Origin: Cladosporium halotolerans
Taxonomy: Eukaryota
DNA length: 64,000 nt
Assembly: GCF_011745625.1 (NCBI RefSeq)
Contig: NW_027191500.1
Span: 1 to 64,000 of the forward strand
Direction of reading: 5' to 3'
Shown here one piece after another: positions 1 through 64,000 of the stretch. The notes under the pieces were generated by a model. The model saw only the letters and a program-made list of their open reading frames with translations. It did not search any database and had not been told where the DNA came from. The position numbers and the translations under genes are program-made. The first letter of the stretch is position 1. The number at the start of each line of letters is the position of its first letter.

Positions 1-291
1 CCCCCCAGCCCCAGTCTATCCTGAAGCGGATCTATGCTGTTCGTTAACGTTGACAATTCAATTGCCTAATGCACTTGCATGTGTCTTCAGTGCTCGAGGA
101 TCGCGGAAGGCCAAGTTCATGATTCAGCCGTCGCAGAGTCAGTCTTGTCCAATACACCACATTATCACGTTCAACCCATGGTTCGCATAGACATTGGAGT
201 GTGGGGAGCGAGTCATTACTTTGCATCTGTATGTCTGATATGGATACACCGGCCTCCAGCACTTGGTTGGCCACAATAGAACAAAAGTGAA

Positions 292-1743
292 CTAGCTCAG
301 AAGCTCATCTTTCCCGAGCATTTTTGCCATGGGATCGTCCTTGGCCGATCTTTCCCGCCTGTACTTCTCCATCTCCGCCTCACTCACGCCAGCCTTCAGC
401 TCGTCCAGCCGTCTGCGGCTCTCGTCCATGTTGGTCTTCTCTGGTCGGTCAACAGCATTGGGCACATGCTCCTCCCGCTCCTCTTCGTCACCCCACGCCT
501 TTGCTTTCTCTTGCACTGCAGCATTATCTGCTTCCTCAGCAGTGGGAAGGGTCAGGCCTCTGGAGAATTGCTCCGCTTCTTCGATGGCCTTTCTGCCTTC
601 CTCACCAACGCAAAAACTGTTCTTGACCGTGCTGTTACAGCACGCGTAACCCCATTTGAAGTCTTTCCACCAACTGCCCCAAACGGTGGTGTGATTGTTG
701 ATAAGAACGTCCTCGGGGTACATGCTCTTCTCCTTGACTTGTGGTGCACCCTTGATCCTGCCTCGCTCGTCGTATTCGACATAACTCTCGTTGGATGTGA
801 CTTGAGCATCTTTGAGCGGATTCGCTTTGACTTCGTCTTGTGCGCCGTACTTCTCCAGGAGCATCTTCTTCTGTGCTTCCTTCTTCTGCAGGTCTTCTTC
901 AGCTTTGCGCTTCCTCGAGATCTCGCCTGCTGTGGGGTTCGCCTGTAGGTGAAGCTTGTCCTTGTCGCCGCGCTCCTGCGTTTCCCAGGCGTACTTTTGT
1001 GCGCGTTCAAACTCAGCCGCGTCGCCGGCCGCACGTTGGAAGCCGTCTTCGGCAATGAGTTCGTTTGTGCTGTCCGCCGTGTCGAGCATGGAGCGGGTTT
1101 TGGGATCGTACTTGGCGCTGTCGAGATCCAGGTTCAACAGGTATTTAGCCGTATCCTCTCGCAAACGAAGATTCCTGGTGGACGTCGCCTGCTTTCTGCC
1201 CATGTCCGTCTCCTCATCGTACTTGGCATCCTCTGCTGCATCTTCATCCTCATCTTCGCCATCTTGCTTTCCGTTCTTTGCCGCCTGCTTCTTCACGTCT
1301 TCGAGCGCGTTGTACTCGTCCACAACCTCCTGATACTGCCCAGCTTCGAACCCATTCCAACGGTCCCTCTTCGCGTCCCAACCCAGCTTCACATCCTGCA
1401 CGACCTCATCCGCGGCAATATTCTTTCCCGTCCATTTCGCGCCATGCTTGCGCCGCCGCTCCAGACAGTCCTTAGATTTGTGCGTCATCGCTCCGCAGTT
1501 CTCGCACGCGCCTTTTCGGAACTTGGTCGCGGCAGGACCAGCACGCTTGCCGCGATCGTACCATTTTGAGGTCGCTAGCGAGTCCTTGTTCTTCTCCGAC
1601 TGAAGACGTTGATGCTCTAGATAGTCGTCTTGCGATGCGGTCGCATCGTCGATGTAGAAGGGCTTCTTCGCAATGAAAGACGGGATGTACTCGTTACGCT
1701 CATTACTCTTCTGAGCCGACTCGGCGGGTTTTTTGGGCGGCAT
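292..1743 (-). CDS. SLU7: Pre-mRNA splicing factor Slu7
   Basis: Intronless ORF from ATG 1743 (MPPKKP). Motifs [13 protein letters not shown], zinc knuckle [49 protein letters not shown]. Confidence 0.95.
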
Positions 1744-2366
1744 CCTGGTATTGCTTAGCTGGTGCGATGTAGAGCAAGTCCAGCTGCTTGCGCTTTCGTT
1801 CAAGTGATCGCTGCAGGTCAAGAGTGGAGCTCACGGCTCGGCACCTGCGCTGCGGGCCGCTTCCGTTGCGCCTTAGCTTCACGACCTCTATTAAGTCTCA
1901 CCGCAGGGCTTCGGCGACATGAAGCTTGTTCGGCTCCGCAATGTCCGTACAAACACCAACAGCAGGTGGAAAATGTCACGGCAAACCTCAACCTCCGAGG
2001 CTTGCATCACAGCACTAGCCAACGGCAATGCCCCACGAAGCATTGCTAAGCATGCTGTAGCTTTTCTACTAGGCCCTGACGGTAAGCCGCATCACCCTAC
2101 ATAGCAACAGACGACCAAAAAGCGTTTCGCGCCCTTCACGTTATCTTCTTTGCATCTGATCGCTTTTTCGAACGTCATATCGCCTCTCTGTCCACCATCG
2201 ACTAGCTACGGTTTCTCATTGTTGCTGCTCTTGTCTCTCTTTCGTTCCCTCCGACGGAGAATGGAAGAGGCGCCAGCACCTAAGCCAGCAGTCCCCATTC
2301 CATCTCATCCCCATTGGTTCGAGTCCTGGGTCTACAGTCTGTGAAAGAACAGAGCCACTCAATAAG

Positions 2367-4116
2367 ATGCGTTTGCACTCTCTCCGAGATCTGGACAGCT
2401 CTGACGGGACCGTCAAACTCCACGAAGCTGGCGACACTGGCCACTTCGTCCTGCATCCGACACCCAATCCTCTTGATCCGAATGACCCTCTGAGATGGCC
2501 ACGATGGAAGAAACATGTCGCTTTCGGAAGTGTCTGCGCCTTTACGTTCTTGGGAAACTTCGCAATCGGTGGTCTCGCGCCGGCTTTCTACACCCTCAGC
2601 ATCGAATTCAACAAGAGTCAAAGCGAGACGAGTGGACTATTGCTATGGCCAATCTTGGTCCTCGGTGCTTTCAACTTCTTCTGGGTGCCGATGGCCAACT
2701 ACTTTGGCAAGCGTCCAATATTCGTCTTCGCATCACTGCTACTCTCCCTTTGCTATCTATGGGGAGCTGTGGCTGACACGTTCGAGAGCTTGCTCTGGAG
2801 CAACATCATCGCCGCCTTCGCCGCATCTTCCACCGAAGCTCTCGGCGCCTCCATTGTCAACGATCTGTACTTTCTACATGAGCGCGCAAATCTAATGGGC
2901 GTTTACATGAACTTCATCAGTGGAGGGAACACAATCGGGCCCCTGATCTGTGGTTTCATCGTGCAGAGCGTCTCTTGGCGTTGGCATAAATGGCTTGCGT
3001 TTATCCTTACTGCTATCAACTTTCTCGCCGTGCTACTGCTTGTCCCCGAGACACGATATGATCGCACTGGAACCGATGATGCATTGCCTTCAGCTTCGGC
3101 CAGCTCCTCATCCCTTAAGAACAATAGCGACGAGGAAGGTGCCGCCATGGAGAAGACCATCAGCGCCCGTGGAAAAGAGATGAAAACGAACAGTTCAGCT
3201 GAAGCAAAGCCAAAGAAGACTTATCGAGAGCAGCTCAGCCTATGGACCGGCGTGCCAAAGGACACAAACCTGCTGAAACTTTTCCTCCGGCCATTCCCTC
3301 TCATCGTCTACCCGGCAGTAGCCTTTTCGTTTCTCGGTTATGCGTACGTCTCCATGCCGCCATCTATCCACATCAGATAGCTAACACTCATTCTCAGCGT
3401 CTCCCTCGCTTGGGTAGTGGCAATTAACATCCTCAACCCTTTTCTCCTTCAAGTGGCCCCATACAATTTTGGCCCTTCTATAGTCGGCCTGATCAACATC
3501 CCCGGCTTACTTGGCAACCTCTTTGGCGCCTGGGCTGGTGGTTGGCTCGTTGATCGCTATTCAGACCGCTACAGCAAGCGGCACGGCGGCGTGTTCCAGC
3601 CGGAGTCCAGGCTACACCTACTCTGGATTCCGACTTTGATTGTCCCCGCTGGTTGTCTTGCGTTTGGTTATGGAGGGCAATTGGGATTGCATTGGACTTC
3701 GCTGTAAGTTTGGATTTATACGTGTGTGGGGTCTGGGCACTGGCTGACACGGACTTGCAGGTTCTTCGGCTATGGCATGGTCGCCGTGGGCCTGACGTTT
3801 GTGCCAGTCGCTACGATGACATATGCCAGCGACTGCTATCTGCCTGTCAATGCTGATGCGCTTTTGCTTGTCAATGGGCTTAAGGTTCGTGGAAAAGTAC
3901 CTAATTTATGAAGTAGTTGCTAACGCATCGTGATCTCAGAACATCGTCGCCTTCGGATTCTTGTGGGGAGTGGATGCATGGGCGCAGACGGGCTATGTCA
4001 ATTCGTTTGGCACGCAAGCCGGCATCTATGTGGCGATCTTGGCTCTGGCAATACCTTTGATCCTTTTCGGCGAGAAGATCCGTCACAGAACGGCTCAGTG
4101 GAGGATCATCCTTTAA
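2367..4116 (+). CDS. MFS transporter (HOL1-like/DHA1-related), 4 exons
   Basis: LHPTPNPLDPNDPLRWPRWKK N-terminus, G.RP loop motif, many hydrophobic helices. Introns approx. 3344-3397, 3703-3760 and 3884-3938 join the ORF pieces. Ends ...WRIIL TAA 4116. Confidence 0.88.
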
Positions 4117-4244
4117 GCTGCTATACCTTGAAGCTGCTATAGTGGTTTGCAACGAGCATAACAATAGGATAGCGTTACGGATCTATGACCGTACACAGAT
4201 TACTAAAATGCCATGACATATTAGATATTCGTGAAACATGCCAC

Positions 4245-5324
4245 TTAGCTCTTAGCTATCAACTCCGAGTGCATCTTCGCCACCTCCGGCACAATCAAAC
4301 TCTCAATCTCCACCGGCGTCTCTCTCGACGACGCGCCATCCTGATCTTCCGGCCTCGGCGACGTAACACTCTTCGCCCTCCTCCCAGCCGGCACCCGAAT
4401 CCACTTTTCCCCTCCCGCCGCACTAACAAACAAAACTTCATACTTGCGCGTATTCAGCAAATTGCCAATGACCAGATGATGCGCGTACTTCTTCAGCGCA
4501 TAGTGCGCCTTCTCCGCCAGCAGCGCGGGGTCCGTCTCCAGCTTGAAGCTCACAATCATGCTGCGCGGCGCCCACGCGTCGACCAGCGTCTTCAGGAACT
4601 TCGGCACGGGGTCCAGGTCGATCACCAGCGACTTGCCGTCCATCTGCGCCGCGGGCTTCGCGGCCCCGGGGTCCCCGCCGTTCGCGTGCGTGAAGTCCTC
4701 CGACGACTGGATCTTGTGCTCGACCATGCGCTGCGCCGGCACGAAGAAGTCGCTGACCGCCGCCGCGAGGTAGAACAGGCCGTCCGCGCCCAGCGGGCGC
4801 ATCAGCGTCGCCAGCGCGCGCAGGTCCCACAGGTACTCGTTGACGGTCGTGAAGGGGAGGAGCAGCAGGGCGTTCTCGCGCTTGGCCTTCTCGTAGCGCT
4901 GCAGCACGGCGGACATCTGGGCCTGGTAGGAGGCGTCGACGACGACTTCGCCGCTGGGGCTGGTCGTCATGAAGTCCAGGAAGCAGTTGGTGCTGTGCGA
5001 GTAGTGCCGTGAGTAGGGCAGGAGCGAGAACTGCCGGTGCAGGAAGATGACGGCGTAGTCGCTTTCGAGGAAGTACTCCGCGGACGTGGCGCCGCGCGTG
5101 CCGGCGCTGAAGTTGTCGATGAAGCGCACGGTTTGGTTTTCCAGGGGGACAGTCGTGCCGCCCGAGGTGACCAGGGCTACGCGGCGTTTGTTGGCCGCAT
5201 GGTAGTTTATGAAGTCGCGGGCGAGGGAGGTCGTTTGGTCGAGGGAGGCTGGTTCGGGGTTTCCGGCGAAGTAGTCGGTTTCTGAGGTTGGGGCCGCGCC
5301 ATTGGGCTGCTCTTGAGAGGCCAT
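4245..5324 (-). CDS. CAB2: Phosphopantothenate--cysteine ligase (CoA biosynthesis)
   Basis: VTSGGTTVPLENQTVRFIDNFSAGTRGA.SAEYF, YLAAAVSDFF, SFKLETD motifs. Confidence 0.95.
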   Translation of the reverse strand: MASQEQPNGAAPTSETDYFAGNPEPASLDQTTSLARDFINYHAANKRRVALVTSGGTTVPLENQTVRFIDNFSAGTRGATSAEYFLESDYAVIFLHRQFSLLPYSRHYSHSTNCFLDFMTTSPSGEVVVDASYQAQMSAVLQRYEKAKRENALLLLPFTTVNEYLWDLRALATLMRPLGADGLFYLAAAVSDFFVPAQRMVEHKIQSSEDFTHANGGDPGAAKPAAQMDGKSLVIDLDPVPKFLKTLVDAWAPRSMIVSFKLETDPALLAEKAHYALKKYAHHLVIGNLLNTRKYEVLFVSAAGGEKWIRVPAGRRAKSVTSPRPEDQDGASSRETPVEIESLIVPEVAKMHSELIAKS

Positions 5325-6479
5325 GCTTGGGAAATGGTTTGTGAGGATTTGCTGAAGAGGTGGCTTATTATGATGCTACAAATCTACCCGGATGGTTTTC
5401 CATCAACACGGCGATGGTTCAGTGGATCCTTTGCTGCTTTGATGGCAGCTGATGTGGTCTCTCAGCCCGGCGCGGGCAGTTGATGGTCGCGGTTATCTTG
5501 CGCTGACGTTTCTACTTCCATTGCTCCGGAGCAGCGGCTGGAGTCACGATGCCTCTCTGTTTGCGGTCGAGCAGTACAGTCGCTGCACCGAAGATACCAT
5601 CATACTTATCGGCCACTAGGGCTGACCTGACGTCAAGCTCGGGCCAAGCTTTCCAACATCATCTGCTCCGTGGGACCTGGACGATTCCTCTTCCTTGTTG
5701 TTAGTGAACATTGTATCTTCACACGGACTGTTCAAGGGTTACCTCTGCTACTGTCTCAGAATTGATGTTTCTTCATCGAAAGCTGCGAGAACAGCGGCGG
5801 CTCTGGCAGCTCGAGGTCAAGGAGCCAATGGGAGCATCATCCCTGCGATCCGATAGCCAGACTCCTTGCGACAGCACTACTTCGCGCCTTGCCTGGACAT
5901 TCAGCTCTCTCCCATATCAAGAAGAAGCTATATGTCAACCTTGCAGACCATGTGTCCCAATTTGCTAAGCGGATCCACACACCACGCCCTCGATTGCACC
6001 TCAAGCTGAGTTAAGGGGGGAGCTCGAAATATGACGTTTGATATGCCATCATGTCTCCCTTGTGATAAGTATTCACAAAATATCACTTTCATTTGCACGA
6101 TTCAAACGACGCGCTGGCCTTTGCCGCAAAGAGTTACATGCGAACCTCTGACCCTTTCCAAACCCGACTTACCAAAACGTAGACATCATTTCTTCCAGCT
6201 CAAGTAGCTGAACACGACATTCGGTCTCACTCACCTCGAAGCTAACCTTTCATCCCTTGCGTCGGCCGTCAAGACCCGCCAAATCCAATTGTTGACAAAA
6301 CACACTTGCCCTCCACATTCCACCCCTCACGTCACCGAACACCAAGCACCCACGCGAACGTCAAAAATGCATCATACATCAAAGCCAGGAGGTGCGCGCT
6401 CGCGCGTGCGTGCGCACATCCTGGTTTGTTTTGCTCTCTGGGCTCTCACAAGGAACATTACGGAAACGACAATAACAAC

Positions 6480-7703
6480 ATGGCTACGACGCGACGATTA
6501 CCGCCCCAAGACGAGAAATGGACGCACACGAAGATCGCGACGCGGCCGTCGCCGCCCAAGGAACCGCGCGATGAGCGGGTCAAGTTTCCAAGGCCGATGG
6601 GCGGCGGTGGCGGTGGTGCTGGGAGGAGACCGACGCCGCTGGATGTTCGGCTGGCGCAGGCGAAGGGGAGTGTGAGGTTGGTTCCGAACGAGATGCTTCG
6701 CGAGCCTGAGGTAGTGGATTTCGCTGCTGCTGCGCATGTGCCTTGGCCGAGCAGGATGCCTCCTCCGCCGCCGCCGAAGAGAATGCCGTCGTGGCGGCGG
6801 GGCGTGGCGAGTAGAGGGTCGGAGATGTCGTTTGGGATTCTGGATTACTATATTCGCGATTCACCGCCGATGCAGAGTCCTGAGGTGGTCGATTGCGCTG
6901 GAGATTCGGCGATGGGGAGGTTCGATTTCGGCTTGCCTGCGAAAGCCGCGCTCACGCCCGTTGATGCGAAATCAGGCGCGGGCGAAGACGACGACGACGG
7001 TGAAGGTATCGACCTAACGCCGCTCTCACCCCGGCCTTTCGAGGAAGAAAAGCCCGAACCGCACGCGAAGAAATACAGCCTCTTCCCCGCCGTCAGAGAC
7101 ACCACGCCGTCGGCGCACAGACTCGCGCGCGTGATCAACGACTCTCCGTCTTGCCCTCTGCGCACATCCACGGAAACAACCTCACCACAACTCACACAAC
7201 CCCCCTCAACAACCCCAAATTGGCGGCCCCGCCTCCTCTCCGGCGCCAAAATAGCCACCAGCAGTCCAAGAACACCAACAACAGCGCCAACAACCCTCCC
7301 CTCCCCCACCCACCAACCCTTTAACCCCAGCACCTCCACTCAAACCCCCACCCCTCTCATCACCCTCCGCATCCTCTCCACAAGCTCAACCTCCACAGCC
7401 CAAACCTCGCGCTCCCCCTCCTCCACCACCACCTCCCCGGGCTCCTCGGCGCAGAAACCCCTGCTGAGCCGCAGCCGGTGGTCGGAGGAGACGGTGCTGG
7501 CGAGTCCGGGGGTGGCGAGGGTGAGTTTCGGCAGTCTGGCGGTGGTGCATCCGGCGTGTTTTTTTGAGGACGATGAGGATGATGATGGGGAGTTTGGGGG
7601 GGAGGAGGGGTTGTTGAGGGAAAGTTGGAGGGGGAGGGGAGGGAGGATGTGGAGGTGGGGGTTGTTGGCGGGGTGTTGTGGGAGGGGGAGGGGGAGGAGG
7701 TGA
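6480..7703 (+). CDS. Hypothetical low-complexity Pro/Ser/Thr-rich protein
   Basis: 407-aa ORF from ATG 6480 with short motif-like islands (SFGILDYY, KKYSLFP, SRWSEET, PACFFEDDE). No domain recognised. Confidence 0.6.
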   Translation: MATTRRLPPQDEKWTHTKIATRPSPPKEPRDERVKFPRPMGGGGGGAGRRPTPLDVRLAQAKGSVRLVPNEMLREPEVVDFAAAAHVPWPSRMPPPPPPKRMPSWRRGVASRGSEMSFGILDYYIRDSPPMQSPEVVDCAGDSAMGRFDFGLPAKAALTPVDAKSGAGEDDDDGEGIDLTPLSPRPFEEEKPEPHAKKYSLFPAVRDTTPSAHRLARVINDSPSCPLRTSTETTSPQLTQPPSTTPNWRPRLLSGAKIATSSPRTPTTAPTTLPSPTHQPFNPSTSTQTPTPLITLRILSTSSTSTAQTSRSPSSTTTSPGSSAQKPLLSRSRWSEETVLASPGVARVSFGSLAVVHPACFFEDDEDDDGEFGGEEGLLRESWRGRGGRMWRWGLLAGCCGRGRGRR

Positions 7704-9849
7704 TTGTCTATGATTGTTATGGTTACGGATATGATTTAATGAAAACGATGTTGTGAAATTTTTGCGAGCTCTTGTGGTGGTGAATCCGTTTGGCGAAACG
7801 AGGCATGTGCTCACGGGCACTTAGCGATGGTACCTATGTCCGGCGGTAAGAAGACGATTGCGAATGGATCGAAGATGATTCTGCCGACTAGGCGATAGTC
7901 GCAGGACGATACGCGCTCGAATGTCTTGCGTGACGGAAATATCAACCAACGACGATATAGTCCACCCAACAAACCCATCGACATCGGGCTCGATTAATAT
8001 CCATGTCGACGATATCCCCAAAAGTCTCACATACCCATGCTATATGCAAACGCGATGTCACCAGCCTTAACAACACCCTCATAACCCTCCCCCACTCCCC
8101 AGACCCTTCAGCCATCGACGTCGACGCGCCGCAAGCCTCGACCCGGCCACCAGTTCGGCAGCGAATATGTGGCGGTCCGCTATCGCGCTTGCCGCGCGCC
8201 CTCATCGTCGTCCTGCATCGTAAGACGACGCGGCTTGGGGGCAAAGCTTAAAGAATCACACATCGAAGGAGGAATGTCTATTTCCGTCCGCGACGACAAT
8301 GTCTCACGGCCGGGGGTATTAATACTCGAGACCTACCGCTTGCTCGCTTCCCCGGCCACCAACAGACGTTTCGCAAACGGTCACCACGGTAAGGTACAGG
8401 TACAGGTACCAAGCCGGCCTCCCCCGCGAAGAAGATCGGCCGTTCGTTCGCTTGCGGAGGCCGGAGTGCGGTTCCGCGTTTTTCGCTCGCGGCTCGTATG
8501 CAGAAACGAGCGGGCAGGTAACTGTACTGTGCTGTGCTGCAGATGTGTGTAGATCTGGCGACGAACCCGCGCAGGGTTTGCGAGCTGGACCGGGGATTCG
8601 GGAGGACGCGGTGAGTCAAGGAGCGATGGCGCCAAGCGGGCTGAGGAATAGCGCTTTGGGTGAGGGCGGGCGTTTTTTTGTTTGGGCAGGCAGAGACGAG
8701 GGTGTTTAGAGGTGTGATATACGCTGAAGGTTGATAGTGGAGCGGCAGATCGGCCGCTTGCTGGCTGGCCGTAAGCGAGGGGGAGGGTCAAGCTTCGGAG
8801 CTGTGTCTCTTTCGGGCTGAGCGAGGGCTGGAAGAAGCCGGTAGCGCTGGCTGCGAGTGGCCGGGCGGACGGCAGGCCGACTTCAGCGGAGCGTCGTCGT
8901 CTCGTCTGCAGCGCTGGCTTGCTGGAGGCCGACGAGACGAGACAGAGAGGTGCAGCGGGAGGATGCGCTCCGTGACTGCTCTGCGCGCGACATCGTCTGG
9001 CCTCCGCGGCGATCTCTTCCTGCTCTGTCTGTCTCGCTCTATTCGCGGCCGCTGCCCCAGGCGCGCCGCGGCCTGCGCTGCTGCTGGTGCTGGTGCTGGT
9101 GCTGATTATTCTGGTGCTGGCAACGGCAATACCTACTATAGCAGCTCGGTGGTAAGGCCCGCGCTCGGCTCCTGCGAGCGCACGGCGGCAGGCGCGCAGC
9201 CTCACGGCCCATACCACCATCCCCAGTCCGCCGCACCACCCTCCCATACCCACTCGGTGCCCGTGTTATGGCCAGCGCCCGTCGCGGCAGCGCTTAGCCT
9301 GCGGCGGCACTTGTCACGCCCAACGTCGTGCATACCGCTCCCGCCTCATACCTACTTAACCTGCTCCGTCGCGCGCCTCCCGTCCGCCCATGGCGCCTCG
9401 CACGACGCACGTAGGTACCTGTACGCTGCGCACCCTACCGCCCTCCGACCCTCCAACCCGCGTGCCACCTGCCCTCGAGTGCCTTGACTAAGCCACGCCC
9501 TCCTCCTCCCACCCGCCCACCGCGCTCCCCCAGCATCCCGGCGCGCGACTCGCATATCTCGCATATCCCCTCCGCTGCCGCCCCATCCCTGCACCAGCGC
9601 GCATCACCATTGCGCCGCCAGCAGTGATCGCTCGCGCATTGCCCTCACGCCTTGGCCCTTGCGCCTGCCCGTCGTCGACGACACTCCCGCCGCCGTGCTG
9701 GCTCTCCGATGCTCCAAGTTGTCCTGCTGCCCACCACCCTCGACGCCGCCGCAGCCGACACCGCCACCACCTTCGATGACGTCTCCGAGCGCCTGCGGTC
9801 TACATTGCGAGGGTTGAAGAAGTCGGCACCACTTCGAACGCCGACGAGC

Positions 9850-11475
9850 ATGCTTCCGAGCACTGCCGAGGAGCACCCGCTGCCCTTCGGCGACTTCGAG
9901 ACGTCTTTTGCGAGAGACGTGCTGGAGCTCGAGTACGGCGACACCGAGGATGCACTGGACGAGCGACTCCGATTAATAGCGCAAGAGCTGGGGTTGCACG
10001 CGGAAGCTTTGAGGCTGTCGAAGGAAGACGCGAAGGCTGCCTCCACCAACACTTTCGGCTCGTCCGATGTGCTCAGGAGATCTGGGTCCATCGGCTCGAG
10101 GGCCTCGCGCTCCACCGGATTGACTAGCAATTTCTCGGACTTTTGCAACAGAGACCCGGCGTCTCTGCGCAGCAGGAAGAAGGACTCGCTGTCGTTTCGC
10201 GACTACGATTCTTTCCTCTCGCGCGGCTCGCTCAGTGAGAGACGGGACTCGTTGTCCTTCACGCCGCCTCTCACACCCTCACGGTCCTCACTGTCGCTCG
10301 CCCTGTCCTCTCCTTCGGAAGCGTCGCCTAAGAAACATTTCCGCAAGCTGCGCGGACTAAGCATGCTGAAGCTGAACCGAAACGGATCGGATTCATCGCT
10401 TCCTCTAGACGGATGCCCCCACTGCCCACAAAACGCCTTCAGCCAGCGTCGAGCAATCCACAGACTACCCTGCGGCCACAGGCTCTGCACCCAATCTCTC
10501 CGCAACACCATCAACGCCGGCACCCAAGGACCCCTCGGATCCGTCCCCAGCTGCTGCGGCACCCCCATCCCCGGCCGCTTGGTCGAACAAGTAATGACAC
10601 ACGACGAACAAACCGCCCTCCTCGACAAACTCTCCCAATGGGACGAAGCAACCTCCACCACCCCCTCCACCCGCAGCCGTCCAAGCAACACCCCACACCA
10701 CCCCCTCCCAACCCCTCACCCACACCCCACCACCCTCCCCCTCTCAACAGCCACCCACCTCCCCGGCTTCCCCGCCCACCGCGCAGCCCAAACCCTCCAA
10801 CGCGCCCGCTACCAAACCTGGTCCACAACCCAAACCCACCACCTCCACACCGCGCACTCCACAGCCCTCACCGCCCTCCAGCACCGCCACGCAACCGCCC
10901 TCTCCGACCTCCAAACAGCCCACGCCACCGCCCTCGCCGACGCCGAAGACGCCCAGGTCCAAGCCGAAGCCGACCTGCTCGCCGCCCACGCCCGCGAGGC
11001 CCGCGACCTCGCCACCGCCCTGCGCCACATGGAGGCCTACTGCGCGGGCACGCTGGGCTGCGGCGCGCCGCACGGCCGCACCGTCACGGAGCAGGACCTG
11101 CGCGAGCTGGGCAAGGCGCACGCGGCGCGCGCGGGCTTGCCGGGGCGGCACGAGGGCGCGGTGCGCGTGCTGAGGGGCGAGCAGGGGCGGAGGCTCAAAG
11201 GGAGGGTCAAGAGGCAGGAGCGCGAGGTGGGGAATCTGGTCAGGGCGCATGGGGGCGAGGTGGAGGGGTTGGAGAGGGGGTTTGGGGTGCTGGTGCGCGG
11301 GGTGGAGGGGAAGAGGGAGGGGTTGGTGAGGAGGTGGGAGGTGCAGGATGCGGTGTTTTTGAGAAGGTTGGAGGTCGATGGGAGGTTGCCGGGGGTGGAG
11401 TGGGGGGATGATGATGATGATGATGATGGTGCTGTGGATGGGGTGAGGGGGAGGACTGACAGTCGGGTTGGTTGA
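9850..11475 (+). CDS. Degenerate RING/RBR-like domain protein with C-terminal coiled coil
   Basis: CPHC..LPCGHRLC..PSCCG Cys/His cluster, followed by a helical region (ALRHMEAYC, R.VTEQDLREL). Start uncertain: ATG 9709 or 9850. Confidence 0.7.
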   Translation: MLPSTAEEHPLPFGDFETSFARDVLELEYGDTEDALDERLRLIAQELGLHAEALRLSKEDAKAASTNTFGSSDVLRRSGSIGSRASRSTGLTSNFSDFCNRDPASLRSRKKDSLSFRDYDSFLSRGSLSERRDSLSFTPPLTPSRSSLSLALSSPSEASPKKHFRKLRGLSMLKLNRNGSDSSLPLDGCPHCPQNAFSQRRAIHRLPCGHRLCTQSLRNTINAGTQGPLGSVPSCCGTPIPGRLVEQVMTHDEQTALLDKLSQWDEATSTTPSTRSRPSNTPHHPLPTPHPHPTTLPLSTATHLPGFPAHRAAQTLQRARYQTWSTTQTHHLHTAHSTALTALQHRHATALSDLQTAHATALADAEDAQVQAEADLLAAHAREARDLATALRHMEAYCAGTLGCGAPHGRTVTEQDLRELGKAHAARAGLPGRHEGAVRVLRGEQGRRLKGRVKRQEREVGNLVRAHGGEVEGLERGFGVLVRGVEGKREGLVRRWEVQDAVFLRRLEVDGRLPGVEWGDDDDDDDGAVDGVRGRTDSRVG

Positions 11476-11806
11476 GGCTGCGGCTTTTGGATGATTACTA
11501 TTATACCCTTTTTTTCTTGTTTGTCTGGGTGGTTTGTTGGATTGTAGTTCTGTCTTAGCGCGTTTTCCAGCGGCGGCGGGCTTTTGCTTTCGACTCGAAG
11601 CGAGACGGATATACATACACACGATGTACACGAATTACGGAACGACTCTTTTGATGCATTGCGTAACAGAGCTTGGGGCGGCAATCGAATCACTGGCGTT
11701 TATTCATAGTCTCTGAGGCTACTATTGAATCTTTGGAGGCGTGATCAGTAAGACCTACTGACGTTGTTTGTAATACACCTCTCGCAAAGGCTCTCCCTAC
11801 GATGGG

Positions 11807-13602
11807 CTAGCTGGAAGTAGGTGGGTCGAAAATTTTGCCTGGTGAGGAGAGCGTTAGCGAGGTTGTACGTTCGTCTCGGAAAGGGCCAATCTCACCTGGG
11901 TTCATGATCCAAAGAGGATCCAGGCTAGCTTTCAGCTTCTGCATCACGCCGATGGTGTCGACGCCCAGCTCCTTGACGAGTGAAGCTTTCTTTCCGATGC
12001 CAATGCCATGCTCTCCCTGGTCGTCGGTCAGTAGACGCTCACCATGAACACCAAATTGACGCCACTCACCGTACACGTTCCCTCCATCTCCAATGCCCTG
12101 TCCACCATCCTCTTCACACACTCCTCAACCTTCTTCCTCTCCTCAGGATTCTTCGCATCATACATAATCGACTCGTGAAAGTTCCCATCCCCAATATGCC
12201 CCAGCACACTCGCAAACAACCCCAACTCATCCATCTCCTTCTTGCTCACCTCAATAATCTCCGCCAATCTCGACATCGGCACCGCCACATCCGTCGACCA
12301 CACCTCCTCTCCCGCCCCCCTCAACGCCAGCATACTCCACAAACTCTCCTTCCTCGCCGACCAAAGCGCCTTCTGCTCCTCCTCGTCCGCCGTGAACTCA
12401 AACCCGCCTCCCCCCTGCTTCCTACTGATCTCCCTCACCTGCTCCACATGCTCCGCCACCGCCCCGGGCGTCCCACTAAACTTGAAAAACAACGTCGGCC
12501 GCTCCGCCCACTTCCTCCCCCCCGCCCCGCCAGCCTTATTGATAACCCCCATCTGCACATCGTCCATCACCTCCATCGCCGCAACCGGAATCCCCGCCCT
12601 CATCACGCTCGCGCTCGTCGCCGCGCACGCCTTTATCGACGGGAACGCACACACCGCCACGCTCGTCGTCTGCGGCACGACGGCCAACTTCAGCGTGACC
12701 TCCGTCACGAGCCCCAGCGTCCCCTCGCTGCCCACGAACAGGCCCGTGAGGTTGTACCCCGCGGCGCTCTTGCGCGGCCGCTTCCGCGTCCTCACCACGC
12801 TCCCGTCCGCCAGCACGACCGTCAGGTTCACCACCCAGTCGCGCATCGTGCCGTACCGCACCGCGTTCGTCCCGCTGCACCCCGTCCCCACCATCCCGCC
12901 GATCATCGCCGTGGGGCCCGGGTCGACGGGGAAGAACAGCCCGTGCGGTTTGAGGGACTCGTTCAGCGCCATCCAGCCCACCGCGGGCTGGACCGTGACG
13001 TCCATGTCGTCGGGGCGCACGGACAGGATGGCGTCCATGTGCGCGAAGTCGACGCTGATGCCGCCGTGGGGGGCGCTGAAGTTCGCTTCGAGAGACGTGC
13101 CGCCGCTGTAGGGGATGAGGGGGATGCGGTGGGTGGAGCAGACGCGGGCGATGAGTTGGACGTCGGAGGTGGAGCGGGGGTAGGCGACGGCGACGGGCAG
13201 GGTGGTGGTGTTGATGCTGGACCAGGCGGAGAAGCCGTGGTTGTGGAGGTCGTCGGCGTCCGTGGAGATGGAGTCTTCGCCGAGCTGGGAGCGGAGGGAG
13301 GCGATGGCTGTTTCGAGGGTGGCGGTTGTTGCGTAGGTTGGGGTGGCGGTTGGGTTGGGGACGGGTTGGGATTGGGGTTTGGGGGAGGGGGAGGCGTCGC
13401 TGATGCCGTAGAGGTAGGTTAGAGTACCGGTGAAAGCTGAGAAGAGGAGGGCGCGGTTGGTCGTCCAGAAGGTTTGTCGTGTTGCGGTGGGGGAGTGAGG
13501 GGAGGTCGATTGCCATCGTTTGGTGTGGCGAAGGGTAGTTCGCCTGGCTCCGGCGAGCATTGATGCTGCTCGGGGAGAATGCATCTTGGATAACATTCTC
13601 AT
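11807..13602 (-). CDS. DLD1: Mitochondrial D-lactate dehydrogenase (cytochrome), FAD-linked oxidase; 3 exons
   Basis: PYSGGTSLEANF, FPVDPGP.AMIGGM, SAAGYNLTGLFVGSEGTLG, GHIGDGNFH, GEHGIG. Introns 12017-12069 and 11839-11895. Arg/Ser-rich N-terminus resembles a presequence; start is ATG 13602, 13596 or 13584. Confidence 0.92.
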
Positions 13603-14345
13603 GAAAGAGGTTCTATGTGACTTTCTTTCAAGCAATGGTGTTGCTTGTGAAATGTCCAATGTTGCGTCGGCAATTGAAGTCCAATCCCAGGTCCTCGGAT
13701 GAAAGCGACTCCGAGCAAGCGTTGCCGATGCGTGCACCTCCAATGCTCAAATACAACGCCAGCGATAGATCCGCGAAGACTCGTGTGGTCGAGAGGTCAC
13801 AATATATATTCAAAGGCAACGATTGAAAAAGGTTACGAGGTCAGAACTTACTACACGAGGGAGTGATGTTACTGCGGTGTCGGCTTCCAATTGCCCCACC
13901 TGCCCGCCCAAAGACGTTAAAGCTAGCCGTTGCGGGTGCGATTGGTCGGTGCATTCACCCTCCGTGAGTTAGTTTGGGGGTCACGGAGAGATCTTTTCTT
14001 TGGATTACTATCATACGACAAAAACCTACGGTATTCACTCCAAAAGCCATTCACGATGGAACTTATATGCTCAGGCTCATCAAAGTGACTTCTTGCTTAT
14101 ATATTTCGACAAGTAGCGTGAGAGAATGTGCTATTATCCAAGACGATGAATTCCGGCGGAAGCTGGGGACTCCCATGGCCCCCAAACTAACGGAAAGAGG
14201 GTGGGTCAATTGCCGAAACAGATGCCGATCTCCCTCTGTGTTCCTTGCCGATGAGGAGATTGTAGAGGCTGAGTAGTGGAACGACGTAGTACCTTTTAGG
14301 TCTTGTATATGTACACTGCAGGTGTACAGTAGCCCTACAGCCATG

Positions 14346-15569
14346 CTAGCTAAGTTTTACTCGAGAGTCATATAGAAGCGACACAAAGATCGCTTTGAAG
14401 AACGTGATCATGTCGAGGAGCCAGAAGATGACCACCAAGATTACCATCGCGGTAGCAACCCAAAGCACAGCATTGCTCTCAAACTCTTGCCCGAGGTAGA
14501 TGGTAGAAAGCGTGAAGCCTACGTTTGGGAAGATGAAGGCCCACCAAGTGTTGTGGAAGCTCATGCTTAGACTCCATTGCCCGTTGTCATCTCGTTGTAG
14601 CATGTTTGAGAGAATGCTCAAGGTCACTACAGCAAAGCACCAGAAGGTGAACACCCAGAGGAAGACGCCAGTCCAAGTAGCGAGCACCAGTAAGAACTCT
14701 GCCGCGGTAGGGTAGGTGGCGAAGTAGCCGTAGTCGGCCGGCGCACCGCGAGCGTTTCCGATCAGGACTACAATGGTGTATCCTGCAGTGCCAACTATCA
14801 TGTACAGTCCAGGTCGGACACTGGCGGCTGGTAACCCATTCTGGAGCATTGAGTTGAAGATGTAAGACAGATACACCAAGCTCATGACCCATCCAAATCC
14901 CTGGTACGCGACACCGGCAACCATAATTGGCAGGCGATGGTGAGGTGGCTGATTGCCGACAATGACTGCCGCGATGGTTCCCGTGAGCATAGCATGGAAG
15001 ACCGTAAGAAGAATTGCCGGGTTCGCCCCGCAGTTCGGAAGTGAAGAGTACTTGCTCATCACCACGAACACTACCACAGATGAGAGTAGAGTGCAGGCAG
15101 CGTAGATCCAGAAGCAGACACGAATGGCCGTTACCAGCCAAGGGCCACCGTGCTCGATGCCAAACTTATGCATGCCAACGATGATAGTGGCAATGGTAAG
15201 CCACCAGGATCCATAGAAGAAGCATTCTGGCGGTTGCGTGAAGCTGGCTTGAAATTTAGTCGGTCGAAGGACCCAGCGGGTGATGGTGAGCGCGCTGAAG
15301 ATGAGCCAGAGGACGATGTTGAAGATGAAAACGATTGTGCCGATGGTGCGAAGGCCGTCAAATTGCTTCGGACATTCGGATATTAGGATGGCGAGACCGC
15401 CAGTAGATTGTGTGCATGTGAACCAGCTCCAGTTGAAACGCTCCACAAGCCATGTCCTGGCATCGAGCCGCGAGCGCTCGTCCTGTGTCTTCCCGCTTTG
15501 ACCTGACGCACCATTCTCAGCGCCGTTGGCAGCCGCCGGACTGTCCAAAGAGTCGCTCGATTCCTTCAT
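14346..15569 (-). CDS. SLAC1/TDT-family C4-dicarboxylate (malate) transporter, Mae1-like
   Basis: FNWSWFTCTQSTGG and WWAFIFPNVGF motifs; about 10 hydrophobic helices; intronless. Confidence 0.88.
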   Translation of the reverse strand: MKESSDSLDSPAAANGAENGASGQSGKTQDERSRLDARTWLVERFNWSWFTCTQSTGGLAILISECPKQFDGLRTIGTIVFIFNIVLWLIFSALTITRWVLRPTKFQASFTQPPECFFYGSWWLTIATIIVGMHKFGIEHGGPWLVTAIRVCFWIYAACTLLSSVVVFVVMSKYSSLPNCGANPAILLTVFHAMLTGTIAAVIVGNQPPHHRLPIMVAGVAYQGFGWVMSLVYLSYIFNSMLQNGLPAASVRPGLYMIVGTAGYTIVVLIGNARGAPADYGYFATYPTAAEFLLVLATWTGVFLWVFTFWCFAVVTLSILSNMLQRDDNGQWSLSMSFHNTWWAFIFPNVGFTLSTIYLGQEFESNAVLWVATAMVILVVIFWLLDMITFFKAIFVSLLYDSRVKLS

Positions 15570-16042
15570 TTCATTGTGAGATGATAGAGTGAGAGATGTT
15601 CCACATGTGCAGACTTGAGTGAGATGTGGCGTCTCCGCGGGCAGACGGATCTACATGGTTTAGTCTGCCGCTCAAACCGAGGATCTGCGTTAGCCGTGCA
15701 GGGCCGAATGCTTGACCAAGAGCTTATATCCTATTTTTCTGGGGCGTGACAGTAAGAAATCGAGGGGACAGGTGGTATTGTGCTGAAACTGATGATCGGA
15801 TGGCTGTATAACTACGAAACAATCTTTGTACATCCACGGGTAGATGGCAAGTCGCGTCCAGGTCCAGCGTTGAGTGTACTGGTCGGATGACAAGTGCCAT
15901 CGCCGTCAAATCGTCAGAACCTACGTGCTTGTAGACTTAAAGTTCTATATGTGGCACTAGATTATATACGTCAATTGCTCGAAGGGCAGTGCAGTGTTTC
16001 TGGCTCGAAGTGAGAAGTGAGTTGGAAGTGCTCAGGAATCGT

Positions 16043-16083
16043 GTGACGTCACTCAGCGACCTCACGCGTTTCCCTGAACGCGT
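16043..16083. promoter_or_regulatory. CRE palindrome plus two MCB (ACGCGT) boxes upstream of SUB1
   Basis: GTGACGTCAC 16043-16052; ACGCGT at 16064-16069 and 16078-16083, about 100 bp before the ATG. Confidence 0.45.
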
Positions 16084-16176
16084 TCGCTCATCGTCAGCAC
16101 TTTCGTCGGCAGATCTGACAGCTCATCACTCACATCAGCTAGCCACCGTTGGATTGAGCTCATATCGAAATCCAGG

Positions 16177-16806
16177 ATGCCTGCCTCTCGCAAGCGCGGC
16201 GCCAGCGACGAGTACGAGGCCGACGGCGGCTTCGTCGAGGATGCCCCGAAGAGCAAAAAATCCAAGGCTGTTGCCGGCAGCAGTGCGGGCAAAGGGGATT
16301 CTGAGAATGAGTACTGGGAGGTGAGCCGAAGCTTCATACCTTGTATCGCTGGATTATATTGCTCACACGTTGCACAGCTGGGTCGCACTCGCCGTGTCCA
16401 GATCAACGAGTTCAGAGGCAAACAGCTCGTCGACATCCGCGAGTTCTACGAGAAAGACGACAAGATGCTTCCGGGAAAGAAGGTATGCTGAAGATTTCTG
16501 GCTCTGTCTCGAAGGCTGGGTATTCTGATAGTTGTCTAGGGGATTTCTCTGAACATCGAGCAATTTTCTTCGTTCGTTGATATGCTGCCTGAGATCGAGA
16601 GATCTCTGAAGGCGAAGGGCATTTCCATCCCGCGTCCGGCATATGACGGCTCCGCTTCGAAAAACAACGACAATGAACAGGAACCGAATGACAAAGTCCA
16701 AGCTGAAGCGAGTGAGGACGATAACGCCACCCCCGGCACGTCCAGCAGACTAGACAAGTACAAGCTCAAGGCTAACCACGAGGCTACGAGTGATGAAGGC
16801 GAGTGA
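16177..16806 (+). CDS. SUB1: Transcriptional coactivator PC4/Sub1 (ssDNA-binding), 3 exons
   Basis: YWE|LGRTRRVQINEFRGKQLVDIREFYEKDDKMLPGKK|GISL PC4 domain. Introns 16321-16377 and 16483-16539. Confidence 0.9.
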
Positions 16807-17048
16807 AATGGCTGCCTCGATCTGTACGGCCTGCCGCTTTCGCTCAGACTGCCTGTATTTGATGGCCACAAGGGGGCAGAATTATGATCCTTGCTTACAT
16901 TGCGCGATACCCTTGCTATTCATGCCACGACGTCAGCTTAATGACTAAATTTTTCCAAATCGATTCTCAAGTCGTCACCACAGGTGACACGTACTCAGGA
17001 AGAAAAAGCGACATCATAATTTAATTGCAGCGCGACAGCTTTATGCCT

Positions 17049-19076
17049 TCAATTCTGCTGAGAGTCGACCTTGGCGAGGTATCTCCCGTCGTCTTCTTTG
17101 ACGAGGTCTGCTCCCTTCTCCGCGACAGCGTATGTCGTTGCCATGATGTTACCGCTCACATGGCCTGGGAAGACGGAGGCATCGATGACACGCAGACGCT
17201 TTGCTCCTTTCACGAAAAGCCTGTTGTCCAGTGCTGCACCCAATCCAACACTCCCGGTCAGATGGTACTGCGTCGAGATATGGCTCCTAACATATTTCAT
17301 CCTTTCCTCTTCTGTGTCAATTTGTTCGTCTGCCGAAGGTTGGATACGTTCTCCGAGACTCTTCGCCAGCACTGGTTGGGATGCGACTTTGTCCATCCAT
17401 TTGATCCCTTCAGCGAGGATCTTGGTATCGACCGGGTGTTTGAGATACCCGGTGTCGATTCGAGGCTTGTCAAAAGGATTGTCACTAGTGATGTGTACAC
17501 TACCACGGCTCAGAGGGTGCTCCAAGCATACAAGGAGACTGACACGGTTCTTGCCCTCTGGTGGCGGGGCAAAGAACGCGACCTGAGATTCTCCGGCACT
17601 GACGTCTAGCTGACAAGGAATGCCTATCGATATATGTCAGATACAAATAATATAGGTAGCTAACCGACGAAGACTTACAAAATGTTTGTATATTGGCGAA
17701 AGTGGGATCAGAAAGCTGATTGACGATGACCTCTTCTTGGGCCTTCTCGAAGGCGGTCTTGGCTGAAGAGTGCTCTCGGATCTCCCCGATGGTACGCTCC
17801 AATGTCTCTTGATCAACCAAAGATGCGTAACTCACAAACCCCATGAGCATCCCCGGACTACCATACGCACCTTTGTTGGTTCTCCGGTAAATCTCCTCCT
17901 GCGCTTCAGCATACTCCACGCCATGGAGAGAATCCATCGACTTCACTCCATCTGCGAGGTCGTAGAGCATGCCGCCGAGCACGTGGTCCTGGAAGTTGGC
18001 TCCGACATCCTTGTTCTCGATCTTGCACTCAACGCCTGCAGCTTGGAGCACGGCGGGGTCACCAATGCCGGAGAGCTCCAGGATCTGCGGGCTCTGGATT
18101 GTACCAGCAGACAAAATCACCTCTCTGGAAGCATTGACCTTGTGAGTCTTGCCGTCGGACATGAACTCGATCCCAGTCGCGACGTCTCCATCAAGTATAA
18201 TCTTGCTGACCATGGCCTCCGTCAGGACTTTCAGATTTTCTCGCCCAGCGTTAGGAAGCAGGTATCCAGTCGCAGCGTAGCTTCGTCTTCCGGGATCTGT
18301 TGTTCGATTGACAGCGGCAAGACTAGAATAGAATCCCATATGATCACCCGACCATGCATCAACGAGGGTGCTGGGCTTGCCGCCGACCGCGTATGCAGCT
18401 TTGCAGAAATCGTACTCGAATGGCTTGGAAGGTGTCAGCTAGCAAAACGACTTTTGTGGCAGAACACCAAGCTCACTTCATAATGGTCATTGAAAGAAGT
18501 GTGTATAGGGCCATCGTTACCGTGATGTCCTTCCTTTGCGGCATACGGCATGAACTGCGGATCCGGATGGACTTCACCGTTCGGATCGTAGCACTGGTGC
18601 TTGCGGAAGTAAGGTGCCATCCCTTCCCACCCCCAGCCTTTGTTGCCCATCCTCTCCCAGCCGTCATAGTCAGCCCGACTGCCTCGAACGTACATCTATT
18701 GTGATATCAGCATCGAGACCAGCATCGGTCGGTCTATTTCACAGCTTATGCGTACCAGATAGTTGATCGCAGAGCTTCCACCAAGCAACTTGCCTCTGGG
18801 CATCGAGTACTTCTTTCCGTTCGCGCTCTCTTGGGGTATGGTTTCAAAGCACCAATCGTATTTTTCACGCCCGATCAGAGTAGGATACAGACTCGGCGTG
18901 TAGACTTGGGGATCAAGTGTCAGGTCTTTGCCGGCTTCAACCACTGCTACCTTGACGTCCGGGTTTTCTGTTAGGCGAGCCGCGACACAGAGGCCTGCGG
19001 TGCCACCTCCGACGACGATGTAGTCGTATTCATGCTCAAGAAAATCGGACAGGGAACATAGTGCGGAAGTCGACAT
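17049..19076 (-). CDS. GMC oxidoreductase (AA3), 4 exons
   Basis: YDYIVVGGGTAG FAD-binding motif, PRGKLLGGSSAIN, EVILSAGTIQSPQILELSGIG, LRVIDASVFP. Active-site YH..G and GN (His/Asn pair). Three introns near 18700-18755, 18425-18478 and 17625-17680. Confidence 0.92.
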
Positions 19077-19806
19077 GTTTGTGGTGTTACTACGGTCTAA
19101 GGTGGGCTTGTATTGGAGCTATCAGTATGGCTGTTGAACGCAACCGCGCGTCTCGTTCCCAAGGTCTGCATCTATCGACTCTGGTTTGTACTCCCTCGGG
19201 ACAATGGAGCTGCATCATGGATCCCCCGCCTTTGAATCCTTGAGCTCGGTTGATCATGATCTGCGTCCATGTAGCTAGTGTGTACCCCTCAAGATCCCGT
19301 GCGCAGCTGTCACAGGTGAACTGTGGTACATGTAGATCAAGTGCCCACCAAAAGGCGTTATGTCCGCTACTCGATACATTCCTAGCTTACAGCACTCATA
19401 TGTTTTTATGCATGTCGGGAAACGTTCAATTACGTTCCGAGTAGCATCATAAAAACGTGCACGCAAGGCGATGGATGACATCCTGCCAACCTTGATCTAG
19501 TTAACCGAGCTGTTTCTTGGCCGGTCTCTGGGGACACACGCTCTGCACATCGGAATAATTTTACTAATCACTGAATGACCGCCCATATTGCCCTTTCTTT
19601 CGCTGCCTCTCGTCCATGGTGTGCTTCATGACTACAGACTTTGACCTGGCCAGGAATCCGATCGCTTATGCCCGGAGCAGAGTGATCACTTTGCAAGCCG
19701 GAAGAAATCCTCAAATCGCGATTGGCGACCAAAAATCGAGGCGCCTTGGAATACAGTGCGTAGCATATCGATGTGCTGATATGGCGAGATCCAACAAAAA
19801 GATCAG

Positions 19807-19879
19807 TGCCCTAAGACGGAGTCGAACCGGCGACCTCGTCATTACTAGTGACGCGCTCTACCAACTGAGCTATCAGGGC
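19807..19879 (-). tRNA. tRNA-Thr (anticodon AGT), intronless
   Basis: Reverse complement GCCCTGATAGCTCAGTTGGTAGAGCGCGTCACTAGTAATGACGAGGTCGCCGGTTCGACTCCGTCTTAGGGCA folds as a cloverleaf. Anticodon stem CGTCA/TGACG, loop CT-AGT-AA, TTCGA T-loop; one C-T mismatch in the T stem. Confidence 0.95.
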
Positions 19880-20253
19880 GAGCACTCATCGTTGAATTCG
19901 ATGTCACGTGAGTGTCTACAGTGTCTATGTCGGTTGCCGCCGCTCCTGGCTGTGGGTTCCCGCTGCGCGCGAGCGTGGACGAGACTTATCCAGCCGCCAA
20001 TGCGACCAAGGCCAGTGTAATCCAAAGGAGCCAGGGAAGTCTTCAGTGGTGCTCCAGTACGATATGGTTCGTGGAGCTCTGTCAAAGAGCGCACACTTTC
20101 GGGATGGCGCCAGGGACTGAATAACACCTTCTGACGGTTGCGGAAGTCGCGGACATTCCGGACGGCATTTTGCAAAACCTGTCCACACCTCAACAGCAGC
20201 CGTCATACTCATCAATCATCATTCATTTCCTTGCAACCCTGTCGTTGTATTCT

Positions 20254-21288
20254 TCACCGTCTCATAAAATCCCTCACATCCCAAACCAGTACCTTTTCAT
20301 CCCATGCACAGGTGGAGCACCAGCCTTCAGCTCCGAACATACACCAGTCCACACCCATGGCAAATTCGGTATGGGCGTCCATCCTGCCGAGCTCACGTCC
20401 AAAACCAACGCCACTGCCGCCATTATCCTGCGTTGATCCGTCCGTCCAGACTCTACAGCTCATGTCGTAGCTTGCAGATAGGAGGGTATCGCTTAAATGA
20501 GGGCTCCAGCTAACCCTTCTTACTGCGTACTCATGACCAGGGAGGACATTCACAGGGCCTGAAGGTGCGCGTAGGTCGAACGTACGGATGGTACCATCCA
20601 CTCCAGCGGTCGCGAGGACTGAGTCGCGGTATTTGTTCCAGTCATGCGTGAGACACTCTGACGGCTGGACGCCGCCAGTCACGTTGTCTGGTATGGGAAT
20701 CTTGAGCGGCGCATGTATAGGAATTGCAAGCGTGAGGTGATTCTGTGCGCTGGGCTTTTGTCGCAGGTCGAAAACCCGGAGGTGTGAATCGCGAGACACG
20801 CAGGTCACGATGTCCGGATGGTGCGGGCTGAACTCTGCGGAATATACGCAAGAGTGTACAGGTAAGGTCACGAGACTCTCTTTGCGCTCGGGTGCCCATA
20901 TCTTCACCGTCCCATCCCAGCTGCTGGAGAGGAAGGTGTTCTTGTTCACCAGATTCCAATGTACCGAAAAGACCTCGCGCCCATGCTCTTGCCATCCTGC
21001 AACTGGGAACTCGCCCACGCCGATATCGAATAGTTTGATGCTCCCATCGCCTCCTGCAGTAAGCAGCTGATTCTCGTGCTGTTCTGACCAGGTAAGATCG
21101 AAGAGGCAGTCTTGTGTTTCAAAGAACTTTTCGCAAACGATTCCCTCTGCTGTCAAGTTGAGTATGAATAATCTGCCGTTTCCTACGAGTCCGAAATTGG
21201 CGCCTGCACTGACTGCGAGTCGTGAATCGAAGAACGGCGAGTACTTGACGCTGTACGGGTTGAACCCGGCGGTCCGGAATTCGAGCAT
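20254..21288 (-). CDS. PEX7: Peroxisomal targeting signal 2 receptor (WD40)
   Basis: MLEFRT.GFN.YSVKYSPFFDSRLAV...NFGLVGNGRL N-terminus, WD repeats, HDWNKY, GHEYAVRR. Confidence 0.95.
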   Translation of the reverse strand: MLEFRTAGFNPYSVKYSPFFDSRLAVSAGANFGLVGNGRLFILNLTAEGIVCEKFFETQDCLFDLTWSEQHENQLLTAGGDGSIKLFDIGVGEFPVAGWQEHGREVFSVHWNLVNKNTFLSSSWDGTVKIWAPERKESLVTLPVHSCVYSAEFSPHHPDIVTCVSRDSHLRVFDLRQKPSAQNHLTLAIPIHAPLKIPIPDNVTGGVQPSECLTHDWNKYRDSVLATAGVDGTIRTFDLRAPSGPVNVLPGHEYAVRRVSWSPHLSDTLLSASYDMSCRVWTDGSTQDNGGSGVGFGRELGRMDAHTEFAMGVDWCMFGAEGWCSTCAWDEKVLVWDVRDFMRR

Positions 21289-21572
21289 CTTGACGCGCTG
21301 GAGGGCGTAGGAGATATGTCAATTGAAGGTACTTTCTAAGGGTGTCCACGCATCGTACAAGTCCGTTCCCCAGGTTAGTGAGGCATTCAGCAGTTCGATC
21401 TGTTGCATAGAAGTGGAAGAAGAGCGGCGGAGTGACGCAGTTGCATGTGCCAAAAGCCGACGAACGCGCCAAGCAGCCGAGGTTCGAGGACGTTTGTTTT
21501 CCAGCGCCGGTCAATCATAAATGGCCAGCTTACCACAGCAATATCCAGGAAACATCGATCTAATCCGGCAGC

Positions 21573-23334
21573 ATGACCGACGAAGCAGTCTCGGCTTCGG
21601 CCAGAGGCGCGACGTTTTTGATCCTCCTACAAATGGGATCCAGGGCCATCACTTTCGGCCTCAACCAATTCCTCCTGCGGTTCCTCTCTCCGGAATTGTT
21701 GGGAGTTTCAGTGCAACTGGAGCTGTTTGTCATCTCGACCTTGTACTTTGCTCGTGAAAGCCTACGGATCGTCGCGCAAAGGCGCTCAGATGGTGGCGTG
21801 CAAGCTGCCATCAACCTATCCTACCTGGCTATTTTGGCTGGCGGGCCCATTGGCTTCACGCTTGCTCAGGCATATCTGAGGACAGACACTCCAAACGTAG
21901 CATACCTGCACGTATCACTGAAGATATGCCATTTTGCAGCGATGATCGAACTGCTCTCGGAGCCAAGCTTCGTGGCCGTGCAGCAGAAAATGTTGTACAA
22001 GACCCGAGCCACCGCTGAAGGTGCTGCAGTTTTGATGAAGACCTTTGCTACAGCTGGTCTTGTCTTTTGGAGTAATCATCGATCTATTAATATCGGTGTC
22101 CTGCCTTTCGCTGCAGGTGAATTTGCTTACGGGGCATCGCTCGCGGTGGTGTACATTTGGTCGATGAGCTCTGTAGCCCGCGAGAAAGGCTTCTCGCTGT
22201 TTCCGCGGGAAATGTCTGAGAGGTGCGTGATCCAACCTCTCTTGTGTTAGAGTGTCTTGTGTTGATTTGGTCGTCAGATCCGGCATTCATTATTACCTGG
22301 GTCTCTTTTCCAAGCCCTTGCTGTCTCTGAGCTTCTCTTTGTACCTGCAGACGGGCATTAAATACATTCTCACGGAGGGCGACAAGTACCTCATCTCAGC
22401 TCTCGCTACTCTCAAAGACACCGGCATGTATGCTCTTTCTGCAAACTACGGCGGGTTGATTGCGCGTATGCTCTTCCGGCCGATTGAGGACAGCTCTCGC
22501 AATCTGTTCGCAAACCTTTGCTCTGATGCTGTCGAGACCAGACAAATTGGTGGCATCACGAAGAAGTCCGAGCCGAAACAGAACAACGCCAACATCTACC
22601 AAGCTGCAACGATACTGAAAGATATTCTGCGCATCTACAGTCTGATTTCTCTCATCGCATTTGCAGTCGGACCTTCAGTTGCTCCACTTCTCCTGCGCCT
22701 CGTTGCTGGAGCTCAATGGTCAGACACTGGAGCTGGTGACGTTTTGGGAACATACTGCTACTACATCCCCTTGCTTGCTGTCAACGGTGTCAGTGAGGCT
22801 TTCGTATCCGCAACAGCTTCGACCAAAGACCTTCGTACGCAGAGTATCTGGATGGGCGGCTTTTTCATTGCCTTTGCAGGCAGCGCATACGTCTTCCTAA
22901 GTGTACTCGATATGGGTGCGAAAGGACTTGTGTTAGCCAATTGTGTCAACATGGCTTCGCGAATAATCTTCAATTTGCAATTCGTGCAGAGATACTTTGC
23001 GGAACGTCAAGTGGTGGGTATCAGTGATTCCATCGATCCGATTCATCTACTGACAAATACCCAGGAGTTCCATTTTACTGATCTCGTACCCAATCTCTAC
23101 GCAATTGCTGGCACAGCCGTCGTCCCGAGCTTGCTCAGTCAGGCGCGACACATCTTTCAGCAGTACGGTCTATTGGGTGATCTCGTTGGTGTCGGCAGCA
23201 TCGGAGCTGTCTTCGCTGCTTTCGTGTACGTTTCCAGCGTCCGCTTCTAATAGATGCATTGATGCTAACCAGCCGTCAGACTCGCCACCGAGCGTACCTA
23301 CTTGATGGAATGCTATAAGCGATTTCGGACATAG
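21573..23334 (+). CDS. RFT1: Man5GlcNAc2-PP-dolichol translocation protein Rft1, 4 exons
   Basis: GATFLILLQ..SRAITF.LNQ, LYFARESLR, KYILTEGDK, NYGGLIARMLFRPIE. Introns approx. 22222-22278, 23014-23064 and 23226-23279. Confidence 0.9.
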
Positions 23335-23755
23335 TCCCGGCTTCCATTGGCTCCATATCAGGCTTATATTGGAACATGTACTTTCTATACAGAGAACAAA
23401 GCCTTCATTGGCCAAATCCAATCCCCGGCCTGCGGTCTTACTCCGCCGATATCGGATTGGTGGAAATTAAAGTTTCGCCACGAATCTCTAAATCCGAGCC
23501 TATGCCCGCGCTGGCCGTCATCGCAGAGACCATCATCACCCGTGCCGCCCGTAAACACTGCGATGTCCTGCGATGACGGGCTCTGAGATTGACTTGAGCA
23601 CCGATTCGCAACGTCGAAGACTCCGTCAGTCGGTCTTGACTGAATTGATGGAAAAAGTAATGTCTTATTAAAGGTAGATCCCATGGTCGCACGGAACGTG
23701 CTTTTGCAGGACACCAGATCATAGACTCGCGGGTTTTGGGCAAGACTGCAATAAC

Positions 23756-25351
23756 ATGACCGACAATGCGCAGCGAGCTCAAAGCAGCAACACCAACAGC
23801 AACCAGACGGCCCCCGATAAGATCAAAGATGAAGCACCTTCGAACATTGAGCCACCCAGTGAGCGGCCAGATCGATCCGATGTTGTCGCAAAAGAAGACT
23901 ACTCAGTCTTCACCGTCGGACAGAAGAGAGCAATTATCTTCGCAGGATCCTTTGCCGCATGGTTCTCGCCGATGACTGGAAGCATTTATTTCCCGGCCCT
24001 GGATGTCATTGCGAATGACCTGAATGTTTCCGACTCCAACATGAGCGTTACTGTCACAACGTACCTCATTATTCAAGGATTGGCCCCGATGATGATTGCT
24101 GGCTTTTCCGATACAGCTGGGCGTCGTCCGGCATATATCCTTTGCTTCGTCATATACATGATAGCCAATCTGGCTCTCGGTCTGCAGAACAACTACGTTG
24201 CTTTGCTCATCTTGCGAATGCTTCAGAGCGCCGGCAGCAGTGGGACGGTGGCTCTGGCAAGTGGATTGGTCGGAGACTTGGTTACCTCCTCTGAGAGAGG
24301 ACAGTACATCGCCTTCTCCTCGCTTGGATCTGTCTTGGGACCAACTTTATCTCCGGTCATTGGTGGTCTCATAAGTCAGTACCTCAACTGGCATTGGATT
24401 TTCTGGTTTCTCCTGATCATTTCGGGCGTCTTCAGCGTTCCGTTCTTCCTCTTCCACCCTGAGACAAGCCGAAAACTGGTCGGCGATGGGTCGATTCCAC
24501 CACCCTGGATGAGCTGGAACGTCTCCGATTACATCCGGCACAAAAACCGCGCAAAGCAAGGCCTAACCGTCGACGAAGAAGAACTGGCCAAGCACCACAA
24601 CAACTTCCGCATCAGCTTCCCCAACCCGTTGTCCACGCTCATCATGTTCAAGAACCTCGAAGCCTGCGCCGTCCTGCTCGCCACGGGCCTCGCCTTCGCC
24701 TGCTTCTACGCCATCTCGACCGGCGCCGCCTCCGTGCTCTCCGAAGTCTACGGCTACGACGAGGTCCACATCGGCCTCGTCTTCCTCGCCATCGGCGGCG
24801 GCAGCATCATCTCCGCCTTCACGACGGGCAAGCTCGTCGACTGGAACTACGCGCGCCACGCGCGCCGCCTGGGCTTCCCAATCCAGAAGAACCGCAACAC
24901 CGACCTGTCCGATTTCCCCATCGAGCGCGCGCGCTGCGAGATCGCGCTGCCGTGCTTCGCGCTCGGCGTGCTGACCGTCATCGCGTACGGGTGGATGATG
25001 GAGTCGCGGGTCTCGATCGCGGGGCCCGTCGTGATCCTGTTCCTCATGGGCTACGCGCTCATCGCCGGCTTTCAGGTGCTGAACGTGCTCATGGTCGACA
25101 TCTACCCTACGCAAGCGACGTCCGCGACGGCCGCGTCGAACGTCGTCCGCTGTCTGCTGGGCGCTGCGGCGTCGGCGGCGATCATTCCTATGAGCGACGC
25201 TATGGGCAATGGCTGGGCTTATACGCTTCTGGCTATACTGTTTGCGATTTCCTGCCTTGGCCTCGTGGTCTTCATGAAATCCGGCGTGCAGTGGAGGAGA
25301 GCTAGGGAGGCCAGGCTCGAGGCTAGGAAGGCGCGTAAAGCAGAGACATAG
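23756..25351 (+). CDS. MFS drug:H+ antiporter (DHA1, Qdr-like)
   Basis: YSVFT..QK, SDTAGRRPAY, LRMLQSAGSSGT, WHWIFWFL, FPIERAR motifs; about 12 TM helices; intronless. Confidence 0.9.
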   Translation: MTDNAQRAQSSNTNSNQTAPDKIKDEAPSNIEPPSERPDRSDVVAKEDYSVFTVGQKRAIIFAGSFAAWFSPMTGSIYFPALDVIANDLNVSDSNMSVTVTTYLIIQGLAPMMIAGFSDTAGRRPAYILCFVIYMIANLALGLQNNYVALLILRMLQSAGSSGTVALASGLVGDLVTSSERGQYIAFSSLGSVLGPTLSPVIGGLISQYLNWHWIFWFLLIISGVFSVPFFLFHPETSRKLVGDGSIPPPWMSWNVSDYIRHKNRAKQGLTVDEEELAKHHNNFRISFPNPLSTLIMFKNLEACAVLLATGLAFACFYAISTGAASVLSEVYGYDEVHIGLVFLAIGGGSIISAFTTGKLVDWNYARHARRLGFPIQKNRNTDLSDFPIERARCEIALPCFALGVLTVIAYGWMMESRVSIAGPVVILFLMGYALIAGFQVLNVLMVDIYPTQATSATAASNVVRCLLGAAASAAIIPMSDAMGNGWAYTLLAILFAISCLGLVVFMKSGVQWRRAREARLEARKARKAET

Positions 25352-26715
25352 ATCCACGTACAATAATTCATTCGTCAGTTACCATATCACGCACTCACTT
25401 CTCTCATCAGAGAACCCCCAGATCCCACCCGGAACGAAGTCGCCCCGTCGGACGAATCCTACCCGGTCCCCTCCCACAGATAGACTTCCCACCGGCCGGT
25501 ATTCGATATATTACAGTTAAACCTTTCGCAAGCCATCCCTTCTCGATGTCTCGAACTCAGAAGCGCAGCCAGGGCCCGCCCCGGGGCTGCGGAGAGTTCC
25601 AGATTGTCGAAAAGGCTATCCCGCGAAGCCGCCAATGGAGGCTAGGTGTGCCTGGCGGGGCCCCTGGCCGTCCTACCTGATGCGATCGCTAAACGACGTG
25701 TCCAATGACGTCTTCGCGTGCTGTTTGTGGTCGACTGCTCGTGCTGGAGACACGTTTTCGTAGCTGCTCATCAGACGTCTCTCCCGAAGTCTACAGTTGA
25801 TGGAATCACGGCAGTTGCATTCACGGACGCCGCAGTTGACGATCGAGCCTCCGCGCTCCCAAGCTTCCCAAATGCAAGCCTACCCCTCAGGCTTCCAACA
25901 ACTCCCGGCCTCGCGTCGTCTGCCAAATCTCGGTACGCCAATGCAGTGCCTGCAGCGACTCGGGAATCTACGTGCGTGGAGACTCCGCTGGCTGGACTGT
26001 GCCATAGGGTGATCGCCTGGCTCTCAACGTAAATTCATCACTTGGGAGTTTTGCTTTGTGGTTCCCGCGTGCAAGCTGTGCTGTGCAATGGCTCGAACGG
26101 GCGGTAGGTCTGTCGACAGGTGCCTTTCTAGTGCACTTGCCGGTTCGGTTGGAAGCGTGTTTCTGTTTCCCGCCGGCCGGCAGTTCAGACGACGACGATA
26201 TCACATTATTGGACTACTATGCAGTACTGGACTGTGAACAGCACAGCTTGCCCGTCACTAACTTGGCGAATGATGAGAGAACACCAAGATACGCCCACAG
26301 ACATCCCACGCCCACGCCCACGCGCGCCCGCCCACACTCCCCTCCGCAGCAAACACCGCAGCGCGAACGCACACACACGCACACAGACAGAGGCAAAACG
26401 TGGGCTGCTGCGCCGCGCTGCGCTGGAAGTGGCACCCGAAGGAGCCGAGCCGGGAGTCGGCGTTTGCGTTCTCTTGCGTCTGCGTCTGGCAACGCGCGCG
26501 TACGCGAGTAGGTACCTAGTGTCAGAACACGGCGAGAGACAGCAAGCAGCTTGGCGCAGACACGGAATCACGTACGGTACATACATAGTCCGGGCAAGGA
26601 AAGTTGAGTCTCCTTCGCTTCGCGCCGCGAGCTGCGCTGCGCTGCAGCCTGCAGGGCACACAGCTGGCATGTCCCGGCCGTGGGGTCAGAGTCGTGGTTA
26701 GTGAGCGCGTAGTGT

Positions 26716-26752
26716 ACCTTACCTTGCCTTGCCTTGCCTTGCCCTGCCCTGC
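26716..26752 (+). repeat. (CCTTR)n / CCCTG pentanucleotide microsatellite
   Basis: ccttaccttgccttgccttgccttgccctgcccctg. Confidence 0.7.
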
Positions 26753-29700
26753 AATGCCACGCGCGCGCGTCCTTTGCCCGGAGCTAGCGAGCTGCGAGCA
26801 GGAGGGTCCCAGGCGCGTGGGACTTGGGACTGGAGGGTCGGCGTCGCTGGCGGTGGTTGTCGGGCGTAGGGCATGGGGTTGCTTAGCCTGGCTTGTAGGC
26901 GGCGCTAGAGCGCGGCGGCGGGCGTGTCTCTTGCATTGGAGAGCGTCTTCGCGTGACGGCTGGCTGCGCTGCAGAGGTGTGCGAACGGTGGGTGGTGGCA
27001 CGGGGAGCGGCGTGGTGGCACGCTGCGAGCGTGCAGAATGCGAGCGTGGGCAGCGCTGGCCGTCGGGCCACGACAGGAGCAGGAAGGAGGGGAGTGTTTC
27101 TGCCACGAAAGCGTGCAGGCGAGAGCGCGTGGATGGGGGATCGCAGATTGCGGTCCCACGTGTCGATCGTCCCACATGGCGCGGCGGTGGGTAGTGATAC
27201 TACTGAGAGTGGTGGTTGGTGGTTGGCGGTGGGAGTGGTGTCGTGCGATCGATAGTCGTGTGGGTCGCGAGCCAGCTTTTGATTCAGGAGAGGCAGGTGG
27301 TGGTCGACCTGCTTTAGCGAGAGAAGATCGGGGCTCGACAGAAGCGTCGATTGTCGTGCAGCCCTGTGAGGGCATTTGAAATTGTTGCAATTCGAGGTCG
27401 GAGTTGGCGCCCGATGAGGCGGGAGGTTACCCTGTCATTCGTTGACCTCGGACAGGCCGCATGTGCGATCCATCGTGGCCAAGCGGTTGTTGGTCGGCGT
27501 ACTTTAGCCATCTAGATACCGCGCGGGCCGTGGGCACTACTCGCTCGCAGACTACCAGCATTTGGACATCTCGCCGCCCCAGTCAATGTGCTGAGTATCG
27601 AGGCGTCGCTAGCCTACGGCACCGTCTCTCCGAGTACGCGACCCTGCACTGCGAGCTGCAGACGGTCGAGACAAGAGTGCTATATGTCGAACAACTGCAC
27701 AGCTGTTGAATGCCGGCAGCCGCATTGACAGCAGCTATACCTTAGGCAAACGCCACGCAGCGCCAGGAAACAACACACCCGCGGCGAGGCGCACACGGGA
27801 GCGCGCCTCGACGATGGGAGGCAGGCCTGCTGGCGGGGAAGCACGGGAGTTGTGAAATGCCAGGCAGATCGCGGCGTCTAATTGGCGCGGAAGGCTCTCC
27901 CCGGATGTGTGGATTTTGGATGATTATTCGCACAGAACTTACCGTATACCGCGACATGTACAGTCCCTGGGCGCTTCACGGTGCTCACGTACATACATGC
28001 CACATATATAGGGAAGCGAGTGCATGAGGCCGGCACTCCCCCAGCTGCTGCTTCGGCCCAGACAGTCGCGAGGTGCGCCGGATCACACATTGGCGCGCTG
28101 CTGGCGGGCAGGCTGATACAACGCAAAGCGCATGTGTGCGTGCCTTGGGCGGCGAGCGATGGGACGATGAGACGTGCGCGCTGCAACCCGAGCAGAGGCA
28201 CGGCGGGCACAGCAGGGCGAGAGGCGCGTGCTGCAGGCCGACCAAAGCACACGCAGACTCCGGGCGGCGGTGCCCGCCAGCGCCATGCCGCCGGCCCAAG
28301 CAAGCCAGCAATGTGGAGCCGTGAAGGGGTCCCTTTTCACAGAATAATAACATTGGGGAATGGCAGTCGAGACTATGAGACTACTGGCAGGCTGCCGGGC
28401 TGGCCACCCTGCCCTACTCCTCTGGAGCGCGCGGCCGCTAGCCTCGAGCCTCTGTGCTTCTCTGCCTGACCCGGCCAGCCTTGCTTGCGTGTGTTAGAGT
28501 TCGCCGCTACGGGCGGATGCGCTCGCCCACGGCTGCTACATCGAACAATATCATGCGACCTGTCAATAACAGCGAGCACGGCGCCGGCGACGCGGTCTAC
28601 ACACGTAAGGCATGCAGCGCCGGCCGGCGACAACTCGGACGTCGGGCGAGGGCGAGCGCTGGTGAGGTGATCAGATCAGGCACGTCCGCATGTGCAAAGT
28701 CCAGCACGCAGGATTGATTGTTGCGGTGCACACGGGCATCCAGACACGCTGCACAGCAGCGCGGGCTCCGCACGGCACACCGGCGGGCCAGCAGACACAC
28801 GCCGGCGCATGCGGTTGCACGTGGCTCGGCGGCGCGACCCCTGCCACGGCTCTGTGCGCGCCGGGCTCGAGGTTGGCGCGGCGGGCAGGACGAGACGGCG
28901 ACGACGGGTGGATGTGGGTGTGAGGGTGGATGTGCTGTACTGTAGATGGTCGATGCGCACCTGGACGTGGATGGCGGACGGACGGCGCAGGGTGCTTGCA
29001 CGCACGCCCTTCTCGGCGGGCAGGATGGCACTGGGGCACTATGTACCTTACTGGAGGCTCGGACGGTCGCCGGCTCGGTAGCGACAGCGGTGTTGCCATG
29101 TTGGCGTGGGTGCGGGTGTGCGCTGCCGTGCTGCGAGGCCTGCGCGCTGCTCAGTAGTGCTGGCCGGCTGCGCGGTGGGCTCCAAGGGCTCCCACGCCCT
29201 GCCGAAGCGGAGACCGGCCAGGCGCTGAGAACGGTGCCGCATATGCATGTGCCATGCTGAAAAAATTACTACAGCCCGCCGTCGCCCCGTCCGCCGCCGT
29301 CCTGTGTCCTGTCCTGTCCTATCCTGTGTCCAACGCCTGCAACAAGACCGCCAGCATCGCCTGCTGCCGTCTGCGCCACGCCACTCTCGTCTCTCCTGCT
29401 CTCTCGCGACCCGCGCCTCCGCGCCCCTCCGCCGTATATCACACCTCCCGTCTGCTCTCCGCCCGCCCCGCCCACCTCTGCTGCCCTCTCCGTCCTATAG
29501 CTGAACCCTGAGCGCACCTTATACCCCCTCCAGCGCCCGCGCCCCCCAATCGCTCCAAAGCTACACCATCGGACGGCACCCCAACGGCGGCCCTCCCGGC
29601 ACTCAATCCAGTCCACCGCCGCACTTCGCAGGCGGCGCATCGCTAGGTTGTCCTTTGCCGATCGCGTGCGGTATCCGCCAGAACCCTCTGTTCCCGGTCT

Positions 29701-30106
29701 AGTCCCGAAAGCACATGGTCGCGAGCTTCTACTCTGCACCTCACATCGGTCCTCTCTCACGTCCTCTGCTTACTCCAACGCAAGCTTCGGTTGGATCTCT
29801 GTCCCTATCACCCCTCCTTCCTACGCCTGTGTGGGGTGCGCCCGTTGCCACGTCCCCTCCTCGCGCCTGACATCGAGACAAATTCCCGCTTTTTAGCCAG
29901 ACAAACGGCCCGCAGGACTCGCCCGTTGGTCAGGGACCTCGCCCTCCGGGACCACCACCACCCGTGCCACCACGCCCGCAGAGCGACGACAGAACTGTCA
30001 CCCGGGCCCAGGGACACTTGCTCGTTCACCTCACATACTCTGAGACGTGGTACTGCCGCCAGCCCGACCGCCCGCGCGCACTAACGCCGAACACGACTTG
30101 CCCATC

Positions 30107-30912
30107 ATGTCGCACGGAAAGATGACGCTCTACAAGCTGGTGGTGCTAGGAGACGGCGGTGTTGGCAAGACCGCACTCACCATCCAAGTAAGCTCTTCCG
30201 GCGTGATTCATGCAAGTGAAACCCCTCTAATACATCCTAGCTCTGCCTGAACCACTTCGTCGAGACCTACGACCCCACCATCGAGGACTCCTACCGCAAA
30301 CAGGTCGTCATTGACCAGCAGTCGTGCATGCTCGAGGTCCTCGACACAGCAGGTCAGGAAGAATACACAGCGCTGAGAGACCAATGGATACGAGACGGCG
30401 AGGGATTCGTGCTGGTGTACAGCATTTCTTCACGAGCGTCTTTCGCCCGTATTGAGAAGTTCCACCACCAAATCCAGCGAGTCAAAGAGTCCGCCGGCGC
30501 TGGCTCGCCCACCTACCCTGGATCACCGCTCTCGCAGACCATGAACGCCTCTTTCGGCCCGGCTCCGGTCATGCTCGTGGGTAACAAGTGCGATCGCGTG
30601 ACGGAAAGAGAAGTCTCCACACAGGAAGGCAGCGCTCTCGCGAAGCAGCTCAACTGCGAGTTCGTCGAGGCGTCGGCCAAGAATTGCATCAACGTTGAGA
30701 CGGCTTTCTTCAACGTCGTGCGACAGTTGCGCAAACAGCGAGCCAGCGCGCCGCCTCCCCGCGACTCCAAGGGATACAACTCCGGCGCGGGCAAGGGCAG
30801 CCGTCCACCGCGCGACGCGTACTACGACAACGACCGCAAGGAAGAGCACCGCTACCGCAGGCCGCGGAAGCACCGAAGTGAGCGCGGTGGCTCCAAGTGC
30901 GTCGTCCTGTGA
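30107..30912 (+). CDS. RAS2: Ras-family GTPase, Ras2/RasB type; 2 exons
   Basis: YKLVVLGDGGVGKTALTIQ|LCLNHFVETYDPTIEDSY, DTAGQEEY, NKCD, EASAK, C-terminal CAAX CVVL. Intron 30188-30240. Confidence 0.93.
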
Positions 30913-31649
30913 TTCCGGCCCTCGCGTTCGCGAATGCACGCCAAAAGAGAAAAAATCAATCAAGGCTTCCGGCCCGGTCGAAGCGGTCACGGACTTCACT
31001 TTTGGGTTTTCCCACTCGGATGTCTTGTCCTGTCCAGTCGGCACTGCGATCGCCGGCCACGACCGCGACGGCCCTAACGCCGCAATCGCAGTCCCATGGC
31101 GAAACGCTCAATAATCCCCCACAATCTCGAGTTGCTGCCCAACCCGCGAATTTCCCTCGGACCTCCCCCGACCCCGACCGCCTCGCCGCATGGCGCCCGC
31201 CGACTACACCCCGTGCGCTGCGCGGCATGCCGCTTCCGGAATCACGGTCGAAGGGCCCGACACCGTGGCTCGAGCAGGGCGAATGAGACCAAAAGACCGG
31301 ACGGACTTCTCGAACACCCCCCCAATGAAGGCTCCACACGCCGCCGCCGCCGCGCACAAACGCATGTGGAGTGCAGCGCGCCACGCGGCGTCGTGCAGTG
31401 GAAAAGTCCCTCACTGGATGGGCACTGGTACACACGCACCCCGGCCTTCCACCACCCCGGCCAGGAACAATCTGCAGCAGCAGCAACAGCCGCTCGGAAT
31501 CGCCGACCGCACCGCACCTCCCGCCCTGCCCTGCCCTTGCTCACCCCGAGGAGGCGGCGCCAACGCCAGATTCGCTCCCGCGCGCCAGTTCGCTTGCCGG
31601 GAAAGATGCTGGACGGATTCTTCCCCCAATCCTCCCTCTTCTCCGCTCC

Positions 31650-31680
<31 letters not shown>

Positions 31681-31681
31681 C
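31650..31681 (+). repeat. (ATCA)n tetranucleotide microsatellite
   Basis: About 8 tandem atca units. Confidence 0.85.
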
Positions 31682-31831
31682 ACCCACCCACCATTCAACC
31701 AACCGACCGAAAAAACCCCCCTCTCTCTCCCTACGCTCTGGCCGCCCGCACGCCGCAGCTCAGCAGAAGCCTCCAATTAGCCTGATGGCCCGGAATTCCC
31801 GCGCGCCCACCGCCCCGGCACAATCCTTTTC

Positions 31832-31860
31832 CCCAGTCCCAGTCCCAGTCCCAGTCCCAG
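31832..31860 (+). repeat. (CCCAGT)n hexanucleotide microsatellite
   Basis: About 5 tandem cccagt units. Confidence 0.85.
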
Positions 31861-33561
31861 CCCGCGCACGCGAGCGGCGCGTGGCAGCCAGAGCCGGGGG
31901 GGACTCTCTTAGCGAGATTGGCGCGGTATCGGCCGGCCGCCCACCGGGACCCTGCGACTTCGCGAGCTGTGGAGAAGACGCGCCGCATGGAGCGTCGGTC
32001 ATGTGACTCCTCTCGCTTTACTTTCCGGTCTCGGCGCACGCGAGTCGAGCGTCGCGTCTTATCGGGTGAAACTGAGCCGATGGATGGGATGGGAGGGCGT
32101 TGCTCGCTTCGCGGGCGTCCTTGGTCTGAGCGCTGGAGGAAGGAGGGGAGGATTCGCTCCCCTGCTCTGTCGGTCTGTCGAGCCTGGACCAGCCGTTGGA
32201 TTGGCTTTGGAGAGCTCGTGCCAAGCTCAGGCCGCCGGTCGGGTCGGAGGCACGTGTTTTTATGTTTTTTGGCAAGGCACGAGGGAGCCGAGCCGGATGG
32301 GAGGGCTCCTTCGGGCCTGCCGGGGCCGGTACCGCTGCCGCTGTTGCTGTTGCTTTCGGGAGCTCGTCGGCGGCTTGGGGGGGTGTGTGTGAGGATAGAT
32401 TGGTTTTTTGGGGGGTTAAGGTTGAGAGGTACAGGGCGGGATTGATGATTGATAACGATCGCTTTGGGGGGAGAAGGTGTTCACCGCCTCTGCTCTGCTC
32501 TGCGGAGATGGAGAGAGGAAGGGCCGATTGGGCGGGTTGCCGCGTTGGGATGGAAAGTGGTGCTGGGAGGGGGCAATGAGATCGGAATGAGCGGGGTTTT
32601 TGTTAATGATTGGATATATGGTAACTATTCTACATACACGTATGAACATGAGCCTGGAGAAAAAGTCATGAAAGCATTCACGGTTGCCTGTCGAGGATGT
32701 TTGGAGCGGGTACAGAAAGCCAGTGATAATAAATAAGTGGCCAGTGTCTTCTCGCTTGTGAGCTTCTTTGCCGTGCTGGGTCTCTTTCAGGTCGCATGAT
32801 CTGAGCGGGACACGAATGCTATTGAATGGAGCTGTTGAGAGATATGCCGAGCCCGTTTCATGGCGGAGATGTCTGATGGCTGGCTTTTGGGTTGCTGGTG
32901 GAGGCCCGACGCGACCTACTGAGGCGGCGATGAAGAGGTAGCTCCGTCGGTCGAGTGGTGTTCAGTGGCCGGCCTTTCCAAGGAACAGTGGCATCAAGCT
33001 ATTGAGGACACGCATGACTGACCATAGACAAGTTTCACCGCCGGGAGAATATTCAAGCGTGAGCTCTCGAGCTTGTAAAGTCAACAAAAGAGCCTTCCCA
33101 CGATATTAACTTGGACTTGTCGACTTGATTGTGTCTGTATAGATGGTCGAAAATTACTAAATGATGCGAAAAAGATGATGAACTTTCCAATGCGATTCTC
33201 GCGCACAGATGTGCAATCCCAGAAGCATTCCTTTCCAATTTGGAGAGGCCAGCACCCAGGAGGGTGCTGTTCAGCCCCGATGTGCGCGGGATGTTCGACC
33301 CGGACCGGGGTCCGACGACCGAAGGTTCCCAGAATAAACCCAAAGTGCAGACCCGGATGCCGACGAAGACGGCCGCGGTAACGGTCGCAGAAACAAGAAG
33401 CAAAAAAACCAAAGAAGCCAGATGCAAACGCCCAAGAAGCGCCAACCTCGCTAAAACCTCGCAGCAAGAAAGGAAAGAAAGCAAAGCATGGGGGAAAAGC
33501 AAAGTGCCAAATCCGCAGCACGCAGCAGCGTGCATCCAGGTCAGGTCAATGGAGACCCATC

Positions 33562-33870
33562 TCACAACTCCCCCTCACTCCCACTCCTCCTCGCCTGCCT
33601 CCTGCCCCTGCGCAGCGCCTTCATCTCCATCTGCGCCGCCATGAGCTTGGCTTGCACCCAGGCGCGCTTCTGCTCGTTCAGCCGCACGGCGGGTCGGTTG
33701 AGGAGATCCGTCAGGTGCGGGATCGTGTCGGTGTTGATGACCGTGGGGAGCTCTTCTTCGTCGTCTGAAGGGGTTGGAGGTGGTGATTGTTCTGTGGAGC
33801 GCTGGTTTGGAGAGGCCGGGGAGGCGGTGGGTTGTGGGGTTGGGAGGGTTGTTGGTGGGAGGGCGGACAT
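33562..33870 (-). CDS. Small hypothetical protein (102 aa)
   Basis: ATG-initiated ORF with a Pro/Thr-rich N-terminus and a helical-looking C-terminus (EQKRAWVQAKLMAAQMEMKALRR). No family recognised. Confidence 0.4.
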   Translation of the reverse strand: MSALPPTTLPTPQPTASPASPNQRSTEQSPPPTPSDDEEELPTVINTDTIPHLTDLLNRPAVRLNEQKRAWVQAKLMAAQMEMKALRRGRRQARRSGSEGEL

Positions 33871-35069
33871 TGTTGGTCGTAGCAGTTGATTTGGGGGATT
33901 TGGTTTGGTTGTGGGTTGGGTTATATTGGTATTTGGTTGTGGTTGTAAATTTGATGTATCGGTTGTAGCTGCGGTTGAATTGAGTTTGGCGGCTTTAAGT
34001 GCTGATCTCAGGCGGTATGGCGAGATGGTATAGCGGCGTTGAGGAAGCGGCTGAGGCGATCATGGATGGGTGGAGCGGTGTTGTATTCAAGAGCTCACAG
34101 TGAGGTCTTCAATAAGGAGTTGAAGAGGGGAGAGGTACAATTGAAATCGTGTGATGGCAGCAGGTACGTACCAGGCGGCGTACTGCGACGAAAATATCTC
34201 GTCAAGGGGGTTCACGCGGTTAGGCGGGCGGTACCTTCGCAGCAGGATGATGAGCTTCTGCTGCTTCATCGCGATGTCACGCCGCACTAAGTTGAGATCG
34301 GCGCTTGGAGGGGGGCCCGTGCGGCGTCGAGACCACCGCAGGGCACCGCGGCCGCCCGCCGCCCACGTCCACATGCGGTAATTATAACTGGGGGCGTCCG
34401 CACGTTTGTGAAGACGTCGGGCTGCTTCGGGCGGGCGCTGGAGTCTGGACGGAAAGGCGGCTGAGCTACTCCATGGGTGGTAGCGACAGTTGCGTGAGAA
34501 TGTGGTATGGGTGATGCTTTGCGACTCACAATATTTCGCTGCTCTTGCGTGTTTCGCTGCAAGTTCTACCATGATCGTCTTCAGCGTCTCCGCACAAACT
34601 GCATCATATGTGTCGTCACAAACGCACCCCTGGTCAGAGGCCGCGACAGCTCGAGGAGACGGTCGGAAATTGACGGTCTGTTCTCGTCGGTGCGTTTCAG
34701 CTTTCCGCTCGCTGCAACGCGCGCCTGGATAACTTGCTGCACCTGCACCCACGGTTATCGTCCTCCTACCGTGTGGCCATCTCCGCTTCCGTAGGCCTGT
34801 GGCGCACACGTGCGAGTCTCCTATCGCAATTGGCCGATAACCCTCCTTCGATGAAAGGAGGCCGCTTCCAAACTTCCCCTTGGCAAAGTAGCTCGCATAT
34901 CGTCTGAAGACGCTCTCACGTGGCTTTGTCTGCACCGCCTTCACCTTGGTTACGAAACACTTGACCAAGGCATAGCACCCCGTGGCTGGCCTCGACGCAT
35001 CGCGAACCCCGCCCGGCGCCCAGCGGTGCCGTCCATTGAAGTCTGGCACCGCCCCCAGCGCGCCACCAC

Positions 35070-35932
35070 CTACCCCTCCACTGCCGCGTCCGCAACCTTC
35101 AACATGCCAAATTCCTCGCTGACCTGCGCCACCGTCTTGCGACTCTCCCAAAATTGCTTTCCGTAACTGATCAGAATCTCCTCGCCCGCCTTGACGCCCT
35201 GCTTGCGCTTCCCCGCCTTGCCCGCCGACAGCACGAAGATGCCCACGCGCCGCTCCCACTTCGTCCCGCCCGCGCGCTTCGCACACGGCACCTTCACAAA
35301 GCAGTCGCGGAACTCCGCGTTCGGCCTCTCCGCTATCCCGCGGTAGTCATTCGCGCACCGCGACTGGTTGCCCGACCGGGACGCGTCGACGCTCAGGTCG
35401 ATCTCGCGGTCGAAGCACAGGTCGTAGTCGCTCGCCGGGTCGGTGTCGGAGGGGATGTTGCGGTGGATGTGGCCGAGGTAGAGGCATACGAAGCGGTCGG
35501 GCTCGAGGTCTTGCGCGGCGAAGAGGCCGCGTTGGCCGTGCGCGGGGTGTTTGGGGTCGGCGATGATGGTGATGGCGCAGGTTTTGGGCGTCGCGGCGAT
35601 TTGGGAGGCGGTGATTTTGCAGTTTGCGTCGAGCTCGCTGGCGAGGTGCCAGAGTAGGGCGCGTTGCTCTTCGGTTACTGCTTCGGACCAGGTGGGTTCT
35701 GTCTGAGTGTTAGGCGCTGGTAGTGGTATGGCGTGATGATTGGAGCGAACCGACCGGTAAGATATGTGATATCCTCTGGCCAGTTCTTTGGCAAGCCAGA
35801 GGCTTCCTCTTCTGGAACTGGTGGTTCATCCTGCCGCTTCTTCAACTCTTCCTCTCTCTTCTTTGCAGCTTCTTCTTGCTTCTTCTCCCATTCAATTTGC
35901 TTCTTGCTGATGTCTCTCTTCTTCGAAGGCAT
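35070..35932 (-). CDS. Small SET-domain methyltransferase (Set7-like), 2 exons
   Basis: Intron 35699-35754 joins ..KNWPEDITYLT-EPTWS.. to HPAHGQRGLFAAQDL..YLG..DYDL..VDAS.SGNQSRCANDYRGI.ERPNAEF..GEEILISYGKQFW. The middle part is absent from the ORF track and was translated by hand. Confidence 0.88.
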
Positions 35933-36385
35933 GGTGGAGACCGCTCAGCGCCTACTGTTCTAATAAGATGCTGAAATTTCAGACTCCAGCGCACAACGGA
36001 TTACAACTTCGAACGGCCTACTCATGCTCAAAGCGAAACGAACACGAAGATCGCAACGGAGCAGTCTGTATTAGGACGGCGTGTGATTGGGCTCCAGATC
36101 TCAGGTGGTGTCTTCGGAGTGCAGGCGAAACGCGGGGTCGAGGTTGCAGGCGTCTGCACGACCACAGCGGGGAATCCTTACGGCTTGCATTCATCGACAT
36201 CAATGCGCCCAAGGTAGACTCGGATCCTTAATTGCAGCTTTCTGGGCCATTTGGTGAGGTGCATTATGAATTATGGAATTTGACTTGGATCATCGCTTAA
36301 ACACTGCCGCTTGTAAAGATTCTTCCGCATCCAACCAGACGGTCGGAGACCCAGCGGATCGTCGTCCTTCGTCCTACTTCCGAAC

Positions 36386-37939
36386 TCACTGATTGCTGCA
36401 ACCCTTGCAGAACCACGCAACATCCTCAGATGGCTCTTCAGTCACACCCGCGCAGTGAAAATGGAACCATTGCCTCTCGCAATCAGGCCCATCACAGCCA
36501 ATCATTGGCCCAGCGCTAGGCGAGTCGCAGTAGCAATATCTCTGCGCGCCCTGGTTATCATGTCTTGACTTACGCCTCTTCTGCGGCGTAGGCTCGACTA
36601 CAGGTTCACTTGAGTTTTCGACCGGCGGCGTTGATTGCTTCATGCTGCCGTCGCTTTGTTCCGTGGTGATCTTCTGCTTTTTGGACGTCCGGTTTTTCGA
36701 GTGTTGTAATGTTTCTTCGTCCTGGGAAGGCTCTTGTTGACTGATCTTACGCTTTTCCCCACGAGGTTTCTCCTCGTCGGTCTGCTTTTGAGATTGCCGC
36801 TTCTCAGCCTCTTCGCTCGCGCCCTCCACGTTCGCAATCGGGTCATGTAACGCATTGACAATACGCTCAGTCCCCATCTCGTCGCCTTCGATCGTCTCCT
36901 TGATTTCGGGATCGACCCAGCCTTCCGTCCAAGATCCGCCAAAATCAATAATCCAGAGCTTATTGGAAGAGTCGACCAGGAAGTTGTCCGCCTTTGCGTC
37001 GCCCCAGACAATTTTGCGCTCGTGCAGGGCATCCCTCATCCTTTCGACCCCCGCTGCCCAGGCGTCGCGCTGTTCCTGCGGTATTTCTGCGTCGAGCTTG
37101 TGTGTTAGGGGTGTTGGATCGGAAATCTCCTGTTGCAGGAATCCAATGGCGTGCGTTTTCGAGTTTCCTGGAGAGACCAGCCCTTCGAGCCGAGGCGCGC
37201 AAACATCCTCCGCAAGATCCGGCTGCGCAACTCTATTCAAATGCCACAATTCTCGCTTCGTCGTCTGCGGCGCCGCAGCATCTACCATCTTGAAGAAATA
37301 CTCTTTCCCCGTCCGATCACAGCGAACAAGCGTAGGATGATAAGGCGGCGGCGCCGCGCCACCAGCCAACACCGTCAGCTCGCCCTGATCAAACCACGGC
37401 AAACCCATCTCTCTTATGTATTTAGGCAGGGTAATCTCAGGCCTCAGTTTCGCCATCCTGCGCTTCAGCTCCGATGACGCTTCGAGCTCGACGGCGGCCA
37501 GCTCATCGTCGTCTGAGATTTCTAGTGAGAAGAACTGTGTCGGCGCGTCGAACCATTGCTGCAGACTCGGCTGCTTGTGCTTTCCGGCAACATCTCGCCG
37601 AACAGGCTGCAGCAGCCAACGCTGCAGCGCCTCCTCCGCATCTTCGATCGAATCCGCCTTCTCGCTCGGCTTGTCTTCCGCGCCTTCCTCGACGGCGCTG
37701 TCGTGTGCGCTTGGAGATTTGTTGTCTCCGTCGCTGATCTTTCGGAATGCGGAGACTAATCGTGCGTAGTCGCTATGTGTTTTGCTGTCATTGGATTTGC
37801 GCGATTCCTGAAACTTGCTCGCGTCGGCGATGACGTGCATGCGATGGTTGTCTTCGGTGTAGACGGTCAGGGCGCAGCTGTCGTTGTCGTCGACTAGGAA
37901 GTCGAGGACGTGGTGGGGTGATGAGGGATTGGGAGACAT
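36386..37939 (-). CDS. Protein kinase-like domain fused to a C-terminal ING-type PHD finger
   Basis: YFFK, KRE, WGDAKADN catalytic loop, DFG. Ends YCYC...MIGCDGPDCERQWFHFHCAG..WFCKGC (C4HC3). Basic NLS-like linker. Confidence 0.85.
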   Translation of the reverse strand: MSPNPSSPHHVLDFLVDDNDSCALTVYTEDNHRMHVIADASKFQESRKSNDSKTHSDYARLVSAFRKISDGDNKSPSAHDSAVEEGAEDKPSEKADSIEDAEEALQRWLLQPVRRDVAGKHKQPSLQQWFDAPTQFFSLEISDDDELAAVELEASSELKRRMAKLRPEITLPKYIREMGLPWFDQGELTVLAGGAAPPPYHPTLVRCDRTGKEYFFKMVDAAAPQTTKRELWHLNRVAQPDLAEDVCAPRLEGLVSPGNSKTHAIGFLQQEISDPTPLTHKLDAEIPQEQRDAWAAGVERMRDALHERKIVWGDAKADNFLVDSSNKLWIIDFGGSWTEGWVDPEIKETIEGDEMGTERIVNALHDPIANVEGASEEAEKRQSQKQTDEEKPRGEKRKISQQEPSQDEETLQHSKNRTSKKQKITTEQSDGSMKQSTPPVENSSEPVVEPTPQKRRKSRHDNQGAQRYCYCDSPSAGPMIGCDGPDCERQWFHFHCAGVTEEPSEDVAWFCKGCSNQ

Positions 37940-38765
37940 GGCGATGAGATGGTTCCGTGTACTACCGAGCCAAGCCAGATGAGACGAGAGAATACAGAAG
38001 AGATACAGGCAAGTAGATGGAAAGAAAGGCACGCACGCGACCTACCGCCTATGTACACAGAAACCCCATCGTCCCAATGGATCGAGGCCCGCCTCCGCGT
38101 CACCAAATTGCACTACAGACGGCAGCAAATGTGTCGTCATGACTTCTCTTCTCCCCTTTTTGCACAGACGCAGTGCAGTCAGATCGTGCGGGTGATTGAC
38201 AGGTACGATCTACGGTAGAGCGAAAAAGCGCGACGCGTGAGATCTTGGTGACGAACACGACCCGCGATCTGGGACGTCAGATCTAGTGCTTGCATGCGCT
38301 AGCGCCGATCTCGGAAGTCAGCCGGGGGCTTGGCGCGCGATTGGGGGCTGGGATCTGGACGTGTAGGTCACGTGGAACTCGGTGTGACACCCTCCGGAAT
38401 CACACGCCTCGGCTTCTGTGCATCTTGACTCTCGAACTAGGAAAGTGAGCCGTAGTCTGGAGGAGAATATCGAGAATCGTTACTCGTGTTGATCATCAGA
38501 TGTGGTCATGCAGTCCCAAACCGACCCGAAAACCTATTGTGGCCTCATGAATCGCTTGGCCATCCGGCGCAATAGCCCATCTTCCTTGACAGCGTATCCA
38601 TCCGATGTGTCCTCGCCCGCTCCTTCAACGTACCACCATGATAGATTCTGGGCTTTTGCGTCAGCAACAAACCTCATTGCTGCAACAATTAGCGAACATG
38701 GAATTTACCTTGCCAACAATGTCCACGCAGGTCGGCACCCCACCGAATCTCCTGGCTAGCGTTGT

Positions 38766-40723
38766 TCAGGCGCTGCCCTGGGCAGCGTCTCCCCCATAAA
38801 TGAGTATGGCGCGGATTGCCAATGCGAGGAGCTGCCCGGGTTGGCAGATCGGCTGATGACCGTCTTCCGGGAGTTCCTGCTCAATCGCTGCCAGCTTTCG
38901 GTTTGCGGCATCCAATTGCAGCTTCAGATTAAAGTTCTGCAGGTCTGAATTGGTAAAAGCCGTGAAGTTATTATAAACGCTGCGCTGGAGATCTTGCTTC
39001 TCACGCTCGAGGCTCTGGATTCTCGACACAGCTTGTTGGTAGTTGCGCTTCAATCTATTGTGGACTTCTGCGCGAGCTTCGGGTGACCGGGAGCGGCGTG
39101 GTCTATCCAAGGACCGGTTCTCGCGAAAGCTTTGCCTGGCCCGAGTCGGATTTGGTGCAAGATCACTTGCAACAAGACCAGTTGGAAGAGGAACCTGTGC
39201 TTGGGTGTTGGCCTGCAGAGGTGGGTTTGTCGACGATCGTCCTGTCGCGTTCGCCGAGCTGAATATAAGCCCAGGCGAGCCATGAATAGGGACCCTGTTA
39301 TCCAGGAAATAGTCCCAATCGAATGAGTTGTCATGTGTGGGAATTTGCTGTTGTGGCGGCTCGGTCGATGGGACAGGGTTCGGGCGCTGTGCTACCAATG
39401 AACCGTCATGCCACAGAACTTGCTGTGGTACGGGGTCGCTCGACGGAACAGGGTTCAGATACTGTGCGACCGATGCATTGTCAGGTATGGGAATTTGCTG
39501 TGGTGCGAGCTCATTCGATGGAACAGGATCCGGTTGCTGTGCTACCAATGAATTGTCATGCCACAGTACTTGCTGTTGTGCGGGCTCGCTCGATGGAATA
39601 GGGCTCAGATACTGTGCGACCGATGCATTGTCAGGTAGGGGAATTTGCTGTGGTGCGAGCTCGTTCGCAGGAACAGCATCCGGGTGCTGTGCAAGCGATG
39701 AATTGTCGCATGCGGAAACTTGCTGTCGTGGAAGATCGGTCGATGGGAAAGTGTTCGGATGCTGTGGAAGCGATGAACTATCATACCTAGGACCTTCCTG
39801 TCGCGGGAGCTCGTTCGATAGGGCAGGGTTCGAATCGGGCGCCATCGAAAGACCGAAAGTCTGGGGGAAGAACACGCCCGGATTCGAGTACGGATTCAGG
39901 TGGCCAACGCTGACTGCTGTTATGTTCGAAGATGCAGATTGGGGGTCGCCGTGGTCTGGTGCGGAGGGTGCAGCTTCGGTGCCTAGCACGACTGTTTGGT
40001 TCGGCGGAGAGATCGGCTGTTCGCTTGCTGCTGATGAAGGCGCAGAGGCTGTTGCGGTAGCCGGAAGATGGTCTGAACAGGAGTCAGAACGCTCTCATAT
40101 AGACATGGAGATCACTTACATGGAGGAGGGACCATCGAAGTCCCAGGGAACAAGCAGCGGTACCCTTCCTCCCAGGCTTTTTCCTCGTTATCGAAGTTTC
40201 TCGTTTTGATAGCGAAAAATATTTCCATGTTTTCGGTTGTAGCGACACCACCCGGGCCATTGAGTGGATGCCTCGGTATCAAATTGGTGGATGCGAAACA
40301 TGCGAGCCCATCTGCCAACGAATTTTTATGTTGACGGTACTCTCTGTAATTCTCGAGGTGGTGGCCTTTGGTGCACCACAATCCATGTTTACCTACATGC
40401 TCCCTACAAAAGTACATTACTCGAAAACCTAGTGCATCGACGAAGTAAATGGTCACTTACTTGACTTTGTACCAGCTATCAAAACTCGATGTTGTGTCGC
40501 ACTGCTCTGGTTTGTTTGCACGCAGCGGGCAAGTCAGTCGGCTTCGTGTCGCTGTCTGGGCCGTCGGAAGCACAGTAGCACTTTGAGGGAGATTAGGCAC
40601 AGTAGCATCGATTTGTGAGGCAATGTCGCTAGCTGGAGGAACTTGAGGGGCGAGCCGGGACATTGAAGAAGATCGGAGTGGCAGCTGACCCCAGTTTCCG
40701 AGCCCGCTATTCTCGTTGTTCAT
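38766..40723 (-). CDS. Hypothetical Zn-finger-like protein with tandem 20-aa repeats and a coiled coil; 3 exons
   Basis: Exons 40461-40723, 40120-40403 and 38766-40072 (GTAAGT..AG introns) give CPLRANKPEQC..KVKEHVGKH, W...Y..LFP...PPPY, the repeats, then a basic region plus coiled coil. Confidence 0.75.
39320..39830 (-). repeat. Coding minisatellite: ~60-bp unit, ~8 copies, with 120-bp higher-order duplication
   Basis: Recurring P.PVPS.E..PQQ....DN.S.AQ units. The strings agatactgtgcgaccgatgcattgtcagg and gctgtgctaccaatgaa each recur 120-150 bp apart. Confidence 0.85.
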
Positions 40724-41611
40724 CGTCGATAAAGAACCTGCGCTCCGAAGAGGCCCTAAGCGACGCCTCGCGCGGTATCGCTCGTTAGCAGATTTTGTAA
40801 GTGAAGTGTGAGAGATGCGAAGAAAGGGAAATGGTCAGAAACGGATGCTGCCTTCTTCCCTGAGCGATCGTTGTCCAAGTGGCAGCCGGTTGTGGATTAA
40901 GAAGACGAAAGACTGCAAGGCTGAGATGAGCTGAAAAGCGCTGTCCGTTGCATCGACACTGTGACGAGGCTGCGACAAGGCTGCCGCTGCCAATCAGCCA
41001 CGATACGACACGAGTCTGACATGCATGCATGAACTTCGAAATGGGTGCTTAAATTCGTGATCAGGCCATGACCTGAGAAGTCTTCGGGCGTCGTGGCTCC
41101 CGCATGTCCACTGCGTCCTCGCCTAACCGCTATGCAATCCTAGACGTTCGTACTTGGGAGCACTTAATCTTGCGACTATTAACCAATTAAGGCTTTAGCG
41201 AGGTGGAGATACGCATGGAGTGCTTTGATGACACTTCTCAGGGTCTCCAGCTGAGTGTCGATCTGGGTCGTGAATTCGCCTGCGCGAAAGCACTTAGCAA
41301 GGCCAGATGATGCGGAAGCTCTCAAACGCACTGGCGGCTCCCTTCCCTCTGGCTTACCTTGATCGGGTCTTTGCGAAGTGAAATTGCCCCATCATCTTCT
41401 CCTTTGTCATGCCTCGGTATGGGAAATCGGAATAGTCACAAAACTGTAGAAGAATCCAGGTGCAACGGCGAGCCACACAGCTAGCGTGATCTTGAGATAT
41501 ATCGAAACCTCTAACGCAAAGAACTGCATGTCGTTGATAGCAAAAGGAAGTGCATCTTATTGAAGGAGGGATTGTCTGTGGGGCACTAGAAGTAGATACC
41601 GAGTACAGAAT

Positions 41612-44113
41612 TCATCGGTACAAATAGTTCTTCTCGAACTTGTTGCCATAGTAATCCAATTCCTCCCCATCTCGGAATCCACGAGACGGTCTCACGACCT
41701 GTATAGCTCCGTCCCAAAAGCCCTCTGTTTCGGGCTCAGATACTCCACAGGCTAGACTGCGCTGATTTGCAAGTTTCCGCTCTTTCCTGAACGCAGACAA
41801 GAGTGCAATGTTGTCTATTTTTGGCGGCTCAGGTGACTTGGACTGCGGACGAGGCGATGCTGCGCTCCAGCCGTTGTCGACCGTGACTTCTTTCTCTGCG
41901 GAGCCCGCGACACCGGCGAATCTGCCAGTCTCAATGCTGGGGAAAGCACACTCGTCTTCTTCACCAAAGAAGCTAAAGTCGGTCTCCGCGGCAGACCATA
42001 GGGCTTCGCTGTCACGGTCCTCCGTCATGGACTTCGTGGATAGATGCTGCCATGGACTTGCCTGTCCAAACGAGTCTTTTGCATGCTCTGGTGCCATTTC
42101 GATAACAATCTTCTTCAGTGCAAATATCTTGTTGGCAGAGTGCCGCAACGCTGTTGCTTGGCCCTTGCGTCCTGGAGGAAGACTATAATCGAGGGTTGCT
42201 TGGGCTTGTGCCAGATGAGCTTCATGTGCGCAGTTCTTTACGAAGCAGATCAAACGGTTTGCGGTTGCTTCATCGGTCGAAAAAGGAGGGAAGTTGGTGA
42301 TGATCAGAGTCCGCAGTCGTGGGAGCATGGCCGGGTGAAGATTGTGACTCTGAGACCGGTGCTCATTGAGGCGAGCTTTGCGCTCGGTCACAACATTGGA
42401 CAGACTCCGCGGCCGCGAAGGTTGTTGTGGCGCAAAGACCGGGGTGGAAGGTTCGACTGGAGATACAGTACTCATGGTTCCGAATCCTGTTGCCGTGAGA
42501 GTGGCTTCACTGACTGGCGATTTTGGATCGAGCAGCTTCATGGTATTCGTCTCCGCGGCTAGGTTGTCAACGACCTCAGGAGCAAGTGCACTGCCTCTTC
42601 GCGGTTGTGCTTCATCAACATTATGCTCGGCAGGGGAGACGACGAACTGCATGGGGTCGGCTTCCAATTCATACCGAGGTGTCTGCTCGCCTGTGGGCAG
42701 CTCAAATGTTTCGGTCGCGACTCGATTGCCGCCAAGCTCAAAGATATTACTGTTCGGCATCTCAGGTAGTGCTGTATCGGCCAATTCTGTACGACCGGGT
42801 ACGACCTCATCAGAATACGTGTTAGGCACATCCTTTGTGAGCAGTCTATGATCCACCTTGAGATAAGTCAAGCCTTCCCTGGCATGGTCATGCAGCACTG
42901 GCGTAAGCTTTTCCGCGCCCGGCAACTGCCATTCATCATTATTGACTTCATCGCTCGGGACTGACAAGTGCCGCTCGATTGCGCCTGTGATACTTCCGAC
43001 ATCGAGCACGTGCAGTCGACCGGACCGTATCAGACCAGACGCGCCTTCCACGGTGACCTTGTTGTTGGAGATATACAGGTGCGTTATGCCGCCCTCCGGG
43101 GCATCTTCAATGGCAAGTCGGCTAACGAACGCTCCGGTAAATGCACCACGAATGAAGCCCTCAAACTCCTCGCTTTGATAAATATCCAGCATCTCAGCTC
43201 CGAGGTACGGGAGAAGGGACGGCGATCGCGCTCCTTGAGGGACATAGTCAACTCCATGACTCGATGATGGGTCTTGAGAGGTAAAGCATCCGTCCAGCAG
43301 CATGCGGACACCGCGATCGGTGATGTGATTGTCGCGAAGGTCGAGACTACGCACCCTTCGACCTATAGCCCACGCAAGGACCTCAATCTCTTCGTCGCGC
43401 AGACTGATCCCACGTAACTTCAGCACTTGGAGACCGGGGAACCGTCTAAATGATTCTAACACACTACGATCTCTCGCAGGATAGGTGTGCGACAAGTCCA
43501 GATACATCAGGGATTCGAAGCGTTTGAGCGCTTGAGCGAGTCCGCTGGACGTGACGTTTGGGCATCTTGAGGCATCCAGTAACCGCAACCCAAAGGAAGG
43601 TATGGCATTTGGAGGTGGCTGAAAAACGGATCCAGCCGATCCAGGAAGTTCCACCGCGAAGCTTTGCGGATGTACTGGAGCGTTGTTGGCTTCGGCAGGT
43701 TTCCACTGCCTCAGAGCGATTAGGGCCGCATGATCAAAGAAAGGCAAGCCTCTCACGATCAGAGATTGCAGATTAGGTAGTCTCGAAAGAATGTCTCGTA
43801 GCCAGTCCGAGTGCGGCCCGTTGTAGATCTCAGCATGTGCCGGTGGTAAATGCAAGGTATGCGTCTGCGATCTGACAAGGAGACGTGCGGTTTGGAGTGT
43901 GCGCTTGAACTTCGTGAGAGCAACGTAAACCCGGTCGTTCTCAATACCGAAGTGCGAGGCTGGGTTTCCCCAAAGGTGTGGCGAAAATGTTGTATGCCAC
44001 TTGCTGCATACCAAGGCCGCCGAGCATAGGTCACTCGAGGGAATATAGTTCGCGACCAAGTCGAGGTAGTCGACTAAGGTCGCCTTCTCGTACGACGGCG
44101 GCGCAGCTTCCAT
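41612..44113 (-). CDS. F-box / leucine-rich repeat protein
   Basis: N-terminal F-box-like LVANYIPSSDLCSAALVCSKW; LRR units (LPNLQSLIV, LQVLKLRGISL, VRSLDLRDNHIT, ITHLYISNN). Confidence 0.82.
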   Translation of the reverse strand: MEAAPPSYEKATLVDYLDLVANYIPSSDLCSAALVCSKWHTTFSPHLWGNPASHFGIENDRVYVALTKFKRTLQTARLLVRSQTHTLHLPPAHAEIYNGPHSDWLRDILSRLPNLQSLIVRGLPFFDHAALIALRQWKPAEANNAPVHPQSFAVELPGSAGSVFQPPPNAIPSFGLRLLDASRCPNVTSSGLAQALKRFESLMYLDLSHTYPARDRSVLESFRRFPGLQVLKLRGISLRDEEIEVLAWAIGRRVRSLDLRDNHITDRGVRMLLDGCFTSQDPSSSHGVDYVPQGARSPSLLPYLGAEMLDIYQSEEFEGFIRGAFTGAFVSRLAIEDAPEGGITHLYISNNKVTVEGASGLIRSGRLHVLDVGSITGAIERHLSVPSDEVNNDEWQLPGAEKLTPVLHDHAREGLTYLKVDHRLLTKDVPNTYSDEVVPGRTELADTALPEMPNSNIFELGGNRVATETFELPTGEQTPRYELEADPMQFVVSPAEHNVDEAQPRRGSALAPEVVDNLAAETNTMKLLDPKSPVSEATLTATGFGTMSTVSPVEPSTPVFAPQQPSRPRSLSNVVTERKARLNEHRSQSHNLHPAMLPRLRTLIITNFPPFSTDEATANRLICFVKNCAHEAHLAQAQATLDYSLPPGRKGQATALRHSANKIFALKKIVIEMAPEHAKDSFGQASPWQHLSTKSMTEDRDSEALWSAAETDFSFFGEEDECAFPSIETGRFAGVAGSAEKEVTVDNGWSAASPRPQSKSPEPPKIDNIALLSAFRKERKLANQRSLACGVSEPETEGFWDGAIQVVRPSRGFRDGEELDYYGNKFEKNYLYR

Positions 44114-44519
44114 CTGCACCGATCTGACATAGGTGTCGGTCGCCGAGTACAGTGAACGAACTTCGCTTTGACTAGGATGCAGGAATGCAAGTTGGTCCCG
44201 CTGGCGAATGAGTGATGTGCAGGAAGCGAGGACCGCATGACATGGCGAAGGATCACGCTAAGCGACGCTACCACCGTAGGCGTCTGCAACCCATCACACA
44301 GCCACCTTGAATCGGACTTCCTTCTGTAAGGATACTACCGTGGCGTCAACAGCTGAACACTGCTATTTTGGTGCCCACTGAAATGACAACAGAGCACGGG
44401 TATCGGTAACTATGGACAGCCCGCCCTCACAAGAACTGACCCAAGATCGTCTTCAGCTCATACTTGTGAATGCCCAACACCAGAACGCCTCTGCCCATAT
44501 TTATGATCATTATTGCGTC

Positions 44520-46028
44520 CTAGAACTCCATGCTCTCCGCACCGCCGTCGGCGTCCCTTGACCTCTTGCCTTTGCCCTCCTCTTTCAGTAGATTGGCAAC
44601 GTAGCCTCTGAAATACTCAACGTAAGGCTTCATTGCTGTCTTCTGCCAATCAGCCACCTTTGCTTTCTCTTCTTCGCTCATGTCGCGGTTTTTCGTGTGC
44701 CAGTCGTCAATTTGCTGCAACAGCTGAGTGACCGTCGGCACCGACAGGGGGTCGAAATCTTCAAGTTTCCGCACGTCGATCGGCACGCAGACTCGTCCTG
44801 TACCAGGGTGAACGACGAACGGCGACTTCAGCAAATGATTCTGCTTCTTCGAGACTTCAGCATCAAGTCGTGGGTATGTGTACTCGATGCGAATGTCTTG
44901 TTTCACGTCCACGAGCTGCCTGGGATTGATTGATTTGAGATTGCCAGCCTCAGCCACAGAATCGATGTCCGCCCATTTCTGTGTGCTCGTACGGTTCGGG
45001 GCAGAGTCCCACTTCTTCTGCAGGGCAGCCACGAGAGTCGGATCAGGGAGGAGATCAAGGAGCTTCTGGGTCTGCTCAGCGGTTTGCCAGGGGTCCTGAT
45101 CTTCGAGGACATCCGTTTGGAAGTGTGGGTTGAGCAGTTTCAGACTTCGCTCGAAATGAGGGTGAAGCGGTCTTCGGATGCCCATTCTCTTGCCGTGCTC
45201 ATTGCCTGTCACCACCACCAAATATCCGGCAATCGATCTCCTTTTTGCATCGTCCATCTCTCTCGCTCGTTTGTCGCTGACCCAGGCGTGAGCACCACGT
45301 CGTCCCGAGTAGACCCACAGGATGTGCTGGAAACCGAAGTCGTCCCTCAAAGCTGCATCTACCACCTTGATAGCCATGTTGATAAATTGCCAGCACTTGT
45401 GGCAGATAGCAGCTCCGGAGCAGCACGTTCGGATAGGGTCATAATCCGTCATATCGATATCAAACACTAGCTCTTTCATGATGGGTCGAAAGCTCCCTGC
45501 CTTGAGGACTGTTTTACGATCGCGTGGGTTGATGCTGTATTGGGGACCGATTTCGAAACGCTCGGGAACTAGCGACACGCAGGCTTTTCGGAGCAGGTCG
45601 GCTGTTGCGAATGACTGGTAGCGGACATAGCGGTCGCCGGACAGTGTAAAAGCGAACTCGCGGTGTTGAAAGTCGGGTTGAGGTGTGGCTGAGTGGTTGA
45701 GCCATTGAAAGAGTGGACGGAAGGGCAGCAATCGCTGGTAGAATTGTGAGAGAATGTTGCTGTCGGAGTAGGCAGCCTTCTGCGAGGCTGGCTCAGGTTG
45801 AGAGCTCTGATCCGAGCGAATAGCAGCACTCGAAGAAAACTCATCTTCGTCATCGTCGTCGTCGAACATTTCCTCGAGATTCGCGGTTGCCGGTTTGGCG
45901 ACGGCGTCCGGCATCGAGGAGTCGGGCTGTGAGTTGTCTGCGGCATCCAGTGCTTGCGCCGGTGCATTGGACATGACACTGTCCTCTGGATCCATATTCT
46001 CAGATGGCGAAGAGACTGCGTGAGGCAT
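44520..46028 (-). CDS. PRI1: DNA primase small (catalytic) subunit
   Basis: REFAFTL, KELVFDIDMTDYD, WVYSGRRGAHAW, YPRLD, HLLKSPFVVHPGTG. Confidence 0.96.
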   Translation of the reverse strand: MPHAVSSPSENMDPEDSVMSNAPAQALDAADNSQPDSSMPDAVAKPATANLEEMFDDDDDEDEFSSSAAIRSDQSSQPEPASQKAAYSDSNILSQFYQRLLPFRPLFQWLNHSATPQPDFQHREFAFTLSGDRYVRYQSFATADLLRKACVSLVPERFEIGPQYSINPRDRKTVLKAGSFRPIMKELVFDIDMTDYDPIRTCCSGAAICHKCWQFINMAIKVVDAALRDDFGFQHILWVYSGRRGAHAWVSDKRAREMDDAKRRSIAGYLVVVTGNEHGKRMGIRRPLHPHFERSLKLLNPHFQTDVLEDQDPWQTAEQTQKLLDLLPDPTLVAALQKKWDSAPNRTSTQKWADIDSVAEAGNLKSINPRQLVDVKQDIRIEYTYPRLDAEVSKKQNHLLKSPFVVHPGTGRVCVPIDVRKLEDFDPLSVPTVTQLLQQIDDWHTKNRDMSEEEKAKVADWQKTAMKPYVEYFRGYVANLLKEEGKGKRSRDADGGAESMEF

Positions 46029-46094
46029 CTTGATGTGTGTACTGTAGTGCGGCGGGAAAGCCGGTGGTCAACAAAGATGTGTTTCTCTACCACC

Positions 46095-46150
46095 ACGCGC
46101 GCAGGCTGGAGACGCGACGGCCACTTTACGCGCGCGCCCGCGTTTCCGCG
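46095..46150. promoter_or_regulatory. Cluster of MCB-like CGCG elements in the PRI1/DUF1917 divergent promoter
   Basis: ACGCG at ~46095, ~46112 and ~46128, plus CGCGT and CCGCG, within ~55 bp. Primase is a classic MBF target in yeasts. Confidence 0.5.
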
Positions 46151-46291
46151 CTAGCCGAGAAGGGCGCTGATCGACACGCCGCGATGCTCCCCACTCTCAG
46201 ACACAGTTACTACCTACGTGCCTACACTGTTGACGGGAACTCTTTTCATCACTGAATCTCCCGCAATCCAGCCGCAGAATGATTCCTAGCC

Positions 46292-47447
46292 ATGAAGATG
46301 GCCGGATCAGTTCATGATGATAGTTCGACCGAAGTTTCAGGCGACAGCTCTACCGAAGTGTCAGACGAGTCGGATTTGAACGGTATTTACCCGTTGCAAT
46401 CGATCATCACGCGGGAGTGACTATAACTATTCACTTATAGGTACTTCTAAGCAACGGAAAGCTGAGCCTGAGCAGGGTCTTGCTTCAACGAAGAAGAGAG
46501 CGTGTGAATCGCTTCCTTCTGACATGGTTGCGAAGCGACCCAAGCTTTCCAACCACACAGATGATGATGCAAAAAGAGAAGGGAATCGCATTCATGATTT
46601 TCTCAAATCCCGTCCACAAGTTGCTTCCATGAATAAAGCGCAGAGCTCCCGTGATCAAAAGTCGATCGTAACTCAATCACCGATTACTGGACAGCAACCC
46701 GCGAATGAGGGTGAGGAGATTGTTCTCAACACCGACTTCGAGGGTAATCAAGCGGCCTGGCAACATTATGAGTCCGTTGTCGAGTTCCTCCGTAGACTTC
46801 CTGTCGCCGAACCAGCTACTGCGAGAGTTGGTCCTTGGCTCTGGATTGGCAGTAGGACTTGCAAGCAGAAATGCAAGCGATCCGGGAATGTCGAACAATT
46901 CTTGGAGAGCGCAGCACCACTCCTCGGCGGCTTCCTTGAACGGCGCGCCACCATCGAGCAGCAAAATCCTGGCAAAGCCGTTGGCACGATCACTCGCAAG
47001 ATGGGCCCTTACCGTGACCAGCTTCAAGTTGACCTGCTCAATGCTGCCACCAGAATTGGCTTGACGTGTGGGAAATGGATGCTGTTTCCCCAGCCTGACG
47101 ATCTTCCACGAGTCTGGCGTCTTGTCGCTGAAGCCACTGCTGAAGGCAAACTCGGCATGACAAGCAAAGTTGGCACTTTCCAGCCGGAGAGTGTGTCTAA
47201 GGGCACAGTCATTTGCGTATACACATACGACTTCTCCGACCTCGAGGACGTGGGAAGGGTTCTGCAGTCCCTGGTGGATCAAAGTATTCTCCGAACGGGC
47301 GCTAAGGTGTACTACAAATGCGATGCATACACCTATCTCCACATCAACTCCGGAAACGAGTATAGGCTGCAGGCTAGCCTGTATTCAAGTGAAGATGTCT
47401 TGCAGGGTAAGGTCAAGTACGCGGATGGTGTAATCTCTAGGTTGTAG
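46292..47447 (+). CDS. DUF1917 / Bles03-like protein, 2 exons
   Basis: FLRRLP, GPWLWI, GKWMLF, W..VAEAT.EGKLG..SKV, ICVYTYDF.D.EDV, YYKCDAYTYL.I. Probable intron 46383-46440 keeps frame with the ORF at 46524. Confidence 0.82.
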
Positions 47448-47737
47448 GGGCTGAGGAGCGAACAGGTGCGCCTGTGTTCAGCGACATTGGATGCGAGACG
47501 TTGGTGGACTTGTCCATGTCGTTCTCATTGTGTTGACATAATTCCCCTTCGCTGTCGAAGTATGACCTTGTGTATTTCTCAAATAGTCTGCACGCGACCA
47601 ATCAACAAGGGACCCATTACACGTTTTCACTTTGACTTTCGATCTTCCACCGTTCTCTCCGTTGGGGGCAGCGAAATCGGCGCAGCCAATGAACGTCGTA
47701 CCGGTACCTCGGCTTGCGAGGCAAGATGCCAAGAATC

Positions 47738-47877
47738 CTTATCTCACTTCAACGCTTCGCCCTGACGCTTTCTCGATAAGGTAGCCGCGAGTCTGCCGCC
47801 TCTGCGTCGCATTTCTATCGAGTAACCGCCCGCCCGCCTTCGGGTTTCAATCGAGTAATGCCATCGGCGACCTCCGC
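47738..47877. promoter_or_regulatory. GATA sites and UaY-like CGG-N6-CCG site upstream of allantoinase
   Basis: CTTATC 47738, GATAAG 47775, TCGG-CGACCT-CCGC 47864-47877. Confidence 0.5.
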
Positions 47878-48208
47878 CCCCACGCTCTCCTACAGGCTAG
47901 AGATGGACGTAAGACAACCAAGATGGACGCAACGTCGGGATCACGGCCTGCTTTCCAGTGGAGATGGCGGTGCGCTACCTTGGAGTCTTCACACGCTCCG
48001 CATGCTCGTGTGCATGTGCTGGGCTGGTAGCTCGACACATTCCGTAGGTCTGCTGTGTTTTCGTTCTCTTTCCTCCGAGTCTTGCATTCTTTCTTTGCAT
48101 CCCCAACCGTTCATTTCTAGAAGTATACACTCACCCACCAGTATTCGTGATCTCTACCGAGGACGATAAAGGCAAGGAAACCTACATCGAGACCGACAAG
48201 TAGTGATC

Positions 48209-49765
48209 ATGGCGCCCCACGCAACCGACGAAGCGGCGCCGCCCTCTACCAACGGAGTCCCCGTCGATATCACAGTCCTCGCGTCTTCACGCGCCGTTGT
48301 TGGTGGTCGTCTCAAGCCGGCGACCATTGTGATATCCACCGTCACAGGGAAAATCACATCGGTGACCGAGTCGGTCCTCCCAGAATCATCTTTCCCGTAT
48401 GGAACGCCCTACAAAGATCACAGCCCCGCCGTGCTCCTGCCTGGACTCGTGGATGCGCATGTACACCTGAACGAGCCTGGACGGACAGAATGGGAGGGGT
48501 TCTGGACGGGCACGAAGGCCGCGGCGTTTGGAGGTGTGACAACGGTCGTGGACATGCCGCTCAATGCCATCCCTCCTACTACAACGGTCGCTGGTATGAA
48601 AGAGAAGGTCGCAGCTGCGCAGGGCAAGTGCTGGGTTGATGTTGGCTTCTACGGCGGCATAGTGCCTGGGAATGTCGCCGAATTGAAGCCTCTCATTCGC
48701 GAGGGTGTACGCGGATTCAAGGGCTTTCTTATCGATAGCGGTGTGGAAGAGTTTCCAGCCGTGTCCTCGCACGACATCACCAAGGTCTTCGAGGAGCTGG
48801 CCGACGAGATGACTACGGTCATGTTCCATGCGGAGATGATCCCTCCCATCACTCAGTCTGTCGGCGACGACGTGCAAATCTCACTGCCTCCACTCTCCCC
48901 AACTGGTCCTCTGGACGCCTATCAGACTTTCCTTGATTCGAGACCGAGCATCTTCGAGACATGCGCTATCCTGGAGATCCTGTCGCTTGCTCACCTAGCG
49001 CCAAACTTGCCACTCCACATTGTTCACCTGAGTGCCGTAGAGGCGATCCCTATGCTCCGCGAAGCTCGGGCTAAGGGTGTTAAGGTCACGGCTGAAACGT
49101 GTTTCCATTACCTTTCGCTGGCTGCAGAATCGATCAAGACGGGAGATACACGGCACAAGTGCTGCCCCCCGATCAGAGATCAGGCGAATCAGGATGGGCT
49201 CTGGAACGAGATGTATGAGGCAGACAGTGTCATCAAGACAGTTGTGAGCGATCACTCACCGTGCACGCCCGAGCTTAAGCTGCTCCCAGCGCACGTACCT
49301 GGAAACATCGAGGGCACGAAAACCACAGCAAATTGCGGCTCGCAGCAGACAAAGGGTGACTTCTTCTCTGCCTGGGGCGGCATCAGCTCGGTTGGTCTGG
49401 GCTTGAGCATCCTTTGGACTGAGACCCGTCGCCGTAAAGCTGATGAAGAGCAAACGCTAATTGACATCGCACGCTGGTGCTGCGAAAACACTGCGCTCCA
49501 AGTTGGTCTTGAAGACCGCAAGGGCGCTTTGAAGGTCGGCATGGATGGCGACGTCGCAGTCTTCGATCCCGAGGCTGAATTCGAAGTGGAGCACAACGCT
49601 ATGCTGTTCAGGAACAAGTGCTCGCCCTATCAGGGCAAAGTGCTAAAGGGCGTCGCAAAGGAGACATGGCTGAGAGGTAGAAAGGTGCACTCTCGGTACG
49701 GAGGCTTCGATAACAAGGGCGGGCCAGAGGGACAGCTCTTGCTGGAGCCGAGGACAAAGGCGTAG
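48209..49765 (+). CDS. DAL1: Allantoinase (amidohydrolase family)
   Basis: PGLVDAHVHLNEPGRTEWEGF.TGT.AAAFGGVTT.VDMPLN, HIVHLS, KCCPPIR, SDHSPC, AWGGISS. Confidence 0.95.
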   Translation: MAPHATDEAAPPSTNGVPVDITVLASSRAVVGGRLKPATIVISTVTGKITSVTESVLPESSFPYGTPYKDHSPAVLLPGLVDAHVHLNEPGRTEWEGFWTGTKAAAFGGVTTVVDMPLNAIPPTTTVAGMKEKVAAAQGKCWVDVGFYGGIVPGNVAELKPLIREGVRGFKGFLIDSGVEEFPAVSSHDITKVFEELADEMTTVMFHAEMIPPITQSVGDDVQISLPPLSPTGPLDAYQTFLDSRPSIFETCAILEILSLAHLAPNLPLHIVHLSAVEAIPMLREARAKGVKVTAETCFHYLSLAAESIKTGDTRHKCCPPIRDQANQDGLWNEMYEADSVIKTVVSDHSPCTPELKLLPAHVPGNIEGTKTTANCGSQQTKGDFFSAWGGISSVGLGLSILWTETRRRKADEEQTLIDIARWCCENTALQVGLEDRKGALKVGMDGDVAVFDPEAEFEVEHNAMLFRNKCSPYQGKVLKGVAKETWLRGRKVHSRYGGFDNKGGPEGQLLLEPRTKA

Positions 49766-51323
49766 ATCGATACAGTGCTTTTCTCATAGCGATCTGCATC
49801 AACAGATAATGAAATTCACGTTGTAATGAGAAGCTACATGGCCGAGTTGGACACTCACATCAACTTGACAAATGCTGGTGTACAGTTGCCGCGCGGTACA
49901 TCTTCGTTTCCCAAGACGTCATGACTTTACAGTAGACAATGGGTTAGGTTTGGATGACCTTGTGAAGTGGAGTCGGCATTGGTTCACGCAGAACCGGCAT
50001 CTGTCGGAGCTGTCATTCAGCTTGGCCTGCCGCTGGCAGAGTTTGGGCAGCAATGCTGCCATCCAGTCACCCAGTCACTCAGTCTCTTGACCGCCCTCTA
50101 CACCAATTTTAGCCAACCTCGAGGCAATCCACATCTTCATGCAGCCTGCGGTCATCCTGCATGCGTAGGCTGGGGAAAGGTCCCACTGGTACGGCAGACG
50201 GGCTGCCGTCTCGTGTTCCCTGCCCGAGCTATGGATGCGGTCAGCTCGGACTCCGCGCGGTGCGAACATGGCAGTGCACACGGCATTCTCTGGCTCTCTG
50301 CTTCGTTGCGCCGTCTACACCTTCAATCCAGGATCCTGACGTGTCAGTGCAGCCAGCTCACCGCCGGGGCGACGCACGTCTGACCGGTGGGCAGTCAGGC
50401 CGCGGCTTGGCTCGAAAGCCCGACCAGCTGTTGACGTGAACACAGTCCCAGGCCAGGAGGCTGGGTTACTATGGTGCAGCACCCAGCAGATCGAGACGAT
50501 TCAAAACAAAGTGCATGGACAGGAGATGCACGACCAGGAACATCAAACTCTGTCTGCTGAAACGCCGCTCGACTACCGCCTTCTAGCGCGGTCCTGTAAC
50601 AAATTCTACCGGCCGTTCGACCCCTTGCTCGTTACGAATCGCGCCACACCCTAATTATCTTTCCTCCGCCCTAATCATTTTGCTGCCTAGCTCGCAACTT
50701 TGCAATGATTCGCTACATCGCGTGCCGGCCATGCCGGCTGCTGGAAAGAGCGCGGACGCCATGGGCTCGGGATGCCACCAGCCTTGGTACAAAGACTTTG
50801 GTGACTTTTCCCGTGCGCTACTTCGTGTGGCTTGATTCAATCATCGTATCGTTTCGAAGTCATCGCCGTCAGTGATCTCGTGATATCACCGGAGCTCAGC
50901 CTTGCATTCGATAACCTTAACACGCTGATAGTATGATGAGCGCATCACAACGCCTCCTACGAGGTGACAGACGGGGAGAATACCGAAGAATCGCGGTAAG
51001 ATGATCTCCTCTTCATAGTTTCAGCCCTAACGTCTTCCGAATATCATGTCATAGCCCATGGCCCGGTTCACGCTAAGAGCATTGTGTGTGTGAGGCTATC
51101 CCTACGTCTGCCCGGGATCCCGTCGAGGCTCTGTTCCATCAGCCCGGCAGAGGAATGCCTCCCAAACGCAACGCCATGCCCTCACCGTGGTCAGACCGCT
51201 ATTGCAGGGTGCCCATAGGATTGGCCTGATCATCCTTCAGGCTTTCGCATGGACGTATATCCGACTCCATGCTCCCGTTCAGCGATTCCCTTACTGTTGT
51301 TCTCCCACTGAAGAATCATCAAT

Positions 51324-53181
51324 ATGGCGGCAGCACATTCGAAGAAAGAGGACCAACTGACAAAAGGCAAGTCTAATTCGAACCGCCTGGCTGCAGATGC
51401 CCCGCCGCCTGCATATTCACCCGCCGAAGATGGCGATGTGCAACTCTTAGCCCGATTGGGATACAAACAGGTGAGTTCATAGGGAAATGAAAGTCATATT
51501 CATCGTCAGGCTCCATGCTAACCTTTGAGAGGAACTCCGACGTGAATTCAATAAATGGTCAACAGTATCCTACGCAATATCAGTCCTCGGTGTGCTAGGC
51601 TCCCAGCCAGCCACATACGGAGTCCCTCTGGGAGTTGGCGGTCCAGCAACTGCCGTTTGGGCCTGGTTCGTTGGATCGTGCATGTCTGCCGTCATTGCAA
51701 GTTCGGGTATGGCTCTGCCATTTACGATGCGCATGCAAGCATTCAGCTGACAAAGACTAGTCGCTGAGCTGGTCTCGGCTTACCCTACTGCCGGAGGTAT
51801 CTATTTCGTCACCAAGCATGTTGTCCCGCCCAAGCATGTTGCAATCTGGGGATGGGTGATAGGCTGGGCCAACTTCCTTGGTCAAGCGGCTGGAGTCGCG
51901 TCGTTGGCCTACACGATTGGTCAGATGGTGTTGGCCGCGGCGAGTATCAACTCTGGAATTACTGAGGCTGGCTATCAATATTCGCCGTGAGTTATTGAAC
52001 GGCCCTATTGGAATAACAAGTCACTGACGCTATCTAGAACACCCAGACAAACCGTGGGCCTTGCGCTGGCGGTATTAGTAGTTTTTGGAATCATTTGCAG
52101 TCTAACAACAAAGAAACTGCATCAGATCATTCTGTGGTTCGCTCCTATCAATATCCTGGCGACCATCGGCATTTGCATCGCGCTTATAGTCTGCACCGAG
52201 GATAAACGCAGCGCGACTTTTGTGTTCACTCACTTCACCGATGGCTCTGGCTGGGGCAGCAAAGGCTGGTCATTCCTTCTTGGGTTTCTCAATGTCGCGT
52301 GGGTAATGACCGATTACGACGCCACAACTCATCTTTCTGAGGAGACACACGACGCTGCCATCCGCGGGCCCTGGGCGATCGTTAATGCGATCTTTGTCAC
52401 TGGTATTCTTGGCTTCATGCTGAACGTCACTTTTGGTTTCTGTCTCACGGAGAATTACGTGGACGATATCGTGAACTCGCCAACAGGTTTCCCTGCCGCC
52501 CAATTGTTCCTCAATGCCGGGGGTCGCAGCGGTGGTACCGCCATGCTGTTCCTAGTGATTCTGGTCCAATTCTTTACCGGCGCATCCGCTTTACTGGCCA
52601 ATGCACGCATGACTTACGCTTTCGCTCGCGACGAGGCGCTTCCATTTTCCAACTTCTTCAGCAGTATCAACAGGGTCACCGGGACTCCGTTCAACGCCGT
52701 CTGGCTGGTCGTGTTCTTCTGTGGCTGCCTCAACCTCATCGGCCTCGGGTCGACCGAGACCATCACAGCCATCTTCAACTTGTGCGCTCCATGCCTGGAC
52801 CTCAGCTACATCGCAGTCATCTTCGCGCACCTGTGGTACAGCAACCAAGTCAACTTCGTCCCTGGCCCCTTCGACCTCAACAGCATCCTCAAGCCGCTGA
52901 AGGTCAGCAAGCCACTGAACATCATCGCGATCGCCTGGGTCGTGTTCATCAGTGTAGTCCTGTTTTGCCCGACCAGCAAGCCTGTCACCGCCGAGAATAT
53001 GAACTACGCCATTGTCGTCGCAGGTTTCGTGGCGCTCTTCTCAATGGTCTGGTGGTTCGCTGGAGCACGGAAGAAGTACACGGGTCCGAGAACGCAGGAT
53101 GTTCTGGACGGCGTCGACGACGGACATGCGGGCATGTCTGGGAGAGACGATGAGTCGCACGACTACGCGACTTTTGTCTGA
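51324..53181 (+). CDS. APC-family amino acid/GABA/choline permease (ACT subfamily), 4 exons
   Basis: LARLGYKQ|ELRREF, AELVSAYPTAGG.Y, YDAT.HLSEET, RMTYAFARD. Introns 51471-51531, 51707-51760 and 51987-52037. Confidence 0.9.
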
Positions 53182-53735
53182 GGGGAAATTGAAACAGCGC
53201 AAACATGACATTTTCTTACGATTTGACGACAACTGATCTGTGCTGGACATGGACCGAGGCCTGGCGCCTTCTCATTGGAGTCCCTTCGCCTGAGGGAGAC
53301 CATTCAAACTCCTTACTACGATGTGATAGGGACAGGCAGGCGTCACCATCGCATTTGGCAAGTCGACAGGAGAAGTAGATAATGCGAAAGTGATGGGTGA
53401 TTCCATCTTCTCAATGAAAATCATAGAAATCCAGCTTCTGAGCTCAATCTGCTGGTGACTGCGTCAAATTGGTAGATTCAGGTAGACCTTGTCCCTTCCC
53501 CAAACCCCATAAGAAGAAGATCAATGCGTGTTTGAGGCATTGTTCACATCCAGGTCTGCAGTCATTGATCGCCCTGGGGAACGTTTCCGCGGTTGATGGG
53601 CTGGAGTTGTCAGCAAACGCCTTGGCGCCGGGATCGCGTGCGATGATTCCAATCTCGGCGGCTTTCAGCCGCTCATGTATATTAGCTGAACGACACTCTC
53701 GGCTTTTAGCATTCCCTGTTTATTTGAAAACAAAG

Positions 53736-55531
53736 ATGTCGGGAACGTCGATTGAATTGTCTCACATCGCCAGGCCCCAAGCCGCTGTTGCTAAGTCTGC
53801 CAGCACGCGGCGGCCCTCCACGATCATTGAGGACTCTCAAGATGACCAGGCGACTTCACATAGTCTCGAAAGGACAGCGACGGTCTCTTCAAAGAGTACG
53901 ACCACTGTTGTCATCGCGTCCGTCACACTTATCACTGGCATCAGCACTCTACTCAATGGCTTGACGACTGTAATTCTGCCCACCATGGCTGTAGACCTCG
54001 ACATTCCGAGCAACCTTTTGCTTTGGTAGATAATCAGAAACTGTGCTAAAGATTACGTGCGTGCACTAATACTACTGACAGGCCATCATCCATACAAGCG
54101 CTGACATGCGGTTGTGTCCTCCTGTTGTCCGGCTCCATTGCAGATGCATTAGGCTCTCGGTTCATGTACATGCTTGGGTCGATCTTGCAGTCAGTCTTTA
54201 CTCTTGGTTGCGGCCTCTCGCGCAACGCAACGCAGCTCATTATCTTCCGGGGTCTGAGTGGAATTGCCATCGCCTTTTGTCTGCCCTCAGCCGTGAGCAT
54301 CATCACATCCACCCTGGACGGGAAGCGTCGCAACTTCGCGTTCGCCGCCATGGGAGGCGGTCAGCCTGTCGGATTTTCTATCGGCCTCACTCTAGGTGGT
54401 GTCTTGACTGACAGCATTGGCTGGCGGTGGGGCTTTTACTCCGCCGCCGTTGCTAATACCGTTGTCATCGTCGTGGCTCTTTGGGGCCTGCCTTCGTCAA
54501 TTGATGGAGTTGGCGATACAAGCGTCGCTGAGATACCGAGCTGGCCACAAAGGTGGCATCGAGTCAAAACCGAGATTGACTGGGTGGGTGCCCTCATTGC
54601 GAGCACAGCACTCGCAATGCTCTCCTACGTCTTTGCCTCTATCGCAGGCAGCCGCTCTTCGATAAAGCAGCCGTCCAGCATCGCTCTGTTGGTCGTTGCT
54701 CTTCTTCTGATTCCTCTCTTCATCTTCTGGGTAGGTCGCCAGGAGAACAAAGGCAGACCAGCCATCATCCCGAACTCGCTGTGGCGGAACCGGATCTTCT
54801 CGACAATCTGCATCGCTGTTTTCTTCACTTGGGGCAGCTTCAATGCGCTCGAGACGATCTTGACGTTCTATTTCCAGGATGTGCAGAAATACTCCGCAAC
54901 ACAGACATCGATCTATTTCCTACCCGCACCTATTGCCGGAGTCCTCATCAATCTGGCCATGGGATATTTGGTGCAACGGGTCCAAGCTAATTGGCTCGTG
55001 ATCATTGGATGCGCTATTTCGTTCGGTGCTCCTATCGCGATGGTAAACACGAATACTGATTCGAACTACTGGTCCACTGGTAAGGGATTTCGATGCTCCA
55101 TTAAAATCTTGCTTTCGCTGATAGAGCCTACCATAGCTTTCCTCGCGAACATCCTCAACCCCACCGGTGCTGATTCGTTGTTCACCATTTCCAACCTGCT
55201 AATCACTTCGGTCTTCCACGCCAAAACGCAAGCCTTGGCCGGCGGCGTATTCAACACAATCTCCCAGGTCAGTAGACCCTCCAGCGAACCGTGACGTTTC
55301 CTAAGGCTAATTGACCTGCAGATCGGCAAATCCGTGGGCTTGGGACTGGTGGCAGTCATTGCCGCCGACGTGACGCAAAAGTCCGGCTATGAGGACAAGA
55401 AGAGCCCGGAGGCACTGCTGGAAGGCTACAAGGCCACTTACTGGTTTTGCTTTGCCTGCATCGCGGTTACGGTGGCTCTGAGTACTTGGGGTTTGAGGGG
55501 CATTGGGAAGGTCGGTCATAAGCGTGATTAG
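53736..55531 (+). CDS. MFS transporter (14-TM DHA2/Atr1-like), 4 exons
   Basis: SGSIADALGSR, RNFAFAAMGGGQP, GWRWGFY, IDWVGA, QALAGGVFNT. Introns 54026-54081, 55080-55136 and approx. 55268-55321. Confidence 0.88.
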
Positions 55532-55903
55532 TCATGGCCGAGGAGTCCCTCTGCGTATGTATACAATAGAATCCGCTTCGTCTTATACGACCGTTCGTGT
55601 CCGCCTGACCCGGGCTGCTCAGAAGTTGTAAGCGTTCTTTGGCATGTGCTGTCTTTTTTCCCTGTGACTTTCCCTTGCCTGCGACATAATGGTGCAGATC
55701 TGGGTTTCGTCTTCGATGATAGCACAATTTTGCCATAATTTGCAACTATTGATTATCCGTCGCTACCATTGTACGCTTGTCATATTGATCTGATGCTCAT
55801 CCTTTCTGGACATGAGCAGTCGCAAGCTTTGGAAGCCAAGACTTCCGCGGCTTCCCTGCATCTTCATCTCGCATCGCGCAAGGTGAACCTTTCTAACTCG
55901 GGC

Positions 55904-57721
55904 ATGACGGGGTTACCATTACGGCCGGCGCAATTGCGCTGCTTGTCTGGAATCTCTGGACGACTCTATGCTCCACGCGTAGCGCCCCGCGCATGTTACG
56001 CGACGAAATGGCTCTCATCCCGAGGCCTTGCGACAACACCAAATGCGGGCCCAGAGGCAGTCCCTCTCCGGAAGCATCTCAAGGACGAAGCGAAACGGAA
56101 GAAGGCTGAGGCAAAAGCATCGTACAATGGCAACAAAAAACAGAAGGTGGACCCTAGGCTGGAAAAATGGGAGCTTACCGTTGGTATTGAGGTACACGCC
56201 GAGTTGAACACAGCTTGTAAGCTCTTCTCCAGCGCGAAGACGGCTTCGGCGGAGGGCAATGGCTTGCCGAATAGCCAGGTAGCGCTCTTTGACGCTGCAA
56301 TGCCCGGGGCGCAGCCGCAATTCCAGCATGCGACTCTGCTGCCGGCATTGAGAGCCGCAATTGCGCTCGGATGTCAGGTACAGCGCAAGAGCGGGTGGGA
56401 TAGGAAGCACTATTTCCATTGGGACCAGCCGAACGGATACCAAATCACTCAGTACTACGAACCCTTCGCGAGAGATGGCATACTGGAGCTCACTGTTGAA
56501 GACGGCGTCCCGTCTTCCGAGTTGAACGGAGCATCAAGCTTGAAGATTGGCGTGAAACAAATCCAGATGGAGCAGGACACCGCGAAGACAACGGCACACC
56601 CACCCTCGACTTATCACATCGACTATAATCGTGCCGGTCACCCCCTCATCGAAGTCATTACCTTGCCGCATATTCATTCACCGAAGACGGCGGCGGCTGT
56701 TGTTCGCAAGATTCAAGCCGTCTTGAAGAGTGTGGATGCCTGTGTCACTGGCATGGAACTGGGGGGTTTACGTGCCGACGTTAATGTCTCGGTCCGCCAG
56801 CGTGGCACTGACGGTGCTTCTTCATACAGCGGTGTATCTGGCCTTGGACAACGGACTGAGATCAAGAATTTGAGCTCTTTTAAGGCCGTGGAAGATGCCA
56901 TCATCGCCGAGCGTGATCGCCAAATCTCAGTTCTTGAATCAGGAGGTGTGATTGAGGGCGAGACCAGAGGCTGGTCTTTGGGCGCTACCGAAACTACACG
57001 TTTGCGCGGAAAGGAAGGCGAGGTCGACTATCGCTACATGCCGGACGCCGATCTTCCTCCTTTACTGATCGCCCCCGAGCTTATTGAGCACCTGCGATCT
57101 TCCTTGCCGGAGCTGCCCGATAGCACGGAAGAAAGAGTGCAAAGAGATTACGGCCTCAGCGCCAAAGACGCCAAGTCAATCGCAAGCCAGGACGACGGAG
57201 ATCGCCTGGAGTACATGGAAGAGACTGTCCATCTTTTGAAAGAGAAACTTGATTCTGCTGTCAGTGATCAACCAAAGCTCGGCAAGATTGTAGGCAACTG
57301 GGTACTCCACGAACTCGGGGGCCTGCAAACGTCGAACGAAGAGAGCTGGGACTCAGTTTCTGTTGCATCTGCAGAGCTTGCAGACATTATCGCGAACGTC
57401 ACGCAGAAGCAAATAACCGCTCGAGTAGGCAAGCAGCTTCTGGCGAAGCTAAATGGTTTACCCCTAGACGACAAGCGACCCAGCGTGGAAGACCTTATCG
57501 ACGAGGGAAACCTCCGTTTGCGACCGTTGTCACAGGAAGACTATGAAGCGCTTGCTCAGTCTATCATGGATGAAAATCCCGACATGGTGTCAGCAGTGAA
57601 AGACAAGGGCCAGAAGGGCAAAGCAATGTGGTTCGTAGGACAGATGGTACGAAGGGGAGAAGAAGGCACTGTGGAGCCTGAGCAGGCAAGAGCAGTTGTG
57701 GAAAAATTGCTTGGTGTATGA
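55904..57721 (+). CDS. PET112: Mitochondrial Glu-tRNA(Gln) amidotransferase subunit B
   Basis: GIEVHAEL...KLFS, DRKHYF.WDQP.GYQITQ, EQDTAK, RADVNVS, EIKNL, DYRYMPDADLPP. Presequence-like N-terminus from ATG 55904. Confidence 0.94.
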   Translation: MTGLPLRPAQLRCLSGISGRLYAPRVAPRACYATKWLSSRGLATTPNAGPEAVPLRKHLKDEAKRKKAEAKASYNGNKKQKVDPRLEKWELTVGIEVHAELNTACKLFSSAKTASAEGNGLPNSQVALFDAAMPGAQPQFQHATLLPALRAAIALGCQVQRKSGWDRKHYFHWDQPNGYQITQYYEPFARDGILELTVEDGVPSSELNGASSLKIGVKQIQMEQDTAKTTAHPPSTYHIDYNRAGHPLIEVITLPHIHSPKTAAAVVRKIQAVLKSVDACVTGMELGGLRADVNVSVRQRGTDGASSYSGVSGLGQRTEIKNLSSFKAVEDAIIAERDRQISVLESGGVIEGETRGWSLGATETTRLRGKEGEVDYRYMPDADLPPLLIAPELIEHLRSSLPELPDSTEERVQRDYGLSAKDAKSIASQDDGDRLEYMEETVHLLKEKLDSAVSDQPKLGKIVGNWVLHELGGLQTSNEESWDSVSVASAELADIIANVTQKQITARVGKQLLAKLNGLPLDDKRPSVEDLIDEGNLRLRPLSQEDYEALAQSIMDENPDMVSAVKDKGQKGKAMWFVGQMVRRGEEGTVEPEQARAVVEKLLGV

Positions 57722-58438
57722 TATCCAACAATTGAGAACACTACTGTCACTACGTCGAGAATCGAATAACACAAGCCTTGTGGCTTCCACATCGGCAGGA
57801 CTTCCGAATATGCCACGCCTTCTTATCGAATCCAGCCCCAAACTCTCTTGCGACTACGCATTTGAAATCCGAAAGAGCCGCTGCCATGCGACACCCGATA
57901 GCGAATCTTCTATAAGCCGCAAGCATATCTTGTCGTGCTCGTGTGATTGATATGCGCCGCTGTGGCATGTCAGACCAGGCTGTTGGCTAAAAGTCTTGTC
58001 GCGTCTTGTGTACGCCAAAAGCGGAAGGTGTCAAGCTTCGTCAAGACACTACAGCGCCGTCACACTCAGCAGGATCAAAGGACAGTTTGCTCGATAGCCC
58101 GTGAGTTGCAAATGGCTGTATGCATGCTCGTTCTTGACCCCATGACTTCCTGTCAGCGACTGCACCCCGCATTGATTGGATACGATACCGGTTCTCCTCT
58201 TGGCGCATCTTTCTCACTTGGCAATGCAACCCAATGCGAGGCAAGGTCGTTGGTATCACTCGGCGCCAATGGAGCTGTCTCTGTGCGTCGGTACCGAGAT
58301 TGTCGTGTAACACAGGGCCTGTTCTAGCCGCGGTGTTTACTGTACGAGGCACCTGATCAACCTACAGTGCATGCATGGATTTAAAGGCCGGTTCGCCACT
58401 TTTCAGCTGTCTTGCAGGCAGAATTCCAAGGTTACACG

Positions 58439-60520
58439 ATGTCTTCCGGGGCAGCTCTCGATATTGTCGATGCCGCAGCTGCGGACTACCCGGCTGTGGC
58501 GAAGGGTATGAAAGATCCGTCCGTGGTTGAGAAACAGGAGCCCATCATTTCATTTTCCGATGATTTGGTCGGTCCAAATGGCGAGCAATACCCCACTGCG
58601 GAGGACTGGACCCATCTCCGACGTGTCTATGGCAAAGTCGACTGGGTAAGTGTGGAACCTGATCGATGGGCCAATCGCTATGCTGACTTCAAGCCTTCCA
58701 CGTGATTAGATGATTTACGTTATTGGCATAGTCGAGATGTGCGAGCGATTCGCATATTATGGAACCACTGCCGTCTTTGTCAACTTCATTCAACAGGAGC
58801 TGCCCGATGAAGGACCATTTCCTGCTGCGGGTGCTGCGGGTACTTATGGACAACCCGGTGCTTTAGGAATGGGCCAGCAGGCATCCACTGGTCTTGTTCA
58901 GTTCAACCAGTTCTTCTCCTATGTCATGCCAATGGTCGGTAGGTTACGAGCACTCCCTTGTTTTCGTACAGGAGCACCACTAAGCATCAATAGGTGGCTG
59001 GGTGGCAGACGAGTACTGGGGGAAGTTCAAGACAATCTACGTTGCCATCGTCCTTGCCACGGTTGGACACATCTTGATCATCATTGCCGCCATCCCATCG
59101 GTGATCAGCAACCCAAATGGCGCGCTCGCCTCTTTCATCATCGGCCTCATCTTATTCGGCAGCGGAGTCGGTTTCTTCAAAGCCTGCATCTCTCCCCTCA
59201 TCGCAGAACAGTACGAGCACAGCCACCCAAAGGCGTTTATTCGCACCGAGGCAAATGGCGAGCGCGTGATCGTCGACCCTGGAATCACGATCTCCAGAGT
59301 CTACATGCGATACTACCTGCTCATCAACATCGGCGCTTTGGCAGGCCAGATTTCTATGGTCTATGCTGAGAAGTACGTTGGCTTCTGGCTATCATACCTT
59401 TTGCCCACCATCCTGTTTGTCTTCTGTCCAATCTTGATGGTTTCCTTGAGCAAGCACTACGTCAAGAAGCCACCTCAAGGCGATGTGCTCGTCAAGTCCA
59501 TCAAGCTGTACGGACTTGCGATGAGCGGGAGATGGTCGCTGAACCCTGTCCGCACGTACAAGAACCTGTCGTCCCCGGATCTGTGGGACGGAGCCAAGCC
59601 GAGCAACCTTGCCACGAAGCCCAGCTGGATGACATTCGACGACGCATGGGTCGACGAGGTACGACGTGGTATCAAGGCGTGTCAAGTCTTTCTCTGGTTG
59701 CCGATCTTCTGGCTTCCATACGGACAGGTAATGTTCGCCGGCCATTCCGTTGAACTTCCGACTGACCTTGCTCGTAGATGACCACCAACTTGGTCTCGCA
59801 AGCTGCTACCATGGAACTCAACGGCGTGCCCAACGACGTTGTCCACAACCTGAACCCTTTCGCTCTCCTCATGTAAGTCAACCGCATGAGCCTGCTCTAC
59901 AATGGTATCCCATGAAATTCACTGACATACCGACTCACAGATTCATCCCCATCTTCGACAAGTTCTTCTACCCACAGCTCGCGCGCATGGGCATCAACTT
60001 CACACCATTGAAGAAGATCCAGGCCGGCTTCATCTGTGCTATGCTCTCAATGATTGTTGCGGCCTTGGTACAGCACTTCATCTATGCCAAGTCGCCTTGC
60101 GGCAAATTCGCCAGCGACTGCGAGACTCCCCCGAACCTCACCGTCTGGGCTCAGACGCCGGCATACATCCTCATTGCATTCTCCGAGATCTTCGCCTCGA
60201 TCACTGGTCTCGAATACGCATACACAAAGGCCCCGAAAAACATGCGCTCGCTTGTGACTGGTGTCTTCTGGTTCACGCACGCCTTCTCGTCGGCGATTGC
60301 GCAGGCTTTCGTGCCCTTGGCCACTGATCCGTTGTTGGAGTGGCTGTTTGCCGCTATTGCCATCCTGACCTTCTTCGGATGGCTTGGATTCTGGTGGACT
60401 TTCAGAACCCTTGACAGGGAGAACGATGCTCTTGACAAGCTGCCAGAGGGTGACTACCTTTCCAATTCGGCCGCATTGGCTGAGAAGACTGAGGCCGCCG
60501 AGGGGACGCGGAGCAACTAG
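58439..60520 (+). CDS. PTR2: POT-family di/tripeptide transporter, 5 exons
   Basis: EMCERFAYYG signature, YLLINIGA, SEIFASITGLEYAYTKAP.NM. Introns approx. 58646-58709, 58940-58993, 59727-59777 and 59873-59940. Confidence 0.93.
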
Positions 60521-61569
60521 GTAATTTTAACGGGGAAATCACGTGTGTAAATCGATGCAAGAACCTCGACATTGTCCGATCCTACGTAACACAGACATAA
60601 ATGAGGACAGTCACGTGTGATATCTTTATGAGACTTGAACCCATGAACGTCATACGAGCGTAGGTGCGGTACCACAAGGAGCACAATAACATATCTCGAT
60701 ACCATGATGCCAGAACCACCCTCAGACGCTGTAGCAGTCAGTCCGTTCACAAGGATCTTCAGGATTAGGCGCAAGGTTAGCCGTTGCTATCTCAGGGCGG
60801 AAGGGAAGCTCTGTCCCTCCACCCTCGGCCATGGCACACTGCGTAGTCCATCCGTTGATGTAAGATACGACGCCAGGCCACCAATAACACGAATTAACAA
60901 AATCTCCAGTCGTCGGATAGGCATCACAAATGAGTTATAACTTGTAAGCTGACTGTTACCTTTGGTCACGTACACAGTGAGTCCACCCCGTGCTGTGTAG
61001 ATAATAGTACTGGCTGCATTGACATCATTTGTAGCGAAGAGCGGGGGATCGATGACATTGGACGTCGCTACAGCTCTAGTGGGCTCAAAGTTCATTTCAG
61101 AAGCGTTCTATGTGCTCGTGATTATGAGGTTGGAATCGTCGTTGAAGATCAATCGAACGTCACCGGCCACGGCAGTAGCCTTGGTAAGACATCGGACCGA
61201 ACTTCTGTAGATGTTCTAGAACTAAGTGGATACGCAACTCCTGTGCGTATCTCACAGGAGCACATTTGGGTAGGAATAGGTCACGCAGCGTTGTATAGAC
61301 GTTGGAAATGGGGTTCTCTAGGTGGGAATCGGCGTCGTTAGATGGATCGGCGGTATGACTGGTAGTGGTGAAGAATGGTGGAAGGGAGGTTGATAACTTT
61401 TATTGGCGATGGATTCTGAACGATGTCGGTGAGCTAAAGGCTCATAGATTTTATCTAAAGTGGGTCGGGGGGACCTACTGCCCGACTGCTCCGCTGCTGC
61501 GTATTTCACATTGCGGTAAAGGAAGGTTACCAGCGCTGGTGCAATTTCTGGCAAGACGCTGGGTGCTCA

Positions 61570-62517
61570 AAGTAGGGTTCAATCATTCATGCCGCTGTGT
61601 TTTCAACAACGTCACGTTTGGCTTCGGAAATGAGACTTCTCGCGATCTAACAGTAGATTTGCAGAACATCAGCTATGACCGACCTGACTCATCCCAATTG
61701 CTCATCTCAACTATACCGGTACTCATAAATTCTGTAATCACTCACCTGTGGCTACCAGTCGAAGTATGTCAGCAGTTCGGAAAACTGTTCGACATCACAT
61801 GGGACGAGACCGCACAGCTATACCTGCTGGACGCGGATACACACGCGTACCTGTCGAAGCTCAACAATACCTTCACTTTTACGCTCGGCCACGCGGGCTC
61901 AGGAGGGGATGTGGTGGATATTGCGCTCCCATATAGTGCTTTTAATCTCGAGGGCAGCCCACCTTTCATTGACCATCCGTCCAAGTATTTCCCTCCCAGG
62001 CGCGCCGAAAGACCGGAGCAGTACATGCTTGGACGGATGTTCCTTCAAGGCGCGTATGTCGTCGCCGACTATGAGCGACAGAACTTTTCGGTATCCCAAG
62101 CTTTGTTTCCAGATGCCTCTCAAAAGTCCGGCAACACCATAGTACACGGGCCTGGAGAATGCTACTTCACTGAGCGCTGGAGACATCGCCGGCATCGTAG
62201 TGGGTGCCGTAATAGCGATCTCGATCATAGCAGCCGGAATGCGGTGGTGTGCGCGTTGGCGGAAGACCAAGGCTATCGTCGTGAGTCAGGGGAAGCCAGA
62301 GGGACCTCTGGTGGGAGACCACAAGCCTGGCATGGAGCTCGATGGACTCGACTCCCAGCGACATGAGCTAAGCTATTTGAAGGGCAATCTTGAGTTGGAC
62401 GGAGTTCATATAGTGCTCACGGAGCTGGATCAGCAGACCGAGCGGCAAGTTGAGTTGGCTGGCAGTGATGCAGTTTCGATTGCGAGAGATTCCGCCCAGA
62501 GACGTGAGCTGCCATAA
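61570..62517 (+). pseudogene. Truncated, frameshifted membrane-anchored aspartic protease remnant
   Basis: Only the C-lobe is visible (NNVTFGF..SRDL.V, LINS..THLWLP..C..F, LGRMFLQ.AYVVADYER.NFSVSQA). The catalytic Asp position reads Asn. The TM segment LSAGDIAGIVVG lies in another frame after ~62150. Confidence 0.7.
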
Positions 62518-64000
62518 GCGTGCAGAATTGTAGAAACACTGGAAATGTATCGTCGTTGTCGTGTCCTTGTCAAGAAAGCACAACGTCGTCGTAAGGACCT
62601 GTCAAAGCGGGCATACCATCTAGTTACGTAGAGCCCACGTGGATTTGGATCCACGGAACGAGTGACGACCTAGTTGGCTGACCTTAACGAGATGCTACCA
62701 GCGAGGCTTCAAGTGGAGAGACACGTGGAGAGACTTGAGCTGCCTTGAACGAGCACGCCACGGGTGACACGATAATAATGGCAACACCATTATGTCTTCG
62801 CCAGGCAACAGAACACACCACCAAGAAATTGTCATGCACCCCGGATCAGACGATCCGTCTTGTCACTAGGGAGCCTCTCAGCCTTATGCGATCACATGAA
62901 ATGCGCGCAAAGATGTCAGCCAAGCGGATAGAGGTCTTTGTCCTCCTGCCAGCCAAGATCATATTAGTCACGGCATTGATCGCGAAAATGGCAGGCAGCG
63001 GCACGCCCTTTGTATGCCGAGTGACGCTCGGTATGCCGCTGAGGCTTGCTGATTTTGGAGCACCCCCGTAGTCTTGTGTATAGGCCCGACATGAGCATTG
63101 TCCAGGAGGCCTGGACCGTTAAAAGCCTTGGAAGACGTATTGACAGGGAGATACAAGCGGCCGGTCTTGCGATAGCGAGAAGTATAGATGAATCTTTCCG
63201 TCCTTTCAAGCTCGTGAGCACGTTTACCAAGAAAGCGGCAGGTCGATTGTGCTTCGCTGGGGCAAAGCCGAGCCCTGGCGCTTGCGTGTCGGGCTTGCCT
63301 ACAATTGACCCTTGCGCCGAGAAACTGCGCCTCTAGTCGACGAGTAGCGCGAGGGCCGCTGAGGCTTCGTCGTCCACGGCTTCAGAGGTCAGCCACGGAG
63401 CAATTGAGAGGGCCTTTCCGTGGAGCCATGCTTGATCGCTGGGCTGATCCTGCAACACGTGTGGTGGCTGCCTTGGCGGAGGTCGTCCCTCCGCTGGCCA
63501 TTAAGACTGGCATCGTATAGGGGTGCCATGAGCCTCAGACCACAATCCATTCAGCGCTGTAAATTGCCGCTTCCAATTCTTTCACCTGCGGAAAAAACTG
63601 TTGCGCCATCCGTGGTACTTATCCGGCCGGTTGTAGGCCCGTAGGCAATATTTGTGGACGCCAGTCAGCCTCTTCACGGCGCGCCGGATCAAGTAGCATG
63701 AACGATTCGCTGGGACAGATGGCACGCGGTCCAAGCAAGCCAAGCCAATACGCTCGCCGCCGAAGTCGCACGGCGAGCAAGATAACGGACCGAACAACGC
63801 ACGCCGTGGCTTGGATGGAGAGAAGCCAACACGAGGCGAAGTCTCTAGGCCCAAGCACCAAGCACGCATTGCTTGGACGGAGCGCCGCGCCCACTTGGCA
63901 ACAAGCATCTTGTGGGGAGCGGTCGAAGCAAGCAACACGTCTGGTGGGCGGCCGATAAGCTTAACCGGCACTTGGTTTGGCGCGACCCCGCCCAAAGCGA

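Follow-up and report, generated by a model that had tools for sequence, protein, structure and literature searches.

The window analysed here, a 64,000-nucleotide stretch of Cladosporium halotolerans contig NW_027191500.1, encodes on its reverse strand a 517-residue protein (P0001) in which a minimal protein-kinase core is joined in a single frame to a C-terminal ING-type PHD finger (Table 1). The reading that we favour, with moderate confidence, is that of a mini-kinase which is competent for catalysis and is tethered to H3K4-methylated chromatin, a fusion that probably recruits a phosphorylating activity to active chromatin. The original prediction, made from the letters of the DNA and proposing an atypical kinase targeted to chromatin and equipped with an ING-type PHD finger that reads H3K4me3, agrees with every computational test that was run, and all motifs named in it were recovered in the order given when their coordinates were checked by translation.

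Table 1. Features of the kinase-PHD gene and its protein (positions are those of the window).
Feature	Residues	Positions	Strand	Remarks
Whole CDS	1-517	36386..37939	(-)	517 codons + stop, ATG start, intron not required
N-terminal module, conserved	9-175	37415..37915	(-)	three strands, two long helices, β-hairpin, helix
Disordered loop within the N-terminal module	70-97	37649..37732	(-)	pLDDT 50-58; conserved DS(G/A)V motif
Minimal protein-kinase core	176-375	36815..37414	(-)	β1-β5, αC, hinge, αD/αE, catalytic loop, DFG, DPE, αF
β3 lysine (EYFFK)	K217	37289..37291	(-)	invariant in the 150-row alignment (150/150)
αC glutamate (KRE)	E230	37250..37252	(-)	150/150 rows; within helix 224-237 of the structure model
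Catalytic loop WGDAKADN	312-319	36983..37006	(-)	D314-x-K316-x-x-N319
DFGG	332-335	36935..36946	(-)	followed by the family signature S-[YW]-T-x-G-W-[VI]-D-P-E
Disordered linker	376-465	36545..36814	(-)	basic clusters GEKRKIS, SKKQKI, QKRRKSR
ING-type C4HC3 PHD finger	466-517	36389..36544	(-)	pLDDT 90-96

The open reading frame, which had been described as intronless, is indeed translated from ATG to stop as one 517-residue protein, and upstream of its start a stop at 38041 is reached without a further in-frame ATG. Relatives found by protein search align over 98-100% of this length, and intron joints were seen in none of the contigs from the 24 sequencing runs examined. Among these runs only X13 is on record as RNA, and it contributed one 249-nt contig (36259-36507, 1 difference) covering the end of the PHD finger and the 3' flank, while X8, which is labelled RNA-Seq, gave two 151-nt contigs in the kinase core (36887-37037 and 37099-37248). 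In X1 and X5, both guessed or probable DNA, a relative of approximately 94% DNA identity is continuous across the whole frame without joints. That kinase and finger are adjacent genes, an ING-like C-terminal fragment being read through from the kinase or transcribed separately, would be in line with the existence of PHD-less kinase versions and with the finding that no contig from a firm RNA library among the 24 runs bridges the two domains. Such a gene-model artefact is nevertheless highly improbable, as the 90-codon linker frame is open here and no stop interrupts the fused frame in 29 of 80 independent metagenome loci (38-61% identity), the relative in X1 and X5 carries 111-131 substitutions over the compared stretch with a CDS free of indels, independent annotation pipelines predict a single fused protein for over 20 named species, and the linker offers no start-codon context for a PHD finger which alone would be a 52-residue peptide.

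As expected of a eukaryotic protein kinase, the protein possesses the β3 lysine/αC glutamate pair, a D-x-K-x-x-N loop combined with a Mg-binding DFG, and a bilobal kinase fold. D-x-K-x-x-N is the Ser/Thr-type catalytic loop of Hanks-Hunter subdomain VIb. Because K217, E230, D318, N319, D332, G334 and G335 are present in 150 of 150 alignment rows and D314 and K316 in 149, catalysis appears to be under selection; F333 is kept in 145 rows and replaced by M in the other 5, and S336, T338, G340 and W341 of the signature that follows are invariant or near-invariant in the family. An apparently intact kinase-like core had been proposed, and this holds for the lysine, the glutamate, the catalytic loop and DFG, but the core is a minimal one which stops after αF. 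In the predicted structure of the 517-residue protein αF (350-365) is followed by two short helices only and then by the disordered linker; neither a long activation segment nor an αG-αI (GHI) lobe is present, DFG (332-334) and the APE-like DPE (343-345) being spaced by 10 residues, and short paralogues terminate approximately 53-60 residues past the catalytic Asp. A Gly-rich GxGxxG loop is equally absent, with residues 192-202 between β1 (188-194) and β2 (201-207) reading AGGAAPPPYHP; the family as a whole has the consensus P-x-P-Y-H-P here, in which P199, H201 and P202 are conserved to at least 90%. The core is thus best described as seemingly complete for catalysis but structurally truncated, and not as a full canonical kinase domain. 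Since the GxGxxG loop and any lobe past αF are missing and the gap between DFG and DPE spans 10 residues, the usual platform for a peptide substrate is missing, and therefore an ATPase activity or a non-protein substrate is conceivable.

A minimal core that acts through ATP hydrolysis has precedents in Bud32 of the KEOPS complex and in the RIO kinases of ribosome assembly. The protein may accordingly be a chromatin-tethered ATPase or conformational switch and not a protein kinase, with ATP hydrolysis driving or timing a step of a chromatin complex and the PHD finger serving as its address. This alternative, which we consider unlikely although worth keeping in mind, would fit a core that ends after αF and has neither an αG-αI lobe nor a long activation segment, weak matches to models of RIO1, APH, Kdo kinase and Bud32, and invariant catalytic residues that suit ATP hydrolysis as well as phosphotransfer. 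As for kinship with those groups, identity with the Bud32/KEOPS kinase was rejected, as the models reach 12.5-19.7 bits against cut-offs of 125-447 and the best NCBIfam equivalog (19.7 bits versus 125) covers residues 293-334 only. Membership in the RIO, APH and Kdo families was likewise rejected on scores under the gathering cut-offs, RIO1 reaching 18.4 bits versus 22 and APH 17.9 versus 23.2 with matches confined to the catalytic-loop region 281-335, and Kdo kinase giving no Pfam match in the protein at E<=1. The Pfam model PF00069 Pkinase itself stays below its gathering cut-off (25.2 bits versus 31.7), matching over profile positions 75-144 of 263 only; this cut-off is passed by the relatives P0190 (52.7 bits), P0195 (40.1) and P0131 (32.4), the first two being short paralogues. 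When 22 diverse family members were scanned, Pkinase and PHD were each found in 20 of them at E<=1e-3, with best E-values of 1.9e-10 and 1.7e-12 respectively, and APH matched in 11 and Kdo in 2 members, Pkinase being the most frequent and strongest kinase match.

These APH and Kdo matches could also be taken to indicate a nuclear small-molecule kinase acting on a metabolite or lipid, of the APH, choline-kinase or Kdo-kinase type, with the PHD finger localising the product or sensing the chromatin state. The peptide-binding C-lobe is missing, and the large N-terminal module could form a ligand pocket; this module of approximately 170 residues, the fold of which was unmatched, is common to short PHD-less paralogues of approximately 340 residues. 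That reading is nonetheless improbable in view of the sub-gathering matches restricted to 281-335, the predominance of Pkinase in the family, and the neighbourhood of the gene, in which a SET-like gene, a Pro/Gln-rich protein and an F-box/LRR protein are found and a metabolic gene context is absent. The SET-like neighbour was considered as a functional partner and rejected, as its position reflects ordinary short-range synteny: of the 22 PHD-bearing loci whose 3' flank reaches at least 1.1 kb, 8 have it next to the gene, some loci, L007 and L008 for instance, being near-copies; all 8 belong to the clade of 56-61% identity, and it was seen in 0 of the 14 loci that are more distant.

ING, Yng1, Yng2, Pho23 and Png2 PHD fingers are H3K4me3 readers of histone acetyltransferase and deacetylase complexes. 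The C-terminal finger of the present protein has all eight zinc ligands of a C4HC3 PHD finger with ING spacing (C469, C471, C482, C487, H493, C496, C511 and C514, in the motif run YCYC...MIGCD...WFH), each kept in 114-118 rows out of the 116-119 that the 150-row alignment has at the ligand columns. Although its Pfam score of 20 bits lies below the gathering cut-off of 24, ING4 is matched by the single sequence at E 2.4e-12, ING PHD matches span 2.4e-12 to 1e-8, and the family profile matches Pho23 at 2.4e-23, Png2 at 2.6e-22, Yng2 at 3e-21 and Yng1 at 1.2e-19. By the ING3 offset and an ING4 alignment, the predicted H3K4me3 cage is formed by Y468, S475, M479 and W491 and the Arg2 pocket by C482, D483 and W509. 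The Tyr, Met and Trp, already singled out in the original prediction as cage positions, coincide with residues of ING3, for which a Tyr/Ser/Met/Trp cage and a Cys/Asp/Trp Arg2 pocket were defined experimentally (PMC5000080), and all seven positions have their counterpart in this protein. In the 117-119 PHD-bearing rows Y468 is conserved in 112 (with F in 5 more), M479 in 116, W491 in 115, D483 in 113 and W509 in 114, while at the Ser of the cage S is found in 87, D in 13, E in 9, G in 3 and A in 3.

The original prediction had set the kinase against the helical N-terminus of ING proteins, and no Pfam match to the helical, leucine-zipper-like ING domain was obtained in the 517-residue protein at E<=1. 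Membership in the ING protein family was rejected, the N-terminus being a β/α module followed by the kinase. The relatives P0059 and P0266 bear the names 'Yng2' and 'chromatin modification-related protein' on account of the PHD finger alone. Between the folded domains, which have a mean identity of 54% each, the linker is only 23% identical and, with pLDDT <50 across most of 392-465, predicted to be disordered; it is both basic and acidic in composition, with 19 K+R next to 17 D+E in 90 residues. Its three basic clusters resemble nuclear-localisation signals, and R397 and K420 are the only linker residues conserved to at least 90%. Homology of the linker to ING proteins was rejected, as the profile alignment to Pho23, Png2 and Yng2 upstream of the finger consists of low-complexity acidic and basic runs with large gaps and inserts.

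A database search retrieved 327 proteins at E<=1e-3, the best named one from Cladosporium fusiforme with 63% identity over 99% of the length, and an exhaustive search of representatives had 566 matches reaching E<=1e-10, 65 of them with E<=1e-30; among the matches listed from the database search, PHD finger, cage, catalytic loop and DFG are all kept in 100 of 121 proteins. The fusion is widespread in Pezizomycotina, in Dothideomycetes, Diaporthales and one Exophiala, with Diaporthales sequences apparently nested among those of Dothideomycetes, and the family occurs in Cladosporium, Fulvia, Pseudocercospora, Dothistroma, Cercospora, Diaporthe, Cryphonectria, Aureobasidium and Exophiala. Many hosts of the family are plant-associated and extremotolerant fungi. 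Judging by an impression from the listed rows, no named record from classic model fungi is among the matches listed, and this apparent absence may account for the family being unstudied. The claim that no characterised protein has this architecture stands for the literature searched, in which no characterised PHD-kinase with a built-in H3K4me3-type PHD finger was found, but the architecture as such is already recorded in databases, where its members are called 'hypothetical' or 'PHD-type domain-containing'; a single record has the automatic name 'protein kinase domain, Zinc finger, PHD-type', and JGI pipelines label relatives automatically as 'Bud32'.

The association of this kinase with PHD fingers has arisen repeatedly. 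While 135 of 266 full-length family proteins carry a C-terminal PHD finger (two fingers apiece in two proteins), 11 others carry it inserted in the N-terminal module instead, where the alignment places the inserted finger of P0318, P0315, P0146, P0130 and P0142 at the position of the disordered loop 70-97. PHD-less members make up approximately half of the kinase clade (33 of 66 rows; 41 of 86 ingroup rows of the kinase tree), and no PHD finger lies downstream of the PHD-less metagenome loci, so the kinase would work without the reader in many species. The loop fingers are of other subtypes: that of the Aureobasidium protein P0318 matches BPTF (2.4e-15), CFP1 (1e-14) and PHF2 (1.4e-14), that of P0142 ASH1L (2e-9) and MLL5 (3.6e-9), and that of P0130 Yng1 (2.2e-14). 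The matched BPTF, CFP1, PHF2 and MLL5 chains are H3K4me3 readers. That the clade carries BPTF/CFP1-like, ASH1L/MLL5-like and Yng1-like fingers in the N-terminal loop is new. In the kinase-only tree the loop-PHD forms require at least three changes, and their grouping as one clade is rejected (p-AU 0.008, for a group chosen after viewing the tree). Reader-type PHD fingers have thus been captured independently by the kinase clade at least three times and at two positions. Because different methyl-lysine-reader PHD fingers were joined independently at two positions, a role of the kinase on H3K4-methylated chromatin is suggested, and together with the conservation of both catalytic and cage residues we regard the comparative evidence tying its function to such chromatin as unusually strong.

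PHD fingers also recognise H3-like N-termini and methylated non-histone proteins, as described in PMC8166343 and PMC9898751, and the finger of the kinase could bind a methylated or H3-mimicking non-histone partner, or autoinhibit the kinase in cis, in a protein that is not targeted to chromatin. The variable cage Ser position would allow for this, but the conservation of the full ING cage and Arg2 pocket, the independent capture of three further reader-type PHD subtypes and the conserved NLS-like basic clusters (R397, K420) make it improbable.

Under the favoured reading of a kinase tethered to chromatin, a mini eukaryotic-type kinase, composed of the family-specific N-terminal module and a core ending after αF, would be connected by a flexible linker of approximately 90 residues with NLS-like clusters to the ING-type PHD finger. 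The basic clusters would carry the protein into the nucleus, where the finger would dock on H3 tails trimethylated at K4, at the 5' ends of active genes, and the tethered kinase domain could phosphorylate Ser/Thr of a nearby chromatin substrate, candidates being the histone tail that is bound, one next to it, or machinery bound at the promoter. According to PMC5291243, phosphorylation of H3T3/T6 anti-correlates with the retention of PHD fingers on H3K4me3 chromatin, and binding by the PHD finger of DIDO is abrogated by H3T3ph, and a read-write enzyme would for this reason evict readers. A speculative and rather doubtful extension is therefore a histone kinase that, docked by its finger on H3K4me3, phosphorylates the same tail beside K4 (at H3T3 or H3T6, or S10/T11, for instance) and by this phospho-methyl switch evicts ING, TFIID and COMPASS readers as well as itself from active promoters, a self-limiting off-switch which several fungal lineages would have assembled independently from different PHD subtypes. 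The family provides an entry point to the question of what directs phosphorylation to the active chromatin of filamentous fungi, and to the capabilities of a eukaryotic-type kinase core without the αG-αI lobe.

Compared with known systems, the core shares with canonical kinases, Rad53, MKK7 and PKC iota having been matched, the N-lobe, αC, hinge, αE, D-x-K-x-x-N, DFG, an APE-like DPE and αF, but differs from them in the absent GxGxxG loop, the 10-residue DFG-DPE spacing, the absent αG-αI lobe and the extra 170-residue N-terminal module. A small C-lobe and weak sequence matches are reminiscent of Bud32/PRPK, RIO, Kdo/WaaP and APH, whereas the scores lie far under the respective cut-offs and both the catalytic-loop Lys and the APE-like motif follow the eukaryotic protein-kinase pattern. 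By description, the family also recalls the Aspergillus nidulans kinases FfkA-K, Pezizomycotina-restricted, divergent and patchily distributed kinases of unassigned function whose deletions were without phenotype; PMC3591445, in which they are described, mentions PHD 0 times. With ING, Yng1, Yng2, Pho23 and Png2 the protein has in common a C-terminal finger with the C-x-C...M-x2-C-x4-C...W-x-H signature, the cage and Arg2 residues and an upstream NLS-like basic region, and ING-group PHD fingers are its best PDB sequence matches; in contrast to ING proteins, it has no N-terminal helical domain, and the finger stands in cis with an enzyme instead of recruiting a multi-subunit acetyltransferase or deacetylase. 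Enzymes with a histone-mark reader of their own, PHD-demethylases and PHD-methyltransferases among them, take a central place in chromatin biology, and the PHD-JmjC demethylases PHF8, PHF2 and KDM7 and the PHD-SET proteins MLL5 and Set3 are fusions of an H3K4me3 reader and an enzyme in cis. As in those fusions, the methyl-lysine-reading PHD finger is predicted to address a catalytic domain of the same chain to marked nucleosomes, with the difference that the catalytic domain is a kinase.

The kinase-PHD gene, which encodes the 517-residue protein P0001, is real and conserved, and translation of each sub-range recovered every motif that the original prediction had named. A word-indexed protein search with P0001 returned 327 proteins at E<=1e-3, with full-length matches from 94% down to ~35% identity, and an exhaustive search of 1.84 billion representatives returned 4275 at the same threshold, of which 566 reached E<=1e-10 and 65 reached E<=1e-30. 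The fusion recurs widely among these relatives: PHD, ING-type cage, D-x-K-x-x-N and DFG occur together in 100 of the 121 proteins among the matches listed (query counted), next to 6 with a PHD but one motif pattern (regex) missed, 8 kinase-only proteins and 7 fragments. In metagenomes, 29 of 80 loci with relatives carry catalytic loop, DFG and ING-type PHD in a single stop-free frame; in one further locus, L033, the PHD overlaps the ORF end in a different frame, 3 hold no ORF with the motifs, and 47 are without a PHD, with none downstream either. A DNA relative ~94% identical differs by 111-131 substitutions over the compared stretch and by only two indels, both upstream of the ATG. RNA support for the gene is thin; that it is a gene-model artefact is considered extremely improbable. 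Mean identity to 115 PHD-bearing relatives (N-module 41%, kinase core 54%, linker 23%, PHD 54%) is the pattern of folded, functional domains on a flexible tether.

Features of the P0001 protein (residues) and its surroundings in the window (nucleotides)
Feature	Position	Strand	Description
Kinase-PHD gene	36386..37939	-	one 517-codon ORF; start at first in-frame ATG
EYFFK	K217	-	translation
KRE	E230	-	translation
WGDAKADN	residues 312-319	-	translation
DFGG	residues 332-335	-	translation
N-module	residues 9-175		three strands, β-hairpin, helix; helices 53-69 and 98-113 either side of disordered loop 70-97
Kinase core, N-terminal elements	within residues 176-375		β1-β3 (K217), αC (E230), β4-β5, hinge
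Kinase core, C-terminal elements	within residues 176-375		αD/αE, catalytic loop, β7-β8, DFG
Kinase core, end			short stretch to D343-P344-E345, αF 350-365, two short helices
Linker	residues 376-465		90 residues by translation, 19 K+R, 17 D+E; disordered, basic and acidic clusters
PHD	residues 466-517		C-terminal C4HC3 finger; translation contains YCYC...MIGCD...WFH
SET-like gene	35070-35932	-	directly downstream, same strand; probable first exon 35675-35932, then frame change
Upstream neighbour	38766-39845	-	359-aa Pro/Gln-rich protein, repeated 'PxQQ(I/V)...HDNS...AQ' units, no Pfam match
Upstream neighbour	41615-44257	-	881-aa F-box/LRR protein
G+C-rich blocks	8000-14000 and 26000-32000		G+C 0.61-0.66 vs ~0.51-0.56 in rest of window

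The downstream gene has a weak SET-domain match (E 1.1e-4, 23 bits against a cut-off of 22.4). Eight related loci, each belonging to the closest clade (56-61% identity), show it next to the kinase-PHD gene, and none of the 14 more distant ones with sufficient flank does.

Taken as a single sequence, P0001 gives a weak domain call (Pfam Pkinase 1.3e-5, PHD 7e-4, both under gathering cut-offs), and the assignment draws its strength from the relatives. P0001 is neither Bud32 nor a RIO, APH or Kdo kinase; each of these was tested and fell under its cut-off. An AlphaFold2 model from a 150-row family alignment (mean pLDDT 83.5, pTM 0.73) is confident for residues 9-375 and 468-517 and disordered at 392-465; with the full model, Foldseek matches number at least 500 at E<=1e-3, and every one of the 49 listed has the protein-kinase fold (protein kinases, TYK2 pseudokinase domains and one lanthipeptide synthetase), with LIMK1 at the top (8.7e-7) and TM by target of 0.4-0.6 across the matches. 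The predicted structure bears out a kinase fold for the core, and by modelled fold and catalytic motifs P0001 belongs to the protein-kinase superfamily. In an ESM-Atlas structural search residues 4-366 match Ascomycota 'protein kinase domain-containing' clusters of ~340 aa (TM 0.72/0.83), so that N-module and mini-core form an evolutionary unit which also stands alone; the corresponding PHD-less short paralogues stop 53-60 residues past the catalytic Asp and exceed the Pfam Pkinase threshold over profile positions ~20-145 of 263. A 946-aa relative, P0234, is a further architecture built on the mini-kinase: it has two kinase-like units (Pkinase in two stretches; residues 831-905 match Kdo) and matches TCAD9 weakly.

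K217, E230, D318, N319, D332, G334 and G335 are invariant in the 150-row alignment, and D314 and K316 are each kept in 149 rows, a near-total conservation that would not be seen in a decaying pseudokinase. The 'intact' kinase core originally proposed holds for the catalytic residues (149-150 of 150 rows), but not for the Gly loop, the activation segment or the GHI lobe: P0001 has no GxGxxG loop (AGGAAPPPYHP at the position, with P199, H201 and P202 conserved), only 10 residues lie between DFG and the APE-like DPE, and the αG-αI lobe is absent from the core. Since this lobe is missing and the activation segment is short, there is room for an ATPase switch instead of a protein kinase, which we regard as unlikely, and for a small-molecule substrate, which seems more improbable still.

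P0001 is not an ING protein; the N-terminal ING domain was looked for with Pfam and is absent. Against the PDB, the family PHD profile ranks fungal ING proteins first (Pho23 2.4e-23, Png2 2.6e-22, Yng2 3e-21, Yng1 1.2e-19), with TAF3, CFP1 and Spp1 trailing far behind at ~1e-7 to 1e-8. According to PMC5000080, the H3K4me3 cage of ING3 consists of Tyr-8, Ser-15, Met-19 and Trp-31 and its Arg2 pocket of Cys-22, Asp-23 and Trp-47; by offset from ING3 and an ING4 alignment, the predicted counterparts in P0001 are Y468, S475, M479 and W491, and C482, D483 and W509. The claimed retention of the cage Tyr, Met and Trp is thus found in P0001 itself and in most of the 117-119 PHD-bearing rows (Y 112 plus 5 F, M 116, W 115), in which the Ser position is S 87, D 13, E 9, G 3 and A 3, and the pocket has D 113 and W 114. 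A non-histone PHD ligand is accordingly given little credence.

The new finding of the analysis is the repeated capture of reader PHDs. N-part, catalytic loop and DFGG are present in 266 of the 326 proteins examined: 132 have one C-terminal ING-type PHD, 2 (P0041 and P0048) have two in tandem, 1 has one other C-terminal PHD, 11 have a PHD in the N-terminal loop with the C-terminal one absent, and 120, short paralogues counted, have no PHD at all. In an alignment including the loop forms, the 11 inserts fall exactly in the model's disordered loop, with helix 53-69 on one side and the DS(G/A)V motif on the other. The insert of Aureobasidium pullulans P0318 is closest to BPTF (2.4e-15), CFP1 (1e-14), PHF2 (1.4e-14) and DIDO1 (9e-14), with ING matches no better than ~1e-6; that of P0142 is closest to ASH1L (2e-9) and MLL5 (3.6e-9), and that of P0130 to Yng1 (2.2e-14). 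PHDs of BPTF, CFP1, PHF2, DIDO and MLL5 are H3K4-methyl readers. On a kinase-only tree the loop forms stand at three places, and constraining them to one clade, a group chosen after viewing the tree, costs 84 log-likelihood units (p-AU 0.008). PHDs of different subtypes, all belonging to H3K4-methyl-reader classes, were thus joined to the same kinase repeatedly, at two positions, which is comparative evidence, independent of single-residue arguments, for a coupling of kinase function to H3K4-methylated chromatin. The insert of P0279 is ING-like by motif pattern (regex), while its sisters in a loop-PHD clade (support 98; compared with P0146 and the Aureobasidium rows) are BPTF/CFP1-like, which hints at replacement of one PHD type by another at the same site.

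Among named records, with lineages checked, C-terminal ING-PHD carriers are Dothideomycetes (Cladosporium, Elasticomyces, Neophaeotheca, Baudoinia, Salinomyces, Teratosphaeria, Dothistroma, Cercospora, Fulvia, Pseudocercospora, Zasmidium), Diaporthales of the Sordariomycetes (Diaporthe, Gnomoniopsis, Cryphonectria) and the Eurotiomycete Exophiala bonariae; PHD-less in the same clade are Hortaea, Polychaeton, Dissoconium, Pestalotiopsis, Seiridium, Neopestalotiopsis, Xylariaceae, Exophiala mesophila, Cladophialophora, Neocucurbitaria, Phaeosphaeria and Ophiobolus. Our impression from the rows listed is that model fungi are not among them. P0059 (604 aa) is filed under the plant Quercus suber as 'chromatin modification-related protein yng2', a name resting on the PHD alone; as every other named member is ascomycete, this record probably stems from fungal DNA that entered a plant assembly. 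The family trees are quick searches: with FastTree on kinase-only sequence, 33 of 33 PHD rows fall in one 66-row clade (support 100) outside which the short paralogues lie, and with IQ-TREE (LG+G4), run on 92 rows with six short paralogues as the root, all PHD-bearing rows belong to a 76-row ingroup group, beside which a 9-row group and P0153, PHD-less alike, are unresolved at the ingroup base; PHD state (none, C-terminal or loop) needs 11 changes on this tree. In both trees Diaporthales nest within Dothideomycete sequences, where the Cladosporium-like group is their closest neighbour (sister position with 81-83 support, not starred), reflecting either weak resolution or inter-class transfer.

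The following course of events is judged fairly probable and the likeliest of the readings, and from H3K4me3 binding onward it is what we infer: the basic linker clusters, where conservation of R397 and K420 is 90% or more, would mediate nuclear import, the PHD would dock on H3K4me3, and the linker of ~90 residues would let the mini-kinase reach the same or neighbouring nucleosomes or promoter-bound machinery and place phosphate onto Ser/Thr of nearby substrates. That it acts on the H3 tail itself, as writer of a self-limiting phospho-methyl switch (compare PMC5291243), is the boldest extension and a doubtful one.

The original prediction knew of no characterised protein with such an architecture, and no paper on it was found in the full-text literature, a coverage mostly outside subscription journals; the proteins are not unseen, however, being already listed in databases as hypothetical or 'PHD-type domain-containing'. 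The Aspergillus nidulans Ffk kinases (PMC3591445) are a possible relative. From canonical protein kinases P0001 differs in Gly loop, activation segment and GHI lobe, while with the PHD-JmjC and PHD-SET reader-enzyme fusions it would share the same working logic, the enzyme here being a kinase.
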